Part shown: one piece after another, positions 1 through 64,000 of the stretch
How the letters are laid out: every line of letters starts with the position of its first letter
Position numbering within the stretch: the first letter of the stretch is position 1
IMG/VR virus record: IMGVR_UViG_2895055527_000002
Location: 1 to 64,000 of that record
Direction: 5' to 3' (one strand)
Length of the DNA stretch: 64,000 bases
Origin: a virus
Taxonomy: Duplodnaviria > Caudoviricetes
Notes under the pieces: model-generated
Seen by the model: the letters and a program-made list of their open reading frames with translations, nothing else
The model's database searches: none
Told to the model about the DNA's origin: nothing
Position numbers and translations under genes: made by a program

Positions 1-464
1 ATGTTGGTGACGGTCAGAACGATACTAGGCGCTCTAGTCCCAATCGGTGTCGTAGTCGGTGCGGCTGGCTACTTCATGCCCTCTCACGGCTCGCGCGACG
101 ACGAGGATCACAACGTGCGAACAACGCTCATCGCTGGCGCAACGTCGGTTACGGTGCTGGCGATCCTCATTTTGTTTGGGTCGCACGTTCGCTGAGAGAG
201 GCAGGAGGCCGTTTGAACCAATACGAACCACTAGCCTGGATAGCACTATCCGTCCTTGGGTCCTAAGTGGCGAGACGCCAATGCAGGGGAGGCTACAATC
301 TATACGTCCCAGTCGCTGCCGAGCAGGAACGTCGATGTCCGGACACGCTATTCGCAGTTTTTTATCGCTATATGCGTACTGGTGACGGTCGGAAGCGTTT
401 TCACAACACATTAGGTGCCGCACTCTGGCGGACGTCACGCCCGTCGGCGGCGAGTGAGGTACTC

Positions 465-698
465 GTGATTTCACTGTTCGACGTTCATCGGGGGTGCGAT
501 ATCAGAATCACCATTGGTGCTCATTGTTCGGCGTGGGTCATCACAATAGATGTTTGGCCCCGGGACGGTGTCGAACTCGTTGTACCTTTCGGACGTCGGA
601 GAATGAGTGTGCCGAAAGAGGAGGCATTGCAAATTGTCGTCGGAGAGCTTCTTAGAGAGGTCAGGCTAGCGATTGATTACGACATAGTCGGGCGCTGA
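465..698 (+). CDS. Small hypothetical protein (77 aa), paralog of the prophage gene at 26831-27064
   Basis: GTG at 465 after GAGG; aligns without gaps to 26831..27064 (37/77 identical by manual count). Confidence 0.7.
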   Translation: MISLFDVHRGCDIRITIGAHCSAWVITIDVWPRDGVELVVPFGRRRMSVPKEEALQIVVGELLREVRLAIDYDIVGR

Positions 699-1358
699 TT
701 GCAGTCGCGTTGCCATCGAAGCAGAAGCCTCAGCGTTTATCTCATTCCTATTAAGTCGCGAAAGGTGCTTCGTCTACTAGGTGATGCGATTGGCGGGCCG
801 CGTGTCGAGACGGGAGAACGGCTCTCGAAATACTTCAAAGAGTTTTCATTTCGAGCCGGAGATTCAGCGGTTAGTCGACAGTACGATGCACGTCTACAGC
901 GCAATCGCACGCTCTGCATGACGACAAGCCGTGCCTCTATAATGGGATTGCTTTCGAGTTCAGCTGTGACTTGGAAAACATAAACGCAATCGAAAAAAGG
1001 CGACGGATGGTTGGCGTCTCTCCAGGGGCACAGACGTCAATTGCAATTCCAGTTAGACGATCGAGAACTAAGCTTGAGGCCTTACGTCTGGAAAAAAAAG
1101 GTCCGGCTCAAACGCGCGGACCGGAAGCACTCCGATGAGGCCGTACGGAGCGGAAAATCCGACCTCCTGCTCAGGAGGGGGAGCGGGCAAGGCCGGAAGC
1201 CCGAGAATACATTGACACGATGCTGTAGAAGAACTCCAAACGAGCGACTGAATCGTATCGTCCACAGTTGTCGCCTTGCTAAATGAGGGGCATGCGTTCG
1301 GCGATTCCTGTCGCGCAGGTCCTGCCACACGCAGGTGGTCGTAACAACGAAGCTGCTC

Positions 1359-1540
1359 ATGTGCGTAGACAAGGGCTGCCGCTTTCGCCGTGGAACGGTG
1401 TGCAGAAAGCTCGTGGCGGATTTTGATCGTTGGGATGAGCAGGCGCGGTGCGCCGAGAATGGGAAGTTCTACGAACGCTAAAAGATGCTTCGTTAATGTT
1501 TCCAGTCCTCAGTGAACAATGGGGGGGTATTCCCCTGCGT
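1359..1540 (+). pseudogene. Decayed fragment of a small hypothetical gene
   Basis: Protein-like frame (CRKLVADFDRWDEQARCAENGKFYER*KMLR*CF) interrupted by two stops; boundaries approximate. Confidence 0.3.
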
Positions 1541-1624
1541 GCGAGCGGAGTCCAACGCGTCGTCCCGCCTGGAGCATCTTGAGGAATTGGCGTAACGACG
1601 AAAGGGAACAATCGGTTTAACTAA

Positions 1625-1662
1625 CAAAAGCGACAGTCCGATGTAAGGGCGGTCGCTTTTTG
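1625..1662. terminator. Possible bidirectional intrinsic terminator
   Basis: AAAAGCGAC...GTCGCTTTT inverted repeat downstream of the XRE gene. Confidence 0.45.
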
Positions 1663-1734
1663 CTATGGGGCCCACGATTCAAGCGGAATTGTACGTGTCT
1701 TCGTGGGACAGCCTGCAGAAGGGGGGGTAGATGC

Positions 1735-2070
1735 TCAGCCGCTATGGTCGTCGGCTTGCTCTGCTTCTATCAGCGCTCGTACTGTCCGTCGCTTGGCCTT
1801 GGGTAAGCGACCCCAGAGAAGAACAATCTCAGCGAGGCCGTCGTCCTCACAATAGAAATACGCGGTCGGGATATTTAGTGCGTCTGCCAGTTTTACTGCT
1901 ATACCAAATGGCGGTTCGTGAACCCCCGTTTCGTACCGGCTTATCCGGGCACTGGCAGTCCCCTCATCCAACCCGATACGAACCCCGAGCAAATCTTGCG
2001 GAATATCCATTCGCCGTCGAGCTTCTCTGAGCCGACGTCCGAAGATGGTCGCGGGTTGCTGGGTAGTCAT
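1735..2070 (-). CDS. XRE-family HTH regulator, C.Csp231I-like controller protein
   Basis: RRLREARR..QDLLGVRIGLDEGTASARISRYETGVHEP..LADALNIPTAYFYCEDDGLAEI matches the C.Csp231I-type controller pattern. Confidence 0.88.
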   Translation of the reverse strand: MTTQQPATIFGRRLREARRRMDIPQDLLGVRIGLDEGTASARISRYETGVHEPPFGIAVKLADALNIPTAYFYCEDDGLAEIVLLWGRLPKAKRRTVRALIEAEQADDHSG

Positions 2071-2071
2071 C

Positions 2072-2122
2072 CTACGATACTCGTAGAATTACCTTGCTCA
2101 ATCTCTACGTAATTCGTAGAAT
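2072..2122. promoter_or_regulatory. Two palindromic operators CTACG-N5-CGTAG (2072-2086, 2105-2119) overlapping a rightward sigma70 promoter
   Basis: Palindromes 18 bp apart; TTGCTC (2094-2099), 17 bp spacer, TAGAAT (2117-2122). Confidence 0.75.
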
Positions 2123-2300
2123 TCGGCGAAACTCAAATGCTTGTTCTTCCTGAGAGCTTCGATGCCGTCGTGGTCACGTGCCGTCCCTCTGCATTCGCGC
2201 GTTCTGGAGCTGCTGTGTTCTCACATGCCTTTCCCTGGCTGCAAGGTGTGATGAACTTCAGCGGGCGCGCCGCTCAACCCAACGCAAGGATCTGGAAACA

Positions 2301-3272
2301 ATGATGATGAGATTGACAGCCGCCTCACTTACCACAGTGCTCCTACTGCAAGCTTGCGCAACGGTATCGAAGGGGCAACCCCAGAAAGCGACGCAGGAGC
2401 TTGCTGATTCGCTGAGTGTGTATCCGGATAACAGAGTGGCCTACATCTATCAGAGTGGAATAATTTCCCCGAGGCATGTGTGGTTGACTGAAAACCAAGT
2501 ATTGGCGATCAAGTTCCGGAATCGACTTATCAATACGAAGGACATTTCGTCGATTAACGCGTTTTCGCCGACGAGCGACCGCATGTACATGGCAGTGACG
2601 GTCCAACTCAGGTCGGGGGAGACGCTGACGGAGACCTACCTGAAGCGGGATGCGTACGAGAATGCGGGCCCGCAATGGGTTGCCTGCACGTTGAATAAGG
2701 TGTGTGCAGACCTTGTTCGCGCCGGCGTTTATGGCGTCCCGGATCGTTTTCCCGGGATGCCGCCATTCCTGGCGAACGTGAGCGAGAGCGAGGCAGAGCA
2801 GGCCGGGACTAACCGGGCGTCGAAGGACGCAGCGACCATCGCGGAAAACATGGTGGTCTCACGAGGCTTGAGTGGGGCGATTCCCAACTTCGCAATGAAG
2901 TACAACATCAAGTTTGGCGAGATTCGGGAAATCTCGAACCTTGAACCGTTGGTCAGACGGGCAACCAGAGCGTATGCTTCATCGCCAACTTCAGCAGCAA
3001 GGTGGCAACAGGAACACGAAGCTCAGGATGCGAATCGGAGGAGGGCGCTTATGCAATACGCAACCACCAAGCTACGCCAGTCTCCTTCGGTTGGTGCAGG
3101 AACTAACTGCGGGCCGATCTTTGAGATTCGACTTCCTAAGGTGGGAGTGATAACGGTCGCCGGGCCGAAATTCATCGCCCTTGCTGACCTTTACGCACCG
3201 GGCGTTGCCTGTTATATCGTTAGCGGGAAGTACGATAGCGTTCGGACAAAAATGGCCGTCGAAAGCCAATAG
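2301..3272 (+). CDS. Lipoprotein of unknown function
   Basis: AAGGA upstream of ATG 2301; signal peptide with lipobox LQA-C; Cys-containing C-terminal domain (TNCGPI..ACYIV). Confidence 0.75.
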   Translation: MMMRLTAASLTTVLLLQACATVSKGQPQKATQELADSLSVYPDNRVAYIYQSGIISPRHVWLTENQVLAIKFRNRLINTKDISSINAFSPTSDRMYMAVTVQLRSGETLTETYLKRDAYENAGPQWVACTLNKVCADLVRAGVYGVPDRFPGMPPFLANVSESEAEQAGTNRASKDAATIAENMVVSRGLSGAIPNFAMKYNIKFGEIREISNLEPLVRRATRAYASSPTSAARWQQEHEAQDANRRRALMQYATTKLRQSPSVGAGTNCGPIFEIRLPKVGVITVAGPKFIALADLYAPGVACYIVSGKYDSVRTKMAVESQ

Positions 3273-3658
3273 GTCGCCGCCAGGAGCAACGGGCTTCCAA
3301 CATGAAGCCGTCACTACAGGCTCGTCGTTCCATTTCGGGAGTACGAGCGTAGATTGCCCACCGCGGCGGAATTACGTTTGCATGGCAGCGTCGAGGGTGC
3401 TTCGCGATTGCGTAAACCACTCCATGTCCGCTGTCTGTTGCTACGATTGTGCAACTCGCTAGCAATCAGCTTGTCGCGGATGATGTGGTGTTTTCTGTGT
3501 TTGCGAGTCGGGAGACTCCGCGGAATCCTTGGGGTTTAGCGCTCGTCAGTGAAAGACTTGGGCGGACGATCTGTTCAGCCCTTTTAAGCAATCAGTTCCT
3601 AAAGTTCTCGCGGAGTTGGCCAATCTATAAGAATATTTATGGAATCGGATTCTTAGTT

Positions 3659-4261
3659 ATGCTTAGGATACTTCTTGCCGCTATCGCTGTGTTTACTGGT
3701 CTTGTTTTCGCCGTACGCGTTGTTCCTCACGATGAGTATTTAGGTGCGATTAGCCTTTTCCTAGCGGGCGTACTCGTAGCGTCAGCGATCATAATCGGTC
3801 CAGACTTGGTGCGTGACTATCGTTGGACGCTGGGTACGGCAGTTTTCACAGTCATTGGTATTCAGTCTGTATTGACGGAAACCCATGGATTCGACTTGGA
3901 GAGGCAAACACTCCAAACGGAAATCGCATTTGTTCTCGCGGAACAACTTACGCTACCAGGAAACCCTTGGCAGCTGTCGCAGGAGGATGCTCAACTTGCG
4001 CGAAGTACTATGAATGAATGCATGGTGCAAGGAGCGCGGGACCTGATGCAAAGCACAGTGGCATCAGGTAAGGCCATTCATTTTGGACCGGGCGCGACGT
4101 TGGGCGACGCAATGATCCAGGCTCTCGACGGCAACACTCCGGAGGAGCGTTGCTTGTCTGGTTTCGCGACTCTCCACCGGGTACGACCGCTCATGTTCAC
4201 AAATGTCATCCAAGGCCATCAAGCGTGGCTAGAGAGGAATGGCATTTTTTCAGGTGGATGA
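3659..4261 (+). CDS. Membrane protein with about 3 N-terminal TM helices, unknown function
   Basis: Hydrophobic segments after MLRILLAAIAV; start chosen at ATG 3659 (the ORF track opens at 3449). Confidence 0.65.
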   Translation: MLRILLAAIAVFTGLVFAVRVVPHDEYLGAISLFLAGVLVASAIIIGPDLVRDYRWTLGTAVFTVIGIQSVLTETHGFDLERQTLQTEIAFVLAEQLTLPGNPWQLSQEDAQLARSTMNECMVQGARDLMQSTVASGKAIHFGPGATLGDAMIQALDGNTPEERCLSGFATLHRVRPLMFTNVIQGHQAWLERNGIFSGG

Positions 4262-4411
4262 GCTGGCTTTGGACTAGCAGCGCTGTAGGGTGGCTTCGAA
4301 AGTTGATCCAGGTACAACCAGTTCACGATTTCAAGCTGCCCGACTTAGGCGGAGAGATCGGCGAGACTCGTGAGTAGCCCGACGATTCAATATTTTGGAT
4401 TGAGATGCACT

Positions 4412-5680
4412 ATGTCTTCGCTAGAAATTTACTCAGATACCAAATTCGTCGGCACCCTTGCGGACCAGCGAGGCAGGCAGCTGAGCATTGAGTTCTTTGT
4501 GCGGATTGACAATGCTGGGGAGCTTCACCTGAGGTTTGAATCCATTTCAGAACCGGGTATTGCATTTGAACTAGTCGCGCACAATTTTGGCGCGGATGAC
4601 CTGACGTTGTACCTGCACCTTATGGGGACATCCGACACCGGAGAGTTTTCAAGCCCCGATTTCTACTTGACCGGTAAGCGTTCGGACGGGGCTCGTTCTA
4701 ATCCGATGCTTACATTGGCGGGGCGCTGTATGTCCGCGAGAATCACGCGAAAGAGCGAAAGGTCGGAGTTGCGCCCAGCGGCGGTGGCCTTCTATACGAA
4801 CGGATTCAAGACGTTCACCGCGCTCAGAACTGAGAATGAGCATGAAAAGTTAAGGATGTTTGGTCACCAGTTCGGGGAAAAGCATGATCCGCCGACTGCC
4901 GGTCAAGTGGTTCTTGTTAGCAAATTGGAGGTCCCGTCCGAGGGGTGGTTCGATGGGGCTGTAAATTCGCTTCGACATGTCGCGCGCGTGATGTCGCTTG
5001 CCCTAGATGTATACATTGAACCTCGCGTTATTCTTGAGCAGTATCCTGATGTCGACGTGTTCAGTGTCGACGCGTTTGGCCCTTCGCCCCAGCCGCACGT
5101 AGCGCCATTCAGTTTTGTGCAGCTGCCCAGCATATTCGAACATGCATTTGCAATGACACGCGATGAACGCAGCGCGTTTGAGTCGTATGACTTGCCCATC
5201 CGGTGGTTGGTCGCCCCCAGCCACTACGACGAGGCGCGGCACATCGGAGCCATGACCGCTCTGGAGGCTATTCTTTCTCGCGTTAGCGGGGGAGTCTTGC
5301 TTGGTAAGGCAGCGTTTGCGCGACTTAGAAGAAAGCTCGCCGCGGTAATCAACGAGGAGGGGCTTTCAGACAGTTTGGTTGATTCGATGTGCCGAAAACT
5401 CCCAGAGTTGAATCGCCAAGCGCTGGGTGACAAGCTCAAAATCTACCTGATGGAACATGACGTACGCGTAGACGACTTCCCCATGGACGTGTTCGGAAGC
5501 ATCATCCCCGCGCGAAATGAGGTTGTACACAGCGGTATTGGCAGAGATAGACATGAGGACATCACCCCATACATGTACGTTGCACGTGCGCTGGTAACGC
5601 GGATGATCCTCCGTGCAGCAAACTACCGCGGCCCGCTTCGGTGGCCCAATGGTGACGGATTTACTCAAGTGAACTTATGA
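4412..5680 (+). CDS. ApeA-like HEPN-domain protein, putative anti-phage RNase
   Basis: C-terminal HEPN motif RNEVVH (RxxxxH) preceded by AMTALEAIL helix; beta-rich N-terminus; alternative start 4370. Confidence 0.75.
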   Translation: MSSLEIYSDTKFVGTLADQRGRQLSIEFFVRIDNAGELHLRFESISEPGIAFELVAHNFGADDLTLYLHLMGTSDTGEFSSPDFYLTGKRSDGARSNPMLTLAGRCMSARITRKSERSELRPAAVAFYTNGFKTFTALRTENEHEKLRMFGHQFGEKHDPPTAGQVVLVSKLEVPSEGWFDGAVNSLRHVARVMSLALDVYIEPRVILEQYPDVDVFSVDAFGPSPQPHVAPFSFVQLPSIFEHAFAMTRDERSAFESYDLPIRWLVAPSHYDEARHIGAMTALEAILSRVSGGVLLGKAAFARLRRKLAAVINEEGLSDSLVDSMCRKLPELNRQALGDKLKIYLMEHDVRVDDFPMDVFGSIIPARNEVVHSGIGRDRHEDITPYMYVARALVTRMILRAANYRGPLRWPNGDGFTQVNL

Positions 5681-6002
5681 CCATTACGTCAGGGACTCGA
5701 GGAATTGACTCTCACGGTAGTCGTGAGAAGCTCCCCCAGGGACGAAAGGTATCGCGTGGGATTTCGACTTGAAGGGTACGCGCCGGGGCAGATTGGCTCG
5801 CAGGCGCTCAAGTAGGGCGGACTGGCCTAAGTGACCATTTAAAGCGGGTGGGGCGCGTGCAAACTCTAGACCGGCCAACCTTTGGTAGACATCTTCGCGC
5901 GATTTGCCACAATCCCGGCATTAGCTTGCGTTCGCTACTTTGACGCTTGGCGGGTTTGCTGCCGCCTCGCGGCTTACAACGGTTTGCGTCGAAGGTGCCA
6001 CG

Positions 6003-6323
6003 TCAACTACGAAGCGCGACATTGAGGAACTCCTGCCAATGTTGCAAGGCATGAGGTAGCGTCGGGGCAACGCTGTCACGATTCAGATGGTCTCCTCGCC
6101 AATGGCCACATTTGCGCTCCCATAGCTCTAGCAGCGAAGCAGCATCCTTCTTCTCATTTTCAGTCGCGCCAGGAACCGAAGGGACTGCAAGCAAGATAGC
6201 AAGCGCCTGAGGGTCTCCAAACGGGCGAAAATTGGTTGCCACTTGTGTTTGAAAACCACCTCCGCACTGCGGGTGCTCTATGGCGATTCGCGCGCTTTGC
6301 AGTGCGCTTGAGATTTCCGACAT
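6003..6323 (-). CDS. Hypothetical protein (106 aa), co-oriented downstream of the TIR gene
   Basis: GGAGG RBS before ATG; 61 bp downstream of the TIR stop. Confidence 0.65.
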   Translation of the reverse strand: MSEISSALQSARIAIEHPQCGGGFQTQVATNFRPFGDPQALAILLAVPSVPGATENEKKDAASLLELWERKCGHWRGDHLNRDSVAPTLPHALQHWQEFLNVALRS

Positions 6324-6384
6324 GAGAAGCCTCCTGGGTCAAAGCATTGAAACTGCAATCGACTTTCCGCGACCAAGTGCGTCA

Positions 6385-7332
6385 CTATTGGATTCGCTCC
6401 ATTAGTGTGGCCCAAAGATACTCGGCTGCCCCAGACTCGGAGAGCTGACTTTCCGCGGTGCCGGACATGCTCATCATGGGTTTGAGGAATAGCTTCTGGC
6501 TGTCCGCCCCGACCGTGAGTGCCTCATTGAAGCTATTCGAGTAAGCCGAGATGTTGTTGGAGTATCGAATTTCGGCATGCCCTCGGCCATATCCACCTAG
6601 GGAAATGGCGCACTGAGTCACGCACTTTCCCTCCTTGTATATGCTCGCAGTGAAGCTGCGTGAGTCGATTCGCTCAAATCGGCCTTTGAAATCGGGATGA
6701 CGCTCCTGCAGTGCTGATAGCGAGCCTTCAAAGAAGGCTGCCATAAAATTGAACGCATCAGCGATGTAGGTATCCCTCTCCAGTTCTGAAAAGTCTTTCC
6801 GTACGCGCAAGTTACTGGAGCGCGGAGTGGTCTCCGCCGGACGGATTCGGACCTCGTTTGCTGCGGAGGGCTTAGAGTGCATTGACCGTTTGAGCCCAGT
6901 GCTTTCAAGGCTTTTTCGGATTGCCTTTGCGATGTCGGTAAATGCCTCATCCCGGTTTGGCCACGACGTCACCGGTCGTGCATCTTTAGGTAGCGCTAGC
7001 ATGTCAGCAAAGGGGGCCGTTTGCCAGTCACACTGGCGCAGAATCACGGCAATTGTGCGGGCTTCCCCGTTACGGCTACGCTCGAGCGCGCGGCTCATCT
7101 CCTTGGAGTAGCAATATGCCGAGTTGATAAAGTCGGCACTCACCAGAAGCAGAATAACGTCGGCTCCTTCCAACTGCTCAGAGATGCTGTTGTCGATGTT
7201 GTCTCCGGCAACAATCCTCCGGTCATGCCAAGTTTCAATAAGTCCATTGCGCTTCAACATCGACAGATGTACTTCGAGTTGATCTCGAAGATCTTCATCA
7301 GCGTGACAGTATGAGAAAAACAAAGAAGCCAT
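6385..7332 (-). CDS. TIR-domain protein (TIR_2-like) with an uncharacterised C-terminal domain
   Basis: FFSYCHAD..WHDRRIVAGD..ILLLVSADFINSAYCYSKEM (catalytic Glu retained); ATG at 7332. Confidence 0.88.
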   Translation of the reverse strand: MASLFFSYCHADEDLRDQLEVHLSMLKRNGLIETWHDRRIVAGDNIDNSISEQLEGADVILLLVSADFINSAYCYSKEMSRALERSRNGEARTIAVILRQCDWQTAPFADMLALPKDARPVTSWPNRDEAFTDIAKAIRKSLESTGLKRSMHSKPSAANEVRIRPAETTPRSSNLRVRKDFSELERDTYIADAFNFMAAFFEGSLSALQERHPDFKGRFERIDSRSFTASIYKEGKCVTQCAISLGGYGRGHAEIRYSNNISAYSNSFNEALTVGADSQKLFLKPMMSMSGTAESQLSESGAAEYLWATLMERIQ

Positions 7333-8539
7333 TGTCAGTCCTGGAGTCGGCAAGAGTTTAAGTGGCACTCGCTAAGTTTGAACATTAGCATGAAGCCTGA
7401 CTCGCACGACGGACAACGCTACTTGCTCCCACATTTCGAAATCGCCGCTCGCATTCGCGAGGATCATCTAACGGCAGAGGAACGATGTAATCCCTTACGC
7501 GGTTTCCCGATTCTAGTGTGGACCCGGGATTGGTCGAGTTTCGACGTGCGTATCGACGGGAACGTCTAGGTCAAATGTTCAAACACATGGCGACGACGGT
7601 TGGTGACGCGAACGAAGGACGATCGTCCGCTTCCCCTGAACATCAGGCACACCTGCCTGCACGCGACCGATTGAAAATGGTTTGGCCGATGGCTCACGCC
7701 TGTTTCTCGTGGAGGATTCCGGGGGCTCCGCGCGAAGTTGGCTCGGCTCCTGTCGCTTGGTGGTCTGCGATTGCCGTGCAAGCCTCGGATCGGCCGATCC
7801 AGGAGGTAAAGCAGGTGTTGCTTCCAGGCATTGCGTTGACACTGCTTATGGAATCCTGAATCCATTGCGGCAAACTTGACCGGTCGAGCACGCGAGGCCG
7901 CATAGACCTGCTTGAAGGTCCCAACGTCCGAGTATGCCCCTGGGGTGCTTGGTCGTGTTAGCCGCGATCATGAGCTTGCATTGGGAATTAATGCCTCGGT
8001 CATCGCAATGCTGGTGGGCGCTGCACTGAACTACTTCATTCCCGAGCAGGCAACTTTCCATTGAGCGAGGACGTATGTGGGGCGGCTCAAGGAGTCGATA
8101 ATAGGCCGGCTACTGCTGGCCGGGCTACGTCTGATTCGCAATGGGCATGCAACGGCCGCGAACGGCGACGATACACATCAGCGTTTCGACCAAATGCGCC
8201 ACTTTGGAAATTTGCGGACATCAATAGCGAAGCATGCCCACTGTGAAATTACCGACGATGAGCACCGGCCGAAGACTTGGTCCATTAATCAGGGCGCTCG
8301 CAACGGCGCCGGTGGTGCGGTGCCGGAGTCCAGTACTCACTGCGAGATATGAGACAAATTCCCTCGCCATCAAATTGGCGCGTGCATGCCTCGTTGCGAA
8401 GGCGAGAGTTTCCAGAGCGACGGAGTGCAATGCCCTACCTCGTTGTCAAAAAAATCGAGTAACATCCGACAGAAAAATACCCCCATTGTCGCATTCGATA
8501 TGCTCTCCATGCCGAAGTCTCGGGAAAACGGGAGTCGAA

Positions 8540-9526
8540 ATGTCGGAAAAAGCTGGCCGCATCTACGCCTTCACATGGCTCGTAAACACTGCCTTGGCTC
8601 TTGCTGATTGGACTTGGTCAAATCAGATAGGATTGCAGATTGATGGCAGCTACCTTGAGTGGGTAGCTCTGCGTTGTCTTATCAGTCTGGGCATCGCTGC
8701 CGCGCTGCGTGCCGCGGCGAATTCTCCTTGGTGCGCGCGGACGACTCGAGCGGTGCTCTACCGCAGCGCTTCCGCGGGAATCATGTGGATTGCTACGCTG
8801 GCCGTTTTCGCTAGCCTCGCCCTGATATTCCAATATCTCACTGTCACTCTTTCGTTTCCCGAAATTGCGTCCACCTTAGTGGCCGCTGATTCGCGTCTGG
8901 GGTTCGACTGGCCGGCTGCCTATTACTGGGTGAAGGCGCGACCGTGGTTGGATGCAATATTCTCAATGGCTTACCAGTCGGGGATATTCCAGCTCGCGTT
9001 GATCCCATTCATACTTATCGTCACCAATAACGTTCGCTATTACGCAGAATTCGTTATTCAGTTCATTGTTGCTTCTGCATTTGTAATATTCATTGCTACG
9101 CCTTTCCCCGCTGAGAGTGCATACGTCCATTTTAATATTCGTGACCTAGGGACTGCTTCAACGGTAGCCGACTTTTGGTTATTCAGAAGCGGTCGGTTCC
9201 ACGAGCTTACGCTTCAATCAATGCAGGGGTTGGTCTCGCTCCCATCCTTCCACACGGTATTGGCCGTGTTGTTCGCGTACGCTGTACGTCACGTGAGAAG
9301 GGTTTTCCCTATATTTATTTTGCTAAATATTGTAATGATCGCGTCTACGCCGACTCATGGTGGGCATTACATTTGGGATGTTATCGCGGGGCTGGCGATC
9401 GCTGTGGCGGCCGTGTGGAGTAGCCACAGATTAATGAAAGCATTCGGCGGCGAAATTCAATTTCGTGATCGGCATGCGGTCAAGGTGGGCGTGCTGCCAG
9501 CTGTGCGGACAACTGACCTAAATTAA
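8540..9526 (+). CDS. PAP2-superfamily (Aur1/IPC-synthase-like) integral membrane phosphoesterase
   Basis: Multi-TM; motifs LPSFHT and HYIWDVIAG; GGAG before ATG 8540. Confidence 0.85.
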   Translation: MSEKAGRIYAFTWLVNTALALADWTWSNQIGLQIDGSYLEWVALRCLISLGIAAALRAAANSPWCARTTRAVLYRSASAGIMWIATLAVFASLALIFQYLTVTLSFPEIASTLVAADSRLGFDWPAAYYWVKARPWLDAIFSMAYQSGIFQLALIPFILIVTNNVRYYAEFVIQFIVASAFVIFIATPFPAESAYVHFNIRDLGTASTVADFWLFRSGRFHELTLQSMQGLVSLPSFHTVLAVLFAYAVRHVRRVFPIFILLNIVMIASTPTHGGHYIWDVIAGLAIAVAAVWSSHRLMKAFGGEIQFRDRHAVKVGVLPAVRTTDLN

Positions 9527-9629
9527 GTGGTTGGGTCGTAATTGTCGCCGAGCATATAGTATGGTGCCTGAACCACCTTGCTTAAAAAATTCGACAATCG
9601 CATTGTTTTCGTAGCGGCATCTGAATTCC

Positions 9630-9929
9630 CATCTTCCTCGACGAGCGATGCGCGCCCAGCTCTTGGATACGCTGCTGCTCTTGGGGGGCTTCGCTCTGAA
9701 GGGTAACGCCTCGTCACTTAAGCTGAAGCTGCTCAACCCATCGGCGCAGAACCGACTCGGCAACGCCGAGGGAGCGGCATGCATCCATGTGGCTATTGCT
9801 CTGTTCAAGAACCAGTGTGGCAGCATTGCGTTTGAACTCAGGGGGAAATGAAGGACGTTGTTTGGTCATCAAACACTATTTTCATGGCCAGCATTCTCGC
9901 CTAAATGAGTGTCTGGAGGGAACAGAACA
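9630..9929 (-). mobile_element. IS3-family remnant (left end plus OrfA pseudogene)
   Basis: ATG 9869: MTKQRPSFPPEFKRNAATLVLEQSNSHMDACRSLGVAESVLRRWVEQLQLK* then degenerate QQRIQEL; typical IS911/IS222-like OrfA; no OrfB. Confidence 0.75.
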
Positions 9930-10008
9930 CTACCCCCCCACCTCTCCCCCTGTGATTTTCGAATCCGGGGCATCCTGTCTGGTGCCGCGATTCGGTATTG
10001 GCAGCCGT

Positions 10009-10368
10009 TTATCGGAATTTCTTCGGCTGCTGAGAGGGGGCGGCGGTATCGCCCCCGTGCTTGGAGGCCAAGGCCTGGACCCGCTCCTCGAGCGTCAGTC
10101 TTTTCGTTGGAAGCGGTTGAGGGAACAAGAGCAGGAGATTTCTCGCTTGTCCAATCGCCTTCAGGGCTCGCACGAAGGTTTCAAGTGAGCCATCTCCGTG
10201 GGACTCAAAGCGCTTGTAGGTCCTCAATGCTATCCCTGCGGATGCGGCGAACGATTTTTGGGACATCCTCGCCGTTCGACGCTCGCGGCGAATTCGAGAA
10301 GCTAGATATGTACGTATATCGCTCTCGCCAGCCTGCCGCAGATATTCAAGCTCTTGTTCGGGCGTCAT
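10009..10368 (-). CDS. XRE/HipB-like HTH regulator divergent from hamAB
   Basis: RIRRERRTARMSQKSFAASAGIALRTYKRFESHGDGSLETFVRAL. Confidence 0.85.
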   Translation of the reverse strand: MTPEQELEYLRQAGESDIRTYLASRIRRERRTARMSQKSFAASAGIALRTYKRFESHGDGSLETFVRALKAIGQARNLLLLFPQPLPTKRLTLEERVQALASKHGGDTAAPSQQPKKFR

Positions 10369-10462
10369 TGTGGATAAATATAGGCCATATTTGGCACCAA
10401 ACGTTGTGGATAACTATATATCCGAATCGAATTTGTGAAAAGTGCCGATATACTTTGCATAA
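10369..10462. promoter_or_regulatory. Repeated TGTGGATAA motifs (DnaA-box consensus or XRE operator half-sites)
   Basis: Exact TGTGGATAA at 10369-10377 and 10405-10413; one-mismatch copies at 10434 and 10454; GGATA-N6-TATCC at 10408-10423. Confidence 0.5.
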
Positions 10463-10629
10463 CTGATGAAGCGTTCGCCACACTTTTCCGACCACAATAA
10501 AGAACTTGCGTGGACAGCGGACATCAGCAACGCATAGCATTTCGACCAAGAGCACCGCGCCGCCTCTGAGGTCAACCGAGCGGAAGTCACAAATCAAGAA
10601 AGTGCGCCAATATCTTTGACGGACACGTA

Positions 10630-11469
10630 ATGACGGGGGCTTTTTTTAACGTTGTTGTTGATGACATTGACCGAAAGCCGGCACTGACTGGCATCTGTGC
10701 AGGATATGAGCAGGGCTCGTGGAGGGTGCAACAGCTTGCCACCGTGTTATTCCGCTCTCTTCCGGACTTTTGTCTTCGTCACTCAGAATGCAGGGACATT
10801 TCGGTCGACAACGCGATGCAACTGATTTCCTCGGCGGCAAAAACGATGTATCAGACTGAGAAATTCAAGAGTCGGGGGGAGTTTGGAGAGCTGATTCTGC
10901 ACGTCGTACTCAAGCAACTCTTCAACACACTGCCAGCGATATCGAAAATATTTTTCAAAGATTCCGTAAATAACACCGTGAAGGGCTTCGATGCCATACA
11001 CGTGGTTCCCACAGCAACCGGCTTGCAGTTGTGGCTTGGCGAAGTCAAGTTCTATACGGATATTTCCAAGGCAGTCGACGACGTTTGTAAAGAGCTTGAT
11101 GTTCACTTCTCTCGAGAGTACTTGCGCAACGAGTTTCTTCTCATCAACCGAAAAATAGACGACACATGGCCGCATGCGGAGCGCCTTAGAGCGCTGACTG
11201 CGGAGACCACGTCGTTAGACACGGTATTCGAGACGGTCTGCGTCCCCGTACTTCTCACATATGAAAGCTCGACGACAGCGAAGCACGCCGCACTAAGCGA
11301 ACAATACAAAGCAGAAATGCTCATTGAACTAGAGAAGCATTATTCCCGCTTTGTCAGCAAGAACCGCCTTACGACAGTGACTATCCGGCTAATCCTCTTC
11401 CCGCTTCGGGCAAAAGCCCTGTTGGTTGATGAGCTCCACCGAAAACTGGGGGCTGCACAATGCCTCTGA
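10630..11469 (+). CDS. hamA: Hachiman nuclease HamA (DUF1837)
   Basis: GEFGELILH..KGFDAIH..LWLGEVKFY PD-(D/E)xK-type motifs; overlaps the helicase start. Confidence 0.9.
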   Translation: MTGAFFNVVVDDIDRKPALTGICAGYEQGSWRVQQLATVLFRSLPDFCLRHSECRDISVDNAMQLISSAAKTMYQTEKFKSRGEFGELILHVVLKQLFNTLPAISKIFFKDSVNNTVKGFDAIHVVPTATGLQLWLGEVKFYTDISKAVDDVCKELDVHFSREYLRNEFLLINRKIDDTWPHAERLRALTAETTSLDTVFETVCVPVLLTYESSTTAKHAALSEQYKAEMLIELEKHYSRFVSKNRLTTVTIRLILFPLRAKALLVDELHRKLGAAQCL

Positions 11470-13577
11470 CCGTCGAGAGCCTTCGCAAACGCATCCAGTC
11501 GCTGGGCGACAATTCCGCCGGCGGAACCTTTGACCTTCTACGCGATATCGCCACTTACATAAATCGTGTCCGAGATACGTCTTCCGCACCGACGGCTCAA
11601 GAACTGGTGGTACGCCTGCTCGATGCCCGTACTCGCCTCGTGGGTTACGAAGACATTTTGATCGAGTTCATTCGTGACGCGGGCCTCTTTCCTTATCTCG
11701 AACCCGCGAAGCTTAGCCTGAGTGACACACTCGCTTATGAAGCTCACCGCCCAGGTGCCAACGCAAGGACAACAGTATTCCACCGGATGCAGGCAAAGGT
11801 GTTCCATACGCTTATGACCGGCCGAAGCGTTGTGCTTAGCGCTCCAACGAGCTTTGGAAAGAGTCTTATCGTTGATGCCATCGTCGAGTCGAACAAGCAC
11901 ACAAACATCGTAATCGTGGTGCCCACACTTGCGCTTCTCGACGAAGTCCGCCGAAGGCTCGCTCGGTTCTCACATTTGTACAAAATCATTACTCACTCGT
12001 CACAGACACCGGGTGTTCGCAATATTTTTGTCCATACGCAAGAGCGCGTGCTTGAGAATAAGAACATCCAAAATGTGGACTTCTTCGTCATTGATGAATT
12101 TTACAAACTGAACCCGAAGCAGGACGTTGAGCGTGCTCAAACCCTGAATCTGGCGTTTTACAAGTTGGCACAACAAGCTAAGCAGTTCTATATGCTCGGA
12201 CCAAACATCGAGGGCATACCGTTAGCGTTCGAAAATCGCTTCGATTGCGTCTTCGAAAGAACCGATTTCAACACCGTTGCGTCCGAGGTTCATCGCATAA
12301 ACGCTGATGACGATGTCGAGCACGCATTGCAGTTGTGCGCTTCCCTCCGAGAACCTACGCTGATTTATGTTCGATCGCCAGCACGAGCCAAGCAATTTTC
12401 TGCTCGCCTTGCGCAGGTGCTTGGACCACTAAATAACGGATTCGGCGCAATCCACGCAGCTGACTGGGTGAGAGGTAACTATCACCCGGAATGGTCGTTC
12501 GCCACAGCACTCGACCGGGGCATTGGGATTCACCACGGACGATTGCCACGAGCTCTGGCGCAAATGGTCGTTCGCGAATTCAACCAAGGCACGCTGAAAT
12601 ACCTTGTTTGCACATCAACGCTAATCGAAGGAGTCAACACGCGCGCGAAGAACGTGATCATTCTTGACAACAAAATTGCCTCGAAGAAATTTGACTACTT
12701 CACGTTTGCGAACATTCGTGGCAGGTCTGGGAGAATGTTCCAGCACTATATTGGAAACGTCTATTTGTATCACGAGCCACCGCAGCAAGAGCTGCCGCTC
12801 GTCGACATTCCAATCATCACGCAGACGGAAGATGCGAGCGATGCACTCCTCATCCACATTGAGCCCAGCGAGCTCACCGAAGCGTCACGCGAACGCGTTG
12901 CTCGATATTTAGAGAGCCCGCTCCTTGACATCGAATTGTTGAAGCAAAATGCCGGGATATCGCCAGAAGCTCAGTTAGCTGTTGCGCAAGCGATAGTTCG
13001 AGATTTGTCCACTTCCCACACTATGCTTGGCTGGAGAGGGTATCCGGAATGGGAACAGTTCAAATGGACCTGCGAGCTCATTTGGGAGCACTTTACGGAC
13101 AGGCGCCGACGGAGTGGCGCGAGTAGTGGAGCTCAGTTGGCGTTCTTGCTTTGGAAAGTACTCGCCGCCAAATCATTTCAAGACGTTGTCGCGGTATTCC
13201 GCACGGATGGCATCCACATTGAGGATGCAATAGATTTGGCCCTAGACTTCCAGCGCCAATGGTCGGAGTTCAGGGCGCCGAATCTGCTTTCTGCGCTAAA
13301 CCGAATTCAGCAACATATCTTTCGCCGCTTCAACCTGACGCCAGGCAACTATGATGCCTACATCGCGCACATAGAGAACTTGGGGAGGAGCCCCGTCGTA
13401 AACGCTCTCGATGAATATGGGCTACCGGTTCAAATCGGGGAGGTAATCTGGAGAGCGACCGGCGTTCCCGATTCGCTCGATGATGCGTTGTCTCGATTGC
13501 GACAACTTGACTTATCTACAGTCAAGTTGTCACCGTTCGAGTTTGCCCTTGTTCAAACAGTTCAGGCGACCCTGTAG
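11460..13577 (+). CDS. hamB: Hachiman Ski2-like SF2 helicase HamB
   Basis: Walker A APTSFGKS, DEFY, TSTLIEGVN, NIRGRSGR; coupled to the DUF1837 gene. Confidence 0.9.
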   Translation: MPLTVESLRKRIQSLGDNSAGGTFDLLRDIATYINRVRDTSSAPTAQELVVRLLDARTRLVGYEDILIEFIRDAGLFPYLEPAKLSLSDTLAYEAHRPGANARTTVFHRMQAKVFHTLMTGRSVVLSAPTSFGKSLIVDAIVESNKHTNIVIVVPTLALLDEVRRRLARFSHLYKIITHSSQTPGVRNIFVHTQERVLENKNIQNVDFFVIDEFYKLNPKQDVERAQTLNLAFYKLAQQAKQFYMLGPNIEGIPLAFENRFDCVFERTDFNTVASEVHRINADDDVEHALQLCASLREPTLIYVRSPARAKQFSARLAQVLGPLNNGFGAIHAADWVRGNYHPEWSFATALDRGIGIHHGRLPRALAQMVVREFNQGTLKYLVCTSTLIEGVNTRAKNVIILDNKIASKKFDYFTFANIRGRSGRMFQHYIGNVYLYHEPPQQELPLVDIPIITQTEDASDALLIHIEPSELTEASRERVARYLESPLLDIELLKQNAGISPEAQLAVAQAIVRDLSTSHTMLGWRGYPEWEQFKWTCELIWEHFTDRRRRSGASSGAQLAFLLWKVLAAKSFQDVVAVFRTDGIHIEDAIDLALDFQRQWSEFRAPNLLSALNRIQQHIFRRFNLTPGNYDAYIAHIENLGRSPVVNALDEYGLPVQIGEVIWRATGVPDSLDDALSRLRQLDLSTVKLSPFEFALVQTVQATL

Positions 13578-13747
13578 GGCCTTGATGACTGCCTGAGCTC
13601 AACTTACTTGCCCCGGCAAACCAGCCATCGCACAGAATTCCCCGTCGTAATGAGGCCGGTTGCCTCCTCGTTATGAACCTAGCACCGATGTTGGGGCATC
13701 TGACGTGATGCTCTCGTAGCATCAGATGTTCACTAGGAAAAGTTCAA

Positions 13748-14085
13748 TGATTCCAGGCAGGATAGCCGATAAGTTGGGCAATCGGTACGAGGCGAAGTGG
13801 TTAGTTCTCAAGCTGATAGGCCTAGTACTCGGGCAAGCTCCCATGCTTCGCTTCGAAGGAGCGGACCAGACATCATATTGCTTACCGGTGGCGCCGACGT
13901 CTACGCCGATTTTAGTAGCGCGACGATTATTGGATATGAGGAGGCGATTCCGTGGCTGGTATCCGGGAGGTCGCAATGAGTTGGCGACACCGAAGCCGAC
14001 TCAATTGGTAGGCGCAGTTGAGCGCGTTTTGTGGCTCGCTGAGGCCGCAGTCAAGGATGCATCGTGGCGTAAGCCTGGTAGATAG
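13748..14085 (+). pseudogene. Truncated N-terminus of a large nuclease-NTPase type defence protein
   Basis: PGRIADKLGNRYEAKWLV..LRFEG resembles the start of PD-(D/E)xK-nuclease/STAND-type proteins; similarity is lost after about 37 aa. Confidence 0.5.
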
Positions 14086-14123
14086 ATAAGCAACGCGGCG
14101 ATTCTGGCGTGCGCGAAACAGGG

Positions 14124-15116
14124 ATGTCAAAGAATATGACGTACTACGCAATCATTGAGCAGCGCTGCATCCAAAAAGACGGCAGTCAATCGGAAATCTA
14201 TGAAAAAAATGTCGCCGAGCATGTTTGTGTTTTCAAGGGAATGTATCGTCTTGGTGAGGAGTTCGATAAGTGTGTTGAGGAAGCTTGTGCGGCGTTGTCT
14301 AAGGTCGCCAAGGATTTGCCGAAAGTCCTGGTGATAAGCGCTCACGGCCACAAGCTTTCTGGCGACCTCGAGATACCCGGGCGGATAGTCGATGGAGACG
14401 AAGTGTCGATCTCCCTTTTGCGCCATGCTAACGCGTTTCAATCTATCCCGGACCAGACCGTAGTTCATTTGAGCTCGTGCTTCGGGGCATACCCGAATGC
14501 GATCACAATTCAACGAGCACGGCATAGCGCTCCGCCAATCATTGGACCGCTTGTCAACATCAACTTCGATGATGCCACGGCTCTTCACACGGCTCTGCTG
14601 AATTACGTCAATGGGCGAGGGATTGGGGACGCTCAATTGCGCGCGTTCGTGGACCATCAACAACAAGCGCTTTCGATCCACGATCCTTACTGTGGACGCT
14701 ATGTCATTGGACTTATTGACAGCACCGGAGCTCAACATCCGCAAGGCGCGGTCGGGGGACAACTGGCGGCGGAAGTTGAAACTTCTCGTATTATCTTTGT
14801 GGTAGATAGCGTCGACTATTCGACCTTGTCGGTGGAAATAGACTCGGGGAGCGGACGCGCCACGAATCGCGCTACGTATAGTCCTCCAGGCGATGTCGCG
14901 AAGGGGTTCTGGTTGGCTGTTCCGTCTGGAGGAAAGCATACGCGGCTACGCGTCCCTCTCAGGGCTTTGGCCGGGTTCATCGAAGGTGAAGGGTACGAAG
15001 CGATGCGAGGCAGGAAATTCTCTGCTCTGTATCAAGTCGCCGGCATCTACAGTGGTGACGTCTGGGCCGAGTTGCTCGAAGTGAGAGAGATCGGCAACAG
15101 TACAAACAACTCGTAG
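14124..15116 (+). CDS. Caspase/CHAT-like cysteine protease with an unknown C-terminal beta domain
   Basis: His-Cys dyad contexts VLVISAHG and VVHLSSCFG, followed by IIGP..INFDDA. Confidence 0.6.
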   Translation: MSKNMTYYAIIEQRCIQKDGSQSEIYEKNVAEHVCVFKGMYRLGEEFDKCVEEACAALSKVAKDLPKVLVISAHGHKLSGDLEIPGRIVDGDEVSISLLRHANAFQSIPDQTVVHLSSCFGAYPNAITIQRARHSAPPIIGPLVNINFDDATALHTALLNYVNGRGIGDAQLRAFVDHQQQALSIHDPYCGRYVIGLIDSTGAQHPQGAVGGQLAAEVETSRIIFVVDSVDYSTLSVEIDSGSGRATNRATYSPPGDVAKGFWLAVPSGGKHTRLRVPLRALAGFIEGEGYEAMRGRKFSALYQVAGIYSGDVWAELLEVREIGNSTNNS

Positions 15117-15313
15117 ATCTCTGGATCAAAATCGAAGAGCTCCACGAGTTGGCAAACTTCCCCGGCATAGAGAAGAATCCGCGGCACCTCGAAGTTTGCA
15201 GACGGCGAGCCACTGACCTTGGAGAGCTCCAAATATGGCTAGGAAAAAGAGTTCGCGGTGTCGATGTCGGCGCGCAGCTTTGTTAACGAATCAGCAGGAG
15301 AAATGAAGGAATC

Positions 15314-16139
15314 ATGAATCTAAGACTGACCGAGGCCGTAGCGTTCGAAAAGTTCGCGATGCGTTCAACCGTGCCGTTGTTTTTGAATTGGGATGGACGG
15401 GGAGTCGCTTTGGTCGGGACGGGAACCCTCTTTGAAATAGCGGGCCGGTTTTTCATCGTCACCGCGCTCCATATTTTCGCTGGCTTCGCAGAGGCGCATT
15501 TTCAAGAGCTCGCCTTTTCCGACGATCCGATTGACGGAAACCTGCATACGTTTGGCAGCACGACGATCGCGAAAAGCGTGCCGGATCATCACGACGTAGC
15601 CGTCGTCGAACTCTTGGACCAGACCACCATAGGGAAACTCAGGACTGGTTGGCGGTTTCTCACACTCGACAATGTTGGGTTGCCGACTTCGACCCTTCGT
15701 GACGGGGCGCTTCTTCTCGCTGGCTACCCGCGCTCAGACCATTCGCCTGAAGATGGGTGGGTAGCTAATGGGAAGGTCCGTGGCCGCTTCGTCAGTGCGT
15801 ACAGCCAGCGAATCCCGACCATCCCCGCTAACGCTGACCAGCCCGCTGATCTCGGTATTGATATTTTCTGCGACTATGGACGGACGGCCACCACGTTGGA
15901 CGTGGCGCGACATTGCCACACCGCCACTGCCGGGAGCCAGCGGGGCATCTGTGTGGGAATTCAACGAGTCGACGGACGGGATTTGGACGCCTGAATCGTC
16001 CGCTCGCGTGGTCGCTGTCCAGTCGACCTACCTCGAAGGCCAATACTTTCGTGCGAAAAGCTGGCGTGTCGTCGCAGAGGTGATGCGGCTTATAGACGCC
16101 GAACTGGCAGAAGCAATCAACGTTACCCTTAGGGTCTAA
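15314..16139 (+). pseudogene. Trypsin-like serine protease split by a single-base frameshift near 15903
   Basis: GTGTLF..IVTALH (His), DVAVVEL (Asp) and LAGYP in the first frame; LPGASGASVW (Ser) in the next frame; deleting 1 nt at 15902-15905 fuses them. Confidence 0.75.
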
Positions 16140-16156
16140 GTCGCAAGGAAAAGAGC

Positions 16157-16426
16157 ATGAGTAACTATTGGGTTGTCATGTCCGGTGGCGGCGGTTCCGA
16201 CACATTCATCTACAACGCTGGGTACGGCAGCTTGGAGATCCGGGAGGTCACGTCCCTTGGTGGGCAGGCTGTTTTGAAGTTTGGTTTTGGCATCACTCTA
16301 TCGTCGTTGCGAGACACCTCGAACGGGGACTATCTCACCATCACGGACGGAATTGTCGGCGACAGAATCAGTGATGGCTCATGCCAAAGCGAAGGTGCGG
16401 AAGGGGCGTTCTGTACCGTACAGTGA
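16157..16426 (+). pseudogene. Fragment of an RTX/haemolysin-type calcium-binding protein
   Basis: GGGGSDTFIYNAGYG..VLKFGFGI..LTITDG..DRI repeat-unit pattern; far too short for an intact gene. Confidence 0.6.
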
Positions 16427-16656
16427 CCGACCGCGTACGTTGGTGATTCTGGGTCTCGGTCAATCGAAGCCAACTACACATAGCAGTTAGCGGGAGATGC
16501 GCTCCTGCGAGGGGAGGCACACCTATCCCCTTGAGAGGCAGCTGCGCGCCGGAGTGGTAGGGGGCCGATTATCGAGATCACAAAGATTAGGGAGGCGTGT
16601 CGGGGGCAAAATCTGCGCGACTTTACTGGGGATTTTCGGGAGTGTTTTCGCAGAAA

Positions 16657-16756
16657 TACTGCGTACGGCAAGCTGGGCTACTATGAACGGCAAGTAAAAC
16701 TACTACGGACGGCAAGTGAGTGGTGATGTATGTCACCAAATTTGCCAAAATCCACA
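16657..16756. repeat. Three direct repeats TACTRYGNACGGCAAG at exact 22-bp period, plus a TGGTGA-N6-TCACCA palindrome
   Basis: Copies start at 16657, 16679, 16701; palindrome 16721-16738; possible terminal CCACA at 16752-16756. Confidence 0.8.
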
Positions 16757-16787
16757 GCTGCATCACCCGGGGCCCTTTCCCGTCGGC

Positions 16788-17030
16788 TCACTCTTCGTCT
16801 GACGCAGCAGAGTGGTAAGCCTCTATCCCGATTTGCTGGCCGGCTTGATATGCCAGCACCGAGTCGGTTCTCACAAGCCGGTTGCTCCCAGTTATATGGT
16901 GTAGTTTGAGCTTGCCTTGGTCGATGAGCTTGGCGACGTGCGTCTGGGAGACGAACAGCATCTTCGCTGCGTCCGCGATGGACATGAATTCGTCGTCCTC
17001 TCGACTCGACTTCTTCTTACCTTTCGACAT
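16788..17030 (-). CDS. Excisionase-like (HTH_17) DNA-binding protein
   Basis: FMSIADAAKMLFVSQTHVAKLIDQGKL..NRLVRTDSVLAY; AAGGA before ATG 17030. Confidence 0.75.
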   Translation of the reverse strand: MSKGKKKSSREDDEFMSIADAAKMLFVSQTHVAKLIDQGKLKLHHITGSNRLVRTDSVLAYQAGQQIGIEAYHSAASDEE

Positions 17031-17245
17031 CGTGGTGTCCTTGGTGGCCAATACACGATTTGAGCCTAGACTAAGCCACCTACAAAGACAATCGAGTAAG
17101 CGGAACCCGTGAGCTGCGGCTACGTATCGGGCAGGCAATCGTAGTTCATGCGGCATTGAGCCGTAGGGTCAGACGTAGTCGCGGATTATGCGGCTCCAAT
17201 TGACGTGGCCTCGTATCTCGGTTGCTGTCGTCAACTGTCGATGAT

Positions 17246-19051
17246 TCAGGCCGCGGCAGCTGCTAGACGCGCGGCATAGTCGTCCATTGCGCTCACAATG
17301 TTCGCTAGGAGAGGGTGGAAGCCAGCCCAATCTAGCTCTTTGGCTTGCTTCGCGACAAATTCGTAAGCGAAATCAGCCTTGCCCACCGACGTAGTCGAAC
17401 TAGACTCTGATGAGAAGTCGAAGGGCTTCCCGTTAAGGCCCTTCGCGATGTCCACTTGTGAAAAGAGGTCCTCGATGCTTCGTTCTTTGGCGTTGCCTAG
17501 AGGAACCGGCACGATGTATAGGTTGGCGAACAGGTGGACGAAGGACTCGTCTCCAGTAATTGTTAACTTCAACGTGTCTTTGACCACCTTGAAGACTGTT
17601 TTGCCACCACTATCGTTGTCAACAATGAAAATGACCGGTTGCTTGCCCCCAGGTGACTTGAACTTCGCCAGTTCGCCATGATAGGCACGAATCAGGTTTC
17701 CTAAATTTGCCCCGCCGCCGCTACCGCCCCCCAAAATGGTGATGGTGGAGTAGTTGGGGAGATGCACCATCTTCTTTTTCTTGTGTTTTCGTGCGTACTT
17801 TAGTAGTTGAAAGGACAGCACGTCTTCCTTTTCGACATTTTTCTTTACCAGGCTAGGGAAGAGATTTTTGCTTTGATGTACCGCATTGCTGATATACACA
17901 CCATCCGTCTTTCCCTCACACACTATCAGCGGTACGGTGTTCGCATAAAAGCGGGTGTATATGAGGAAACGCCGATAGATGGCCAAATTGCCTGTGGGCT
18001 TCTTTTCGTTAGCTTGCTGCCCTGGATAGTTGTATGGATGCCTTTTGATATCTGTACGAAAAACGCTGTCAACGGAATGGATAAAACCCAACATTCCATG
18101 AAGCTTCGCCGGCGTTCCTTCTTCCTCGAACGTCTGTAGTTTGCCATGCACGTCAGGGACTTGGCGTTTGACTGTGTATTTGCCGTTCTTGACAAGGGAC
18201 GCCACGTAAGCCCGCACGAGATACCTATACTCGGTGCTGACGTTTACCTTCTTGTTCACGACGAGTCCCGTGACCTGTTGTCTGGAGTCTCGATATTGCA
18301 TTCGGGTTTTCTTCTCGTTGATTGAGAAGCCGCTTCGCAAAATCAGTCGCTGGAGTTCTGCTCCGACGTGCCAGCTGTGTTCTTTGGAGTCATCACGATA
18401 CGCAATCGCCGCGGGAAATACTTCCTTGTTCGTAGAAAACGTGAGGTCGTCGGCGTATCTCGTGTAAGTGCAACCGTGCATCTGGGCTAGCTTGGAAAGG
18501 TGCGCATCCAAGATTCCGGCAATCATGTTGGATATGACCGGTGAGCACGGGCTGCCTTGGGGAAGCACCCCATCTCGGCAGGCTATATGGGCGATGGTCG
18601 TGGCTACTTTCGCATCAAACGCAAAATATCTATCGTTGATGAGGAATCCTCGGATTCTCTGCCCCGAGATGCTCGGAAAGAAATCCTTGAGGTCAAGATT
18701 GAACACGTATCGCCTGTTGCGGTGTGCAGCAGCATTCGTGAGAATGCTTTTTCCCGGACGGAAGCCATGAGAAGCTTTATTAGTTCTCTTGGTCAGCGCG
18801 GCAATATCCACGAGACATTGTTCCAGCGCAGCAGCAAGTTTGCGTTGTAACGACTTTAACTCGGATGTGGGAGCACAAATATCCCGGCTGCCTCCGCTAC
18901 TCTTGGGAATCGAAAATACGTTATACCTTTCAGGATCTTTCTTGACGTAGAGAAGGTACGTCAGGTCTTGGTGCTTGATGTCAAGAAGCATCGCGAGCTC
19001 TGCACGCGATTTGGCGCCTTGGAACCACTCAAGTGTATTTTTCGGAAGCAT
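17246..19051 (-). CDS. Retron reverse transcriptase fused to a TOPRIM nuclease (Ec67/Eco2-like, type I-C)
   Basis: Region X NAAAH, LPQGSPCSP, YTRYADD, region Y VTGLVVN; TOPRIM CEGKTD, IVDNDSGG, IEDLF, GKADFA. Confidence 0.93.
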   Translation of the reverse strand: MLPKNTLEWFQGAKSRAELAMLLDIKHQDLTYLLYVKKDPERYNVFSIPKSSGGSRDICAPTSELKSLQRKLAAALEQCLVDIAALTKRTNKASHGFRPGKSILTNAAAHRNRRYVFNLDLKDFFPSISGQRIRGFLINDRYFAFDAKVATTIAHIACRDGVLPQGSPCSPVISNMIAGILDAHLSKLAQMHGCTYTRYADDLTFSTNKEVFPAAIAYRDDSKEHSWHVGAELQRLILRSGFSINEKKTRMQYRDSRQQVTGLVVNKKVNVSTEYRYLVRAYVASLVKNGKYTVKRQVPDVHGKLQTFEEEGTPAKLHGMLGFIHSVDSVFRTDIKRHPYNYPGQQANEKKPTGNLAIYRRFLIYTRFYANTVPLIVCEGKTDGVYISNAVHQSKNLFPSLVKKNVEKEDVLSFQLLKYARKHKKKKMVHLPNYSTITILGGGSGGGANLGNLIRAYHGELAKFKSPGGKQPVIFIVDNDSGGKTVFKVVKDTLKLTITGDESFVHLFANLYIVPVPLGNAKERSIEDLFSQVDIAKGLNGKPFDFSSESSSTTSVGKADFAYEFVAKQAKELDWAGFHPLLANIVSAMDDYAARLAAAAA

Positions 19052-19062
19052 TTAGATAGAGA

Positions 19063-19193
19063 GCCCCGTAGACACTCCAACGCGTATTGGCTCCTGCTCC
19101 ACATGGCGCCAATCAGGTTGATATCGATGCAGCATAGGTCCTAACATTGTTGTCAAGTGCCATGATTCATGGCAGAAATTCTGTCTACGAGGC
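19063..19193 (-). ncRNA. Retron msr-msd RNA
   Basis: 12-bp terminal duplex GCCUCGUAGACA/UGUCUACGGGGC (one G-U); unpaired G at 19181; msr hairpins UGCCAUG-AAU-CAUGGCA and CUUGACA-ACAA-UGUUAGG; msd hairpin about 19078-19120. Confidence 0.85.
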
Positions 19194-19200
19194 GACTCCG

Positions 19201-19209
19201 ATAATATCA
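19201..19209 (-). promoter_or_regulatory. Extended -10 promoter of the retron
   Basis: TG-A-TATTAT, 7 nt upstream of the first base of the msr repeat. Confidence 0.6.
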
Positions 19210-19468
19210 AAGTGCTCTCCGACTCGACAGCAGCATCTCATCTCTTGCGTTGTGCTGTAGCTGCGGGAGTTGCGTTGGATTTGCTCTTGAGTTAGATTCG
19301 CTTCTGCGTCGCAGAACGTCGGCGCGCTGCCCACCCCTTGGGGCTTTCCGGCCGCAGTCAAGCTTTCGCATCGTTCCAAATCCAATCTTCAAAATATCTG
19401 AACCCGGTCTCCGGGCGTCAGAGAATTCGGGTGGGCGTCTCTGACGGAACTCTAAGGAGTGACGGAAC

Positions 19469-21121
19469 GTGGACACATCCGATTTTCATTTTCTCGACGC
19501 CAAGCACAAGGTAGAGCGGCAGGCTCGACGTCTTCAAAAGCATCTAAACGTGCGTCTTCGTGTCGCGCGTGCCGTGCTGGCTGAGGGGCCGTACCAATGT
19601 AAGAGTTGGGAAAGCCTTCTCGCGCGACTCGCTTGTCCAACAACACATATCAGAATGTTGGCATCACTACCTGGTGACAACAGGGCCGAGCACTATTTGT
19701 CTGCAAATTTGGACGGCATTGCCCGGTCCATTGCCCAGCAAATAATGCCTAACACCAATCTTGCCGGCCTTTACGACATTGTGAGGAAAATGTTCCTCGC
19801 GAATTGTGCCCCGACAACGCTTGAGCATGTCGCGCCGTCACTCCCCCCACTTGCGTGGGAGCCTGCGAATCTTGGTCCCGATGCCTACGCGGTGATGTAT
19901 GCAAATGCGAACGTGAACGGCAATGCATTCCGAGTAGTCGCTACGCGAACTTACCTGCCAGATTATCTCGACTTCGGCGCCGAAGTGGACCACCCGGAAT
20001 TAGCCTATCCGGTTGGGAAGTTCAAAATTGTCTGGACTAACCCCGACGCGTGGCTGGATGCGGCACGAACTTATCTTTTTGCCCCCAAAGATGAGTGGGA
20101 TGTCGATCTGGCTCTCCCGGAAGAAATTCTCGACGAACATATGGCCGCTCATGAGCGGTGGTTCACGAAAGCCCTGGCGACAATGCCTTACCGGGGCGAG
20201 TACAGTGAAGAACTCAACGAGCGTCCCATTCCATACTTTTACAGGGGGGACGCATACTTGCTCTTTGGCCTCCCCACGGTCGGGGGGGTGAACCGGAAGG
20301 CACCTAACCTCGAAGTAGAAATTTCGGCATCGGATGCCAACGGGGGCAAGCTGTTTTCCGTGGAAGGTGTGCCAATGTTGCTCGAATGGAGTAAAGCGCA
20401 AGCCGAATTGGGCGATGACATCGGAGAGCATCGATTGGCAAACACGTTTGTTGATGCAATCGCCTCGGACTCAATCAGTATGTGCTTTGATGTGGGGCGC
20501 ACGGACGTTGGTCCCTCAATCCTCATGCGACCGGCATGCGGTACCGATATCCGCCTTGCCTTGAAGCTTGAGCTGATGCCAACTGCGGGAGAGGAGGCCT
20601 TCGTACTTCGGAGTGATTCCCCGGAACTTGCTGAGATACTCGTCGCGAAGATTGCTGCGCGGCAAATACTGGTCGATAGAACGGTTGCCGCTTGTCCCCG
20701 TTATGCCGTTGCGTTGAGGCTTCCGAGAAATGTAAGGGGACTTCTTCAAGTCGGTCTGGAAGTTCGGATGAATAAGGCTGAAGGTGTACGTTCGAATCTC
20801 ATTCCGACAACATACATCGAGGTGATCGATGACGATTGGGCGATGGTCTACTTCCCTCTGGGCATCACTCTTCTGGCGTTACTCGAGGCACTCGGCAAGT
20901 GGGCGCTAATAGATGCTGTCGTTGACGGCAGGGTCATCCGGCGACCAATTGGTTTTGAGGCTAGCCTAGCGAATGAACCAGCTTGGACGAAAAACCTTCT
21001 AGACTCAGGCCTGAATTTCGACGCAATGTTTTGCGGAGGCAGGAAGATCCCTTTGGGTCGTACCGCCTACGAGTTGCTCCGAACGGCAAGAGTCACTAAG
21101 TACGCACGCGACTTCTACTGA
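19469..21121 (+). CDS. Large hypothetical protein (550 aa) with an N-terminal helical, possibly DNA-binding domain
   Basis: AAGGAG before GTG; N-terminus RQARRLQKHLNVRLRVARAVLA..Y.CKSWESL; no catalytic motif recognised. Confidence 0.75.
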   Translation: MDTSDFHFLDAKHKVERQARRLQKHLNVRLRVARAVLAEGPYQCKSWESLLARLACPTTHIRMLASLPGDNRAEHYLSANLDGIARSIAQQIMPNTNLAGLYDIVRKMFLANCAPTTLEHVAPSLPPLAWEPANLGPDAYAVMYANANVNGNAFRVVATRTYLPDYLDFGAEVDHPELAYPVGKFKIVWTNPDAWLDAARTYLFAPKDEWDVDLALPEEILDEHMAAHERWFTKALATMPYRGEYSEELNERPIPYFYRGDAYLLFGLPTVGGVNRKAPNLEVEISASDANGGKLFSVEGVPMLLEWSKAQAELGDDIGEHRLANTFVDAIASDSISMCFDVGRTDVGPSILMRPACGTDIRLALKLELMPTAGEEAFVLRSDSPELAEILVAKIAARQILVDRTVAACPRYAVALRLPRNVRGLLQVGLEVRMNKAEGVRSNLIPTTYIEVIDDDWAMVYFPLGITLLALLEALGKWALIDAVVDGRVIRRPIGFEASLANEPAWTKNLLDSGLNFDAMFCGGRKIPLGRTAYELLRTARVTKYARDFY

Positions 21122-21135
21122 ACTGAGGGGAGATC

Positions 21136-21330
21136 ATGCCCGAGCGTAAAGTCGCCAAAAATCAACAACGTTACGATGTCCTTGAGAGTGCCTACTGCTC
21201 GTTTACGGACGACAGGGAGAGGCGTAGAGCATTGATCTCGAGAGACATTCGCCTGGTTCTGATGCGTGCGCTTTCGATTTCGGCCTTATGTGTCGCATCC
21301 TTCTACGGCAAATCCCATTTTCCGTTCTAG
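21136..21330 (+). CDS. Small protein (64 aa) with a hydrophobic C-terminus
   Basis: GAGGGGAG RBS; 14 bp after the 550-aa gene. Confidence 0.6.
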   Translation: MPERKVAKNQQRYDVLESAYCSFTDDRERRRALISRDIRLVLMRALSISALCVASFYGKSHFPF

Positions 21331-21667
21331 GGCGTATCGCAGTGAGATGCCCGCTGGGGTTGGCGCTCCGGCGGCCATCGAGCTGCCAAAGGACGTGGCA
21401 ATGCATCTAGCGCCGGTCGAACAAACGAGCCCATATCATTTCATTCAGGAGCGGGCAGCCTGACAACGTGACTGTGCGGTGAGTAATCGAAATTCATTGG
21501 CCGGTAGGGCGTTCGTTGTGCCAAGACGATTCGCCAAGCCGAACATCCAGTACCCGTTTCGTGGGTGCCTCGGTAAGCATCCGCTCTATACCTAGGGCAG
21601 ATGCGGCAGAGTTTCCGCTAGCGGATGTTTGTTGGTTTGCCACGCGGTAGAACTCTTGATTGTTATG

Positions 21668-22903
21668 TCATCGCCTTTGCCGCCGATGGCGTTCCAAATA
21701 CATCGAGTAATGCTTGTCGAGCGCGTCCGCAGCAGGTGCATCTTTGAAGCGCTCCGGCACAACCGCAAGTGACTTTCCATCGTACTTCTCATAGTCGGTC
21801 CCTCGGAGTTGTGGCGCGACATGGACGATACTTCGTGAGTCGATGGACAACAGATGGAGGTCAAACAGTGTATGAATGTCTGCTCTGAGCAGAAGTCCAT
21901 TATGCACGTTGTAGTCCGTCAGACGCGAGTGTGGAACGATATGCGCCGCTTCCAGCAGTTCTTCAATCCGTGAACCGGTGACTGCACATCGCGTCCGATA
22001 CGCGGTCAATAGGGCGCGCCGGAATTTAACCTGACCACGGCGTGTCTTGATGGCGCGATTCTGGACTTCGTCGTAGGTGCTATCTTCGTCGTCGGCTTGC
22101 TCAACGGTATTGTCTTCGAGCGTCTTTTCAATTCCACGTACGAGCACGCACTCTCCGTTGGAGAAGTCGTAAGAGTGCACATACCACTCCTGGCCATCCA
22201 GATAGCGCTTTTCAACCTTAGCTGCTTGTTCAGCCCGGTCTTCGCCCTCGGGCCGCCTTCCCGCCCCAACGATCACTCGCACCGGAAGTCGCCGCTCAAA
22301 AGACTCTCGGATAGCAACGTCCAGTGCTTTTCCACGTTGAGCTTGTGTCTTCGCTCGGTTGCGCACGTTTTTTTCTATCGCAAGGTCGGTGGCGATTCTG
22401 GTCCGCTGATCGCTCTCGGCGCGAGCGTTCCGGTCAAAATAGATCCAACCGTCTTCGTTGACCTTGAATTCGCTATGCCACAGACAAAGAACGAAGCCTT
22501 CGGTCACGGACCCGAAGCACCACTCGTAGCAAAAATTTGGATTCGACTTGAAGTCTTCATTCCAGCCGTCAATCGATACCCCCGCGTCTCGGAGAAGATC
22601 GTAAAGTGTGCCTTTCGATAACGGCTTGAGGCTCTCAAGTGACTCTGTAGGAGGAGCATCCGCGCGTCTAAACGTGACGAGTCGGTTGACTTGGTCAAGC
22701 CTCACCTGCCTCCAGCCGTATTCCATCCAAAATTGACCTGGGTGACCATCCTTAGTCCTTGAATTTGCCCAGAATGGCTTGAACCGATCAGCCGTTGGTG
22801 GCAATTCGTTGCCGATAATTTTCTCTATATCGGAAAACGAGAGTGTTACTTCACTGTTGGATTGTGCAGCCAAGTGAGCTGCAAGAGGCTGATATTTTCT
22901 CAT
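21668..22903 (-). CDS. Multi-domain HNH endonuclease, putative restriction/anti-phage nuclease
   Basis: C-terminal RRGQVKFR..CAVTG..LEAAHI..HNGLLLRADIHTLFD; N-terminal KYQPLAAHL..LSFSDIEKIIG..FWAN domain. Confidence 0.88.
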   Translation of the reverse strand: MRKYQPLAAHLAAQSNSEVTLSFSDIEKIIGNELPPTADRFKPFWANSRTKDGHPGQFWMEYGWRQVRLDQVNRLVTFRRADAPPTESLESLKPLSKGTLYDLLRDAGVSIDGWNEDFKSNPNFCYEWCFGSVTEGFVLCLWHSEFKVNEDGWIYFDRNARAESDQRTRIATDLAIEKNVRNRAKTQAQRGKALDVAIRESFERRLPVRVIVGAGRRPEGEDRAEQAAKVEKRYLDGQEWYVHSYDFSNGECVLVRGIEKTLEDNTVEQADDEDSTYDEVQNRAIKTRRGQVKFRRALLTAYRTRCAVTGSRIEELLEAAHIVPHSRLTDYNVHNGLLLRADIHTLFDLHLLSIDSRSIVHVAPQLRGTDYEKYDGKSLAVVPERFKDAPAADALDKHYSMYLERHRRQRR

Positions 22904-23180
22904 TAGGTGCCTAGGCTTTATCGCGAGCCCGTGAAAATATAAGCGATTAAGTCAATGGTTCTGCCGGAAAGAATGATTTTAGGCAGTTCGCAGTTAACGT
23001 TGCAGCACATGACTAGTCGCTTTGGCTGAAGTTTCCGCTGGGCACTTCAAGCCACATGCAACAATTAGCCGTCTGATGCGAAAGACATATCGGGTCGCTA
23101 TAGGTACTACGGGCGGGTTCGTTATGGGCGAGGCCCTGTTGAGGGGCCGGCCAAATCTGTTTCGGATACGTTCAGTTTGG

Positions 23181-23513
23181 CTAGTGTGCGTCGTCGTGGC
23201 GCGTATTCAGCCCGTATATGTCCATCTGTGCGGCAGCACTCCCGTCATTGAACAGAGGAGGCATCTTCGCCTCATGTACTGGCGTTGAACGTTGAGCGTC
23301 GTCGTCCAATCTCGTCACTGACCGACGCGACTCCACACGACCAAGGAGCACGAATACAAACATCGGAGCCAGAAAGACCACGATAAGTGCCATCAGCACT
23401 CGCCAGAGTACGGGATGGTCGAGCAGTTCGCGGGCGAACACGAGAAAGACAGTGAACAGGGCAGCCCCTACCAGCACGGATGCCCCCACAAGCATCTTAG
23501 CAGTGATTCGCAT
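23181..23513 (-). CDS. Small two-TM membrane protein
   Basis: Two hydrophobic helices and a polar tail. Confidence 0.55.
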   Translation of the reverse strand: MRITAKMLVGASVLVGAALFTVFLVFARELLDHPVLWRVLMALIVVFLAPMFVFVLLGRVESRRSVTRLDDDAQRSTPVHEAKMPPLFNDGSAAAQMDIYGLNTRHDDAH

Positions 23514-23656
23514 AATGACTCTGGATAACTATTTATCTATTTATGGCCGCGATTTGCGGCATTCCTTCAAATCCATTATATGGGCGATGTCCGAGCAACG
23601 GATAAACTATTACTCCGGGGTTTGGGCGCGTTCTATTGCGGAGTCGCCATTGCAGT

Positions 23657-23992
23657 CTACGTTTCGTCCCCAAATGCGGCTCCAGCTCGATACTCCGCGG
23701 AAACGTCACGTATCGACAGAACCGCATTGATATCGCACCATCTGGACCACGTATATGACGCGTCTCCATCCTCACTCGATGGACCCTCAAGTCGGTAAAC
23801 GCGACCAGACCGCGTCCTACCTTCGCCTCGCGCAGCATCGAACTCTTGGATGGCCGAGCTCACGCGCCCGGCCATCCCCTCGATTGCCCATCCAACAAAG
23901 TGTCGTGTGAGGTCACTGGCCTCAAAGACACGCCAACGAACGAGATGGGTGACTGGCTCCGTGTCGACGGAGCGTGTTTTCCACATGGGCAT
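23657..23992 (-). CDS. Hypothetical protein
   Basis: GGAGG before ATG 23992; WRVFE..RHFVG..GRVSSAI..TRSGRVYRLEG. Confidence 0.7.
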   Translation of the reverse strand: MPMWKTRSVDTEPVTHLVRWRVFEASDLTRHFVGWAIEGMAGRVSSAIQEFDAARGEGRTRSGRVYRLEGPSSEDGDASYTWSRWCDINAVLSIRDVSAEYRAGAAFGDET

Positions 23993-24195
23993 GATGACCT
24001 CCTGCGAAACGCGTGAAAGCACACTCGTAGGCTAGGTCAGTTTCCCTCAGATGAAAGCGAGATTTTCGTGTTGCGTCGCCGCGCTGGGCTCTGCGCGCGA
24101 GAAAATGCGAGTGGCGTGCCTATACTGCTGCGAGAGCGACAAAATCCGGGGCGAGAAAACAGGGCTTTGCTCCGTCGCGAAAATTTGCGTTTGTG

Positions 24196-24375
24196 AATCA
24201 AGGTGTTGCCGAAAATAGTTGCGCCACCTCATGGGTGCGATTCACGGATTTGCGCCAACTTGTGGGTGCGCTTCGGGGTGGTGGGAGATGTGCGAAGTGC
24301 GGAAAGTGAGGGCATTAGGGTACGAGTCCGCCAACTCATGGGTCCGAAACGCGCCAACTTATGGGTAACTCGACA
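24196..24375 (-). mobile_element. Putative Tn7-like transposon end
   Basis: Minus strand begins TGTCGAGTT then ACCCATAAGTTGGCGC; four repeats start at 24221, 24252, 24328, 24351; IHF-consensus AATCAAGGTGTTG at 24196-24208. Confidence 0.72.
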
Positions 24376-24419
24376 TACGTTTTGATGCTGGCGAAAATCT
24401 AGCCGGTTTTTGCCCGTTT

Positions 24420-24836
24420 TTATTCGAAAATGCCATGAACCGTGCCAGCATTTTCTAATACTCGTTTTTCCAAAAATCGCTTTAGTCTGCGTTCGATCCT
24501 GGCGTGTCCGATCGAACCTATCAGATGTCGCAGCATTGCGTCGTCGTCAGGCTGAAGCTCCCCTTTAGTGCGCTCATGATTTAGTTCGGGTCGGAAGATC
24601 CGAATGCACGCTTCCTCATATGCTTGAAGATGTAGCAGGTCGGTTGGCACGAACATCACGTCATCGAACTCTTTGACATTGATGTGTTGGCCGAGTCGTT
24701 GGTAGATGTCTTCTGTCTTTCCTACGTACCTTATCCGCTCGCGCAACAGTAGGAAGTAAATTCCTCGCCGGTTTCGCAAAATCGGGATGTGCTTTAGCCC
24801 TGCGTCTTCAAGAAACTTTTTTTCTTGCATCTTCAA
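24420..24836 (-). CDS. GIY-YIG nuclease-domain protein
   Basis: GIYFLL..RYVGKT..QRLGQH..EEACIRIFRPELN; overlaps the integrase 3' end. Confidence 0.75.
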   Translation of the reverse strand: MKMQEKKFLEDAGLKHIPILRNRRGIYFLLLRERIRYVGKTEDIYQRLGQHINVKEFDDVMFVPTDLLHLQAYEEACIRIFRPELNHERTKGELQPDDDAMLRHLIGSIGHARIERRLKRFLEKRVLENAGTVHGIFE

Positions 24837-26022
24837 TAGCTTGTTGTGAGTGGTTTCCGAACTTCTTCACGGCCTTATTCCCCGCTTCCACGTCCGCTGC
24901 CGGCATCCACCGTCCGTATACTCGCGCGATCATCGTCCAGTCCGCGTGCCCCATCTGCTTTGCAACCCACATCGGGTGTTCGCCCGCCGAAAGCATCATC
25001 GAAGCATAGGTGTGCCGGGTCTGATACGGATTGCGGTAGCGTACGCCAGCCCTTTTGAGAGCGGATTGCCAAATGCGCCAGATCTGATTGGCGCCGGTAA
25101 AGCGCGCTCCCGACCGATCCTTAAAAATTGCGCCGTCTTCTTCGGACAGGAAGGTCAGTGCCTTTTGCGCATGAAGGGCGGCGCTCGCTGGCTCAAGCAA
25201 CCGGATGTCGCGCCGACCCGCCGCAGTCTTCGGGAATTCGGCGACGCCTTTCGCCTCGCGCGTCATCGCGCGACGTACGCGGACGTATCCTCCAACGAAA
25301 TCGATGTCCGACCAGTTGAGAGCGATGAACTCCGAGGTGCGCATCCCGGTCCAGAGCGCAAACTGGATCAGATTTCGATTCCCTCCCGTCAGTTTATCGA
25401 GAATAGCGGCTTGCTCTTGAGGGGAAAGCGGATCGATCTCGTCTTCTTCGATTTCCTTCGGCCGTTCAGCGCGTGCGTAGGTATAACCTGCGAGTGGATT
25501 CGCCTCGATTAATTCGTCTCCTGACGCGTCGCCGAGCGCCGATCGCATGCAGCTTTGGATATTCGCCAGTCGCTTGTTGGAAGCCTTGCGCTCGCGGTCG
25601 TGGTCGATTCCGGCGAGCCAGTCTCTGATAGTCGCGCGCCGGAGATCCGAAAGGGGCAGCTTACCGAATTTCGGGATAACCCAATTGCTCACGATGTTTC
25701 GGTATCCCGTGAATGTTGATGCCTTGATCTCCATCTTCTTCCGGTCTAGCCACTTCTCGAAATACGATTCAACGGTTAGGACGTCACCAGGGCGTTCTGC
25801 AAATTTTGCTGCATGCTTTGAGTCCGGGAACGACTTCACATAGTCAAACTCGCCTTTCTCTATTGCGTGCAGAATCGCGGCCCGGAACTGCGTTATCTTG
25901 CGAGTGTTGGCAGGACAGGGCTTCGCTTTGATCCGCTCGCGGCACCGCCGCCCTTGGTAATGGAAGGTGATTTCATAGCTGGAGTCTGAAACGATGTCGA
26001 CTCCTGTCCTCTTTCTAGCCAT
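24808..26022 (-). CDS. int: Phage tyrosine integrase with N-terminal arm-binding domain
   Basis: TGMRTSE, YQTRHTYAS, MGHADWTMIARVY catalytic motifs. Confidence 0.95.
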   Translation of the reverse strand: MARKRTGVDIVSDSSYEITFHYQGRRCRERIKAKPCPANTRKITQFRAAILHAIEKGEFDYVKSFPDSKHAAKFAERPGDVLTVESYFEKWLDRKKMEIKASTFTGYRNIVSNWVIPKFGKLPLSDLRRATIRDWLAGIDHDRERKASNKRLANIQSCMRSALGDASGDELIEANPLAGYTYARAERPKEIEEDEIDPLSPQEQAAILDKLTGGNRNLIQFALWTGMRTSEFIALNWSDIDFVGGYVRVRRAMTREAKGVAEFPKTAAGRRDIRLLEPASAALHAQKALTFLSEEDGAIFKDRSGARFTGANQIWRIWQSALKRAGVRYRNPYQTRHTYASMMLSAGEHPMWVAKQMGHADWTMIARVYGRWMPAADVEAGNKAVKKFGNHSQQAIEDARKKVS

Positions 26023-26183
26023 CGTTCATACCCCTCCATGTCCATTATGATTTTCTTAGTGCCGGGCTCGTACTTCCAGACCGAACCTTCCGGCCAGATG
26101 CCCTTGCACTTGCGGGTATAGACGGCTGCCGGGGTAAATCCGGTCAGCTCGCAGAATTTTGCGATAGTCACAAAACGTACCAT
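25893..26183 (-). CDS. xis: Excisionase
   Basis: RFVTIAKFCELTGFTPAAVY..GIWPEG..YERW; overlaps the int start. Confidence 0.8.
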   Translation of the reverse strand: MVRFVTIAKFCELTGFTPAAVYTRKCKGIWPEGSVWKYEPGTKKIIMDMEGYERWLERGQESTSFQTPAMKSPSITKGGGAASGSKRSPVLPTLAR

Positions 26184-26421
26184 CGGGACCTCGCTCTATT
26201 GATCGCCCGCGCGTGGCGCTCGGCGGTGAGTATTGCGGAGTTTGGCTTCCATTTTTCAGATCTCATTCTGTCGCGGTGTGCTTCTACCGTTCCTCCGTTC
26301 GCACGAAGGTGGTCGTGCTACGATTCCCGGAACCGATTCTTGATGTTCTCGAAGAGAGCGGATGCAGGTTGACGAGTGATGACGTAGCCCTTGATACGTT
26401 TATCCAGTGGAGGAGGTCGCT

Positions 26422-26811
26422 ATGCCGGACACGCTTCTCGCAGTGGAACTGTTTGAAGACGGTGACCAGACCGGGGTGCGCTACCGGAATGGGGACCCGG
26501 ACAAACCCGTCGCGATCGAGACGTTCGATCGGTTGATCGCCGTTCTAGGGGACTGCCGTGCAGCAATCGAGCCTCCAATAACAGCGGACCCTCCGCCGCC
26601 ACATCTGAAAATGACGGCTGCATACGATCCCAGATGGCAGGTTGGGCCTGATCCTATGGGTGGTGGTGCTGTTCTCAAAATTCGTCATCCCGGCTTTGGT
26701 TGGCTCGCATTTGCGATTCCACTGCCAGAGGTCGAGAACTTCTGTACGGGCCTAGCGAAGATCGCTCAGGCAATGGCAATGGAAGCCCAAGACCACGGGC
26801 CAGCCAACTGA
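26422..26811 (+). CDS. Moron, hypothetical protein
   Basis: GGAGGAGG RBS; antisense to the early-left operon. Confidence 0.7.
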   Translation: MPDTLLAVELFEDGDQTGVRYRNGDPDKPVAIETFDRLIAVLGDCRAAIEPPITADPPPPHLKMTAAYDPRWQVGPDPMGGGAVLKIRHPGFGWLAFAIPLPEVENFCTGLAKIAQAMAMEAQDHGPAN

Positions 26812-26830
26812 CAGAGGGCAGGGGGAAGCC

Positions 26831-27064
26831 ATGGTCCAATTGCACGAGACGTACAGAGGCTGTGAGATCGACATCGAGATCGGCGAGCGCACCATGCTTT
26901 GGGACATCACCATCACTGTGACGCCGCTTGATGGTGTCGAGCTCATTGAGCCGATCGGAAGTCGAAAGCTGAAACTTCCCAAGACTGAAGAGCTCGACTT
27001 AATCGAGCGAGAGCTGATGCACGAAGTTCGGCTCGCGATCGACCGGGACCTCGTTGACCCTTGA
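26831..27064 (+). CDS. Moron, 77-aa hypothetical protein (paralog of 465-698)
   Basis: Purine-rich RBS; internal paralogy supports coding. Confidence 0.75.
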   Translation: MVQLHETYRGCEIDIEIGERTMLWDITITVTPLDGVELIEPIGSRKLKLPKTEELDLIERELMHEVRLAIDRDLVDP

Positions 27065-27180
27065 ACCCGAGGGCTTTTCCCAAATCGTGGCGACAAACAC
27101 TTCTTTCTCACATGCCCATTGGTAGAGTTTCTTTCCGTGGCGTTGCCCACTGATCTAACTGTCATAAAATGGGCATCCTC

Positions 27181-27375
27181 ATGGATATCACCGATCAATA
27201 CGAAGATCTGCTTTCGCGGGTTGAGCGCGCGTGCGCGGACGTCGAAGCTGCAATCAGGCAGTTCGGCGCAGGCCCCGACCGATTGCGCAACGCAACCGCT
27301 CACCGTAATGCTGTTCAGATTGAACTGGTGGAATTCATCCGGCGACTCGGGGCGGCGCAATCCGATCAAGGCTAA
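27181..27375 (+). CDS. Small helical hypothetical protein
   Basis: MDITDQYEDLLSRVERACADVE.. amphipathic ORF. Confidence 0.45.
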   Translation: MDITDQYEDLLSRVERACADVEAAIRQFGAGPDRLRNATAHRNAVQIELVEFIRRLGAAQSDQG

Positions 27376-27524
27376 TACTCGACTCATACGCAGGATCTCT
27401 TTCAGTGCTTCGGCCGTGGTCGGGTGGGTGGTCATGCTGGTTTCCACCTCCTGCGTCCGGGAGGGGGGGCACATAGGCGCGGCTTTGTCGACTACGATTT
27501 CCATAACGCTCATCACGCGCGCTC

Positions 27525-27746
27525 ATGGAGAAACTTGAAATGAACCAAAAAACAAACAGTGGTACTGCCCACGTTTTGAAACTTACGCACGGCAGATACC
27601 AGGGTTACGTTCGGATCAGCCGTCCCGACTTTGGGGGGCAATCGACTATGCGTGGGTGCGGAGGCCCCCACTGTTCACATGTGGCCGCATTGGCTTGCGC
27701 GGTGGCGGCGCTTGTCAGACTGGGCATTCGTGCATCTCCAATGTGA
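27525..27746 (+). CDS. Small hypothetical protein
   Basis: 73-aa ORF; GGAG precedes the internal ATG at 27540. Confidence 0.35.
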   Translation: MEKLEMNQKTNSGTAHVLKLTHGRYQGYVRISRPDFGGQSTMRGCGGPHCSHVAALACAVAALVRLGIRASPM

Positions 27747-27749
27747 GCT

Positions 27750-27848
27750 TCAGTACCGCGGGCTCGTGCATTGCACATTGACGCCTTCGGCTATCAGCAT
27801 GGGCATGGTGTCGCGGCAGTCGCCCAGAATGATCTCGTTCTGTCTCAT
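27750..27848 (-). pseudogene. Truncated phage DNA methyltransferase (N4C/N6A type) N-terminus
   Basis: MRQNEIILGDCRDTMPMLIAEGVNVQCTSPRY*: GDC motif and a degenerate TSPPY, then a stop. Confidence 0.65.
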
Positions 27849-27880
27849 GCTAGGATTCCTCGAAACTTCGTGGAGAGGCC

Positions 27881-28303
27881 ATGGAACGTGACAATCTTGG
27901 AGGAATGTCCGACGTCGCAAAGGAAGTTGCCGAGCACAAGCGAATGATGTGGAGGCAGGCGGATGCGCTGCTTATCGAAGCGTCGAAAGCCTGCATGCTG
28001 CTCAATGCTGGTGGAGTAGTCGCCATGCTGGGCTTCGAGCAAGCGCTACTAGGAAAGGATGCGCATTTGTTCGCCGCCTTTAAGTGGTTTGGTCTAGGTG
28101 CCGGAGCGCTTTTTCTGATTGGCGCGATGTTGACGGTATTCGCACACCAGGCGCGAGCCAGAAGTCGGATTGGAGTATTCGCGGGGGATGGTCCCCGTTC
28201 TATTGCGAATGGAAAGTACGCCGATCGTCTGATGCTTTCCTCTGCGATAGCGTTCGTGCTTGCTTCGGTAATCGCCGGAATCGGAATCGGTCGACTGGGT
28301 TGA
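27881..28303 (+). CDS. Moron, three-TM membrane protein
   Basis: GGAGAGG RBS; upstream TG-C-TAGGAT; LLNAGGVVAML and two further TM segments. Confidence 0.7.
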   Translation: MERDNLGGMSDVAKEVAEHKRMMWRQADALLIEASKACMLLNAGGVVAMLGFEQALLGKDAHLFAAFKWFGLGAGALFLIGAMLTVFAHQARARSRIGVFAGDGPRSIANGKYADRLMLSSAIAFVLASVIAGIGIGRLG

Positions 28304-28307
28304 TACA

Positions 28308-28559
28308 TCATCGTTTCCGCTCCTCCGCTGCCTGAGAGGCGGCGATGCCTTCCTTCGTCAGGAACCAACACAGCGCGGCCCAGCGGCTGTTATCTGAGCG
28401 CGTGCTACCAGCCAGCCCCCGACGTTCCAGCGAGTGCATAGCTGACACGACGGCGACGTTGTTGCTGCCGATCAGGTAGGCGAGAGACGCCGTAGAAATG
28501 GCGCCGAAACTATTCTTCGTGTTGAGCTTGCGGGCGCACCGAAGTTGGAATTCAGTCAC
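28308..28559 (-). CDS. Winged-HTH protein, paralog 2
   Basis: GTGA overlap with the upstream gene; STASLAYLIGSNNVAVVSAMHSLERRGL..SRWAALCWFLTKEG. Confidence 0.7.
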   Translation of the reverse strand: MTEFQLRCARKLNTKNSFGAISTASLAYLIGSNNVAVVSAMHSLERRGLAGSTRSDNSRWAALCWFLTKEGIAASQAAEERKR

Positions 28560-28813
28560 GCATCCCCCTTCGCCTGATTGGCGGCAATGGCGGCTCGGCC
28601 TTCGGCGGTCAGGTGCCAGTACAAGGCTGCCCATCGGCTGTTCTCCGGCCAATACACGCCGCGCACCAATCCCTTTCGCTCGAGCGAACGCATCGCTGAT
28701 GTGATCGCCACATTAGACGTCGCCAGTCGGCCTGCAAGGCGCGCCGTTGATGTCGTACCGGGCCCGTCATTTTGCACAAGAGATTTCATGCAGCGGTTTT
28801 GAAAATCAGTCAC
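28556..28813 (-). CDS. Winged-HTH protein, paralog 1
   Basis: STARLAGRLATSNVAITSAMRSLERKGL..SRWAALYWHLTAEG. Confidence 0.75.
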   Translation of the reverse strand: MTDFQNRCMKSLVQNDGPGTTSTARLAGRLATSNVAITSAMRSLERKGLVRGVYWPENSRWAALYWHLTAEGRAAIAANQAKGDA

Positions 28814-29477
28814 GCTTCACCCCCTGTGAGGCAATAATGGCGGCGTCGACGGCGGTGTCTAGATTGTCGTCATCGGATTCATCTTCGATGCGTGCCGACG
28901 TATAGAACGTAAGCTTCCAGATCGTTCCGTCTTCTTCATCAAGGCGTGGTTCTGCATACCAATCGTTCTGGTCCCGTAGCCACCGGTACCGCTGCGCATC
29001 CCGCTTGTCCTCCCTGCCATCCGCAGACAGCGCGGCGCGGGCTTGCCAGCCGTTCCATGCGCGTTCTTCATACGGCGCTTGATACTGCCCCCGTGTCTCG
29101 CCCCAGCCGGGGAATTCAATGCGCTTAAAGAGCCACACTGTAGACGGATACGTTTTGCGCATTTCTTGCTCAAACGCCTCCCGCTCATCCCCGCCTGCCT
29201 TTGCAGGAGACGTGAGGACGGGACTGGCGTACACGTCGAAATGACGGCCCATGCGCCAAGCGTCGTCGAGGGGCTCGAACTCGATATGCCCCTCGTCGAT
29301 ATGCACGCGGCCAACGGGCTGGCGTTCCATCGTGGCGATCGGCGACGAGGGATCGAGGACAGATTCCGCAGCGGCCCGGAACTGCTCGACGTTCGCAAAG
29401 AAGATGCTGCCGTCGGAAAGGACGTGTGCGCCTGCTGCCTTGATCGCGGCAAGCATCGCGGTTGTGAGTTCAGACAT
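28806..29477 (-). CDS. Phage early-left mosaic hypothetical protein
   Basis: Typical modules EREAFE, AWNGWQARAAL, DAQRYRWLR, LDTAVDAAI. Confidence 0.75.
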   Translation of the reverse strand: MSELTTAMLAAIKAAGAHVLSDGSIFFANVEQFRAAAESVLDPSSPIATMERQPVGRVHIDEGHIEFEPLDDAWRMGRHFDVYASPVLTSPAKAGGDEREAFEQEMRKTYPSTVWLFKRIEFPGWGETRGQYQAPYEERAWNGWQARAALSADGREDKRDAQRYRWLRDQNDWYAEPRLDEEDGTIWKLTFYTSARIEDESDDDNLDTAVDAAIIASQGVKRD

Positions 29478-29676
29478 CTGTGTCTCCTGTGTCGAGAGGG
29501 CAATGACGGCCAGTCGCTCGCGGCTCGTTGTCGCGGATCTGCGGGCACTGGTCGTGGAAGCACTCGCCGTCGCGGGAAGCTGCGCAGTGCCGCAGAGATT
29601 TGAGCGTCTCCACCACTGAAGGCGGAGCCGGATCGGTATTCAGCCCTTCAGGGCGGGGGTTTTGGTAGTGGCTCAT
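29470..29676 (-). CDS. Small Cys/His-rich phage protein
   Basis: CAASRDGECFHDQCPQIRDNEP..GRHCPLD; coupled to the next gene. Confidence 0.65.
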   Translation of the reverse strand: MSHYQNPRPEGLNTDPAPPSVVETLKSLRHCAASRDGECFHDQCPQIRDNEPRATGRHCPLDTGDTDV

Positions 29677-29708
29677 GTTAGGATTTCGCGAAACAACAGG
29701 AGACGGTA

Positions 29709-30071
29709 ATGGCGATCACCATGCGCAACACCAAGTTCATCGATTGCGGGACGGGTATAAGCGCACCTGCCGATGCAGACCTGGATCTGGATCAAGTTGA
29801 GTTCAGTCGAGTGCAGACGGCACTGATGATTCGCCCCGGCGAGAAGTCAGAGGCCTTAATGGAATTGTTGGGGAAGCTTCCACCGGGACTTCAAGTCGAT
29901 GACGTAATTGCCTTATTGACGCAGTTGCGTGACGACGGAGTGGACGGAAAGACGGCTGACGCAGGCGAGGTTATCGGGAAGAAGGTGTCTTTGTGGGCAG
30001 CGGCCAAGGATATTGCCCCTGAGGTAACGGCTTACCTAATCAAAACGGCGATCGAATATTTCAAGCTCTGA
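29709..30071 (+). CDS. Moron, hypothetical protein
   Basis: AGGAG RBS and upstream TG-T-TAGGAT. Confidence 0.7.
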   Translation: MAITMRNTKFIDCGTGISAPADADLDLDQVEFSRVQTALMIRPGEKSEALMELLGKLPPGLQVDDVIALLTQLRDDGVDGKTADAGEVIGKKVSLWAAAKDIAPEVTAYLIKTAIEYFKL

Positions 30072-30654
30072 TCGGTATTGCGTCTGATGCCGAGCGCGGT
30101 TCGATGTACCGCCGCGGGGCCTCGACGTACTCGCGCCAAGCCACCCATCCGTGGGGCGTATGAAAGCCCCAGTTGCGCTGCCACGGCCCCATGACGAATA
30201 GGGACCATGCCTCACCGCCGTCTGGGATTTCTAGGCGGTGGCGATCGGTTGCCCGTCGGAAGACAATCGATCCTGGACCGCGCCAGACGCGGCGATAGCC
30301 CTGCACCGTCGCTGCGTAGGAGCCTGAGCGGAAAGTCCTCTCGGGGCGGCTATCGAATCTTGGCAACTGATCCTGATCGGTCGGGATGACTTCCCAGTAT
30401 CCACCGCGCAGGACAATCGAGACGTTCCACCATGGGTGATCGTGAAGATCGCGGCCCGCATCGCTTCGAATGGTCCGGTGAACGCGGGCGCCCCAACTGG
30501 TATCGCGTCGACCGTCCTCGGCGGCGCTGGCGTCGTGGCCTCGCGGCTTCTTGACCCACCAGCGCTGCATGTAGCCTTTCAGGTCAAAGTAGGGCGTTCG
30601 CTGGGCACGGGCGATGATTGCACTCGCGACGAACTTTGGTATCCAGATACGCAT
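30061..30654 (-). CDS. Phage cupin-fold protein
   Basis: RVHRTIRSD..DLHDHPW..SIVLRGGYWE..HRLEI..WGF. Confidence 0.75.
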   Translation of the reverse strand: MRIWIPKFVASAIIARAQRTPYFDLKGYMQRWWVKKPRGHDASAAEDGRRDTSWGARVHRTIRSDAGRDLHDHPWWNVSIVLRGGYWEVIPTDQDQLPRFDSRPERTFRSGSYAATVQGYRRVWRGPGSIVFRRATDRHRLEIPDGGEAWSLFVMGPWQRNWGFHTPHGWVAWREYVEAPRRYIEPRSASDAIPIRA

Positions 30655-30656
30655 GA

Positions 30657-31550
30657 TCAGGCTCCCGGGGCGGCGCTGATGTCGGAGTGCGCGGTGAGCA
30701 GTTCGCGCAACGCCTTCGCGCTCACGGAAACCTGAAAGTCAGTTTCGCTCTTCGTGATCGCGATGCGTTCAGCCTCGGGCAGCGTCGAGACGAAGGAGCC
30801 AACGCGCTCGACATATGTGTTGACGACCTTGCGCGGGTAAGACTTCCCCTTGATCGACCCGGCCGTGACCTTCTTTTTACCGCTTGCCGAAGCCTTCTCC
30901 AGTTCACCGGACAGGAACGTCCCGGCCGCCTCGCCGTGTTGTCGCACGGCGTCGGCGGCGACCGATGCCGAAGTTTTGCCTGCGAACACGAGGCGGTGAA
31001 CGTCCGTGTTCGCGCCAGCCAACACGAGCATCTTTCCGACCCATTGGGGTGATACCTGGTCGCTCTCGGCGATTCTGGTGTTGTCCCAGCCAAACCGGCT
31101 CAGGCGCTGATAACCGAATGCCTTTTCGAGCGGGTGAAGCGGGCGGTTCTTGTTGCTCGACAAGATTCGAAGGGTTCGGTCGGCGTCGTTCCCGTCGAAC
31201 GCGTCGATCCGAATCATCAACTCGCCGTCCCGATCCCGGAGGGGCGCGCCCGCAGCGTCGGCGCGACCGATGGTTACATGACGACGATGACCGTCGACGA
31301 GCCAGACGCCGCCCTCGGCGCGGGGCCGGACCTCAAGTGCGGGATATTGGCCGCCCGCCATGATGTGCTGAAACAGGCTTTCGTCGTCCGCCTTGGCCTG
31401 TTCGAGTGCCTCGCCTTCGAGAAGGTCGAGCGAGGCGCGCAGATTGAAGCCGGGTTCGATGTGGATATCGGCGTAGCGGATCTTCATTGCGTCCGCGCGG
31501 CGAATTTCCTTGTCGTTGATCTTCTGTTTGAAGGACGGTACGGTGGTCAT
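30657..31550 (-). CDS. ParB/Srx-like N-terminal domain phage protein
   Basis: IEPGFNLR..WLVDGHRR..LHPLEKA plus HTH. Confidence 0.85.
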   Translation of the reverse strand: MTTVPSFKQKINDKEIRRADAMKIRYADIHIEPGFNLRASLDLLEGEALEQAKADDESLFQHIMAGGQYPALEVRPRAEGGVWLVDGHRRHVTIGRADAAGAPLRDRDGELMIRIDAFDGNDADRTLRILSSNKNRPLHPLEKAFGYQRLSRFGWDNTRIAESDQVSPQWVGKMLVLAGANTDVHRLVFAGKTSASVAADAVRQHGEAAGTFLSGELEKASASGKKKVTAGSIKGKSYPRKVVNTYVERVGSFVSTLPEAERIAITKSETDFQVSVSAKALRELLTAHSDISAAPGA

Positions 31551-31900
31551 TTCAATCCTCGTTCGCGGTCGACGGCGGTACGGATGTGTTCTCGGAATCC
31601 CTTGGAAGGGTGTCCGCCGTATGGGTAGAGAGCTTCGATGTGACGCCAGCGCGCGGCGTCCTCTTCGATGTCGTCACGGCGCTGGGCATCGGTCTTGATG
31701 TAGAAGGCGAGGGCAGCGAGCAGGACGTGAGAGTGAGTTTCCAGCGCCTCGGCTAGTGCATGCCGCGCTTCAATCTCTTCGTGATACCTGGCGGACCCGA
31801 CGAGTGCGGGCCGGGGTGATCGGCCACGCTGCTTATTCACGAGCGGCCGGAGTGCTTCCCAAGCCCGCAGTGCTGCTGCCCTGTTCGGGGTATTGCTCAT
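31547..31900 (-). CDS. Phage hypothetical protein
   Basis: ATGA overlaps on both sides; DAARWRH motif. Confidence 0.6.
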   Translation of the reverse strand: MSNTPNRAAALRAWEALRPLVNKQRGRSPRPALVGSARYHEEIEARHALAEALETHSHVLLAALAFYIKTDAQRRDDIEEDAARWRHIEALYPYGGHPSKGFREHIRTAVDRERGLK

Positions 31901-32031
31901 ACGCCGTGCTTCCATCTCACATAGAGGCAGGCGACGAGAAGAACGCCCCAGATGGTCCATGCCGCCGCAGGATGGCGACGGATCCACCGATCGGTGCCGT
32001 TCACAGACCAGATGAGAAAGCGATCAACCAT
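31897..32031 (-). CDS. Small membrane peptide (44 aa)
   Basis: Not in the ORF track; MVDRFLIW..AWTIWGVLLVACLY; overlaps both neighbours. Confidence 0.45.
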   Translation of the reverse strand: MVDRFLIWSVNGTDRWIRRHPAAAWTIWGVLLVACLYVRWKHGV

Positions 32032-32173
32032 TTGCAGGCCTCACGACGATTCGCAGTGCGGAGGTGCCAAAGTGCTCGGCGGCAGCTTGTCCGAGTTCGC
32101 TCCAGGTGCGAGCGATACCATCGCCGCGATAGCGGCCACCGGCCGTATAGACCGTCACGATGAAGTGTTTCAC
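32024..32173 (-). CDS. Small phage protein (49 aa)
   Basis: Not in the ORF track; AGGGGG then GTG; MKHFIVTVYTAGGRY.. Confidence 0.5.
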   Translation of the reverse strand: MKHFIVTVYTAGGRYRGDGIARTWSELGQAAAEHFGTSALRIVVRPANG

Positions 32174-32254
32174 TTGCGCCCCCTAGTGTTGGGAGATGAG
32201 AATGCTTGGCAGGAGCGCCACCGACTCTGACGGACGGCGCCTTAGGAGACGAAA

Positions 32255-32653
32255 ATGAATCGTTCAATGCATGTGCAGATTGAGTCCACGCGCCATCGCG
32301 TCACATGGCGCTGGGCCGGCGAGCTTTGGATGAGCGGCCCTGAATGGGGCTGGATCTCAATCAACGGCGGTCCAGAGCAAAGCGCGGGATCACCCGAGGT
32401 TGTGTGGGCAGCCGACGAATCGTTTATGGCGTTCGTAAGCCTCAAGGTCGATGACGTGCCTAACCGAAAAGGGACAGAAGGAATGGGATTTCGAATCGGC
32501 CTCGTGCGCATGTCCGATGGCGTGATCCGATACTGTCTTGGCAATGTAGGCTTGGCGGATATCAGGCTCTCGACGATGTCAGCAGATTCGATTCAGGCGG
32601 TGGTCGAGGGGAAGGTCCGCACCATCCCCGTGGACAACATTTCTTGGGATTAG
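32255..32653 (+). CDS. Moron, beta-rich hypothetical protein
   Basis: TAGGAG RBS; AGELWMSGPEWG..VVWAADESF. Confidence 0.7.
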   Translation: MNRSMHVQIESTRHRVTWRWAGELWMSGPEWGWISINGGPEQSAGSPEVVWAADESFMAFVSLKVDDVPNRKGTEGMGFRIGLVRMSDGVIRYCLGNVGLADIRLSTMSADSIQAVVEGKVRTIPVDNISWD

Positions 32654-33053
32654 CGCGGACGAAGGGCTGCGGCTTTGACCATGTCCGCCATGGGCCTGTT
32701 AGCGCTCAGGCTCGCTCTACTACCTGTGAACTTTGGGCGCCGTCATCTGGCATAAAGAGGGCGGGCACTCCTCCAGCCATCGGGCAACTGAGATCCCGTG
32801 CCGCGTTACGTCCGGCTTCCACGCCGCTGGCGCGCAATTTTCTATGCAGGCTGGCGGATCAAATGGGCGCGTAGATTAACTAGCCGTAGTCCATAGGCAC
32901 CGCCGGATTAGGTGTTGGTCGAATGCGCCTCAAGACCTGCCGGCCAAGGCGCGGGTACGCTGCCGCCCGCGCCCAGAGGAGCGGTAGCAAGATCAGGATG
33001 ATCGGCATAGGGGCGTGTAAAGTCATCGACCAAAAGAAACCGAGGGGATCGAA

Positions 33054-33401
33054 ATGGCCGGACGGAAAAGGAAGTATTCGCTAGTAATGCTGGCTCTGCT
33101 AACGAGCTCGCCCATCGTAGGCGCATCGGATTGGGGGAGTTTGTCGTGTCAACATTGGATGAACACGCACGAGACGCCTCCAAAGGCGGCCGGGGGGCTC
33201 ACTAGCTACAGTGAGTCAGCAATACTTCACTGGGCGACCGGTTATGTCGCTGGGTTGACCGACGCGAACGGCTCATATGTTGATGTCGACCCGGTCAAGC
33301 TCACAAAGTGGCTGGAAGGCTATTGCTCGAATCGTCCGACCGACTCGGTGAGTGATGCAGCCCGAGCATTCGTGTCGTCTGTTGCGCGGCGGACGAAGTG
33401 A
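33054..33401 (+). CDS. Moron, secreted small disulfide protein (HdeA/Rap1a-like pattern)
   Basis: Signal peptide; SCQHW..WATGYVAG..YCSNRP..DAA. Confidence 0.65.
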   Translation: MAGRKRKYSLVMLALLTSSPIVGASDWGSLSCQHWMNTHETPPKAAGGLTSYSESAILHWATGYVAGLTDANGSYVDVDPVKLTKWLEGYCSNRPTDSVSDAARAFVSSVARRTK

Positions 33402-33603
33402 CCCTGCGCTTCACCCTCAAGAGAGCAGACCCGAGATCCTGAACAGATCGGGGAAGTGGGATACGGGCTATTTAACGTCGCCGCGCCGACGCGGATCCGC
33501 TCACTTGAAGGTACGCCGTCGTAGAAATTTAGGACTACAGTCGGTAGAATTGGCGCGTCGAAACGCGTGATGCGCGTCTCTCAGAGGTGGCCTCCTGAGA
33601 CTG

Positions 33604-33873
33604 ATGATGACAGCCGGTATGTCGTACACGTTTGGCCCCCTTGGGTTCGGGGGGGATTTCGCTGTGAATGAAGTAATCGGTGTGTTGTCTACATTCAAAA
33701 TGGAGGATATGCGTATGGTCAAAGAGGCTTGCTTTGCTAAAGTGAGAGAGTCAAAGACGTTGTCAGCCGCAGAAAGTGCTGTGAGGCGTGTCATCGCGTC
33801 TCTGGAGGCCCACCTTCCTTATAGGCTCAAGCCTACTGACGAGCTCGTGCAATTCGAGCGAAAAGGTATCTGA
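33604..33873 (+). CDS. Moron, hypothetical protein
   Basis: 89-aa ORF; TAGAAT upstream. Confidence 0.45.
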   Translation: MMTAGMSYTFGPLGFGGDFAVNEVIGVLSTFKMEDMRMVKEACFAKVRESKTLSAAESAVRRVIASLEAHLPYRLKPTDELVQFERKGI

Positions 33874-33949
33874 GATCCTATCGGCCGCACTCTGGCGGCC
33901 GTCACGCCTACGTCATCGGGGGCGTTCCCTCGCCGGGGAGGTGTCAGGT

Positions 33950-34297
33950 TTAGGTTTCGCCGACGAGAATCTCAACTGCTGAATCCGGCCAATAGGTATT
34001 GGCATTCCAGTCGGGTTTCTCCGACTCCATGACGAAGCAATCGATCACCTCTCCGTCCATATCGAGCTGCGGAGTTGCCCAGGTCGAGGCGAGATACGTA
34101 CAGGTGTGGTCTTGCGGTACCGGTGCACCATTACGAAAGGTGTCTCCGCCCGTGTATTCCCAGTCGCCCGCGAGCCCAGCAGACGCACAGACAGGCTGAT
34201 GTTCCTTGATAAGTTGCGCGGCCTTGTCCCAGTCGAACACCTTCATCTGATTGTTCCGGTTTGCAGACCCCATTGCGAATGCACTCAACGTGTCCAT
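33950..34297 (-). CDS. First gene of the leftward early operon, hypothetical
   Basis: GAGGAG RBS; VFDWDKAA..AGLAGDWEYTGG..YLASTWATP. Confidence 0.75.
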   Translation of the reverse strand: MDTLSAFAMGSANRNNQMKVFDWDKAAQLIKEHQPVCASAGLAGDWEYTGGDTFRNGAPVPQDHTCTYLASTWATPQLDMDGEVIDCFVMESEKPDWNANTYWPDSAVEILVGET

Positions 34298-34582
34298 TGC
34301 ATCTCCTCTGACGTATATGGCGCGACTCTCGAGAAGAAAGCCGCCTCAGATACATCACACGCAGTGCCCCGGCTACACCCGGCCAAACCGGCTCCGGGGT
34401 CAGCTGCGTTTTGTGTCGATTACCTCGCCATCGACACGATGAGTGGGCGCCGCGATGTACTGCGGGAGCCAGCCAAACCAGTTGGCCAACCATTTCCGCG
34501 TTTCCAACCGACTCATCCACGCGTGAGGGAGATGTGTGCGCATGGCGGCGCTATTGCCGCGTGACACCTTTTATCCGCCGAA

Positions 34583-34595
34583 TTTTTAGAGAGCA
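34583..34595 (-). promoter_or_regulatory. boxA-like antitermination element in the pL leader
   Basis: TGCTCTCTAAAAA versus consensus TGCTCTTTAACA, about 45 nt downstream of pL. Confidence 0.55.
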
Positions 34596-34639
34596 CCCGA
34601 GAGGTCGGGCGGGCAGCGATGTGTGCTGCGTTGGACTTA

Positions 34640-34682
34640 ATAATCACATATGTGATTTGTTGATGTCAACACATTTGTGATT
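34640..34682 (-). promoter_or_regulatory. pL/OL: two repressor operators overlapping a leftward promoter
   Basis: AATCACATATGTGATT (34642-34657) and AACACATTTGTGATT (34668-34682); TTGACA on the minus strand at 34664-34669. Confidence 0.75.
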
Positions 34683-34830
34683 TTATGGTCCTGCCGAACC
34701 ACATCTACTTCGCCTCGGCTTTCGAACAGCGCGAGTCATCGAGCCTCGGTGATCGGCTGCTATGCGATCGAGGGCGTATGACGAGTGATGGAGAAATTAG
34801 GTTGAAATTTTCACGTGTGCGAGGCTAAAC

Positions 34831-34850
34831 TACTGTTCAAATATACAGTA
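34831..34850. promoter_or_regulatory. LexA (SOS) box
   Basis: TACTGT-TCAAATAT-ACAGTA is a perfect CTGT-N8-ACAG, 31 bp upstream of 34882. Confidence 0.85.
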
Positions 34851-34881
34851 GTCTTAACAAAAACTCTAAGAGGGCCTAGCT

Positions 34882-35208
34882 GTGACGGAAAGTGGGTCGT
34901 CCCAACTGCGATGCAAGCCAGGGGACTTGGCGCGGATTAATAAGGCTTGGAACGAGCTGTTGGAGGGACGGCTGGTGTTTATCCGCCGCGCCCACTCGTC
35001 GACGGAATGGCTCGTGTACCTGTTGGACGGCCCAGCGTTCTCTATAAGTGAGGACCGATGCCACATGGTGGTCGCTCGAGCAATGATCGCTGACGACTGG
35101 GCGCTGGATCCCATCGGCGGTGCTCGTGATGCGGCGTCGGACGAGGTTACGGGTTCAGACGACCAACCGGCTCATCGTCCGCGGGGAGCATCCGAAGCAT
35201 CAGATTGA
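34882..35208 (+). CDS. LexA-controlled small protein, candidate antirepressor
   Basis: GAGG RBS; LRCKPGDLARI.. SH3/KOW-like start; converges on the repressor gene. Confidence 0.65.
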   Translation: MTESGSSQLRCKPGDLARINKAWNELLEGRLVFIRRAHSSTEWLVYLLDGPAFSISEDRCHMVVARAMIADDWALDPIGGARDAASDEVTGSDDQPAHRPRGASEASD

Positions 35209-35533
35209 AAGTATGTGCGGGTTCCCCGGCCTGATCGGCGCGAAGAATCGCTTCGACAAGTTCGCGCGCGGCGTCGCTCGCGCCACTCAAAGCTGCGTCT
35301 AGATTGCCTGCGCTTTTCCCGCTTGATGTCTGCGGCCCCTTACCTTCAGCAAGCCACAGTGCATTCACCCCAAGGACTTCCGCAATCTGCGGCAAGCGCC
35401 TTGCGGTGCCCCGCGTCCCCGATTCGAGATTCCCGATTGTCGATTGAGTAACGCCAGCCTTTGTCCCGAGTTGTTCTTGGGAGAGGCCAGCTTTCGTTCG
35501 TGCCCATCGGAGGCGTTCGGCTAGGGTGTACAT
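35147..35533 (-). CDS. CI-like repressor (HTH only, no S24 peptidase domain)
   Basis: LAERLRWAR..LSQEQLGTKAGVTQSTIGNLESG..WLAEGKG; 128 aa; divergent from cro. Confidence 0.85.
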   Translation of the reverse strand: MYTLAERLRWARTKAGLSQEQLGTKAGVTQSTIGNLESGTRGTARRLPQIAEVLGVNALWLAEGKGPQTSSGKSAGNLDAALSGASDAARELVEAILRADQAGEPAHTFNLMLRMLPADDEPVGRLNP

Positions 35534-35604
35534 ATCACAATCGTAATGGAGTGCGCCATTTCATTTGTGTTGACTTGAATAAACACAAATGTGATACTCG
35601 GCGC
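35534..35604. promoter_or_regulatory. OR with pR and a pRM-like promoter
   Basis: TTGACT (35570-35575), 17 bp, GATACT (35593-35598); operator AACACAAATGTGAT (35582-35595) and variant ATCACAATCGTAAT (35534-35547). Confidence 0.8.
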
Positions 35605-35820
35605 ATGGACATTCGACAAGCAGTCTCCGATCTACTGGAAACCGGCCTCACGCAGTCTCAACTGGCGTTGGCGGCCAATTGCTCGCAATCGCTCATCTCG
35701 GCGCTGTTCTCCGGAAAGCGCGGTGTTCGAACGTCCTACGGAATCGCAAAGCGGATCGAGCAATTACACGCCGCGACGATCGGGACAAGCTCCGGCGGCG
35801 CTACTGGGGAGAGCGAATGA
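35605..35820 (+). CDS. Cro-like HTH protein
   Basis: GLTQSQLALAANCSQSLISALFSGKR. Confidence 0.8.
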   Translation: MDIRQAVSDLLETGLTQSQLALAANCSQSLISALFSGKRGVRTSYGIAKRIEQLHAATIGTSSGGATGESE

Positions 35821-35996
35821 AACGACTGTACGCACGGCTTGTGCTGTGGCTGATCCGACCCGCGCTCGAAAAGGCACTCGAACCCGAAGGCTTGATCTGG
35901 GTGGAGTTTGAGCGCGGCGGAACCGGTGGCGAGGCACTCAGTGGACGGACGGTGATTGCTTCGATAGCAGTTCCAGTCCCTCCTGGAGCGCATTGA
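35817..35996 (+). CDS. Small phage protein
   Basis: ATGA overlap with cro; MKRLYARLVLWLIRPAL. Confidence 0.55.
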   Translation: MKRLYARLVLWLIRPALEKALEPEGLIWVEFERGGTGGEALSGRTVIASIAVPVPPGAH

Positions 35997-36159
35997 TAAG
36001 CATCTGAGCAGCGTCCGGCGTCAGCGAGAAGTTTCGGCCGTCGTGCTCTTTGCCGTTGAAGAGAAATTTCGGTTCGAGAGTCAACTGGCCGCTCTCGGCG
36101 TCGCGCCCGATAGCAATGTTGGTCAACGGATAGAAAGTTTTCGTCGGCTGATCCGCCAT
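35938..36159 (-). CDS. Small hypothetical protein, antisense within the pR operon
   Basis: GGGG before ATG; MADQPTKTFYPL..FSLTPDAAQMLINALQEG. Confidence 0.5.
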   Translation of the reverse strand: MADQPTKTFYPLTNIAIGRDAESGQLTLEPKFLFNGKEHDGRNFSLTPDAAQMLINALQEGLELLSKQSPSVH

Positions 36160-36300
36160 GAGTACCCCGATGGATGTTGAGTTGTACGAAGTGAAGAGCG
36201 CACAGCTTAGCACCGTCGGGGGACTCGCCAAATTTAGAAGTTTTCATGAGGCCATCGTAGTGGCCCGAGAAGCAAATAAAAACGTTCGAGGAACACACAG

Positions 36301-36741
36301 ATGAACATCACCGACGCAGCTCATGCCCTTGTGCACGACTATCCCGGCGGCAGCGAATCGCTCGCTCCGCGCCTGGGGATGTCCGCAGCCGTATTGCGCA
36401 ACAAGGTCAATCCGAACAACGAGACGCATCACCTGAGCCTGAAGGAAGCGGTGAAGGCGGCGGACGTGACGAACGACGACCGCGTGCTTGAGGCTTGGGC
36501 TGCGTCGCGTGGTTATGCGCTGGTGAAGATTCCGAACATCGCCGAGTGCTGCGATTCGGCCATTGTCGAAATGATGGCGCGTGCATGGGAAACGCACGGT
36601 GCTGTTGGCAAGGAAATCGTGAAGACGCTCGAAGACGGGCGAGTCGAGTTCCAGGAAGTCGTGCGTGTGAAGGGCAGCATCTTCAATCACGCACAGGTCC
36701 TGTTCAACATCGCAGCACGTTTGGAGGGCATGGCCGAATGA
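36301..36741 (+). CDS. Phage regulatory CII-like protein
   Basis: DAAHALVHDYPGGSESLAPRLGMSAAVLRNKVNPNNETHHLS. Confidence 0.85.
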   Translation: MNITDAAHALVHDYPGGSESLAPRLGMSAAVLRNKVNPNNETHHLSLKEAVKAADVTNDDRVLEAWAASRGYALVKIPNIAECCDSAIVEMMARAWETHGAVGKEIVKTLEDGRVEFQEVVRVKGSIFNHAQVLFNIAARLEGMAE

Positions 36742-36914
36742 ATAACCTTCTCCAAGTTGCCGAAGGTGTGTGGCTCCGAATGGACGGTGTCTTGGTCGTT
36801 GACGAGGACGTATCGCCGGACTGTTTCAAGTCCGCAAGCACTGGGGCGCCCAAGACCTGTATTTCCTGTGGAGCACAAATGAACCAAAGCGGCACTCTGC
36901 CGTGCGACCACTGA
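36738..36914 (+). CDS. Small Zn-ribbon-like phage protein
   Basis: ATGA overlap; CISCGA..LPCDH. Confidence 0.55.
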   Translation: MNNLLQVAEGVWLRMDGVLVVDEDVSPDCFKSASTGAPKTCISCGAQMNQSGTLPCDH

Positions 36915-36923
36915 GGCGACGCC

Positions 36924-37187
36924 ATGAGCTCACATCGAGTCAATCAAGCGTGGGGCATCGAACTTCGCCACACCGAAAAGATCGTGTTGTTGGCGCTGAG
37001 CCACCACGCCGTTATGTCGACTGGCGAGTCATCTCCAAAGGTAAGCCGTCTTGCGCGTGACTGCGGCATGTCGGAATCGGCTGTGCGCGAGTCCATCAAG
37101 GCACTGGAAGCCGCGGGGCACATCACGACGACGCCGATTCGCCGTGGGGTAACGCAGTACCGTGTGGCTGTAGGGGGACGGCAGTGA
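36924..37187 (+). CDS. HTH_36-like protein
   Basis: EKIVLLAL..PKVSRLARDCGMSESAVRESIKALEAAG. Confidence 0.75.
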   Translation: MSSHRVNQAWGIELRHTEKIVLLALSHHAVMSTGESSPKVSRLARDCGMSESAVRESIKALEAAGHITTTPIRRGVTQYRVAVGGRQ

Positions 37188-38161
37188 GCGCAACCAAAAT
37201 GCCATGGTTCCGTATGTACACGGACTTCCTCAATGATCCGAAGATGATCACGCTGGCCTTCGAGGATCAGCGCCATTTCATCGGACTCCTCGCCCTTAAG
37301 GGTGACGGCACTCTCGACAATCAATGCGACCCGGACCTCATGAACCGGATCATCGCACAACGACTCTGGATTGATTCCGCGGTTATCAAGGAGGTCAAGA
37401 AGCGCCTCGTCTTGGCGGGCCTGATCGACGATGACTGGCAGCCTCTCGCCTGGGAGAAGCGTCAGATGCGCTCAGATTCAAGCACTGAGCGTGTTCGCAA
37501 CTACCGCGCCAAGTCGAAACAGGCAGGAAACGAAGCTGGTAACGATGGTGAAACGTTACAGAAACGTTCCAGTAACGGCCTAGAGACAGAAGAAGATACA
37601 GATAAAGAAGAGAAGAAGAAAACCAAAGGCGCGCGCGCTTCGCGACGCGTTGAATCGACGATCGAGCTTCCTGACTGGCTATCCGGAGAGGCCTGGGGCA
37701 ACTGGGTGGCCTATCGCCGAAAGGGCAAAGCACCGTTCACCGATCACGCTGCCTCACTGTCGATCGAAGCACTCGACAAGCTTCGTGCAGACGGTCACGA
37801 CCCTGTTGCAGTGATCAACCAGAGCGTGCTGCGTGGTTGGACCGGACTGTTCCCGGTCAAGGACGCTGCCAATCCACAAGAGCAGGGCGGTGCGACATCG
37901 GGCGCTGGCGCGATCTGGTGGGAAACGATGTCTGGCATCGAAGCCAAGGGGGCGGAATTGGGCGTTGAGAAGCGGCCTGATTGGAACGGACGCGCATTCA
38001 TGATGCACGTCTTCCGCGCTGCTGGCCCCGGCCCTTGGATCGAGGCCGAACTCGCAAAGGCACAGAAGGCGAATCCGAACGAGTACGAGCGCGCATTTGC
38101 GTTCTTCCACGGTGTCTCGGCCACGAAGCTTGAGGAACTGCGCAAACGCGGCGCTGCATGA
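37184..38161 (+). CDS. Phage replication initiator
   Basis: MPWFRMYTDFLNDPK, WEKRQ..STERVRNYR, LPDWL..W..WVAYR, GWTGLF. Confidence 0.8.
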   Translation: MSATKMPWFRMYTDFLNDPKMITLAFEDQRHFIGLLALKGDGTLDNQCDPDLMNRIIAQRLWIDSAVIKEVKKRLVLAGLIDDDWQPLAWEKRQMRSDSSTERVRNYRAKSKQAGNEAGNDGETLQKRSSNGLETEEDTDKEEKKKTKGARASRRVESTIELPDWLSGEAWGNWVAYRRKGKAPFTDHAASLSIEALDKLRADGHDPVAVINQSVLRGWTGLFPVKDAANPQEQGGATSGAGAIWWETMSGIEAKGAELGVEKRPDWNGRAFMMHVFRAAGPGPWIEAELAKAQKANPNEYERAFAFFHGVSATKLEELRKRGAA

Positions 38162-38340
38162 CACAGGCCAAATGCTGGCGGCGCTTCGATGAAGCGGCAA
38201 GGGCGGCGCTAGCAGGGCGTGGCAACGACGCGAGAGCCTATTTCGCAGGTGTGAGGCGGCGCTGTGGTGACGAAGTGGCCGCTAGGCAAGAAAAGGAACT
38301 GAGGGCGTACATCGCCCACCTACGTGGAGAGCGGAAGTGA
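38158..38340 (+). CDS. Small phage protein
   Basis: Overlapping start and stop with neighbours. Confidence 0.55.
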   Translation: MTQAKCWRRFDEAARAALAGRGNDARAYFAGVRRRCGDEVAARQEKELRAYIAHLRGERK

Positions 38341-38771
38341 GGCAGGTCGAGTTTGTCGTCAACGGTAAGCCTGAGCCGAAAGGGCGCGCGCGCTTCGCGC
38401 GAATCCAGGGCCATGTGCGCACTTACACGCCAGCGAAGACTGCGGCATACGAGCGAGCGGTTGCAGCCGCTGCGTCTGACGCCATGGCGCAACAGCCAAT
38501 CTTCGTCGGTCCAGTGATGTTGCAAATCGGCATTCATCTGCCGATCCCGGAGAGTTGGTCGAAGAAGCGACGAGGGCGCGCGGCGACCGGCGAAATCGCG
38601 GCCACGAAAAAGCCCGACGCGGACAACGTGTTGAAGGCGATCAAGGACGGATTGAACGGCGTCGTTTATGTCGACGACAACCAGGTTATCGATTTACGGG
38701 TGCACAAGCGCTACAGCGACAAGCCGTGCGTGACAGTCCTTGCCATCGAGACGGAACTGGAGCGGGCATGA
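38337..38771 (+). CDS. rusA: RusA Holliday junction resolvase
   Basis: KPDADNVLKAIKDGLNGVVYVDDNQV. Confidence 0.92.
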   Translation: MRQVEFVVNGKPEPKGRARFARIQGHVRTYTPAKTAAYERAVAAAASDAMAQQPIFVGPVMLQIGIHLPIPESWSKKRRGRAATGEIAATKKPDADNVLKAIKDGLNGVVYVDDNQVIDLRVHKRYSDKPCVTVLAIETELERA

Positions 38772-39085
38772 AGCACGACATCCTTGAAAGCATGGATCTG
38801 GGTGTTTGGTATGCCTATGAGACTTTGGTGGCGCTCAGCGGTTTCTCGTTCTCGGGCGTCACGCGTGCCTGCTTGGAGCTCATCGAAGACGGCGTGCTTG
38901 AGGGCGAGATTTTCAACCACAAGAAGCGAGTACGTCTGGCAATGAGCCGACCGAAGTCGCTGCCCCGTAGATATGGATGTGTTCCAACCGTAGCCACGTC
39001 GCGGTTTGTGCCGCAGTGGTCGCCATTGAAGTCATACGACTCATACACGCACGGACTCAAAGCGCTCTGCGAGGTGACGCGTTGA
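38768..39085 (+). CDS. Phage hypothetical protein (wHTH-like)
   Basis: ATGA overlap with rusA. Confidence 0.55.
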   Translation: MKHDILESMDLGVWYAYETLVALSGFSFSGVTRACLELIEDGVLEGEIFNHKKRVRLAMSRPKSLPRRYGCVPTVATSRFVPQWSPLKSYDSYTHGLKALCEVTR

Positions 39086-39480
39086 GCCTGACGAGAAAGA
39101 AGCAGCTGCGTTCTACAACCCCGCTCAAGCGCTCGTCTTTCAAGTCGAAGGCCCGCAAGCGGGCAAAGAAAACCGAGCGTGAGTACATGGGGTTCGTCGC
39201 GGGCCTGTGTTGCATTGTCTGCCGCAACCTCGGGTTTGGAGACAGTCCGGCCGAAGTCCACCATGTGCGATTCCTGGCCGGAGGCGGGCAGCGATCAGCT
39301 CATACGGACACGATTCCACTGTGCCCCATGCACCATCGCGAAGGAGGATACGGCGTAGCGTTTCACGCTGGTCCCGCCGAGTTTCAGCGGCGATACGGCA
39401 CAGAGGCTGAGTTGCTTGCGCAGACGCGGATCGAAACAGCACACCGAATCTTCGCAAGTGTCGCACCGGAGGTGGCCTGA
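39082..39480 (+). CDS. Ref-like HNH recombination-enhancement nuclease
   Basis: CCIVC..AEVHH..TIPLCPMHHR..FQRRYGTE. Confidence 0.8.
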   Translation: MSLTRKKQLRSTTPLKRSSFKSKARKRAKKTEREYMGFVAGLCCIVCRNLGFGDSPAEVHHVRFLAGGGQRSAHTDTIPLCPMHHREGGYGVAFHAGPAEFQRRYGTEAELLAQTRIETAHRIFASVAPEVA

Positions 39481-39662
39481 TGGCAGTTCTACCCGCGCAC
39501 TTCTATCAGGATCCGGCAAAAGTCATTGAAATTGAGGAGAGCACAACATGCAAGGGCTGCTTACACAAGCTGACGCTATGGGGATTGGAGTATTGCGCCA
39601 AGGAGCAGACCAAGCCGGGTGCCAGGAACATGCGCCGCTGCAAACTGTACGAGGAAAAGTGA
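39480..39662 (+). CDS. Small Cys-rich phage protein
   Basis: TCKGC..YC..RRCKLY; coupled to neighbours. Confidence 0.6.
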   Translation: MAVLPAHFYQDPAKVIEIEESTTCKGCLHKLTLWGLEYCAKEQTKPGARNMRRCKLYEEK

Positions 39663-40021
39663 TGACCACGAAACGCGACCTCAACGCACTTTGCGAGGAC
39701 TGGGCGGCCTGGCACCGCACGCGGCGAATCTTCGTGCCACCGATGCCGAGTGGGGTGCTCGCTGGCATGCAGCCCCGTAAGGTTGGCCCTGAGCCGGACG
39801 CTATCTGCTCGTCGATGCTCAGCTTCTTCAACCTCGCAGTGCTATCACTACCCGAGAGCCCGGAGAAGGAAGCACTGTACCTGTTCTACATCCACCGCGT
39901 TTCTCATATCAAGCGCGTAGCCTCCGCGTTGGGGATCTCGCGCGATGCGTTTTATAAGCGCGTCGAAAGCGGTCGCTCGCAAGCGTATCGAGCATATTGC
40001 CGAATGGCCGAAAGCGCATAG
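39662..40021 (+). CDS. Q-like late antiterminator
   Basis: N-terminal CEDWAAW; C-terminal sigma-4-like HTH IKRVASALGISRDAFY; sits just before the late promoter and terminator. Confidence 0.65.
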   Translation: MTTKRDLNALCEDWAAWHRTRRIFVPPMPSGVLAGMQPRKVGPEPDAICSSMLSFFNLAVLSLPESPEKEALYLFYIHRVSHIKRVASALGISRDAFYKRVESGRSQAYRAYCRMAESA

Positions 40022-40027
40022 CGCCAC

Positions 40028-40072
40028 GCTATACATCTTCGGGCTATACAAATTCGGTAGAAAACGTATGAT
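40028..40072 (+). promoter_or_regulatory. Candidate late promoter pR' with a direct repeat
   Basis: GCTATACA at 40028 and 40043; TATGAT at 40067-40072. Confidence 0.45.
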
Positions 40073-40098
40073 TTCGGAAAGGCTGAATCAGTGCATCC

Positions 40099-40132
40099 AA
40101 AGCCCGCAAAGTGAAAGCTTTGCGGGCTTTTT
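40099..40132. terminator. Strong intrinsic terminator (tR'-like, bidirectional)
   Basis: AAAGCCCGCAAAG-tgaaag-CTTTGCGGGCTTTTT. Confidence 0.85.
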
Positions 40133-40135
40133 CGT

Positions 40136-40375
40136 TTATCCGCGCGCTTTCAGCATGGCGTCCGCGAAGCGATAGTAGAACTCAGCGCGCTTGAGTAGGG
40201 CATCGTCAGGCGCGTCGCTTCTCCAGGAATCGTCATTTGCGGAGTTGGCCGCGTCCCCAGCCATCAACTGTGCGGCGAAATAATCGCGAAGCGTCATTCC
40301 TTTGTTGGTTGGCACATGGCGATTGCCATGGACTTCGCACTCAGGAATAGGAAAAGCGTACGAATTTACGGACAT
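40136..40375 (-). CDS. Small phage protein (GMTLRDYFAA family)
   Basis: AAGGAG RBS; AFP..GMTLRDYFAA..ADAMLKAR. Confidence 0.75.
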   Translation of the reverse strand: MSVNSYAFPIPECEVHGNRHVPTNKGMTLRDYFAAQLMAGDAANSANDDSWRSDAPDDALLKRAEFYYRFADAMLKARG

Positions 40376-40523
40376 TGTGTTGATCTCCTTAGTATTTCCG
40401 GGATAGGCCGGAAACCTATTCTAACCGCGTGTGAATCTACGGCTTATCTCGCAAATCTTTGATCTTGTCCTCGCCTCGTGGCGTTTGCCCGCGCCGCAAT
40501 CGCGGTAGCGGGTCCATTCTTTC

Positions 40524-40910
40524 ATGGCACGTCTAAAGACACTAGGTTCGCGTTTGCCTGCGCTGAAAAGCCGTGTGGCCGTAGCTGAGCCGATGTCATG
40601 GAGAGTCGGGAAGAATGGGAGCACGGCTCGTGGCTATGACTACCAGTGGCAAAGGCTACGCGCGAAGCACCTTGCAGCACATCCGCATTGCGTGTTTTGC
40701 CTTCGTGATCTTGGGATGCTAGGCATGCTGCCTACCGAGGTTGTGCTCGCATGCGCGTCTCGTTGCGTCGCGGAGCCGTTAGGCAATATCGGCGATCACA
40801 TCGTGCCTCACCGTGGCAATGACCTGCTCAGGCTCGACCCGACCAACATCCAGACGCTTTGCAAACTGCATCACGATAGTGAAAAGCAGCGCGCCGAGCG
40901 CTCCCAATAG
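40524..40910 (+). CDS. Terminase-associated HNH endonuclease
   Basis: RGYDYQWQRLR..HPHCVFC..DHIVPHRG..NIQTLCKLHHD. Confidence 0.88.
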   Translation: MARLKTLGSRLPALKSRVAVAEPMSWRVGKNGSTARGYDYQWQRLRAKHLAAHPHCVFCLRDLGMLGMLPTEVVLACASRCVAEPLGNIGDHIVPHRGNDLLRLDPTNIQTLCKLHHDSEKQRAERSQ

Positions 40911-40985
40911 GGAGGGGGCGTCAAAAGTCTGAGCGTCCGCGGTGCCTAGACCGACCGTTCCCGCACGCGCAGAAAAAATCGCCGT
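40911..40985. other. Probable cos packaging region
   Basis: Between the HNH gene and terS; GGGGG..AAAAGT..GACCG..CACGCGCAGAAAAAA layout typical of HK97-like cos regions. Confidence 0.5.
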
Positions 40986-41021
40986 TTAAACACTTCTCGG
41001 AAATCAAACAGGGAAATTCAA

Positions 41022-41498
41022 ATGGCTGGTAAACCCAGTGGGCGCGGGGGTTCGCGACCGGGTGCCGGTCGTAAACCTAAGCCGCAAACCGACGAAATCA
41101 AACCTGCAAAGAATCAAACAGCAGGTGGTCGCGGCGGCGCCCGACCCGGAGCCGGTCGGAAGCCGAAGACCGACGCTCAACCGAAACCGGTCGCGCCGAG
41201 ACGGACCGCAAAGAAGGAAGAGCTGGAGCCGCAGGCACACGGCGGCGCACTGAAGCGCACGAAGGCGACACCGGTCCGGCTCGACGATCGGGACATGCTG
41301 ACGTTGATTCAAGACATCGCGCTTGGTCGCGTCGACGCAACGATGATTCAGGTCCGCGCCGCGACGGCGGCGCTACCGTTCCTCTATGCCAAGAAGGGAG
41401 AGGGCGGAAAAAAGGACGATCAAGCCAATCGGGCGCAGAAGGCGGCCAGCAAATTCGGTGCACTGGCACCGCCGCTGAAATTGGTCAACAGGAAATAG
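41022..41498 (+). CDS. Terminase small subunit
   Basis: Position before terL; duplicated GRGGxRPGAGRKPK; C-terminal ASKFG..PPLKLV. Confidence 0.8.
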   Translation: MAGKPSGRGGSRPGAGRKPKPQTDEIKPAKNQTAGGRGGARPGAGRKPKTDAQPKPVAPRRTAKKEELEPQAHGGALKRTKATPVRLDDRDMLTLIQDIALGRVDATMIQVRAATAALPFLYAKKGEGGKKDDQANRAQKAASKFGALAPPLKLVNRK

Positions 41499-41501
41499 CA
41501 C

Positions 41502-43217
41502 ATGGAATGGTCGACAGCGTGTCTCGATTGGGCCGAACGGCTCAAGGCGGGGCAGTCGATCATTCCGCCGCCGATCTTTCCCGAGCAAGCCGAGCAAGCG
41601 CTTGGCGTGTTCAAAGAATTGAAGATTGTCGATGCGCCTGGCAGCCCGACGTTTGGTGAATCGTCGGCGCAGTGGGTGTTTGACCTGGTCGCCTCGATCT
41701 TCGGCGCGTATGACGCCGACAGCGGTCGGCGGCTGATCACTGAGTGGTTCGTCTGCCTGCCGAAGAAGAACTCGAAGTCGACGTTGGCGGCCGGGATCAT
41801 GATGACGGCCATGATTCTAAACTGGCGGATGTCCGCCGAATTTGCGATTCTGGCCCCGACGATCGAGGTCGCGAACAACAGCTTTGCGCCCAGCCGGGAC
41901 ATGGTCAAGCATGAGGAAGAGCTTGATGACCTGTTCCAGGTCCAGGCGCACGTTAAGACCATCACCCATCGAACCATGGGTGCCACGCTCAAGGTGGTCG
42001 CAGCCGATTCGAATACGGTCGGCGGCAAGAAGAGCGTAGGCACCTTGGTTGATGAGGTGTGGCTATTCGGCAAGCAGCCGAACGCCGAGAACATGCTGCG
42101 CGAAGCGATTGGCGGCTTGGCCTCGCGCCCGGAAGGGTTTGTGATCTACCTGACGACGCAATCGGACGACCCGCCAGCCGGCGTGTTCGCGCAGAAACTG
42201 CGTTACGCGCGTGACGTGCGCGATGGGAAAATCCACGATCCGTGTTTCGTGCCCGTGATCTACGAACACCCGCCCGAGATGGTGAGGCGAAAGGAACACC
42301 TGCTCGCTGAAAACCTTGGGATGGTCAATCCGAACCTGGGTTACTCGGTCGACGAAGCGTTCTTGCTCCGCGAGTTTCGTAAGGCGCAAGAAGGCGGCGA
42401 GGAGTCCTTCCGGGGTTTCCTAGCCAAGCATGCAAACGTCGAAATCGGTCTCGCGCTTCGAAGCGATCGGTGGGCAGGCGCCGAATTTTGGGAGGCGGCG
42501 GCGCTGGCGCCGCACGTATCCCTTGACGAGTTGATCTCCCGTTGTGAGGTTATCGACGTCGGAATCGACGGTGGTGGCCTTGACGACTTGCTCGGCGGCG
42601 CAGCCGTCGGTCGCGAGCGTGGTACGCGGAATTGGCTCGCGTGGACTCACGCATGGGCGCATCCATCGGTTTTCGAGCGGCGCAAGGAAATCGCTGATCG
42701 CTTGCGTGACTTCGAACGCGACGGTGATCTGACCATCGTTGAGCAGATTGGCGATGATGTCGCTGACGTCGCAGAGATCGTATCCACCATCTATAAAGCT
42801 GGGTTGCTCGATATGGTTGGTGCGGACCCGGCCGGCATCGGCGGTGTGCTGGATGCACTTGCTGAGGCAGGTATCCCTGAAGAAAAGGTAATCGGCATTT
42901 CCCAAGGCTGGAAGCTGTCTGGCGCGATCAAAACGGCAGAACGGCGTATCGCGGCTGCCAGCGGTCGCCGAGTGCCCGATGGAGCGCAGACGTCCGACGG
43001 CATGCTAATGCACGGCGGTCAGCGCTTGATGGCCTGGTGCGTGGGCAATGCCCGGGTCGTGCCAGTGGGGAACGCGGTAAACATAACAAAGCAGGTCAGC
43101 GGGACGGGGAAGATCGACCCGCTGATGGCTCTCTTCAACGCGGTATCACTCATGGCGCTCAATCCACCGGCTCAAGGGCCGTCTGTGTATGAGTCGCGTG
43201 GTATCCGGTTCCTCTGA
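41502..43217 (+). CDS. Terminase large subunit
   Basis: LPKKNSKST Walker A, LVDEVW Walker B, GIDGGGLDD, KIDPLMA. Confidence 0.95.
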   Translation: MEWSTACLDWAERLKAGQSIIPPPIFPEQAEQALGVFKELKIVDAPGSPTFGESSAQWVFDLVASIFGAYDADSGRRLITEWFVCLPKKNSKSTLAAGIMMTAMILNWRMSAEFAILAPTIEVANNSFAPSRDMVKHEEELDDLFQVQAHVKTITHRTMGATLKVVAADSNTVGGKKSVGTLVDEVWLFGKQPNAENMLREAIGGLASRPEGFVIYLTTQSDDPPAGVFAQKLRYARDVRDGKIHDPCFVPVIYEHPPEMVRRKEHLLAENLGMVNPNLGYSVDEAFLLREFRKAQEGGEESFRGFLAKHANVEIGLALRSDRWAGAEFWEAAALAPHVSLDELISRCEVIDVGIDGGGLDDLLGGAAVGRERGTRNWLAWTHAWAHPSVFERRKEIADRLRDFERDGDLTIVEQIGDDVADVAEIVSTIYKAGLLDMVGADPAGIGGVLDALAEAGIPEEKVIGISQGWKLSGAIKTAERRIAAASGRRVPDGAQTSDGMLMHGGQRLMAWCVGNARVVPVGNAVNITKQVSGTGKIDPLMALFNAVSLMALNPPAQGPSVYESRGIRFL

Positions 43218-43224
43218 GGTGTGA

Positions 43225-44511
43225 ATGGGTTTCTTCGAACGTTTCCGTCGCGATAGTGCGCCGGAGGCCCAGTCACGTCGCCAGGAACCGACTATCAAAT
43301 CCGCACTGCCTACTGGCGATGCCGTGTTCACGGGGCTTGATGATCCTCGCCTGCTCGAATACATCCGCCGAGGTGAGTTGAACGGTGGCGTCGCTGCGCG
43401 AGAGGCGCATGCGCTCAGGAACACGGCGGTGCTTCGTTGCTGCACGCTGATTTCGCAGTCGATCGGCATGTTGCCGCTCAACCTGATCGCCAGCAACGAC
43501 ACCAAGCAGGTCCAGAAAGGCAACCCAGCGCACCGGCTACTTAAGTACCGCCCGAATAGCTGGCAGACGCCCCTGGAGTTCAAGAGTCTGCTGCAACTTC
43601 GCGCGATGCTCGACGGCCAGTCGTTCGCCCGCGTCATCTGGTCGGGAGACCGGCCCGTCATGTTGATCCCGATGGATCGTGGGTCGATCAAACCGCGCCT
43701 GGCCGACACGTGGCAGATGGTCTACGACTACACCTCGCCGGGTGGAAACCAGATCACGCTGCCTGCGCGTGAGGTGTTCCACCTGCGCGATCTGTCATTG
43801 GATGGGGTGAACGGCCTGTCGCGACCAAAGCTTTCGCGCGAAGCGCTTGAACTTGCAGAGCAGGCGGAGCGTGCCGCGTCGCGCACGTTCCGCACCGGTG
43901 TCATGGCCGGCGGCGTAATCGAGGTTCCGAAAGAGCTTTCCGACACCGCGTACAAGCGGATGAAGGAGTCTCTGAACGAAGACTACAGCGGGTCGGAGAA
44001 TGCCGGCCGATGGATGCTCGCTGAAGAAGGCGCTCAGGCGAAGCAATTCACCTCGACAGCCGTGTCGGCGCAGCAGATCGAGACGCGCAATCACCAGATC
44101 GAAGAAGTGGCCCGCACCTACGGCGTGCCGCGCCCGCTTCTGATGATGGACGACACGAGCTGGGGCAGCGGTATCGAGCAGCTCGCGATTTTCTTCATTC
44201 AGTACACACTCGCGCCGTGGTTCGTCGCGTGGGAGCAGGCCGCCGCGCGGCTGTTTATCCCCGATGCGCTGCTCGACGCGATCCAGTTCAAGTTCAACGA
44301 AGGCGCGCTGCTGCGCGGCACGCTCAACGACCAGGCGACGTTCTTTTCGAAGGCGCTGGGCGCCGGCGGCCAATCGCCGTGGATGTCGCAAAACGAGGTG
44401 CGTGAGATATCCGACCTGCCGAAGTCGAACGACCCGCAGGCTGACCAGCTTCGCAATCCGATGACACAGCAACCCAAGGTGAGCGGCAATGAGCCTCCTC
44501 AAACTGCCTGA
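43225..44511 (+). CDS. HK97-family portal protein
   Basis: RPNSWQTP, EVFHLR, IEEVARTYGVP, NEVR. Confidence 0.95.
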   Translation: MGFFERFRRDSAPEAQSRRQEPTIKSALPTGDAVFTGLDDPRLLEYIRRGELNGGVAAREAHALRNTAVLRCCTLISQSIGMLPLNLIASNDTKQVQKGNPAHRLLKYRPNSWQTPLEFKSLLQLRAMLDGQSFARVIWSGDRPVMLIPMDRGSIKPRLADTWQMVYDYTSPGGNQITLPAREVFHLRDLSLDGVNGLSRPKLSREALELAEQAERAASRTFRTGVMAGGVIEVPKELSDTAYKRMKESLNEDYSGSENAGRWMLAEEGAQAKQFTSTAVSAQQIETRNHQIEEVARTYGVPRPLLMMDDTSWGSGIEQLAIFFIQYTLAPWFVAWEQAAARLFIPDALLDAIQFKFNEGALLRGTLNDQATFFSKALGAGGQSPWMSQNEVREISDLPKSNDPQADQLRNPMTQQPKVSGNEPPQTA

Positions 44512-45328
44512 AATCCGAGCCGATCACCGGCTCAACAGCGCGCAATACGACGTGCGGCCCGATGCGCTGGAGCGTTGGGAGCCGGGCGTGCACGCTGCGG
44601 CCGGCGACGACTCTGCGTCGATCTCGATCTACGACTCGATCGGCGACAACTGGGAAGGCACCGGCATCACGGCGAAGCGCATCAGTGCAGCGCTGCGAAA
44701 CATCGGTGCGCGCGACCTCACGGTCAACGTGAATTCGCCTGGCGGTGACTTCTTCGAAGGCGTTGCGATTTACAACCTGCTGCGCGAGCACAAGGCCAAG
44801 GTCACGGTGAACGTGATGGGCATTGCCGCGTCGGCGGCTTCAGTGATTGCGATGGCGGGCGACGAGATCCTGATGGGTGATGGCGCCTTCCTGATGATCC
44901 ACAACGCATGGACGGTTGCAATCGGCAACCGGCACGACATCGCGCAGGCCGCCGAGGTACTGGCGCCGTTCGACGCAGCCATGGCGAAGGTTTATGCGCA
45001 GCGCGCGGGCATCTCGCAGGACGAAGCTGCCACGTTGATGGACAAGGAAACGTGGATCGGCGCGCAACAGGCCGTCGACGATGGCTTTGCAACTGGCCTG
45101 CTCGATAGTGCGAAGGTCGCCAAAGACACGAACGCGAGTGGCCGCAAGGCGCTTGCACTCATTGAGGCGTCGATGGCGCGCGCTGGTTATTCGCGCGGCG
45201 CTCGTCGTGACGCCATCAAAACCCTTTTCGACGGCACGCCGGGCGCTGCCGCTGGAACCGCCATGCCGGGCGCTGGCGAAGACGTTGCAGCCTCTCTGCA
45301 AAACCTCATCAACGCTCTTCAAGGATAA
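44489..45328 (+). CDS. ClpP-like head maturation protease
   Basis: VNSPGGD, AASAASVIAMAG, MIHNAW, ETWI. Confidence 0.95.
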   Translation: MSLLKLPEIRADHRLNSAQYDVRPDALERWEPGVHAAAGDDSASISIYDSIGDNWEGTGITAKRISAALRNIGARDLTVNVNSPGGDFFEGVAIYNLLREHKAKVTVNVMGIAASAASVIAMAGDEILMGDGAFLMIHNAWTVAIGNRHDIAQAAEVLAPFDAAMAKVYAQRAGISQDEAATLMDKETWIGAQQAVDDGFATGLLDSAKVAKDTNASGRKALALIEASMARAGYSRGARRDAIKTLFDGTPGAAAGTAMPGAGEDVAASLQNLINALQG

Positions 45329-45332
45329 GTCC

Positions 45333-46607
45333 ATGAGCAAGCAACGAATGATTTCCGCCCTCACGGCGGCCCTGGCCGGAACCTTCGCACCCGTGCCGCG
45401 CGGCATCATGTCTGTGCGCGCTGACACCGAAGTTAAAGCACTCGTCGAAGGCGTCAACCGCGCGTTCGAGGCATTCAAGGCCGAGCACACGAAGCAACTC
45501 GATGCCATGAAGGCTGGGCTGCCGGCATCGGACATTACCGCCAAGGTCGATAAGATCGGTGCGGATCTGGATTCGTTCCAGAAGGCGCTGGACGAACACA
45601 GCGTGAAGATGGCCGCGCTTGAAATGGGTGGCGCCGGCGGCAGTGCGAAGCTGCGCGATGCGGAATACACGGACGCCTTCAAGGCGCACGTGAAGAAGGG
45701 TGACGTTAGCGCGGCGCTGAATAAGGGCGCCGACGCTGAAGGCGGCTACCTGACGCCGATCGAGTGGGATCGCACCATCACCGACAAACTTGTTCTGATC
45801 TCGCCCATGCGCCAACTCGCGCAGGTGCAGTCGGTCTCGAAGGCGGGGTTCTCGAAGCTGTTCAACATGGGGGGTACCGGTAGCGGCTGGGTTGGTGAGA
45901 CGGCGGCACGCCCGCAAACGAATACGGCCACTTTCAAGCCGCTGACGTTCACGTCCGGTGAGATCTACGCCAACCCCGCCGCAACGCAGCAGATTCTCGA
46001 CGATAGCGAGATCGATCTAGAAACGTGGCTGGCGAACGAGGTGCAGACCCAGTTCGCGAAGCAGGAAGGGCTCGCCTTCCTCTCGGGGGACGGCACGAAT
46101 AAGCCGACGGGCATCCTGACGTATGTTGCTGGCGGAGCGAATGCCGCCGTGCACCCGTTCGGCGCGATCAGCGTCGTGAACAGTGGCGGCGCAGCGTCCA
46201 TCACGTCGGATGGCTTGATCGACCTGATTTACGACCTGCCGAGCGCCTTCACCGGTAACGCACGTTTCACGATGAACCGAAACACGCAACGTCTGGTTCG
46301 AAAGCTCAAAGACGGTCAGGGCAATTACCTGTGGCAGCCGTCGTTCGTCGCGGGGCAGCCGGCCACTCTTGCGGGCTATCCGGTGAGCGAAGTGCCCGAT
46401 ATGCCAGACGTTGCCGCGAACTCGACGCCGATCCTCTTCGGTGATTTCAAGCAGACGTATCTCATCGTCGATCGCATCGGCGTGCGTGTGCTGCGCGACC
46501 CGTACACGAACAAGCCTTACGTGCTGTTTTACACGACGAAGCGCGTCGGCGGCGGCCTGCTGAATCCCGAACCGATGCGAGCGCTTAAAGTCGCCGCTTC
46601 GGCTTAA
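45333..46607 (+). CDS. HK97-fold major capsid protein
   Basis: EGGYLTP, WVGET, GDGTNKPTG, KDGQGNYLW, FGDF. Confidence 0.95.
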   Translation: MSKQRMISALTAALAGTFAPVPRGIMSVRADTEVKALVEGVNRAFEAFKAEHTKQLDAMKAGLPASDITAKVDKIGADLDSFQKALDEHSVKMAALEMGGAGGSAKLRDAEYTDAFKAHVKKGDVSAALNKGADAEGGYLTPIEWDRTITDKLVLISPMRQLAQVQSVSKAGFSKLFNMGGTGSGWVGETAARPQTNTATFKPLTFTSGEIYANPAATQQILDDSEIDLETWLANEVQTQFAKQEGLAFLSGDGTNKPTGILTYVAGGANAAVHPFGAISVVNSGGAASITSDGLIDLIYDLPSAFTGNARFTMNRNTQRLVRKLKDGQGNYLWQPSFVAGQPATLAGYPVSEVPDMPDVAANSTPILFGDFKQTYLIVDRIGVRVLRDPYTNKPYVLFYTTKRVGGGLLNPEPMRALKVAASA

Positions 46608-46632
46608 TCGCGAGCAGCATGCAGGAGATCGG

Positions 46633-46660
46633 GGGCTCCTTCGGGAGCCCTTCTCATTTT
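46633..46660 (+). terminator. Hairpin/terminator after the capsid gene
   Basis: GGGCTCC-TTCG-GGAGCCC followed by TTCTCATTTT. Confidence 0.6.
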
Positions 46661-46671
46661 GCGAGGAAGAC

Positions 46672-46929
46672 ATGGCAAAGCTGATCAAGGCGTTTCTGGG
46701 GGTGCTGGACGGCGACATTTATCCGACCACGTTCGAAGCTGGCGACGAATGCCCGCCGGAACTGGAAGCTGGCGCGCGGGAGCTTGGAGCGCTCGGCGAC
46801 GAGTCGCTGGCGCCCGAGGAAATGACTGCCGCACAAATCAAGGCAGCGCTGGATGCCAAGGGTGTCGAGTACAAGGCAAGCGCGAGCAAGGCGGAATTGC
46901 TCGAACTGCTGAACGGGGCCGGAGAGTAA
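46672..46929 (+). CDS. Small head-associated protein with a HeH/LEM-like C-terminus
   Basis: MTAAQIKAALDAKGVEY..KAELLELL; GAGG RBS. Confidence 0.75.
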   Translation: MAKLIKAFLGVLDGDIYPTTFEAGDECPPELEAGARELGALGDESLAPEEMTAAQIKAALDAKGVEYKASASKAELLELLNGAGE

Positions 46930-46932
46930 AAG

Positions 46933-47274
46933 GTGCCGTTGGTTTCCATCGAACTTGCGACGAAGTTCGTTAAACAGGACCTCGGTGCTGATGACGACGT
47001 CGTGCAAATGGCGCTCGACGGCGCTACACAGTCCGCTATCGACTATCTGAATCGTCAAGTCTTCGAGACCGACGCCGCGTTGCAGGCCGCCGTTACGGCC
47101 GGTACGGCCGGTGAGAACCCGATGGTGGTGAATGCAGCGATTAAGGCGGCCATCCTGAAGACGACCGCTGAGTTGTACATGAACCGTGAGGATTCGAGCA
47201 TTGGGACCGTCGCTGAACTGCCGTTCAACGCGAAATCGCTCTTGCGGCCTCACCGAATCATTCCGGGGGTGTGA
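46933..47274 (+). CDS. Head-tail connector (gp6-like)
   Basis: AIDYLNR..IKAAIL..LYMNRE..LLRPHR. Confidence 0.9.
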   Translation: MPLVSIELATKFVKQDLGADDDVVQMALDGATQSAIDYLNRQVFETDAALQAAVTAGTAGENPMVVNAAIKAAILKTTAELYMNREDSSIGTVAELPFNAKSLLRPHRIIPGV

Positions 47275-47633
47275 TGCGCTCCGGAACTCTCACTCGGCAA
47301 GTGCGGATCGAACGTCGGGGCGCCGGGAAGGATGATTTCGGCCAACCGTCCGACGGCTGGGTGCCGATCGGGCCGGTGCTTTGGTGCAACGTCCGTGTGT
47401 CGTCAGGCTCAGAAGCCATCAAATCTGATATGCCGGTCGGCGCGGCGGCCGTGAGCATTCGCGTGCGTTACCGCACCGACATCGACAACGGAATGCGTGC
47501 GGTCCTGATCAAGTACGTCGCCGGTCAGCCGGTGGACGACGAGATTTTCAACATCGAGAAGCCGTTGCCCGACTACGCCGGCCGGGAGTACACGGACCTC
47601 GTTTGCGTCTCCGGTCAAGGCGATGGCGGTTGA
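47271..47633 (+). CDS. Head closure protein / head-tail adaptor
   Basis: SGTLTRQVRIER..IRVRYR..GMR. Confidence 0.85.
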   Translation: MMRSGTLTRQVRIERRGAGKDDFGQPSDGWVPIGPVLWCNVRVSSGSEAIKSDMPVGAAAVSIRVRYRTDIDNGMRAVLIKYVAGQPVDDEIFNIEKPLPDYAGREYTDLVCVSGQGDGG

Positions 47634-48123
47634 TTGGAAGACGAGCGGTTTCAGCGAGTCTGCCGCGGCGCTCTTGAAGCTCGCCGACGATCTGGCCGAG
47701 TCCGCGCTACGGTCTGCGGCTGTCGCTGGCGGGACGATTCTACGTGACGAAGCCGCACTTCGCGCCCCGCAAGGCGAAACCGGAAACCTCGGTCGCGCGC
47801 TCTACCTTAAGTTCATCGAAGAGCGCTCGACAGAGACGAGCAAGATGTATTACGTCAGCATCCGGGGCGGGAAGAAGGGTGACGGCCGAAACGACGTCGC
47901 CTTCTACGGCCCGATGGTTGAGTTCGGACACTGGTATGTGCCACCGAAACCGAAGGGCGTGAGGTGGAAGTCTCACCGAGCCAACTCGGTAGGTAAGCAT
48001 TGGGTCGCCGCACGGCCGTTCATCCGACCGGCTTGGGAAGCGCGCAAGACCGATGCCGTTGATGCTATGCGCAACAGGCTCAAAGAGAAGTTGATGGAAA
48101 TTCACGAGGCGCGCGGCAAATGA
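47623..48123 (+). CDS. HK97 gp10-like tail component
   Basis: AP..TGNL..FYGPMVEFGH..RPFIRPA. Confidence 0.85.
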   Translation: MAVDWKTSGFSESAAALLKLADDLAESALRSAAVAGGTILRDEAALRAPQGETGNLGRALYLKFIEERSTETSKMYYVSIRGGKKGDGRNDVAFYGPMVEFGHWYVPPKPKGVRWKSHRANSVGKHWVAARPFIRPAWEARKTDAVDAMRNRLKEKLMEIHEARGK

Positions 48124-48467
48124 TCGAGCCACTCATCACGGGCGCGCTGGCCGGGGTTGCTGGTGGTCGGATATTCAACGCCACAGCGCCAGCCAACACG
48201 GCACGCCCATTTGCAGTTTTTCAAAAAGTTGGCGGGCAGGACGCGAGCTCACTAGAAGGTCTTGCCGAGCGCATGAACGCGCGCGTGCAGTTCGTTGTGT
48301 GGGCGGAGACCGCGAAGGAAGCGGCGACGGTCATGCGGCAGGTGATGACGACCGTCTGCGACGACGAACTGAAGGGTGTGTCCATTGGCGCACCCGTGGG
48401 GTTGCATGAGTCCGATACCAACTGGTACGGCGAGCGCCTCGATATTTCTTTTTGGTTCACCCCTTGA
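48120..48467 (+). CDS. Tail terminator (DUF3168-like)
   Basis: Position; PFAVFQKVGG..RVQFVVWA. Confidence 0.8.
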   Translation: MIEPLITGALAGVAGGRIFNATAPANTARPFAVFQKVGGQDASSLEGLAERMNARVQFVVWAETAKEAATVMRQVMTTVCDDELKGVSIGAPVGLHESDTNWYGERLDISFWFTP

Positions 48468-48485
48468 TACATCAGGAGAACAGCT

Positions 48486-48908
48486 ATGCCATCCCCGGCA
48501 ATCTCGGCTCAGGGCAGCAAGCTCGAAATCGCGCCTCTGGGCGCCACGCCGACGTACACGCGCATCAAAGGCTTCAAGTCGTTCACTGGCTTTGACGGCC
48601 AGTCGTCGGAAATCGACACGACCGACTTGGACAGCACGTCGAAGGAATACCTGCTCGGCCTGCGTGACAACGGCAATTTCAACTTCGATCTGAACATCAA
48701 CCGCACGGATCCCGGCCAAATTGTGCTCGAAGCTGCGCGGGCCAGCAGTGCAATGCATCTGTTCAAGCTCACGCTGCCGGACGGTCAAGTTGCGACGTGG
48801 AATGGCCTGGTAAAGAGCACGCCGCTTCAAGGCGGTGTCGACGCGGTGCTCACCGGTACGGTCAACACGCGTATCAGCGGTGACGTGACGTGGACGGAGG
48901 CTCCGTGA
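48486..48908 (+). CDS. Major tail tube protein
   Basis: AISAQG..EIDTTDLDS..KEY..GLRDNG..FKLTLPDG. Confidence 0.88.
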   Translation: MPSPAISAQGSKLEIAPLGATPTYTRIKGFKSFTGFDGQSSEIDTTDLDSTSKEYLLGLRDNGNFNFDLNINRTDPGQIVLEAARASSAMHLFKLTLPDGQVATWNGLVKSTPLQGGVDAVLTGTVNTRISGDVTWTEAP

Positions 48909-49303
48909 ACGTACTTTCAAAAGAGCAGATTCTGACGGCGGACGACCGCAAGACCAAGGACGTATCGGTGCCCCAGTGGGGCGGTGCCGTTCGACTTGCG
49001 GTTATGTCTGGCGCTGAGCGCGACGCATTTCACTCTTCGCGTGAGCGCGGCACGGGCAGTCTCGGGGAGTTCGAAGCGAACCTCCTCGCGGCGACGATCG
49101 TTGGTCTCGACGGCAAGCAGGTTTTCACGGTGGAAGACGTCGAAGCGCTGCGCGACAAGAAAAAAGACATTCTCGACATGCTCGCCAATGAGGCCGCGCT
49201 ATTGAATGGCATCGGTCGGGCCGCTCAGGAGAGCGCGGAAAAAAACTCCGTAGCCGCCCCGAGCGGCGATTCTGGTTCCGCCTCGCCCTCCACCTCGGAA
49301 TGA
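48905..49303 (+). CDS. Tail assembly chaperone (G-like)
   Basis: VPQWGG..MSGAERD..EKN; slippery site near the end. Confidence 0.85.
   Translation: MNVLSKEQILTADDRKTKDVSVPQWGGAVRLAVMSGAERDAFHSSRERGTGSLGEFEANLLAATIVGLDGKQVFTVEDVEALRDKKKDILDMLANEAALLNGIGRAAQESAEKNSVAAPSGDSGSASPSTSE
49240..49246 (+). other. Programmed -1 frameshift site A AAA AAC (G to GT)
   Basis: The -1 frame reads LRSRPERRFWFRLALHLG into MSVRQ of 49300..49605. Confidence 0.85.
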
Positions 49304-49605
49304 GCGTTCGGCAGGCTCAGCGGGAGATTGATTCCGCTGAGTTTGCCGAGTGGTTGGCGTACGCCAGCATCGAGAATTTCGGCAGCCCTGTTGAGGATCT
49401 GCGGACCGGTGCGGTGGTGTCAATGCTGGCGAACATAAATCGGGATCGAAAACAGCGGCCCGAGCCTTACGGCCTTCTCGACTTCTTGCCGTGGACTGAG
49501 TCACCAGACACGTCACCAGACGAGCCGGTTCAGCTTGCCGATCCAAAGGCGCAATCGGACCTCATCCGCGCCGCGATTTTCGGTATCTCGCCCAAATCCC
49601 ATTAA
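49300..49605 (+). CDS. Tail assembly chaperone T portion (C-terminal part of GT)
   Basis: IDSAEFAEWLAY..DLRTG..DFLPW. Confidence 0.8.
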   Translation: MSVRQAQREIDSAEFAEWLAYASIENFGSPVEDLRTGAVVSMLANINRDRKQRPEPYGLLDFLPWTESPDTSPDEPVQLADPKAQSDLIRAAIFGISPKSH

Positions 49606-49606
49606 C

Positions 49607-49628
49607 GCCCGCTGTACGCGGGCTTTTT
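49607..49628 (+). terminator. Intrinsic terminator
   Basis: GCCCGC-tgtac-GCGGGC-TTTTT. Confidence 0.65.
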
Positions 49629-49641
49629 CAATGACATCGCA

Positions 49642-52521
49642 ATGAGTGACCTGATCGGAAAGGCCGTAATCGCCGTCGAGGCGAATACCACGGGCCTTAA
49701 GGCTGGCATGGCCGAAGGCGCTCAGTCGGTAAAGCAGCTTGAGGCCACGGCCACGGCGTCCGGCGCAAAGACGAGCGCGGCGTTTAAGGGCATGTCGGAC
49801 GCGGCAACGTCAGGGGCTAGGGCTAGCGAATCGTCGATTCGCAGCTTCATGGCGTCGCTCGAACGCCAGTCCGTGACCGTCTCGCAAGGCAAGGCTGCAT
49901 GGATGGAGATGCGCGCGGCCCAGCTCGGTGTCGCGGATTCGGCGGCGCCAATGATCGCGGCCATGAAGAAGGCCGAGAACGGGGCGCATGAAATGAATTT
50001 CGCGTCGGCCGCGGCGCGAAAAGAAATGATGGTGCTGGCACACGAAGCCTCTACTGGTGCCTGGAAGAACTTCGGTGGATCGCTTCTCGTACTCGGTGAG
50101 CGCACGGATGCGTTGGGAGCCATTATGTCCGCGACCGGCGTCACGGTCGGGCTCGTCGGCGCTTTCATCGGCGCATTTGCGCTTGCGGCGTATCAGGGAA
50201 AGAACGAGGCGGAGGCATTTGCAAAGTCTCTGCAACTGACCGGAAATGCCGCAGGTGTGACTCGCGACGCCTTCAACGCGATGACGCTAGGTATCGCGCA
50301 GGGCACCAAGTCCGGGATCGGCGCGGCGCATGACGCTCTCCAAGAGCTGATCTACACCGGCAAGTTCACCGGACAGAGCTTGCAGACGCTGGGGGAGGAC
50401 GTCGTCAAGCTGTCCGACCTGACCGGCGCGAAGCTCGAAGATATTGTGGCCGATTACGCCAAGATGCCCGATGGCGTTGCGAAGTGGGCTGCCGAGCACA
50501 ATCGCAGTATGCACTTCATGGATACGGCGACGTATGAGTACGTCCGATCCCTTGAAGAGGCGGGCAAGGTGTCCGACGCGGTTCGCGTCGTCTCCGAAGC
50601 ACTCCATCGGCAACTTGTAACGGATGCCACCGACAAGCTCGGCACCGCAGCAAAAGCGTGGCGGGATTTTCGTCTCGAGATTTCAAAGACCTGGGCGCAG
50701 CTGAAGCAGGGTTTCAGCACCGGCCCCACGAACACCGACAAGATCGATACCCTTCTCAACGAGCGGCGCGATCTTGAGTCGATGGCAAAGCGTTCGGGTG
50801 GCGGTGGCGAGATGGCGCGAGAGCGCATCGCCAGCATCGACAAGCAAATCGCTTCGCTCCAATCGCTCAACATCGAAGAACAGCGCCTTGCCGAAGGCAA
50901 TGCACGCCGCGCGCGCGAGGCTCAGGCAGGCATTGCCGCGACTGACGCCTTGCACAAGCAGCGGCTGCAATACGACAAGGGCTACGCGCGCCAGAACGCT
51001 CTCGATCAGTTTGACCGTCATATTTCTGACCTTCGGACGGCGAACCCGAACAGCCCCGAGCTTGATCCTAAAGCGCTTGCTGCGACCCGGAAGGGGATCA
51101 TCGAGCAATACACGGACAAGAAAGGCGAATCGGACGCGCAGAACGCGCTAAACGCACGCCTCGAAGCCTTGCAGCAGCAGTACAAGGCCGAAGAGGATTC
51201 GCTGAAGTCGAATCTCACGCACATCAAGAGTCTTCGAGAGCAGGGACTGGTGTCGTTGCAGGACCAATTGCAACTGGAACACGACGCTCGGCAGCAGTCG
51301 CTGACGAAGCAGTTGGGCATTGTTCAGCAGCAGGAAGAGCTGGCGAAGGGCAAGAAGCAACTCGCGGCATACCAAAAGTACGCGGGCGAAGAGACTCAGA
51401 TTCGGCAAAAGCTCGCCGAGAACGACCGTAAGTTTGCGGACGATTCCGCTGCCCTTCAGCAGAAGCAAGCCCGGGACCTTCAGGCTTACGTGACGTCGCT
51501 CGACAAGTCCCTGCAAACGCGGCGCGACGCGATCACGCAAAGCGTCGATTCGATCGGCATGGGCGATACGGCTCGCGACCAGTTCTCGCGACTTACCGCT
51601 GCGGCTAAGGAATACGACCAGAAGCTATCGGACCTGACGCGCTCGCGTATCGAGAATCGCATCGACCCGAGTCAGTACGACGCGGAGTTGAAGGCTTTAC
51701 AAGACTTCTACGATAAACGAGTGGCGATGGAGTATGACGCCACCGACCGTATTCGCGCCGCACAAGGGAACTGGCTCAACGGTGCCCGGCGCGCTTGGGA
51801 GAACTTCAACGACAAGGCGCTCAACGTCGCGGACCAGGTCGGCACTAGCTTTTCGAATGTCTACGAAGGGTTGACGGACGCCGCTGCCAAGTGGGCCACT
51901 GGCACCAAGATGCGCATCGCGGATATCGGTTCGGCGTTCGCGCAAGAGCTGATAAAAATGTCGATTCGCGCGGCGGCATCACCAGTATTTGGCGCGTTGA
52001 CTGGCTACTTGGGCAGCATGTTTGGCGGTGGGTATTCGTCGAGCAGTGTCAACGCAGGGCTGGCTGGATCGTATAGCGGTTCGTTCTCGTCGGGCTTAGG
52101 TGGTACCGGCATGTTCACGATGCCCAGTGCGAAGGGCAACGTGTTTGCAAGCGGCTCCGTCGTGCACGCCTTTGCCAAGGGCGGCACATTCACCAATCAG
52201 GTAGTCAATCAACCCACCCTCGCACCCATGGCCCTCTTCGGCGAAGCCGGGGAGGAAGCAATCATGCCGCTCAAGCGCGGGGCTGATGGCTCATTGGGGG
52301 TTCGTGCGTCGATCGACGTGGGAAGCGGCACACAGGTGCAGAACTACACGAACGTGGATCTGAACGTGCAGGCAACCGGTGGTGGTCCAGGGGGCTTTGA
52401 CAGTACGGACGCGCGAGATCTGAAGCGAGCAGTCCAGGGTTGGATCGATGAGCGCATGGACAAGAAGATGCGGGGGCAGGGTGGTTATGCGTCGCAGATG
52501 AAATACGGGCGGCTGGCATGA
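49642..52521 (+). CDS. Lambda-type tape measure protein
   Basis: 959-aa Ala-rich coiled coil; LTGNAAG; C-terminal AKGG..GEAGEEAIMPL. Confidence 0.92.
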   Translation: MSDLIGKAVIAVEANTTGLKAGMAEGAQSVKQLEATATASGAKTSAAFKGMSDAATSGARASESSIRSFMASLERQSVTVSQGKAAWMEMRAAQLGVADSAAPMIAAMKKAENGAHEMNFASAAARKEMMVLAHEASTGAWKNFGGSLLVLGERTDALGAIMSATGVTVGLVGAFIGAFALAAYQGKNEAEAFAKSLQLTGNAAGVTRDAFNAMTLGIAQGTKSGIGAAHDALQELIYTGKFTGQSLQTLGEDVVKLSDLTGAKLEDIVADYAKMPDGVAKWAAEHNRSMHFMDTATYEYVRSLEEAGKVSDAVRVVSEALHRQLVTDATDKLGTAAKAWRDFRLEISKTWAQLKQGFSTGPTNTDKIDTLLNERRDLESMAKRSGGGGEMARERIASIDKQIASLQSLNIEEQRLAEGNARRAREAQAGIAATDALHKQRLQYDKGYARQNALDQFDRHISDLRTANPNSPELDPKALAATRKGIIEQYTDKKGESDAQNALNARLEALQQQYKAEEDSLKSNLTHIKSLREQGLVSLQDQLQLEHDARQQSLTKQLGIVQQQEELAKGKKQLAAYQKYAGEETQIRQKLAENDRKFADDSAALQQKQARDLQAYVTSLDKSLQTRRDAITQSVDSIGMGDTARDQFSRLTAAAKEYDQKLSDLTRSRIENRIDPSQYDAELKALQDFYDKRVAMEYDATDRIRAAQGNWLNGARRAWENFNDKALNVADQVGTSFSNVYEGLTDAAAKWATGTKMRIADIGSAFAQELIKMSIRAAASPVFGALTGYLGSMFGGGYSSSSVNAGLAGSYSGSFSSGLGGTGMFTMPSAKGNVFASGSVVHAFAKGGTFTNQVVNQPTLAPMALFGEAGEEAIMPLKRGADGSLGVRASIDVGSGTQVQNYTNVDLNVQATGGGPGGFDSTDARDLKRAVQGWIDERMDKKMRGQGGYASQMKYGRLA

Positions 52522-52853
52522 CCGATACGTTCATCTGGTCCCCTCGCACGAATTCGTCCGGCGATACCACCTTTTCAGTGCTCAAAGCTAAGTTTGGTGA
52601 CGGCTATGAGCAGCGGGCCAATAACGGGCTGAACAATAGAGCGTCAAGCTACCAACTAACTTTCGTCGGGACGGAGTCGAAGATTTCGGCGATTCTGGCT
52701 TTCCTCGACGCCCACGCAGGCAGCAAGTCGTTTTTCTGGAAGCCCCCCTTACGGGAGCAGGCGCTTTTCGTCTGCGAGAAGTACTCCGGGCCAGTGAAGG
52801 ACGGGGACATTTATACGATCTCGGCGACGTTCGACCAGACGTTCGCGCCGTGA
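52518..52853 (+). CDS. Minor tail protein M (distal tail)
   Basis: KFGDGYEQR..GLN..FFWKPP..ATFDQ. Confidence 0.9.
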   Translation: MTDTFIWSPRTNSSGDTTFSVLKAKFGDGYEQRANNGLNNRASSYQLTFVGTESKISAILAFLDAHAGSKSFFWKPPLREQALFVCEKYSGPVKDGDIYTISATFDQTFAP

Positions 52854-52896
52854 TCTAGGCCGTCCCGTTTCTTCATATCGACGAAAAAAACCGAAA

Positions 52897-53715
52897 ATGA
52901 ACCTCCAGCAAATCAATCTCGGCTCCACTCCTACGGGGGGAGACGGCGATACCGTTCGTTCTGCGTTCGCAAAGACTAATCAGAACTCGACGGACATATC
53001 CGAGAAGTTCACTGCCGTCGATACCGCCGTCGCGGGCAAGATGCCCGCGAATCCTGGTGGCGGCGTCGATAAAGTCGTGATGGGTAGCGGAGCTCTCGAC
53101 AACGCGATCAACCCTCGCTGGCAGATCAAATCATCCAGTGGCCCGATGCTGGAGTTTCATATTCCCGGGTCGACAGCCCTGGGTAACTTTATGGATCCTG
53201 CTGGCAATCTGTATTGGGCCAGAACCGACGGCGGAGGGAGCGCCAGTGGTGCGGCACGAATGTACCTTACGCCCACAGGATCGCTTTCGATCCTGGGTAC
53301 ATTGAGTCAAGGCTCGGACTATCGGCTGAAGACGGACGTGATCGAGTTGGATCCTGACGACGTCCTTGAGCGGGTCATGCGCTTCAGAGGCGTCGAATAC
53401 ACGTCCATTTTTGACCCGGACGGTGGGCGCTTGCCTGGTGGGTTAGCTCATGAAGTGAGTGAGGCATTTCCGCTGCTCGTGCAGGGAACCAAGGACGCAG
53501 TAGAGGCCGCTCCAGACATCGATGGCAAGCCCGTGGCTCGGTATCAGCGAATGAACTACGTCGGACTAGTCGTTTACACGACTGTCGGCTTGCAGGCCAC
53601 GGTTCGGCGTCTTGAGGCGGCGGAAAAAACGATTGGAAGCCTGGTCGGGCGAATTGAGGCACTTGAGCGGATGATGCCGAGTGAAGGCCAAGCGGGTCAT
53701 GAGACCGGCGAATGA
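52897..53715 (+). CDS. Short tail fibre with a C-terminal intramolecular chaperone (S74-type)
   Basis: N-terminal INLGSTPTGGDGDTVRSAFAKTN; SDYRLKT autocleavage motif; G.LAHEV..FP.LV; terminal coiled coil. Confidence 0.8.
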   Translation: MNLQQINLGSTPTGGDGDTVRSAFAKTNQNSTDISEKFTAVDTAVAGKMPANPGGGVDKVVMGSGALDNAINPRWQIKSSSGPMLEFHIPGSTALGNFMDPAGNLYWARTDGGGSASGAARMYLTPTGSLSILGTLSQGSDYRLKTDVIELDPDDVLERVMRFRGVEYTSIFDPDGGRLPGGLAHEVSEAFPLLVQGTKDAVEAAPDIDGKPVARYQRMNYVGLVVYTTVGLQATVRRLEAAEKTIGSLVGRIEALERMMPSEGQAGHETGE

Positions 53716-54416
53716 GCATTTATTCCGATATTCAGACGCTTGAGCCTGGTGCGCTGATCGAGATGTTTGAATTGGACGCGACAGCCCAGTCAGGCGACGT
53801 TCTGCGATTCCACGGATACATGCAGGCTGGTTCAATCTGGTGGCAGGGAAACGAGTACTTACCTTGGCCGATTGAGGTCGAGGGTTTCGCTCGCAGCGGC
53901 GATAGCCAACAGCCGACACCGACTTTGTCAGTAGGCAACGTGGACGGCTCAATCACCGCTTTGTGCCTGTATCTGGACGACATGGTCGGTGCGAAGGTTT
54001 CGCGCCTGCGGACATTGGGCCAGTACCTCGACGCCCGCAATTTCCCTGAGGGCAATCCGACGGCGGACCCCGACGAGCAGTTCCCGCCCGAGCTTTGGTA
54101 CATCAACCAGAAGACGGAAGAGACAAACGAGGCAGTGACCTTCGAACTGGCAAGCGCGCTCGATTTCAACGGCGAGCAGTTGCCGCGCCGCCAGATCATC
54201 GCCAATGTTTGTATCTGGCTGACGATCGGTGGCTATCGCGGGCCCCACTGCGGCTACACCGGCACGGCCTATTTCGACAAGGACGACAACCCCGTGGCCG
54301 ATCCAACGCGCGATCGGTGCGGCGGCCGCGTTTCGTCGTGCAAATGTCGCTTCGGCGAGAACAACGAGTTGCCCTACGGCGGCTTCCCGGCGGCCGACCT
54401 GGTCCGTACGAGCTGA
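53712..54416 (+). CDS. Minor tail protein L
   Basis: IWWQGNEY..LPRRQI..C.W..YRGPHCGY..CKCRFG..GGFP. Confidence 0.92.
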   Translation: MSIYSDIQTLEPGALIEMFELDATAQSGDVLRFHGYMQAGSIWWQGNEYLPWPIEVEGFARSGDSQQPTPTLSVGNVDGSITALCLYLDDMVGAKVSRLRTLGQYLDARNFPEGNPTADPDEQFPPELWYINQKTEETNEAVTFELASALDFNGEQLPRRQIIANVCIWLTIGGYRGPHCGYTGTAYFDKDDNPVADPTRDRCGGRVSSCKCRFGENNELPYGGFPAADLVRTS

Positions 54417-55129
54417 TGAAAGAACTAACGCTTAAGGCTATCCGCGAACACGCGGAAGCGGAGTATCCCCGTGAAGCCTGCGGCCTCATCGTAGTTCGAA
54501 GGGGGCGCGAGCGGTACATGCGTTGCCGGAATCTCGCGCAGGGAACTGAACATTTCGTCATGTCACCGGAGGATTACGCGGCGGCCGAAGACGTGGGGGA
54601 CGTGGTTGCCGTAGTGCACTCACATCCCGACGCACCGGCAACGCCGAGCGAAGCCGATCTGGTGAGTTGCGAGGCGACTGGCCTGCCGTGGCACATTCTT
54701 TCGTGGCCGGCGGATGACTTCCGCACGATGGAGCCAAGCGGGTTTCAAGCCCCGCTAGTTGGGCGATCATTCGCACACGGGGTACTCGACTGCTGGTCAC
54801 TAGTTCGTGATTTTTACGCCCGCGAATTGAAAATTGAGTTACCGGATTTCGAGCGGCGCGACGATTGGTGGGCACAGGGCGAAAACCTCTACATGGAGGG
54901 GTACCCGAAAGCCGGTTTCGTCCATCTGAATCAGGACGAGCCTGCGAAAGAGGGCGACGTGATCCTGATGCAGCGTCGCTCAACTGTGCCCAATCACGCG
55001 GCCGTCTATCTTGGCGACGGCCTGATGCTGCATCATATGCACGGGCGCCTGTCGACCCGTGAAGTGTACGGTGGCTACTGGCGCGAGATCACACGTTGCG
55101 TTCTAAGGCACAAGGACCTGTTCGGGTAA
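54416..55129 (+). CDS. Tail protein K (JAB plus NlpC/P60)
   Basis: YPREACG, VHSHPD..SEAD, DCWSLVRD, NHAAVYLG. Confidence 0.92.
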   Translation: MKELTLKAIREHAEAEYPREACGLIVVRRGRERYMRCRNLAQGTEHFVMSPEDYAAAEDVGDVVAVVHSHPDAPATPSEADLVSCEATGLPWHILSWPADDFRTMEPSGFQAPLVGRSFAHGVLDCWSLVRDFYARELKIELPDFERRDDWWAQGENLYMEGYPKAGFVHLNQDEPAKEGDVILMQRRSTVPNHAAVYLGDGLMLHHMHGRLSTREVYGGYWREITRCVLRHKDLFG

Positions 55130-55160
55130 TATTCGGCTTTTGACCAGTTAGGGAGCCGAA

Positions 55161-55499
55161 ATGCGTGTGGCTATGTCTATCGGCGCGCTGTCTGTTTTGG
55201 TATTCGGCGGATGCACGAGCATTCAGGACGTCAAGCAGAGAGCGCCGGATTTCACGGCGGCATCCAGTAAGAAGCCGGCGAACGTAGGCGGTTGCGTCGC
55301 GTCACAGTGGCGCTCAAATGATGTCGACTTCCGGTATTCACCACTTGGAGATGGTGTTGAGATCGCGGTCGGGGACCCCGGCTACTATTACGCCGTTTTT
55401 GAGGCAACCCCGGACTCAAATGGATCGAAGGTGTCTTTCTTCAGCCGCTCCTGGTTTGGCAATGAAAAGATGCTAAGAGGCGTGAAGGCGTGTGTGTAA
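55161..55499 (+). CDS. Lipoprotein moron between tail genes K and I
   Basis: Lipobox FGG-C; GGAG RBS; followed by its own terminator. Confidence 0.8.
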   Translation: MRVAMSIGALSVLVFGGCTSIQDVKQRAPDFTAASSKKPANVGGCVASQWRSNDVDFRYSPLGDGVEIAVGDPGYYYAVFEATPDSNGSKVSFFSRSWFGNEKMLRGVKACV

Positions 55500-55518
55500 G
55501 GGCCATTTTTTGATGACT

Positions 55519-55543
55519 AACCCCGCTTAGGCGGGGTTTTTTT
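55519..55543 (+). terminator. Intrinsic terminator
   Basis: AACCCCGC-TTAG-GCGGGG-TTTTTTT. Confidence 0.85.
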
Positions 55544-56152
55544 ATGTCTGCCGCTATGAATGAACGCTTAAGGACGATCCGCCTTTATGGAAGCTTAGGA
55601 GCGCGATTTGGACGAGTGCATAGGTTTGTCGTATCAAACGCGGCCGAGGCGATCCGAGCGATGTGTGTGCAGTTCAAGGGCTTTGAGAAGGAGCTGATCG
55701 ACAGCCGTCGGAACGGTGTGGCGTACGCGCTGTTCATTGGCAAGCGGAATATCAGTCAAAGCGAATTGTCCTTTCCTCCAGGTAAAGACGACATTCGCAT
55801 TGCGCCGGTGCTGCGAGGTTCGAAGCGTGGGGGTTTGCTCCAGGTAGTGCTTGGGGCGGCGCTCATTGCCGCGTCTTTCATCCCCGGTTTGAACGCAGTC
55901 GCATGGTCTGGTGCATCTACTTTTCTTGGGATGACAGGAGCTTCCTTAGCACTTGGGGGCGTCGTCCAACTCTTATCGCCTCAACAATCTGGCTTGTCGG
56001 CGAAGGACAGTCCGGACAACGGCGCAAGCTACAACTTCAACGGACCAGTGAACACCCAGGCGCAGGGCAATCCTGTTCCTACGGGCCACGGTCGAATGAT
56101 CATCGGTGGCCCAGTCATTTCTGCGGGAATCTACGCCGAAGACCAAATGTAA
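55544..56152 (+). CDS. Tail assembly protein I
   Basis: IRLYGSLGARFGRVH..IRIAPV..SYNFNGPVNT..ISAGI. Confidence 0.92.
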   Translation: MSAAMNERLRTIRLYGSLGARFGRVHRFVVSNAAEAIRAMCVQFKGFEKELIDSRRNGVAYALFIGKRNISQSELSFPPGKDDIRIAPVLRGSKRGGLLQVVLGAALIAASFIPGLNAVAWSGASTFLGMTGASLALGGVVQLLSPQQSGLSAKDSPDNGASYNFNGPVNTQAQGNPVPTGHGRMIIGGPVISAGIYAEDQM

Positions 56153-56178
56153 TTGCCGAATCAACAGCAGTACCCAAT

Positions 56179-56201
56179 AACCCCGCCTTGTGCGGGGTTT
56201 T
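56179..56201 (+). terminator. Intrinsic terminator
   Basis: AACCCCGC-cttgt-GCGGGG-TTTT. Confidence 0.7.
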
Positions 56202-56216
56202 GCATTTGTGGAGCCC

Positions 56217-59200
56217 ATGAAACACATCATCGGTTACGGCGGCGGAGGCAAAAGTGGCGGAGAAAATCGCTCTCCCGTGGAGAGCCCCGACAGTCTCCAC
56301 AACATCTCGTACGCAAGAATTCTGATTGCGCTCGGAGAAGGGGAGTTCGGTGGCTTAGTAAATGGCATGCAAAGTGTATTCATCGACGGCACGCCAATTC
56401 TCAATCCGGATGGGTCATCTAACTTCCAAAACGTCACCGTCGATTTCCGCCCGGGAACACAGGATCAACCGTACATCGAAGGTTTCCCTGAGGTCGAGAA
56501 CGAGACGTCTGTTGGAGCCGCTCTTACCTCGGCAATACCGTGGGCTCGCAGCTTTACCAATTTGCAGCTTTCTGCGGTACGGGTCACGCTCGCGGTGCCT
56601 GCCCTTTCCCAGGCAAACACTAGCAACGGCGATATCACCGGCTATCGAATCGAGTATGTGGTGGAGCTTTCGACGGACGGCGGCTCGTTTGAGCCGATCG
56701 CCGCAACGGCTTTCGATGGAAAGACCACTTCGAAATATCAGCGTAATCATCGAATCAACTTGCCCCACGCGGTTTCCGGGTGGGTAATTCGAGTTCGGCG
56801 CATCACTCCAAATGCGAACAGCAGCACGGTTAACGATACGACCACCGTTGAGAGCTTCACCGAGATTATCGATGCAAAGCTTAGGTACCCGACCACAGCG
56901 CTTTTGGGGGTTCAGGTTGACGCCCGTCAGTTCAATCGAATTCCGACGATATCGGCTGATATGCGGATGCGACTCGCGCGAGTCCCATCAAATTATGACC
57001 CCCAGACGCGCACGTATGCTGGAACGTGGGACGGCTCATTTAAGTCGGCATGGACAGATAACCCTGCATGGGTTTTCTACGACTATGTCTTAAACGAACG
57101 CTTTGGCCTCGGGCATCGCGTTACGCCCGCACAGGTCGACAAATGGTCGTTGTACCTGATTGCCCAGTACTGCGACGAACTTGTCGATGACGGAAAGGGT
57201 GGGCAAGAGCCTCGATTTACCTGCAATAGCTACGTTCAGTCGCGCACCGATGCCTACAAAATTTTGCAGGATATCGCGTCGGTCTTTCGGGGTATGGCGT
57301 ACTGGTCTAATGGCAACGTGATTGCCGTGGCCGACATGCCTAGCGATCCTGTCTACAGTTTCACGAATGCGAATGTAATCGACGGGACGTTTAAGTATGC
57401 GGGTAGCAGTTGGAAGGCTCGCAAGACGGTTGCCCTCGTCTCGTGGAATGATCCTGCCGACTTCTATAAGGCAAAGGTCGAGTACGTTGAGGATCAGGAC
57501 GGCATTGCCCGTTATGGGATTCAGCAAACCGAAACTACGGCGTTTGGCTGCACGAGTCAGGGGCAGGCGCAGCGCGTGGGGCACTGGACCCTGCTGACTA
57601 GCCGTATTGAAACGGAAACGATTTCGTTTTCGGTCGGCTTGGAAGAGGCGATGGTATCGCCGGGCAGCGTGATCAGCGTTGCTGATGCCTCCCGTGCTGG
57701 GCGCCGTATAGGTGGTCGTGTCGCGTCGGCGATTGGGGTGACGGTGGTGCTCGACAAAGCGGATCAGATCACCCATGGTGATTCGCTGACGGTAATTCTT
57801 CCCAGCGGTACGCGGCAGACACGCACAGTGCAGTCTGTCAGCGGGAACGCGGTAACGGTTTCTGCTAATTGGACGGAGGCTGTTCGCGCTGAGTCGGTAT
57901 GGACTGTTGAGAGCGCCAACCTCAAATCGCAGCTTTTCCGCGTGCTCAGCATTTCGCAAGGTGATGGTCTTACTTGGTCGATTACTGCGCTTCAGCACAA
58001 CCCCGATAAGTACGACGCGATCGACAGTGGCACGCGCTTGCAGCAGCGACCAATCAGCGTCATCCCACCGTCAGTGCAAGCCCCGCCATCTGGCGTAATG
58101 TGGGATTCCTATTCGGTCATCTCGCAAGGATTCGCGACGACCACAGGCGTCATTAAGTGGACAACAGCTGACAAGGCAGTCGCCTACGACGTTGAATGGC
58201 GGCGCGATAACAGCGAGTGGGTGAAGGCTGGGCGCACCGGATCACAAAGCATTGAAATTCCGGGGTTGTTTGCGGGCACGTATGTTTCCCGCGTCACGGC
58301 CATTAGCGCCCTCGATACGCCGTCGATCCCAGCTTACTCGGTGGCCACGGAGCTCTCCGGAAAGACGACTCCTCCACCTACCGTCACCAGGTTTGTCACA
58401 ACTGGCATCGTCTTTGGTATTCGCCAAGATTGGGGATTTCCTACGGGAGCGCTTGATGTCGAGCGCACCGAGGTTTGGTGTAGTCAGACAAGCGACCGAG
58501 CTGATGCGATCAAGTTGGCGGATTTTGCATATCCACAGAACACCAACACGATCATGGGAATGGCCGCCGGAGTGCGGCTATTTTTTTGGGCGCGTCTCGT
58601 CGACAAGAGCGGGAATATCGGTGAGTTTTATCCGACTGGCGCCGGTGTTCAAGGGCAGTCGAGTGATGATGCTGGTGAGATCCTCGACTACCTTGCCGGC
58701 AAGATCGGTTCCACACAGCTTGCGCAGGATTTGGCCAGCCGCATCGACCTTATCGATGCACCGCCGGGCGTAGCGGGATCGGTCAATCAACGGGTTCTCG
58801 AAGAGGCTGAAGCACGGCAGGCCGCGGTGAGCAGTGAGCAGTCGGCGCGGCAAGAAGCGGATGCGTCGCTAGGGCAGCGGATTGACACCGTCACTGCGGG
58901 TGTGGGTGGCAACGCTGCGGCTATTCAGCAAGAGGCAACGGCACGAGCCAACGGCGATACTGCGCTCGGCCAACGCATCGATACCGTTGTGGCGGGCGTG
59001 GCTGGCAACACCGCGGCCGTTACAGCAGAGGCAACAGCGCGCGCCGACGCTGATTCCGCGATGGCAACCCGCATCGATGGGGTGTACGCGCAACTGAATC
59101 CACCGATGGCCGGATCGACCGGAGATTACGCTGGTGCGACGACTGCTTTTGCGGGCGTGTGGTCTGAGCAGTCGGCGCGAGCGACGGCGGACATGGCGCT

Positions 59201-59717
59201 TGGAATTCGCGTCGACAACGTGCAGGCGACGCTCGACACCACGTCTGCACAGGTTCAAACAACGGCTCAGGCGCTCGTCGCGCTCGACGGCAAGGTCTCG
59301 GCTTCGTTCCAAATGAAAGTTGGCGTGACGGCGGGGGGACTTTATTACGGCGCTGGCATCGGTATCGGTGTAAGTAACGACAACGGCCCCATTCAAAGCC
59401 AGATCCTCTTCACAGCCGATCGCTTCGGATTCATCAATCTGATCAACGGAACGGTGAGTACCCCGTTCGTGATCGAGAACGGCCAGACGTTCATTAGCCA
59501 GGCGATTATTGGCACCGGTCGGATCACCAACGCCATGATTGGCGACTACATCCAGTCAAACAACTACCAAGAGGGGGTGTCAGGGTGGCGGTTAGATAAG
59601 GGCGGCAGCCTGTATATGAATGGCGTCAATGGCGGTGGCCGGGTGGTGCTCTCGCCGAATGGCCTGTACGTGTACGACGAGAACGGCGTCCTACGTGTGA
59701 AGTTGGGGAAACTCTGA
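56217..59717 (+). CDS. Host-specificity / central tail tip protein J
   Basis: GGGGK..ESPDSL, WTDNPAW, EPRFTCN, FnIII-like region, EATARA repeats, LRVKLG end. Confidence 0.95.
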   Translation: MKHIIGYGGGGKSGGENRSPVESPDSLHNISYARILIALGEGEFGGLVNGMQSVFIDGTPILNPDGSSNFQNVTVDFRPGTQDQPYIEGFPEVENETSVGAALTSAIPWARSFTNLQLSAVRVTLAVPALSQANTSNGDITGYRIEYVVELSTDGGSFEPIAATAFDGKTTSKYQRNHRINLPHAVSGWVIRVRRITPNANSSTVNDTTTVESFTEIIDAKLRYPTTALLGVQVDARQFNRIPTISADMRMRLARVPSNYDPQTRTYAGTWDGSFKSAWTDNPAWVFYDYVLNERFGLGHRVTPAQVDKWSLYLIAQYCDELVDDGKGGQEPRFTCNSYVQSRTDAYKILQDIASVFRGMAYWSNGNVIAVADMPSDPVYSFTNANVIDGTFKYAGSSWKARKTVALVSWNDPADFYKAKVEYVEDQDGIARYGIQQTETTAFGCTSQGQAQRVGHWTLLTSRIETETISFSVGLEEAMVSPGSVISVADASRAGRRIGGRVASAIGVTVVLDKADQITHGDSLTVILPSGTRQTRTVQSVSGNAVTVSANWTEAVRAESVWTVESANLKSQLFRVLSISQGDGLTWSITALQHNPDKYDAIDSGTRLQQRPISVIPPSVQAPPSGVMWDSYSVISQGFATTTGVIKWTTADKAVAYDVEWRRDNSEWVKAGRTGSQSIEIPGLFAGTYVSRVTAISALDTPSIPAYSVATELSGKTTPPPTVTRFVTTGIVFGIRQDWGFPTGALDVERTEVWCSQTSDRADAIKLADFAYPQNTNTIMGMAAGVRLFFWARLVDKSGNIGEFYPTGAGVQGQSSDDAGEILDYLAGKIGSTQLAQDLASRIDLIDAPPGVAGSVNQRVLEEAEARQAAVSSEQSARQEADASLGQRIDTVTAGVGGNAAAIQQEATARANGDTALGQRIDTVVAGVAGNTAAVTAEATARADADSAMATRIDGVYAQLNPPMAGSTGDYAGATTAFAGVWSEQSARATADMALGIRVDNVQATLDTTSAQVQTTAQALVALDGKVSASFQMKVGVTAGGLYYGAGIGIGVSNDNGPIQSQILFTADRFGFINLINGTVSTPFVIENGQTFISQAIIGTGRITNAMIGDYIQSNNYQEGVSGWRLDKGGSLYMNGVNGGGRVVLSPNGLYVYDENGVLRVKLGKL

Positions 59718-60034
59718 TGTTGGCGGGACTGGAGTTGGCTGGGCTGGAACTGAATGGCCCGAACGGCGAACCGGTGTTGCGGCTTTCTTCGCGGGTAGGT
59801 CGAGTCCTCGGATCGGTATACGTTAATGGAACCTCGGGAAGCCTTCAACATGACGCGCTAGCCTCGGGTGAAGCGTTCGCTTCGTTTCACCTACAGCAGC
59901 TCTTCTACGACGTCAGATCATTTCGCCGATTTCCGCGCATCTCGATCTCGGGCAAAACGCTCTCGTGGTACTACCCGGAGCCGCAGGGAAATCAGGTCAC
60001 GATGGCTGGCTACATTACTTATGGGGTTCGCTAG
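59717..60034 (+). CDS. Small tail-tip associated protein
   Basis: Coupled to J; ends ITYGVR. Confidence 0.75.
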   Translation: MLAGLELAGLELNGPNGEPVLRLSSRVGRVLGSVYVNGTSGSLQHDALASGEAFASFHLQQLFYDVRSFRRFPRISISGKTLSWYYPEPQGNQVTMAGYITYGVR

Positions 60035-60810
60035 TGGAATACGGATTTGTCGCTGAGAACGATGGCGGCATATTGCAGATCGACGGCACGTATGCGAACT
60101 ACTCGCTGGCATTGAAGGGGGCGGTAACGCTCTCAGAGCAGTCTTTGTTTCTAGGCGGCTCCGGCGCGGGAAATGTTTACGGCACATGTTACGTTGCCGA
60201 CGTGAGCTACACAGCGCCCGACCCCCTGTTTGTAATGGAGAACACGAGCGGAATTCCTGTTGTAGTCATCTCGACGGCCAGCGTCGGCCCGAACATGTGG
60301 CAAACACGACTGATGGCCTTGGCAGCCGTTTCGGTAACGTACTACGTGTTCTCTTCAAACGTGGTAGTTGCGGGTTCCGGGTGGGGCATGATTGTCTATG
60401 ACGGTGTTGGGCAACCGGGTGGCACCGGCCGCCCAGTAGCCAGTTCGAACATGAAGTACCCGCTGATTCGCCAGGTGGTAGCAGGCAACGTGATCGGAGC
60501 AGGGCCGGATTACGGCCAGTACAACTATGCGGCAGCGACGAGCTTCTCGGCGACGTTCTCGCCTGGTGGTGGCCGCATCGGGGTTGGGGCGATTCGTACG
60601 CCTTCGACGCAATTCAACGGTAGCGTGCTCTCGGGGGCATGGCGAGGAAACATCGGCTTTGGTGGATGGATGACCGGCAACGGTGTGGCGACGTTCTCCA
60701 CCTTCAATTGGCGTTTCGGGCCGAGTTCACCAAACCCTCCAAATTTCCAATATGACTACCAGTCTGCGCTCGACTACGGGGGCATTCTGATCGACGTGAG
60801 CAATCTGTGA
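60034..60810 (+). CDS. Tail-tip / receptor-binding associated protein
   Basis: YGFVAENDGGILQIDGTY..; beta-rich; ends IDVSNL. Confidence 0.75.
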   Translation: MEYGFVAENDGGILQIDGTYANYSLALKGAVTLSEQSLFLGGSGAGNVYGTCYVADVSYTAPDPLFVMENTSGIPVVVISTASVGPNMWQTRLMALAAVSVTYYVFSSNVVVAGSGWGMIVYDGVGQPGGTGRPVASSNMKYPLIRQVVAGNVIGAGPDYGQYNYAAATSFSATFSPGGGRIGVGAIRTPSTQFNGSVLSGAWRGNIGFGGWMTGNGVATFSTFNWRFGPSSPNPPNFQYDYQSALDYGGILIDVSNL

Positions 60811-60815
60811 TCGCC

Positions 60816-60837
60816 AGCCACCTTCGGGTGGCTTTTT
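60816..60837 (+). terminator. Intrinsic terminator
   Basis: AGCCACC-TTCG-GGTGGCT-TTTT. Confidence 0.85.
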
Positions 60838-60879
60838 CATTTCCGGGGCAGGGCGCGGGGGCGCCCAAAGGACAAATCA

Positions 60880-61221
60880 ATGGCAGAACCCACATCGAGC
60901 GCAGCAGCGGCCGCTTTGGCTGTGGTGGTGAAGGTGCTACCGGGGGCCGTGGGCTCGCTGATTGCACTTCGGTTCATCGGTGAAGGGCTGACACGAAAGC
61001 AAAAGGCGATGTCGTTCGCGGCCGGCGCGGCGATGTCGTACTACATCAGCCCATTGGTGGTGGTGTATTTCGCGATCACGGATGCCGGCGCGCAGCAAGC
61101 GCTTGGCTTTCTGTTGGGGTTGTTCGGCCTCGCGGTAGCGAAAGAAGTGTTCAAGGAAATCAACGATGCCGACTTTATCGGGGCTCTCAAGCGGCGATTT
61201 TTCGGAGGGCTGGAGAAATGA
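60880..61221 (+). CDS. Holin
   Basis: About 3 TM segments; first gene of the lysis cassette. Confidence 0.75.
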   Translation: MAEPTSSAAAAALAVVVKVLPGAVGSLIALRFIGEGLTRKQKAMSFAAGAAMSYYISPLVVVYFAITDAGAQQALGFLLGLFGLAVAKEVFKEINDADFIGALKRRFFGGLEK

Positions 61222-61505
61222 TCACGCTTTTGGTTTGTTTGTTTATCGCGGCAAACATCATCGTTCTCGCCGCCAGTATTTGGATCTCACTCAGTGACGC
61301 TCTTCCGACAGGCTTTTGGGGCACGTTTGGCTTTGCCATGATCGGCCTTTCCGCGGCCATCAATCTTTCCAAGCCCATCTGGATGCGCGAAGCGATCGAT
61401 GGCCCCGAAATCTTGATGCTGGTGGGCATGGCTGTGGTTGGTATTTGGATGATGGTTCGCAAGGTCTACTGGCATAACAAGGGAGGGCGGGATGACACGT
61501 ATTGA
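61218..61505 (+). CDS. Second holin-like or antiholin membrane protein
   Basis: 3 TM segments, basic C-terminus, overlaps both neighbours. Confidence 0.65.
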   Translation: MITLLVCLFIAANIIVLAASIWISLSDALPTGFWGTFGFAMIGLSAAINLSKPIWMREAIDGPEILMLVGMAVVGIWMMVRKVYWHNKGGRDDTY

Positions 61506-61968
61506 CCCAACAACGGCAGGCGGCCAAAACGTCTGCGCTTTCCTCGACATGCTCGCATGGTCGGAATTCACCTCGCGCATCGCAGGCTCGGATGATGGGT
61601 ACAACGTTTTGGTCGGCGGCGGATTATTCCCGAGCTACGCCGACCACCCGCGAAAATCAGTGTGGATCAAACGCTTCAATGTCTGGTCGACGGCCGCGGG
61701 CCGGTACCAACTGCTCTCGCGGTACTTCGACGTGTACAAGAAGCAGCTGGGGTTGCCCGACTTCTCGCCGATCAGCCAGGACAAGATTGCTATTCAACAG
61801 ATCCGCGAGCGTGGCGCGCTGCCGGACATCAAAGCCGGACAGATCGAAGTGGCGATATCCAAGTGCCGAAACATCTGGGCGAGTCTGCCTGGTGCTGGAT
61901 ATGGTCAGGTCGAACACGCGATCGAGCCGCTGATTCAGCAGTACGTGAAAGCTGGAGGTGCCCTGTGA
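61492..61968 (+). CDS. Endolysin, lambda R-type transglycosylase
   Basis: AFLDMLAWSE..DHPR..STAAGRYQ..WASLPGAGYGQ. Confidence 0.93.
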   Translation: MTRIDPTTAGGQNVCAFLDMLAWSEFTSRIAGSDDGYNVLVGGGLFPSYADHPRKSVWIKRFNVWSTAAGRYQLLSRYFDVYKKQLGLPDFSPISQDKIAIQQIRERGALPDIKAGQIEVAISKCRNIWASLPGAGYGQVEHAIEPLIQQYVKAGGAL

Positions 61969-62336
61969 GTTGGATCGACCCGCGTCTGTGGGGGGCTTTT
62001 ATTCTAGCGATCGCGCTTGCGTGCAGTGCTGGCTATCTCAAAGGACGGTCGACCGGGATTGACGACCAGAGGGCTGAGCAGGCCAAAGAGGTGCAAGCGT
62101 GGCAAGAGAATGCCGAGGCTGCCTTCGGCATGTACCTCGAAGCCAAGGACAAGAAAGAAGTCCAGTACCGAACCATTACGAAGACTGTGGAGGCCGCCAA
62201 GAATGCGACGCCTGATATTGTTGATTGCCGCACTGGTGACGACTGGATGCGCCTCTACCGTGACAACGCGGCCATTGCCAATGGCACAGCCATGCCCGCC
62301 GGTGCTCGAACAGCCGTCGGGTCCGACGCTCGCTGA
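61965..62336 (+). CDS. Rz: i-spanin
   Basis: N-terminal TM plus helical periplasmic region after the endolysin. Confidence 0.7.
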   Translation: MSWIDPRLWGAFILAIALACSAGYLKGRSTGIDDQRAEQAKEVQAWQENAEAAFGMYLEAKDKKEVQYRTITKTVEAAKNATPDIVDCRTGDDWMRLYRDNAAIANGTAMPAGARTAVGSDAR

Positions 62337-62430
62337 CCTTCGGCAATTTGCGCTCGATCTTCAGCGCCAAGGGGGAGAGTGTCGAGATCGTCAGCAGGCG
62401 CTACTTCGATCGGTGACGAAGCGGGATTGA
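62203..62430 (+). CDS. Rz1: o-spanin lipoprotein
   Basis: GGAGG RBS; MRRLILLIAALVTTG-C; Pro-rich; overlaps Rz in another frame. Confidence 0.75.
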   Translation: MRRLILLIAALVTTGCASTVTTRPLPMAQPCPPVLEQPSGPTLADLRQFALDLQRQGGECRDRQQALLRSVTKRD

Positions 62431-62651
62431 TTTGATTGCGAGAGGGGCGTGCGATAACTGCATAATGAGTAAAACAGAGTTATCACATATGCAGCTATTC
62501 GTCGGCATCACCTAGTGTCGGCGATGTAGTGAGAAAAGAGCAGACCATCGACACCGGGGCCTTGTTGGATGACAATTTGGCTTATAGAGTCAGACACCAG
62601 TTCATCTGGCCGACTGTTCTAATTTCAACTACGTCCTTGCGGGGTATGGTG

Positions 62652-63278
62652 ATGCGGCAGGAACTCGTTGATCTAATCCAACGGATTGCAGTGCGTGAGC
62701 CGTTGGTCAACTCGGACGATTCAATCTCTTGGCACGCTCTTCGCGAAGCGGAAAAACTCGACGACGAATCGCTAGTTGTAGAGATCGATGCATATCTGGC
62801 TCAGAAGCCTAGAAAGGAACAGCGCTCTGCTGCCTACTTCATTATCGGCAAGATCGGAAAGAACTGTTCAAGTGAAAAGTGTGCATCTCTCCTCATTGAA
62901 TATTCATCCAAAGAGCATGATAAGTACGCACTGGCGGGCATACTTGACCGACTCGCTGATATTCCGAAGCCTGAAAGCGTCGACGTAACGCCACTGTTTC
63001 AGCACCTCAATGATGCTCGTTGGCTCGTAAGGCGTTCTGCAATAGGCTCGCTAGCGGGCTGTCACAGGGCCGAGGTGGAAGATAGGTTGCTTGATATTCT
63101 GGCGACCACATTAGATCCCTATGATGCAGCCTGTTGCCACTCCACTCTCAACAAAATTGGCACGCGTAAGTCTATCCCTTCGCTTGAGAAAAACCTAAAG
63201 TCCAGAAAACGTGACGTGAAGCTTTCGGCTCGTTACGCGATAGCGGCTATTGAGGCGCGTGAGGCCGGTCGGTCCTAA
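62652..63278 (+). CDS. HEAT-repeat moron protein
   Basis: RSAAYFIIGKIG, WLVRRSAIGSL, DVKLSARYAI; lower GC than the flanking genes. Confidence 0.75.
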   Translation: MRQELVDLIQRIAVREPLVNSDDSISWHALREAEKLDDESLVVEIDAYLAQKPRKEQRSAAYFIIGKIGKNCSSEKCASLLIEYSSKEHDKYALAGILDRLADIPKPESVDVTPLFQHLNDARWLVRRSAIGSLAGCHRAEVEDRLLDILATTLDPYDAACCHSTLNKIGTRKSIPSLEKNLKSRKRDVKLSARYAIAAIEAREAGRS

Positions 63279-63366
63279 GTGCTGGCCTCTATGGTCGTCG
63301 ATCGAAACCTGCCGCATTCGCTCACCAGGCGCGCACAAAGTTGCTTTTGCGCTCACACGTGAGCGG

Positions 63367-63972
63367 TTATCGCTTTCCCTTCGGCTTTTCCCACCACTCG
63401 TCAGCGTTGTACCCATGTACGCGCTCGCCCATCTTCGGTGCCCGCAGCAGTAGGGCGGGGCCGTCCATATCCGGGTTCATCGCATGCTGCGTGACCCGCG
63501 ACCATTCGAACGCATTCCCCATCATTGTCCGGCTGGCGAGCGTGGTTCGCTCGTGCGGCGTTAGCCCCGGGTCCATCCAGAACCGCGCAAGTGAGCCGGG
63601 CATCGTGACCGGTACCCGCGGCGCAAGCTCTGCCAGTTTGCCGGGGGCTGGTGCGACGAGCACTGAAAAGCCGTCGACGGCAGACCAGTGAACCGGCGCA
63701 CCCAGTGCGAGCAGGAACACTGGCTCGCCATCGCGCGGCCGGACGTGCCATGCTTCCCTTTCTGTCCCTCTGTTGCGAACGATCGTCCAGCCGCAAGCGC
63801 ACACCAGATACCGATGGTGCAGCCACGCCTCGCTGAAATACGGCTTGTCCATGGCCGTCTCGACCTGGGCGAACGGCTGCGGGCCATATCGCTTACCTAT
63901 GTCATTGTCGGGCGCAAAACCCCAGCGGGCGCCGTTGATACTCAGGCCGCTTTCTGGCCGCCGCATAGCCAA
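63367..63972 (-). CDS. SRAP (SOS response-associated peptidase)-like protein, 5' end possibly beyond the window
   Basis: ARWGFAP..AQVETAMDKPYFSEAW..R.LV..RVPVTM..W..VTQHAMNP; divergent. Confidence 0.6.
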   Translation of the reverse strand: MAMRRPESGLSINGARWGFAPDNDIGKRYGPQPFAQVETAMDKPYFSEAWLHHRYLVCACGWTIVRNRGTEREAWHVRPRDGEPVFLLALGAPVHWSAVDGFSVLVAPAPGKLAELAPRVPVTMPGSLARFWMDPGLTPHERTTLASRTMMGNAFEWSRVTQHAMNPDMDGPALLLRAPKMGERVHGYNADEWWEKPKGKR

Positions 63973-64000
63973 AGCACACAGTTCACCGGGAACATGGTTG

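Follow-up and report, generated by a model that had tools for sequence, protein, structure and literature searches.

The minus strand between positions 19209 and 17246 of the analysed window (the whole stretch of 64,000 nucleotides, positions 1 to 64,000 of the IMG/VR virus record IMGVR_UViG_2895055527_000002) carries a retron cassette of about 1.95 kb, in which a promoter, an msr-msd ncRNA and an RT-Toprim ORF follow one another. The cassette is a complete, ordinary member of the well-studied Ec67/Eco2 anti-phage retron family, and the probability of its being an intact and self-contained retron of type I-C (Ec67/Eco2 family) is put at roughly 93%. The anatomy of gene and RNA, the family membership, the conservation, the covariation, the intact catalytic residues and the boundaries of the cassette are all direct observations. 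The features are as follows:

19201–19209, minus strand: extended −10 promoter (TG at 19209–19208, hexamer TATTAT at 19206–19201; no good −35)
19182–19193, minus strand: a1, 5′ arm of the terminal duplex (inverted repeat, MFE fold, covariation)
19181, minus strand: predicted branching (priming) guanosine, the first unpaired base after a1, whose 2′-OH would carry the msDNA
19158–19174, minus strand: msr hairpin 1, 7-bp stem and 3-nt loop (inverted repeat and predicted fold)
19140–19157, minus strand: conserved msr segment, foldable as a second hairpin (predicted fold; weak pairing family-wide)
19076–19145, minus strand: msd template, ends approximate, positions inferred from Eco2
19086–19113, minus strand: short inverted repeat inside the msd (arms 19086–19094 and 19105–19113)
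19063–19074, minus strand: a2, 3′ arm of the terminal duplex (inverted repeat, covariation)
19052–19062, minus strand: leader, 11 nt between a2 and the start codon, pyrimidine-rich, without a Shine-Dalgarno core
17246–19051, minus strand: RT-Toprim fusion ORF, 601 aa, stop codon included, open without internal stops
18263–18910, minus strand: reverse transcriptase domain, aa 48–263 (Pfam RVT_1, 2.1e-23)
18446–18457, minus strand: YADD motif, aa 199–202
17276–17944, minus strand: Toprim nuclease domain, about aa 370–592 (alignment to the Ec67 chain)
17903–17917, minus strand: Toprim motif EGKTD, E379–D383
17612–17620, minus strand: Toprim motif DND, D478–D480

The protein had been recognised as an Ec67-type RT-TOPRIM in the initial annotation, and this assignment is borne out by curated models and solved structures. 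The NCBIfam model NF038237 (retron_Ec67_fus) gives 661.4 bits against a curated cut-off of 450 bits, with residues 8–592 on model positions 2–572; the best PADLOC model is RT-Toprim_I-C (6e-202), the full-length I-C models reaching 666–670 bits; and the PDB entries named “Retron Ec67 protein” (9I2F, 9I2G, 9S1F and 9LM3) align over the full length, residues 6–592 to 6–580, with an E value of 3e-108. The start codon is also the one first proposed, i.e., the ATG at 19051, 11 nt after a2. The public protein call in this genome begins 20 codons too late.

In the reverse transcriptase half, Y199, D201 and D202 of the YADD motif are invariant in 22 homologues and A200 is nearly so; N106, A107 and H110 of NAxxH, as well as VTG (260–262), are invariant in the same set. 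NAxxH and VTG are hallmarks of retrons. The YADD numbering is the same in Eco2 (PMC12916289). For the Toprim half, the Eco2 residues used for mapping were E374, D378, D460, D462, S513, E515 and K562 (PMC12405507), and all the catalytic residues mapped in this way are retained, S525/E527 and K558 being present in addition to the two motifs listed above. No variation occurs across the 22 homologues at E379, D383, D478, D480, E527 or K558; S525 is missing from the listed invariant columns. It has been described that motif IV of the type I-C Toprim reads EGxxD and that motif V reads DxD (I-C1 and I-C3) or DxE (I-C2) (PMC7736814). Since the motif found here is DxD (DND), I-C2 is excluded and I-C1 or I-C3 remain.

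Ahead of the gene, the proposed 12-bp terminal duplex is found as an inverted repeat of 19063–19074 with 19182–19193, which is 92% complementary, the sole mismatch being a G-U pair in RNA. A 12-nt repeat is by itself only mildly unusual, as shuffling the 401-nt stretch yields one in 19 of 300 cases. In 75 relatives, compensatory changes occur at 11 of the 12 pairs of the a1/a2 stem, and 98% of cells are paired, so that the duplex is strongly confirmed by covariation. Directly after a1 lies the candidate branching G at 19181, which is upheld by its conservation: the position is G in 74 of the 75 relatives and is flanked by A on both sides in all 75, and it would correspond to rG15 of Eco2 (PMC12405507). 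Folding 19196–19060 to its MFE gives −51.7 kcal/mol (z −3.63; 0 of 200 shuffles as good), with the terminal duplex, both msr hairpins and the msd hairpin in the structure. What decides that the predicted ncRNA exceeds chance is the comparative evidence, that is to say, the covariation of a1/a2 and of hairpin 1 and the A-G-A at the branch site.

Two msr hairpins had been described, and only the first of them is well supported across the family. Hairpin 1 shows compensatory changes at five of its seven pairs, with 99.6% of cells paired in the 75 relatives. The second folds in the window, but just 74% and 57% of its cells are paired across the same relatives, and it is the primary sequence of 19140–19157 rather than the pairing that is conserved. 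In Eco2, one msr stem-loop is followed by a single-stranded stretch, and the segment equivalent to 19140–19157, rG43–rU51, is single-stranded (PMC12405507). The segment here is more likely single-stranded than a second hairpin, and its 3′ half may already belong to the template; the msr probably consists of one conserved hairpin and one conserved single-stranded segment.

In Eco2, rG15 carries dT1, and the copying stops 37 nt past the branching G (PMC12405507, PMC12916289). If initiation follows Eco2, with dT1 on the branching G, the msDNA would start at T19076 and not at 19075, and its 3′ end, near 19140–19146, can only be estimated. The predicted msDNA would be the plus strand from 19076 to about 19140–19146, with a length of 65–71 nt; the earlier prediction (about 19075 to about 19140, 65–70 nt) would be kept in outline and shifted at its start. 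All 75 relatives have GAG before a2. The interior of the msd is hypervariable, with 29–77% identity to relatives versus 84–94% for the msr. As for the msd hairpin of the initial annotation, the inverted repeat is present, but its stability is no better than that of shuffled sequence: folded as DNA it reaches −7.3 kcal/mol (z 0.11), 112 of 200 shuffles being as good, and family-wide the median z is 0.13, with values below −2 in 2 of 75. The long stable msd stem-loop, a classical retron trait, is not seen here. In the cryo-EM account of Eco2, an intermolecular junction is described and no msDNA hairpin (PMC12916289), and therefore a stable msd hairpin may not define the I-C family. Because neither the second msr hairpin nor the msd hairpin has comparative support, the shape of the msDNA is uncertain.

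The claimed extended −10 promoter is likewise present: TG and TATTAT occupy 19209–19201, and the hexamer ends 7 nt ahead of a1. No minus-strand promoter with a −35 was found upstream of a1 by a sigma-70 consensus scan, with which the extended −10 type agrees. Of 75 related loci, 55 have a −10-like hexamer that ends 6–8 nt ahead of a1, and 47 have TG in front of it; the position of the promoter is conserved in the family, and an extended −10 without −35 is the family norm. The homology to the DNA of the nearest relatives starts at 19211–19219, at the predicted promoter.

Between a2 and the start codon, the gap has a median of 18 nt family-wide, and an SD-like core is found in 6 of 69 leaders of up to 30 nt. 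Because the start lies about 7–30 nt behind a2, after a pyrimidine-rich leader, and the SD core is absent in 63 of 69 leaders of the Ec67 family, it may be speculated, with little weight, that the translation of RT-Toprim could depend on the folding state of the ncRNA and on ribosomal protein S1 being recruited. The amount of RT-Toprim would then be tied to how much of its own msDNA is available as a cage. Ribosomal protein S1 is reportedly found on Eco2 msd RNA. As a separate part of the same tentative proposal, the near-random msd interior beside the conserved msr would be the mark of phage nucleases or decoys that drive its diversification.

A covariance-model comparison with Ec67-like ncRNAs had been suggested as a check on the RNA. 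The model R1, which was built from 8 close relatives and has 141 positions, finds a single match, immediately ahead of the RT, in 75 of 81 sources; of the six without a match, three (L017, L020 and L054) have no upstream DNA, and in the other three (L009, L033 and L047) the RT match begins at residue 67–153. It also matches upstream of the RT in four of four distant plasmid loci (E. coli, Proteus, Shewanella and Enterococcus). The ncRNA studied here scores 147.7 bits under R1, level with the best relatives, and is the single match in its own 5.85-Mb genome. The alignment was fitted to the structure of R1 itself and so leans towards it; in this alignment, pairing is seen in 92.5% of cells, compared with 77.7% in shuffles (0 of 500 reach the real value) and at most 43% with the partners slid; double changes occur at 20 of 24 pairs. 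These comparisons support the view that the upstream RNA is one covarying family ahead of Ec67-family RTs, from Burkholderiales to Enterococcus. A scan of 16500–20000 against Rfam with E up to 10 gave no retron family, and two chance-level matches lay elsewhere in the stretch. On the protein side, 6,819 homologues were obtained at E up to 0.001 among 7,999 scored, and in a phage collection the protein search retrieved four unannotated metagenomic records with at most 34% identity over the full length. A whole-cassette blastn search (“distant”) against 5,426 E. coli genomes gave no match.

By analogy with Eco2 (PMC12916289, PMC12405507), from which the making of msDNA and its exact ends, the formation of oligomers, the trigger and the RNA target are carried over, the following course may be proposed. 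The extended −10 promoter would give a single transcript, the 5′ part of which would be folded by a1-a2 pairing. The RT domain would bind the conserved msr, prime on the 2′-OH of G19181 and copy the msd template, about 19076 to about 19145, into a branched msDNA of about 65–71 nt. RT-Toprim and msDNA would then form an auto-inhibited oligomer with the Toprim nuclease caged by the msDNA. Degradation of the msDNA by a DNA nuclease of the phage would free the Toprim to cut tRNA or other RNA, resulting in a translation stop and aborted infection.

The last step is where a different reading has some room: the retron would be the same, while the freed Toprim would cut DNA in the manner of OLD or process its own template RNA instead of tRNA. 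The Toprim fold is common to the OLD, Gabija and PARIS nucleases (PMC12405507), a role in template removal has been speculated (PMC12916289), and the protein is only a distant relative of Eco2. However, RNase activity or tRNA cleavage by the Eco2 Toprim is reported in two independent studies (PMC12405507, PMC12916289), and here the metal-binding residues and the lysine match those of Eco2, so that such an effector is considered rather improbable. Far less probable is a silent or decaying relic, in which the anatomy would be right and expression or msDNA production would have been lost. The poor −35 and the position of the element within a large patchwork of acquired DNA speak for it, as does a look through sequencing runs, which gave no RNA run for this DNA and a single DNA run that may be the source assembly; on the other side stand the uninterrupted 601-aa ORF, the retention of every catalytic residue mapped from Eco2, the RNA score equal to that of the best relatives, and the fact that an extended −10 without −35 is normal for the family.

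Membership in another RT-fusion class (type XI RT-protease, type XII RT-TIR, DRT or group II intron RT) can be given practically no credence. Such a reading could draw on the RT half, which also matches RT-Protease_XI (343 bits), RT-TIR_XII (338 bits) and NCBIfam TIR-RT (293 bits), and on the partly confused use of the labels I-C and XII (PMC12916289). The matches to RT-Protease_XI, RT-TIR_XII and TIR-RT nevertheless end at about residue 329, the scores lie below the curated cut-offs (TIR-RT 293 versus 600, group II 66 versus 300), and the C-terminal half aligns to the Ec67 Toprim with EGxxD and DxD, in addition to the full-length I-C scores given above. In type XI and type XII, the RT halves are closely related (338–343 bits over residues 7–329) and the effectors are a protease and a TIR, whereas the C-terminal effector here is a Toprim. 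Retron Ec86 (Eco1, type II-A) shares the logic of a1/a2 and branching G and has a related RT core (E 2e-26), but it has a separate effector gene, a filamentous complex and no fused nuclease.

The nearest studied system is Retron-Eco2 (Ec67, type I-C1, E. coli), likewise a single-gene RT-Toprim fusion downstream of its own ncRNA, with the same YADD at 199–202 and the same Toprim residues (E and D of EGxxD, DxD, S-x-E and K). Both ncRNAs have the a1/a2 arms and a branching G immediately behind a1; each also has a linker rich in U, a single conserved msr hairpin and a conserved stretch that is single-stranded, and the two msds are similar in length. The distance from the branching G to a2 is 107 nt here and about 104 nt in Eco2 as derived from the papers' numbering; the msr hairpin has 17 nt versus 23 nt (G20–U42) in Eco2, the linker after the branching G 6 nt versus 4 nt, and the Toprim here has an extra segment at about aa 425–440, a gap in the Ec67 alignment. 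The E. coli stand-in for the Ec67 locus was the plasmid family member L082 (585 aa, 630 bits to the Ec67 chain), which is itself not Ec67 and to which the identity by tblastn is 37.5%. Eco2 comes from E. coli, and the member described here from a betaproteobacterium with 62.5% GC. Because the identity to the studied protein is modest, the trigger and the target may differ from those of Eco2. DenB and A1 are nucleases of coliphages.

Whether this member had already been described, a matter left aside at first, can be answered in part. Close homologues in Cupriavidus, Paraburkholderia, Pandoraea and Ralstonia, also of 601 aa and with 79–87% protein identity, are named “retron Ec67 family RNA-directed DNA polymerase/endonuclease” by NCBI; in these records the protein is annotated and the RNA is not, and the RNA has no Rfam match. 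These relatives have the same promoter type and an msr that is 94% identical, with 70–77% identity in the msd interior. A literature search, in part poorly aimed, found no described I-C retron in these genera. The chief value of the cassette lies in annotation, as the RNA half is missed by gene callers and Rfam, and R1 could annotate the ncRNA family-wide, with a reach from Burkholderiales to Firmicutes. No new question is opened by this member alone; as a distant member with a different msd, it offers a test of the generality of the Eco2 model of msDNA cage, nuclease trigger and tRNA cleavage, and the retron could serve retron-based editing tools.

The cassette lies in low-GC DNA, with Hachiman, a ThsB-like TIR gene and a prophage as neighbours, and is placed in a horizontally acquired defence island. 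The divergent 550-aa neighbour (19469–21121) has no match in Pfam, PADLOC, PHROGs or the protein atlas, and when the whole window was searched for direct repeats as att sites, all the families were short, with two copies each, and none was a convincing flank of the island. The DNA matches three relatives (L002, L007 and L008) from 19219/19211 down to about 17268 and no further, which is exactly the cassette, and the flanking genes of the nearest relatives are unrelated to those found here. With the promoter and the RT stop as its homology limits, the conserved unit contains one protein gene and no separate effector. Within the genus, a copy of the retron is present in only 2 of 38 genomes.

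The predicted retron of the Ec67/Eco2 family (type I-C) lies on the minus strand, and its parts were located as listed below.

Parts of the retron, in order along the minus strand
19209-19208, minus: TG promoter extension, read in the sequence
19206-19201, minus: -10 hexamer TATTAT, read in the sequence; a1 begins after 7 bases
19193-19182, minus: a1 arm of 12 nt, the inverted-repeat partner of a2
19181, minus: predicted branching G, directly after a1
19174-19158, minus: msr hairpin 1, with a 7-bp stem and a 3-nt loop, from the fold
19157-19140, minus: 18-nt msr stretch, foldable as a second hairpin
19113-19105 and 19094-19086, minus: arms of a short inverted repeat within the msd of about 65 nt
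19074-19063, minus: a2 arm, complementary to a1
19052-19062, minus: pyrimidine-rich leader of 11 nt, from a2 to the ATG
19051 (ATG) to 17246, minus: ORF of 601 aa

The RNA of 19196-19060 folds at -51.7 kcal/mol (z -3.63), which is equalled by 0 of 200 shuffles, and G19181 is the first unpaired base past the terminal duplex in this fold. The coordinates that the initial annotation gave are therefore correct.

The a1/a2 inverted repeat taken alone is not compelling as evidence of a retron RNA: shuffling the 401-nt stretch 300 times gave a 12-nt inverted repeat of equal quality in 19 cases. It is the comparative evidence that decides whether the ncRNA exceeds chance. An alignment and covariance model were built from the window and its 7 closest relatives, and the relatives searched were 80 loci encoding protein relatives, on contigs from one genome per species. 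Exactly one strong match was obtained for each of 75 of the 81 sources; it is always on the RT strand, and between a few and a few dozen bases separate its end from the RT downstream. The ncRNA is also upstream of the RT in all 4 plasmid loci (E. coli, Proteus, Shewanella and Enterococcus; 24.5-45.3 bits), and the match in the window is the only one in the entire 5.85-Mb genome. Six of the 81 sources have no ncRNA match, and three of them (L017, L020 and L054) have no upstream DNA. In the other three related loci (L009, L033 and L047), the RT match does not begin until residue 67-153, even though 1.5 kb of DNA is present upstream; these may be 5'-truncated retron remnants.

In the 75-sequence alignment, which was fitted to the model's own structure and is thus biased towards it, 92.5% of cells are paired, versus 77.7% after shuffling of columns (the observed value is attained in 0 of 500 shuffles) and at most 43% in partner-slid controls of the same 75 sequences. 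Compensatory double changes occur in 11 of the 12 a1/a2 pairs (98% of cells paired), which bears out the 12-nt terminal duplex, and in 5 of the 7 pairs of hairpin 1 (99.6%). Both the slid controls and the variety of pair types speak for a real covariation signal. At the branch position, 74 of 75 sequences have G, and all 75 have A on either side of it; together with its unpaired place after a1, this upholds G19181 as the candidate branching base. Moreover, the GAG directly before a2 is invariant (75/75), and identity to the seven relatives is 84-94% in the msr and 29-77% in the msd interior.

The two msr hairpins of the initial annotation did not fare equally. Hairpin 1 stands, while in the second (19157-19140) only 74% and 57% of cells in the same alignment are paired, the segment being conserved in primary sequence instead of pairing. 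It has been reported that the Eco2 msr has a single stem-loop (rG20-rU42), that rG43-rU51 is single-stranded and contacts the RT, and that the template starts at G52 (PMC12405507; PMC12916289). By position relative to Eco2, part of the supposed second hairpin would already be template. Similarly, the msd hairpin is present, but its stability is unremarkable: the predicted 70-nt msDNA folded as DNA gives -7.3 kcal/mol (z 0.11), and the family-wide median z for the msd region is 0.13, only 2 of 75 values being lower than -2 (mononucleotide shuffles). This agrees with Eco2, in which msDNA nucleotides 29-50 are reported to take part in a three-way junction and to form no hairpin (PMC12916289).

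In 55 of 75 relatives, the last base of a -10-like hexamer is 6-8 nt away from a1 on its upstream side, and in 47 of the 75 a TG comes before the hexamer (the scoring gave TG a small bonus). Therefore, the predicted extended -10 promoter is a family trait. In the window and 73 related loci, the gap from a2 to the RT start is short (median 18 nt) and rich in pyrimidines (mean purine fraction 0.38); among the 69 leaders no longer than 30 nt, only 6 have a Shine-Dalgarno-like core. S1 has been reported on Eco2 msd RNA (PMC12916289).

For the protein, the best PADLOC model is RT-Toprim_I-C (6e-202, residues 4-598), NCBIfam retron_Ec67_fus scores 661.4 bits against a cut-off of 450, and four PDB entries named "Retron Ec67 protein" align to residues 6-592 (E 3e-108); in Pfam only RVT_1 was found (residues 48-263). 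Type XI, type XII, group II intron and DRT identities were rejected, their matches being confined to the RT half and below cut-offs. YADD is at 199-202, with numbering identical to Eco2. Mutation of Eco2 Toprim residues E374, D378, D460, D462, S513, E515 or K562 abolishes defence (PMC12405507), and by alignment these correspond to E379, D383, D478, D480, S525, E527 and K558; all except S525 are on the list of residues invariant among 22 homologues. The EGxxD and DxD motifs fit subtype I-C1 or I-C3, not I-C2 (motif definitions in PMC7736814). The public protein record for this genome (P0002) holds a 581-aa form beginning at M21 instead of the 601-aa form; the stretch concerned is 18989-19051 on the minus strand. 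Because the family model and the Ec67 alignment begin at residues 6-8, the sequence favours the upstream ATG at 19051 as the start codon.

The anatomy and its conservation were observed here, and the steps beyond them follow Eco2 by analogy, although the relation is judged distant (37.5% identity by tblastn to an E. coli family member that is not Ec67). The RT would use the 2'-OH of the branching G as its primer to copy the msd. RT-Toprim and msDNA would then assemble as a 3:3 complex, with the nuclease caged by the msDNA; after degradation of the msDNA by phage DNA nucleases (DenB and A1 in the Eco2 work), the freed Toprim would cleave tRNA or other RNA, and translation would be halted (PMC12916289; PMC12405507). 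The msDNA is predicted to run from T19076 to about 19140-19146 (65-71 nt), both ends being estimates: the start supposes that, as in Eco2, dT is the first base, here copied from the A of the invariant GAG (otherwise the start would be C19075), and the end is set by the Eco2 stop, 37 nt after the branching G.

Type I-C makes up about 11% of retrons, and a consensus structure of its ncRNA has been in print since 2020 (PMC12916289; PMC7736814). Homologues at 79-87% identity already bear the name "retron Ec67 family" at NCBI. The retron was correctly and well read, its type is already known and its protein family named, and the RNA is the unannotated part; it matches no Rfam family.

The nearest relatives are similar in DNA (76-78% identity) from 19219-19211 to about 17268, with unrelated flanks, so that, judged by alignment, the conserved unit comprises the promoter, the ncRNA and the ORF and nothing else. 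Of 38 genomes in the genus, only 2 have a copy above the cut-off. The cassette has 50.4% GC and the genome 62.5%; it lies in a low-GC tract (49-61%, more than 100 kb) that covers about 185000-300000 of the window's own contig (G000 C1), from about 25 kb before the window to beyond its end (-25 kb to +85 kb in window coordinates).

Neighbouring features
6385-7368, minus: ThsB-like TIR gene (Thoeris ThsB1 model, 5.1e-120)
10630-13577, plus: complete Hachiman pair, the HamA gene (DUF1837, 1.5e-114) overlapping the HamB gene (helicase, 1.7e-235)
14109-15994, plus: 335-aa ORF, without a family match, then a 226-aa weak trypsin-like peptidase (Trypsin_2, 6.6e-05, under Pfam's cut-off)
16788-17156, minus: HTH_17 (excisionase/AlpA-type) gene, some 90 nt past the RT stop
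19469-21121, plus: 550-aa ORF, divergent from the retron promoter
21668-22903, minus: 411-aa protein with N-terminal DUF7662 and C-terminal HNH_2 endonuclease domain (PADLOC HNH model, 3.1e-18)
24808-26022: integrase
24808 to at least 59717: lambdoid prophage (integrase, ParB-like, replication O-like, small and large terminase, portal, major head, tape measure and J-like tail fibre genes)

The HTH_17 gene sits outside the conserved cassette. The ORFs of 2178-5680, beside the TIR gene, have no family matches. The two genes of 14109-15994, which lie between Hachiman and the retron, may form one module. The 550-aa ORF has no match in Pfam, PADLOC, PHROGs or the protein atlas, and may represent a defence gene of the island that is as yet uncharacterised. 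The retron is not within the prophage but 5.7 kb beyond its integrase end, and the defence genes are either prophage cargo or a separate island abutting it. The defence genes and the integrase lie between the two copies of a 25-nt direct repeat (D1; 417-441 and 33884-33908, 96% identity), which are 33.5 kb from each other and could be due to chance or be what remains of an att pair.

Follow-up and report, generated by a model that had tools for sequence, protein, structure and literature searches.

The window, which is the whole stretch of 64,000 nucleotides that was analysed (G000:C1:210018-274017), is divided between two mobile elements (Table 1). Its first 24.4 kb belong to a Tn7-like element, and most of the remainder to a lambda-like prophage. 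At the junction between them, four copies of the repeat (G/C)CGCCAMCTYRTGGGT (core ACCCAYRAGKTGGCG, written as on the + strand) lead up to a terminal TGT, and this terminus is separated by 44 nt (24376-24419) from the stop codon of the first prophage ORF. The repeats, the terminal TGT and the 44-bp spacing had been described in an earlier note on this DNA, and all three are confirmed. The note saw no tRNA or att core where attL is expected, and ARAGORN finds no tRNA gene in the window.

Table 1. Features of the window, in window coordinates, across the transposon end and the neighbouring prophage.
Feature	Position	Strand	Remarks
Right-hand 24.4 kb of Tn7-like element	1..24375		24-bp inverted termini without mismatch, flanked by TACGT at either end
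ThsB-like TIR protein	6385..7368	-	PADLOC ThsB, E 5.1e-120
Hachiman HamA + HamB	10630..13577	+	PADLOC E 1.5e-114 and 1.7e-235
Retron-type RT-Toprim (type I-C) reverse transcriptase	17246..19051	-	PADLOC E 6e-202; Pfam RVT_1
DUF7662-HNH nuclease	21668..22903	-	Cargo
IHF consensus WATCAANNNNTTR	24196..24208	+	Internal to repeat 4; single match in the window
Transposase-binding repeat 4 (predicted)	24221..24236	-	
Transposase-binding repeat 3 (predicted)	24252..24267	-	
Transposase-binding repeat 2 (predicted)	24328..24343	-	
Transposase-binding repeat 1 (predicted)	24351..24366	-	9 bp from terminus; identical in the G001 element
Terminal 9 bp	24367..24375	-	TGTCGAGTT inward, ...ACA on + strand; inverted copy at C1:170647-170655
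Target-site duplication TACGT, 5 bp	24376..24380		Other copy at C1:170642-170646; one TACGT only in G025, whose attL is uninterrupted
Remainder of prophage P' arm, cut from att core by the transposon	24381..24470		Collinear with uninterrupted attL arms
Candidate arm-type integrase motif GCCAGCWT	24385-24392	-	
GIY-YIG-like ORF between int and attL	24420..24836	-	Missing at the equivalent place in related prophages
Candidate arm-type integrase motif GCCAGCWT	24444-24451	+	
Prophage tyrosine integrase, arm-binding N-terminal domain	24808..26022	-	Pfam PF12167 + PF00589; phrog_1
Excisionase	25893..26183	-	phrog_9668, E 2e-17
Lambda-like siphovirus prophage body	26184..64000		PHROGs on 30 ORFs; 27-nt core repeat

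No further copies of (G/C)CGCCAMCTYRTGGGT are present in the window on either strand, also when the pattern is relaxed. Allowing at most one mismatch, the count of four compares with 0.04 expected in the window, and none of 100 shuffled sequences reached four. The same search across the genome returns 15 places, and the match is exact at five of them (the four in the window and C1:170656-170671, on the opposite strand), all confined to the two ends of the transposon. The IHF consensus reported beside the repeats is indeed present. However, 0.96 matches are expected per window and at least one was found in 65 of the 100 shuffles; its significance, taken alone, is uncertain, and it is given little weight because about one chance match per window is expected.

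The remaining 39.4 kb of the element, with the tnsAB-tnsC-tnsD genes and the tRNA-proximal end, is located to the left of the window. The partner end there repeats the terminus in inverted form, without mismatch over 24 bp, and is immediately preceded by TACGT. With the inverted terminus and TACGT found at both ends, the element is bounded at C1:170647-234392 (63,746 bp) by a 5-bp duplication, and window positions 24221-24375 constitute its tns-distal end. A tRNA-Leu(TAG) gene (C1:170531-170617) lies 29 nt outside the partner end. The earlier note had proposed to look on this side for an inverted end, a TACGT duplication, a tRNA or other att gene and tns genes, and each of these is present.

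The two ends of the element are asymmetric, as scored with a weight matrix that was built from five clear sites. The distal end has four sites in the same orientation, starting 10, 33, 109 and 140 nt from the terminus. The tRNA-proximal end has one strong site followed directly by a weaker, inverted one (matrix score of 14.0, as compared to 28-30). According to PMC9881144, a target-proximal end with sites in both orientations is peculiar to the TnsAB clade, and the tRNA-proximal end here, with its site and inverted site, has this arrangement.

Just inside the tRNA-proximal end there are three genes, all reading toward that end. The first protein, TnsAB, is encoded by an ORF of 945 residues with rve and Mu-transpos_C domains (PF00665 and PF09299). 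Its true start is probably M34, giving a protein of 912 residues, since a 99%-identical homologue (P0009) has that length. The best match of known structure is TnsAB of PmcCAST (9bw1_M, E 8.1e-78, residues 52-849), from the cryo-EM structure of the PmcCAST TnsABC complex (PDB 9BW1; 10.64898/2026.05.29.728539), and several TnsB proteins in the Protein Data Bank are matched as well. The TnsA N-terminal domain (PF08722) is not called by Pfam in this protein itself, and is carried by homologues of about 30% identity. A conserved T-x-D-F...E-x-K motif is located in the N-terminal third. The TnsA portion of the fusion is thus a predicted one, assigned from full-length homology and conservation of this motif. 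The invariant columns among six aligned homologues include D148, E161, D562, D633 and E669, which we take to be the TnsA-type nuclease and DDE residues. The two Pfam domains, together with D562, D633 and E669, place the protein among the DDE (RNase H-fold) transposases of the TnsB/MuA type.

The gene for TnsC, a TniB/AAA+ protein of 397 residues (PF05621/PF13401), adjoins that of the transposase, and its best match of known structure is PmcCAST TnsC (E 3e-22). The third protein, of 441 residues, belongs to the TniQ family (PF06527, scored at 33.4 bits, cut-off 27) and has a helix-turn-helix. It is closest among solved structures to PmcCAST TnsD (8v32_J, E 8e-22, as compared to 1e-07 for the small TniQ), and by this comparison the element has a TnsD-type selector. 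None of the three tns ORFs is disrupted, and their proteins are 99% identical to those of a sister species (G001). The locus therefore has the transposase, TnsC, TniQ/TnsD, inverted TGT...ACA termini and 5-bp duplication of a Tn7-like element. It also has the features of the TnsAB-fusion, tRNA-homing clade, namely the fusion protein, a spacing of about 30 nt from an intact tRNA gene, and bidirectional sites at the target-proximal end.

The cargo of the element includes the defence genes listed in Table 1, and ten fluoride riboswitches with their regulon. The bounds of the element enclose the defence island, which bears out the proposal that the island as a whole is cargo of a Tn7-like element. 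No description of a fluoride-riboswitch regulon as Tn7-like cargo was found in narrow full-text searches, and the word 'Fluoride' has no occurrence in the main text of a study of defence-rich Tn7-like cargo (Benler et al. 2021, PMC8649781).

To the right of the junction, the prophage looks complete as judged from its gene content, with repressor, CII-like, replication, terminase, portal, protease and capsid genes, followed by genes for a tape measure protein, a J-like fibre and an endolysin. The last 27 nt of the tRNA gene are repeated at C1:280762-280788, 6.7 kb to the right of the window, providing the attR core that was sought on that side. Element and phage therefore use the same host locus, tRNA-Leu(TAG), as had been suggested. 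The prophage alone would be about 46 kb in length, and prophage and transposon together about 110 kb.

Integrases 84-91% identical to that of the prophage are found in the genomes of three other species (G006, G032 and G025; three of the seven loci scanned from other genomes), and in all three the integrase match ends about 95 nt from a tRNA-Leu(TAG) gene. When the element and one TACGT are removed in silico, the flanks in G000 are collinear with these uninterrupted arms. The attL of G025 is the exact predicted empty site around the junction, with a single TACGT, and the in-silico empty site is identical to an uninterrupted arm in G001 at 95 of 122 positions, ungapped across the junction. The collinear flanks and the exact empty site in G025 indicate that the transposon in G000 was inserted after the phage, into its P' arm. 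The comparison with these empty sites demonstrates the landing inside the att arm that the earlier note had envisaged.

The motif GCCAGCWT, which occurs 0.15 times per kb genome-wide, has two copies in the 168 bp that adjoin the transposon on its right and three in the 262 bp that precede the attR core. The copies in the two phage arms are candidate arm-type integrase sites. Those in the P' arm are now located 64 kb from the att core, and a candidate IHF site (AATCAACGGGTTA) is on the tRNA side of the insertion. In lambda attL, Int must span an IHF bend to connect the arm sites with the core sites. By analogy, excision is expected to be impaired here, and it is plausible that the insertion cripples it.

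A second copy of the element supports the targeting of the tRNA gene. The TnsD protein was found in two of the 61 genomes searched, G000 and, at 99% identity, G001 of the same genus. The G001 element (G001:C1:786918-826071, 39,154 bp) has only three segments in common with that of G000, namely the first 9.47 kb (97% identity), the final 688 bp (89%) and a piece of 446 bp, and the two differ in their cargo. Its distance from tRNA-Leu(TAG) is again 29 nt, and its duplication (CCTAC) and flank are different. The four distal repeats are identical between the two elements. In the distal 190 bp, substitutions are found at 0 of 64 site positions and 7 of 126 other positions, a trend that is not significant (Fisher p = 0.097). 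The island beside the G001 element has a 74-nt boundary repeat (17 nt of the tRNA gene and 57 nt downstream) that spans the insertion point; as this block is shared by the island and the host site, the order of arrival in G001 is ambiguous. The same 29-nt distance in unrelated downstream DNA (phage in one genome, the 74-nt block of the island in the other) shows that the choice of target is set by the tRNA side and not by the insertion point. From the two same-distance insertions in unlike flanks, and from the homology to TnsD, we infer that this protein recognises the tRNA gene for homing.

The wider family shows a similar relationship to tRNA genes. A search of species-representative genomes with a TnsAB alignment found 101 relatives, of which 80 were kept (about 26-38% identity), from Burkholderiales, cyanobacteria, Ktedonobacteria, Acidobacteriota and others. 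A convergent tRNA gene is found downstream of the tns operon in 11 of the 60 loci scanned out of these 80 (Leu, Met in four, Arg in two, Ala in two, Pro and Glu). In eight of the 11, the terminus starts 28-33 nt past the CCA and has the form TGT (once TAT), six nucleotides, a site and an inverted site. Loci of Burkholderia, Trinickia and Paraburkholderia show this layout of site and inverted site. A pattern search for distal ends in four genomes with Burkholderia and Trinickia relatives returned the tRNA-proximal end alone in each. In the loci of the Burkholderiales type, the tns operon is oriented outward and faces the tRNA gene. The layout differs in one cyanobacterial locus (L058), with tRNA-Leu(TAG) upstream of tnsAB and on the same strand. 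According to PMC9881144, the clade is located at tRNA sites that are recognised by TnsD.

At E <= 1e-10, a full scan for the TnsD family finds 863 cluster representatives, and those that score best outside the genus have 34-36% identity. These overturn the rarity of the selector suggested by a word-indexed search, which gave five matches. A scan of metagenomes for further insertions found a single remnant, 334 bp of the tRNA-proximal end at 87% identity, on contig L113. Its junction is exactly at the TGT, and no other part of the element is present there. The 1,625 bp outside this remnant contain no tRNA gene; either some insertions of the family are not at tRNA genes, or this locus has been rearranged.

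Taken together, the repeats are very probably transposase-binding sites at the tns-distal end of a Tn7-like transposon with a TnsA-TnsB fusion that homes to tRNA genes. The observed ends, duplication, gene set, empty site and second insertion at the same distance are consistent with the following pathway. The TnsD-type TniQ protein would bind the tRNA-Leu(TAG) gene and recruit the AAA+ regulator TnsC, which would in turn place TnsAB, itself bound to the asymmetric ends. TnsAB would then excise the element and join it 25-29 nt downstream of the tRNA gene, in one orientation and with duplication of 5 bp. In this genome a lambda-like phage had already taken the tRNA gene as its attB, and an insertion at a fixed distance therefore fell within the attL of the prophage. 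The core and the candidate IHF site were left on one side of it, and int with the candidate arm-type sites on the other. Formally, the 64-kb element and its cargo of defence and fluoride-resistance genes are now located within the boundaries of the prophage, and they probably prevent normal assembly of the attL intasome, and hence excision.

The proximity of the repeats to the prophage raises the question of whether they belong to the phage instead. They are less than 450 bp from the 3' end of int, and the integrase has an arm DNA-binding domain (PF12167), as would be expected if they were its arm-type sites and the region a plain attL. However, the motif is absent at attR, where its recurrence would be expected for integrase sites, and its exact matches in the genome are solely at the transposon ends. 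The repeats are missing from four uninterrupted related arms, including those of G006, G032 and G025, and in G001 they move with the transposon and are beside a different flank, while it is another motif, GCCAGCWT, that is enriched in both phage arms. This assignment is hardly credible. It is also very unlikely, although marginally less so, that the transposon was already in the attP of the phage and arrived with it. The element does lie inside the prophage, with the attL core on one side and int on the other. A genome of about 110 kb instead of about 46 kb would nonetheless be far beyond what a lambda-like head with this gene set is inferred to package, and the exact 29-nt spacing, as in G001, fits recognition of the tRNA gene, which is present only after integration.

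A possible association with CRISPR had also been raised, and all three core proteins are indeed closest to those of PmcCAST, a type I-B2 CAST. An element that reached this site by RNA guidance would be expected to have a Cas effector, an array and a second, small TniQ, and none of these was found. PADLOC detects no Cas family among the 37 cargo proteins scanned, the one exception being HamB, which matches a Cas3 helicase weakly, and no Cas domains are found in Pfam scans. Rfam finds no CRISPR RNA family in 68 kb (loci L009-L011 and the window), and TRF no array-like tandem repeat. There are two TniQ-family genes in the genome, of which just one is inside the element, and this is of the TnsD type. 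Membership among the CASTs was rejected on these grounds, and arrival by RNA guidance is extremely improbable. More weight, though still little, is given to the view that the end is a genuine Tn7-like one and the element a fossil, now immobile and without consequence for the prophage. One related copy, that on L113, is a truncated remnant. In G000, on the other hand, the three tns ORFs are intact and their proteins 99% identical to those of the sister species, both ends and both duplications are perfect, and the two copies differ in cargo and flanks, pointing to recent independent activity. The tRNA-homing transposon described above may thus be currently active.

No description of a Tn7-like insertion within the att arm of a prophage was found in narrow full-text searches. 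By all features tested, the element is a further member of the known TnsAB-fusion, tRNA-homing clade, in an unusual position. Most work on this clade has concerned cyanobacteria and the I-B2 and I-D CASTs, for which it is the chassis. The present element extends its host range to the Burkholderiales, with a single selector and no CRISPR components, and with relatives at tRNA-Met, tRNA-Arg and tRNA-Ala. For annotation, the entire defence island to the left of the prophage and the regulon of ten fluoride riboswitches should be assigned to the transposon as cargo, and the true attL core of the prophage is 64 kb away from its int gene.

The two mobile elements now share one tRNA site and are probably in conflict over it. 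If the split attL blocks excision, the locus would be a simple example of a mobile element that has been grounded by another. It can be speculated, with little confidence, that tRNA-homing Tn7-like elements regularly land inside integrase-driven elements at the same tRNA gene, since homing measures a fixed distance from the tRNA, and that this is a general and selectable interaction. If so, there would be two outcomes: the transposon splits attL and thereby locks the prophage in place, or it leaves as a passenger upon excision. For the filamentous-phage-like island next to the G001 copy, departure as a passenger is conceivable, as the length of DNA in a filamentous capsid is not strictly limited. 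A transposon rich in defence genes that disarms prophages at shared tRNA sites, or hitch-hikes on them, would then be a new form of conflict or cooperation between mobile elements.

A comparison can be made with several known systems. In Tn7, the TnsD-family selector binds the 3' end of a conserved gene (glmS), and insertion occurs at a fixed distance downstream, leaving the gene undamaged; the transposon has asymmetric multi-site ends, TGT/ACA termini and a 5-bp duplication. The present element is similar in its selector logic, as predicted here, and in its ends, termini and duplication. It differs from Tn7, which has separate TnsA and TnsB, a TnsE pathway and another target gene, and the sequence match between its TnsAB and Tn7 TnsB is marginal (7pik_A, E 0.087). 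Tn6677 (VchCAST) has a separate TnsA and is RNA-guided. The earlier note had likened the repeats to the TnsB sites of Tn6677-like elements, and at the level of the motif this likeness stands: the repeat core matches 11 of 12 bases of two arm sites printed in 10.1101/2022.05.30.494051, and the TGT-type terminus is similar. It does not extend to the proteins, which are those of the TnsAB-fusion, tRNA-homing clade. Tn6677 TnsB is matched in the catalytic core alone (9y7b_A, E 1.1e-12, residues 453-690), and this, together with the fusion protein, rules out membership in the I-F3 (Tn6677-like) group.

The type I-D CASTs McCAST and CyCAST are closer. They belong to the TnsAB-fusion clade, have a 5-bp duplication, and carry both site orientations at the target-proximal end (PMC9881144 and PMC10293859). 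Their TnsD-directed insertion is downstream of tRNA-Leu, at 30-33 nt in CyCAST (PMC10293859) as compared to 29 nt here. They differ in having type I-D cas genes, which were not found in this element, and the McCAST termini are TAC/GTA (PMC9881144) rather than TGT/ACA.

The most similar system in its proteins is PmcCAST (type I-B2; PDB 9BW1, 8V32 and 8FCU), which also has a natural TnsA-TnsB fusion, TnsC and TnsD. The identity of the proteins is only about 30%, and the host of PmcCAST is a cyanobiont, whereas that of the present element is a proteobacterium. The Cascade, CRISPR array and small TniQ of PmcCAST are missing here. Protein-guided homing beside a tRNA gene, as described for PmcCAST in PMC10293859, is predicted for this element as well, with the tRNA-Val of a plasmid as the target in PmcCAST (PMC10293859) and tRNA-Leu(TAG) as the target here.

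The transposon carries ten fluoride riboswitches within 22 kb, each scoring 48.6-57.3 bits against RF01734. The genes downstream of them encode a CLC protein, a Na/H exchanger, a pyrophosphatase, a HAD protein, an enolase and CrcB, a Na/Ca exchanger with a cyclopropane-fatty-acid synthase, a MutS-like pair, a dynamin-like GTPase and histidine phosphatases. Together these genes form a mobile regulon for fluoride resistance, which the transposon carries in its cargo.

The approximately 4 kb past tnsAB are 97% conserved between this element (genome G000) and the copy in the sister species G001, despite their otherwise differing cargo. The stretch codes for small uncharacterised proteins, one of which has a DUF6471 domain; their genes may have an accessory or regulatory role in the transposon core. 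In both elements, the tns-distal end is where defence genes are concentrated. In G001, a Cap15-type CBASS effector (L020:1360-3263) adjoins this end, in the position occupied by HNH, retron and Hachiman genes in G000. The G000 element also encodes a control protein of the restriction-modification type (PADLOC E 4e-22), adjoined by three large ORFs (364, 270 and 436 aa) with no family match in Pfam or PADLOC. Together, these four genes may form an unrecognised defence module.

Positions of features in the transposon, the prophage and their surroundings (C1, contig of G000; L009 and L010, transposon loci left of the window; L012, locus right of it; L113, metagenome contig)
Feature	Position	Equivalent position	Strand	Location
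Conserved ~4-kb stretch	G000:C1:176090-180113	L009:8090-12113		past tnsAB
Fluoride riboswitch cluster	G000:C1:184756-207026	one at L009:16756-16820, nine in L010:1030-19026		transposon, left of window
Control protein and three large ORFs	window 1735-5680			transposon
GIY-YIG-like ORF	window 24420-24836		-	between int and attL
Type II hammerhead ribozyme	window 33556-33619		+	prophage early region
Autotransporter gene, 893 aa	L012:5806-8487		-	just inside prophage attR
Inovirus-like island	G000:C1:280762-299725	L012:8762 onward		right of window
tRNA-proximal transposon end remnant, 334 bp	L113:1626-1959			metagenome contig

On the prophage side, the integrase matches of the related prophages in G006, G032 and G025 stop roughly 95 nt from the tRNA. 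The GIY-YIG-like ORF is therefore an extra insertion in the G000 prophage. The hammerhead ribozyme scores 42.8 bits (gathering score 37). The autotransporter, with an autochaperone and a β-domain, is likely encoded by a moron at the prophage end.

The metagenome remnant has an exact junction at TGT. Its neighbours are ordinary metabolic and regulator genes, and no tRNA is found in the 1,625 bp on its outer side.

A third element, an inovirus-like island, lies in tandem at the tRNA used by the transposon and the prophage. It encodes an integrase, a C5 methylase, a GIY-YIG protein, a G2P-like Rep, a secretin and a Zot-family ATPase, and a 74-nt direct repeat marks its boundaries in G000. In G001, a related island of 12 kb borders the transposon.
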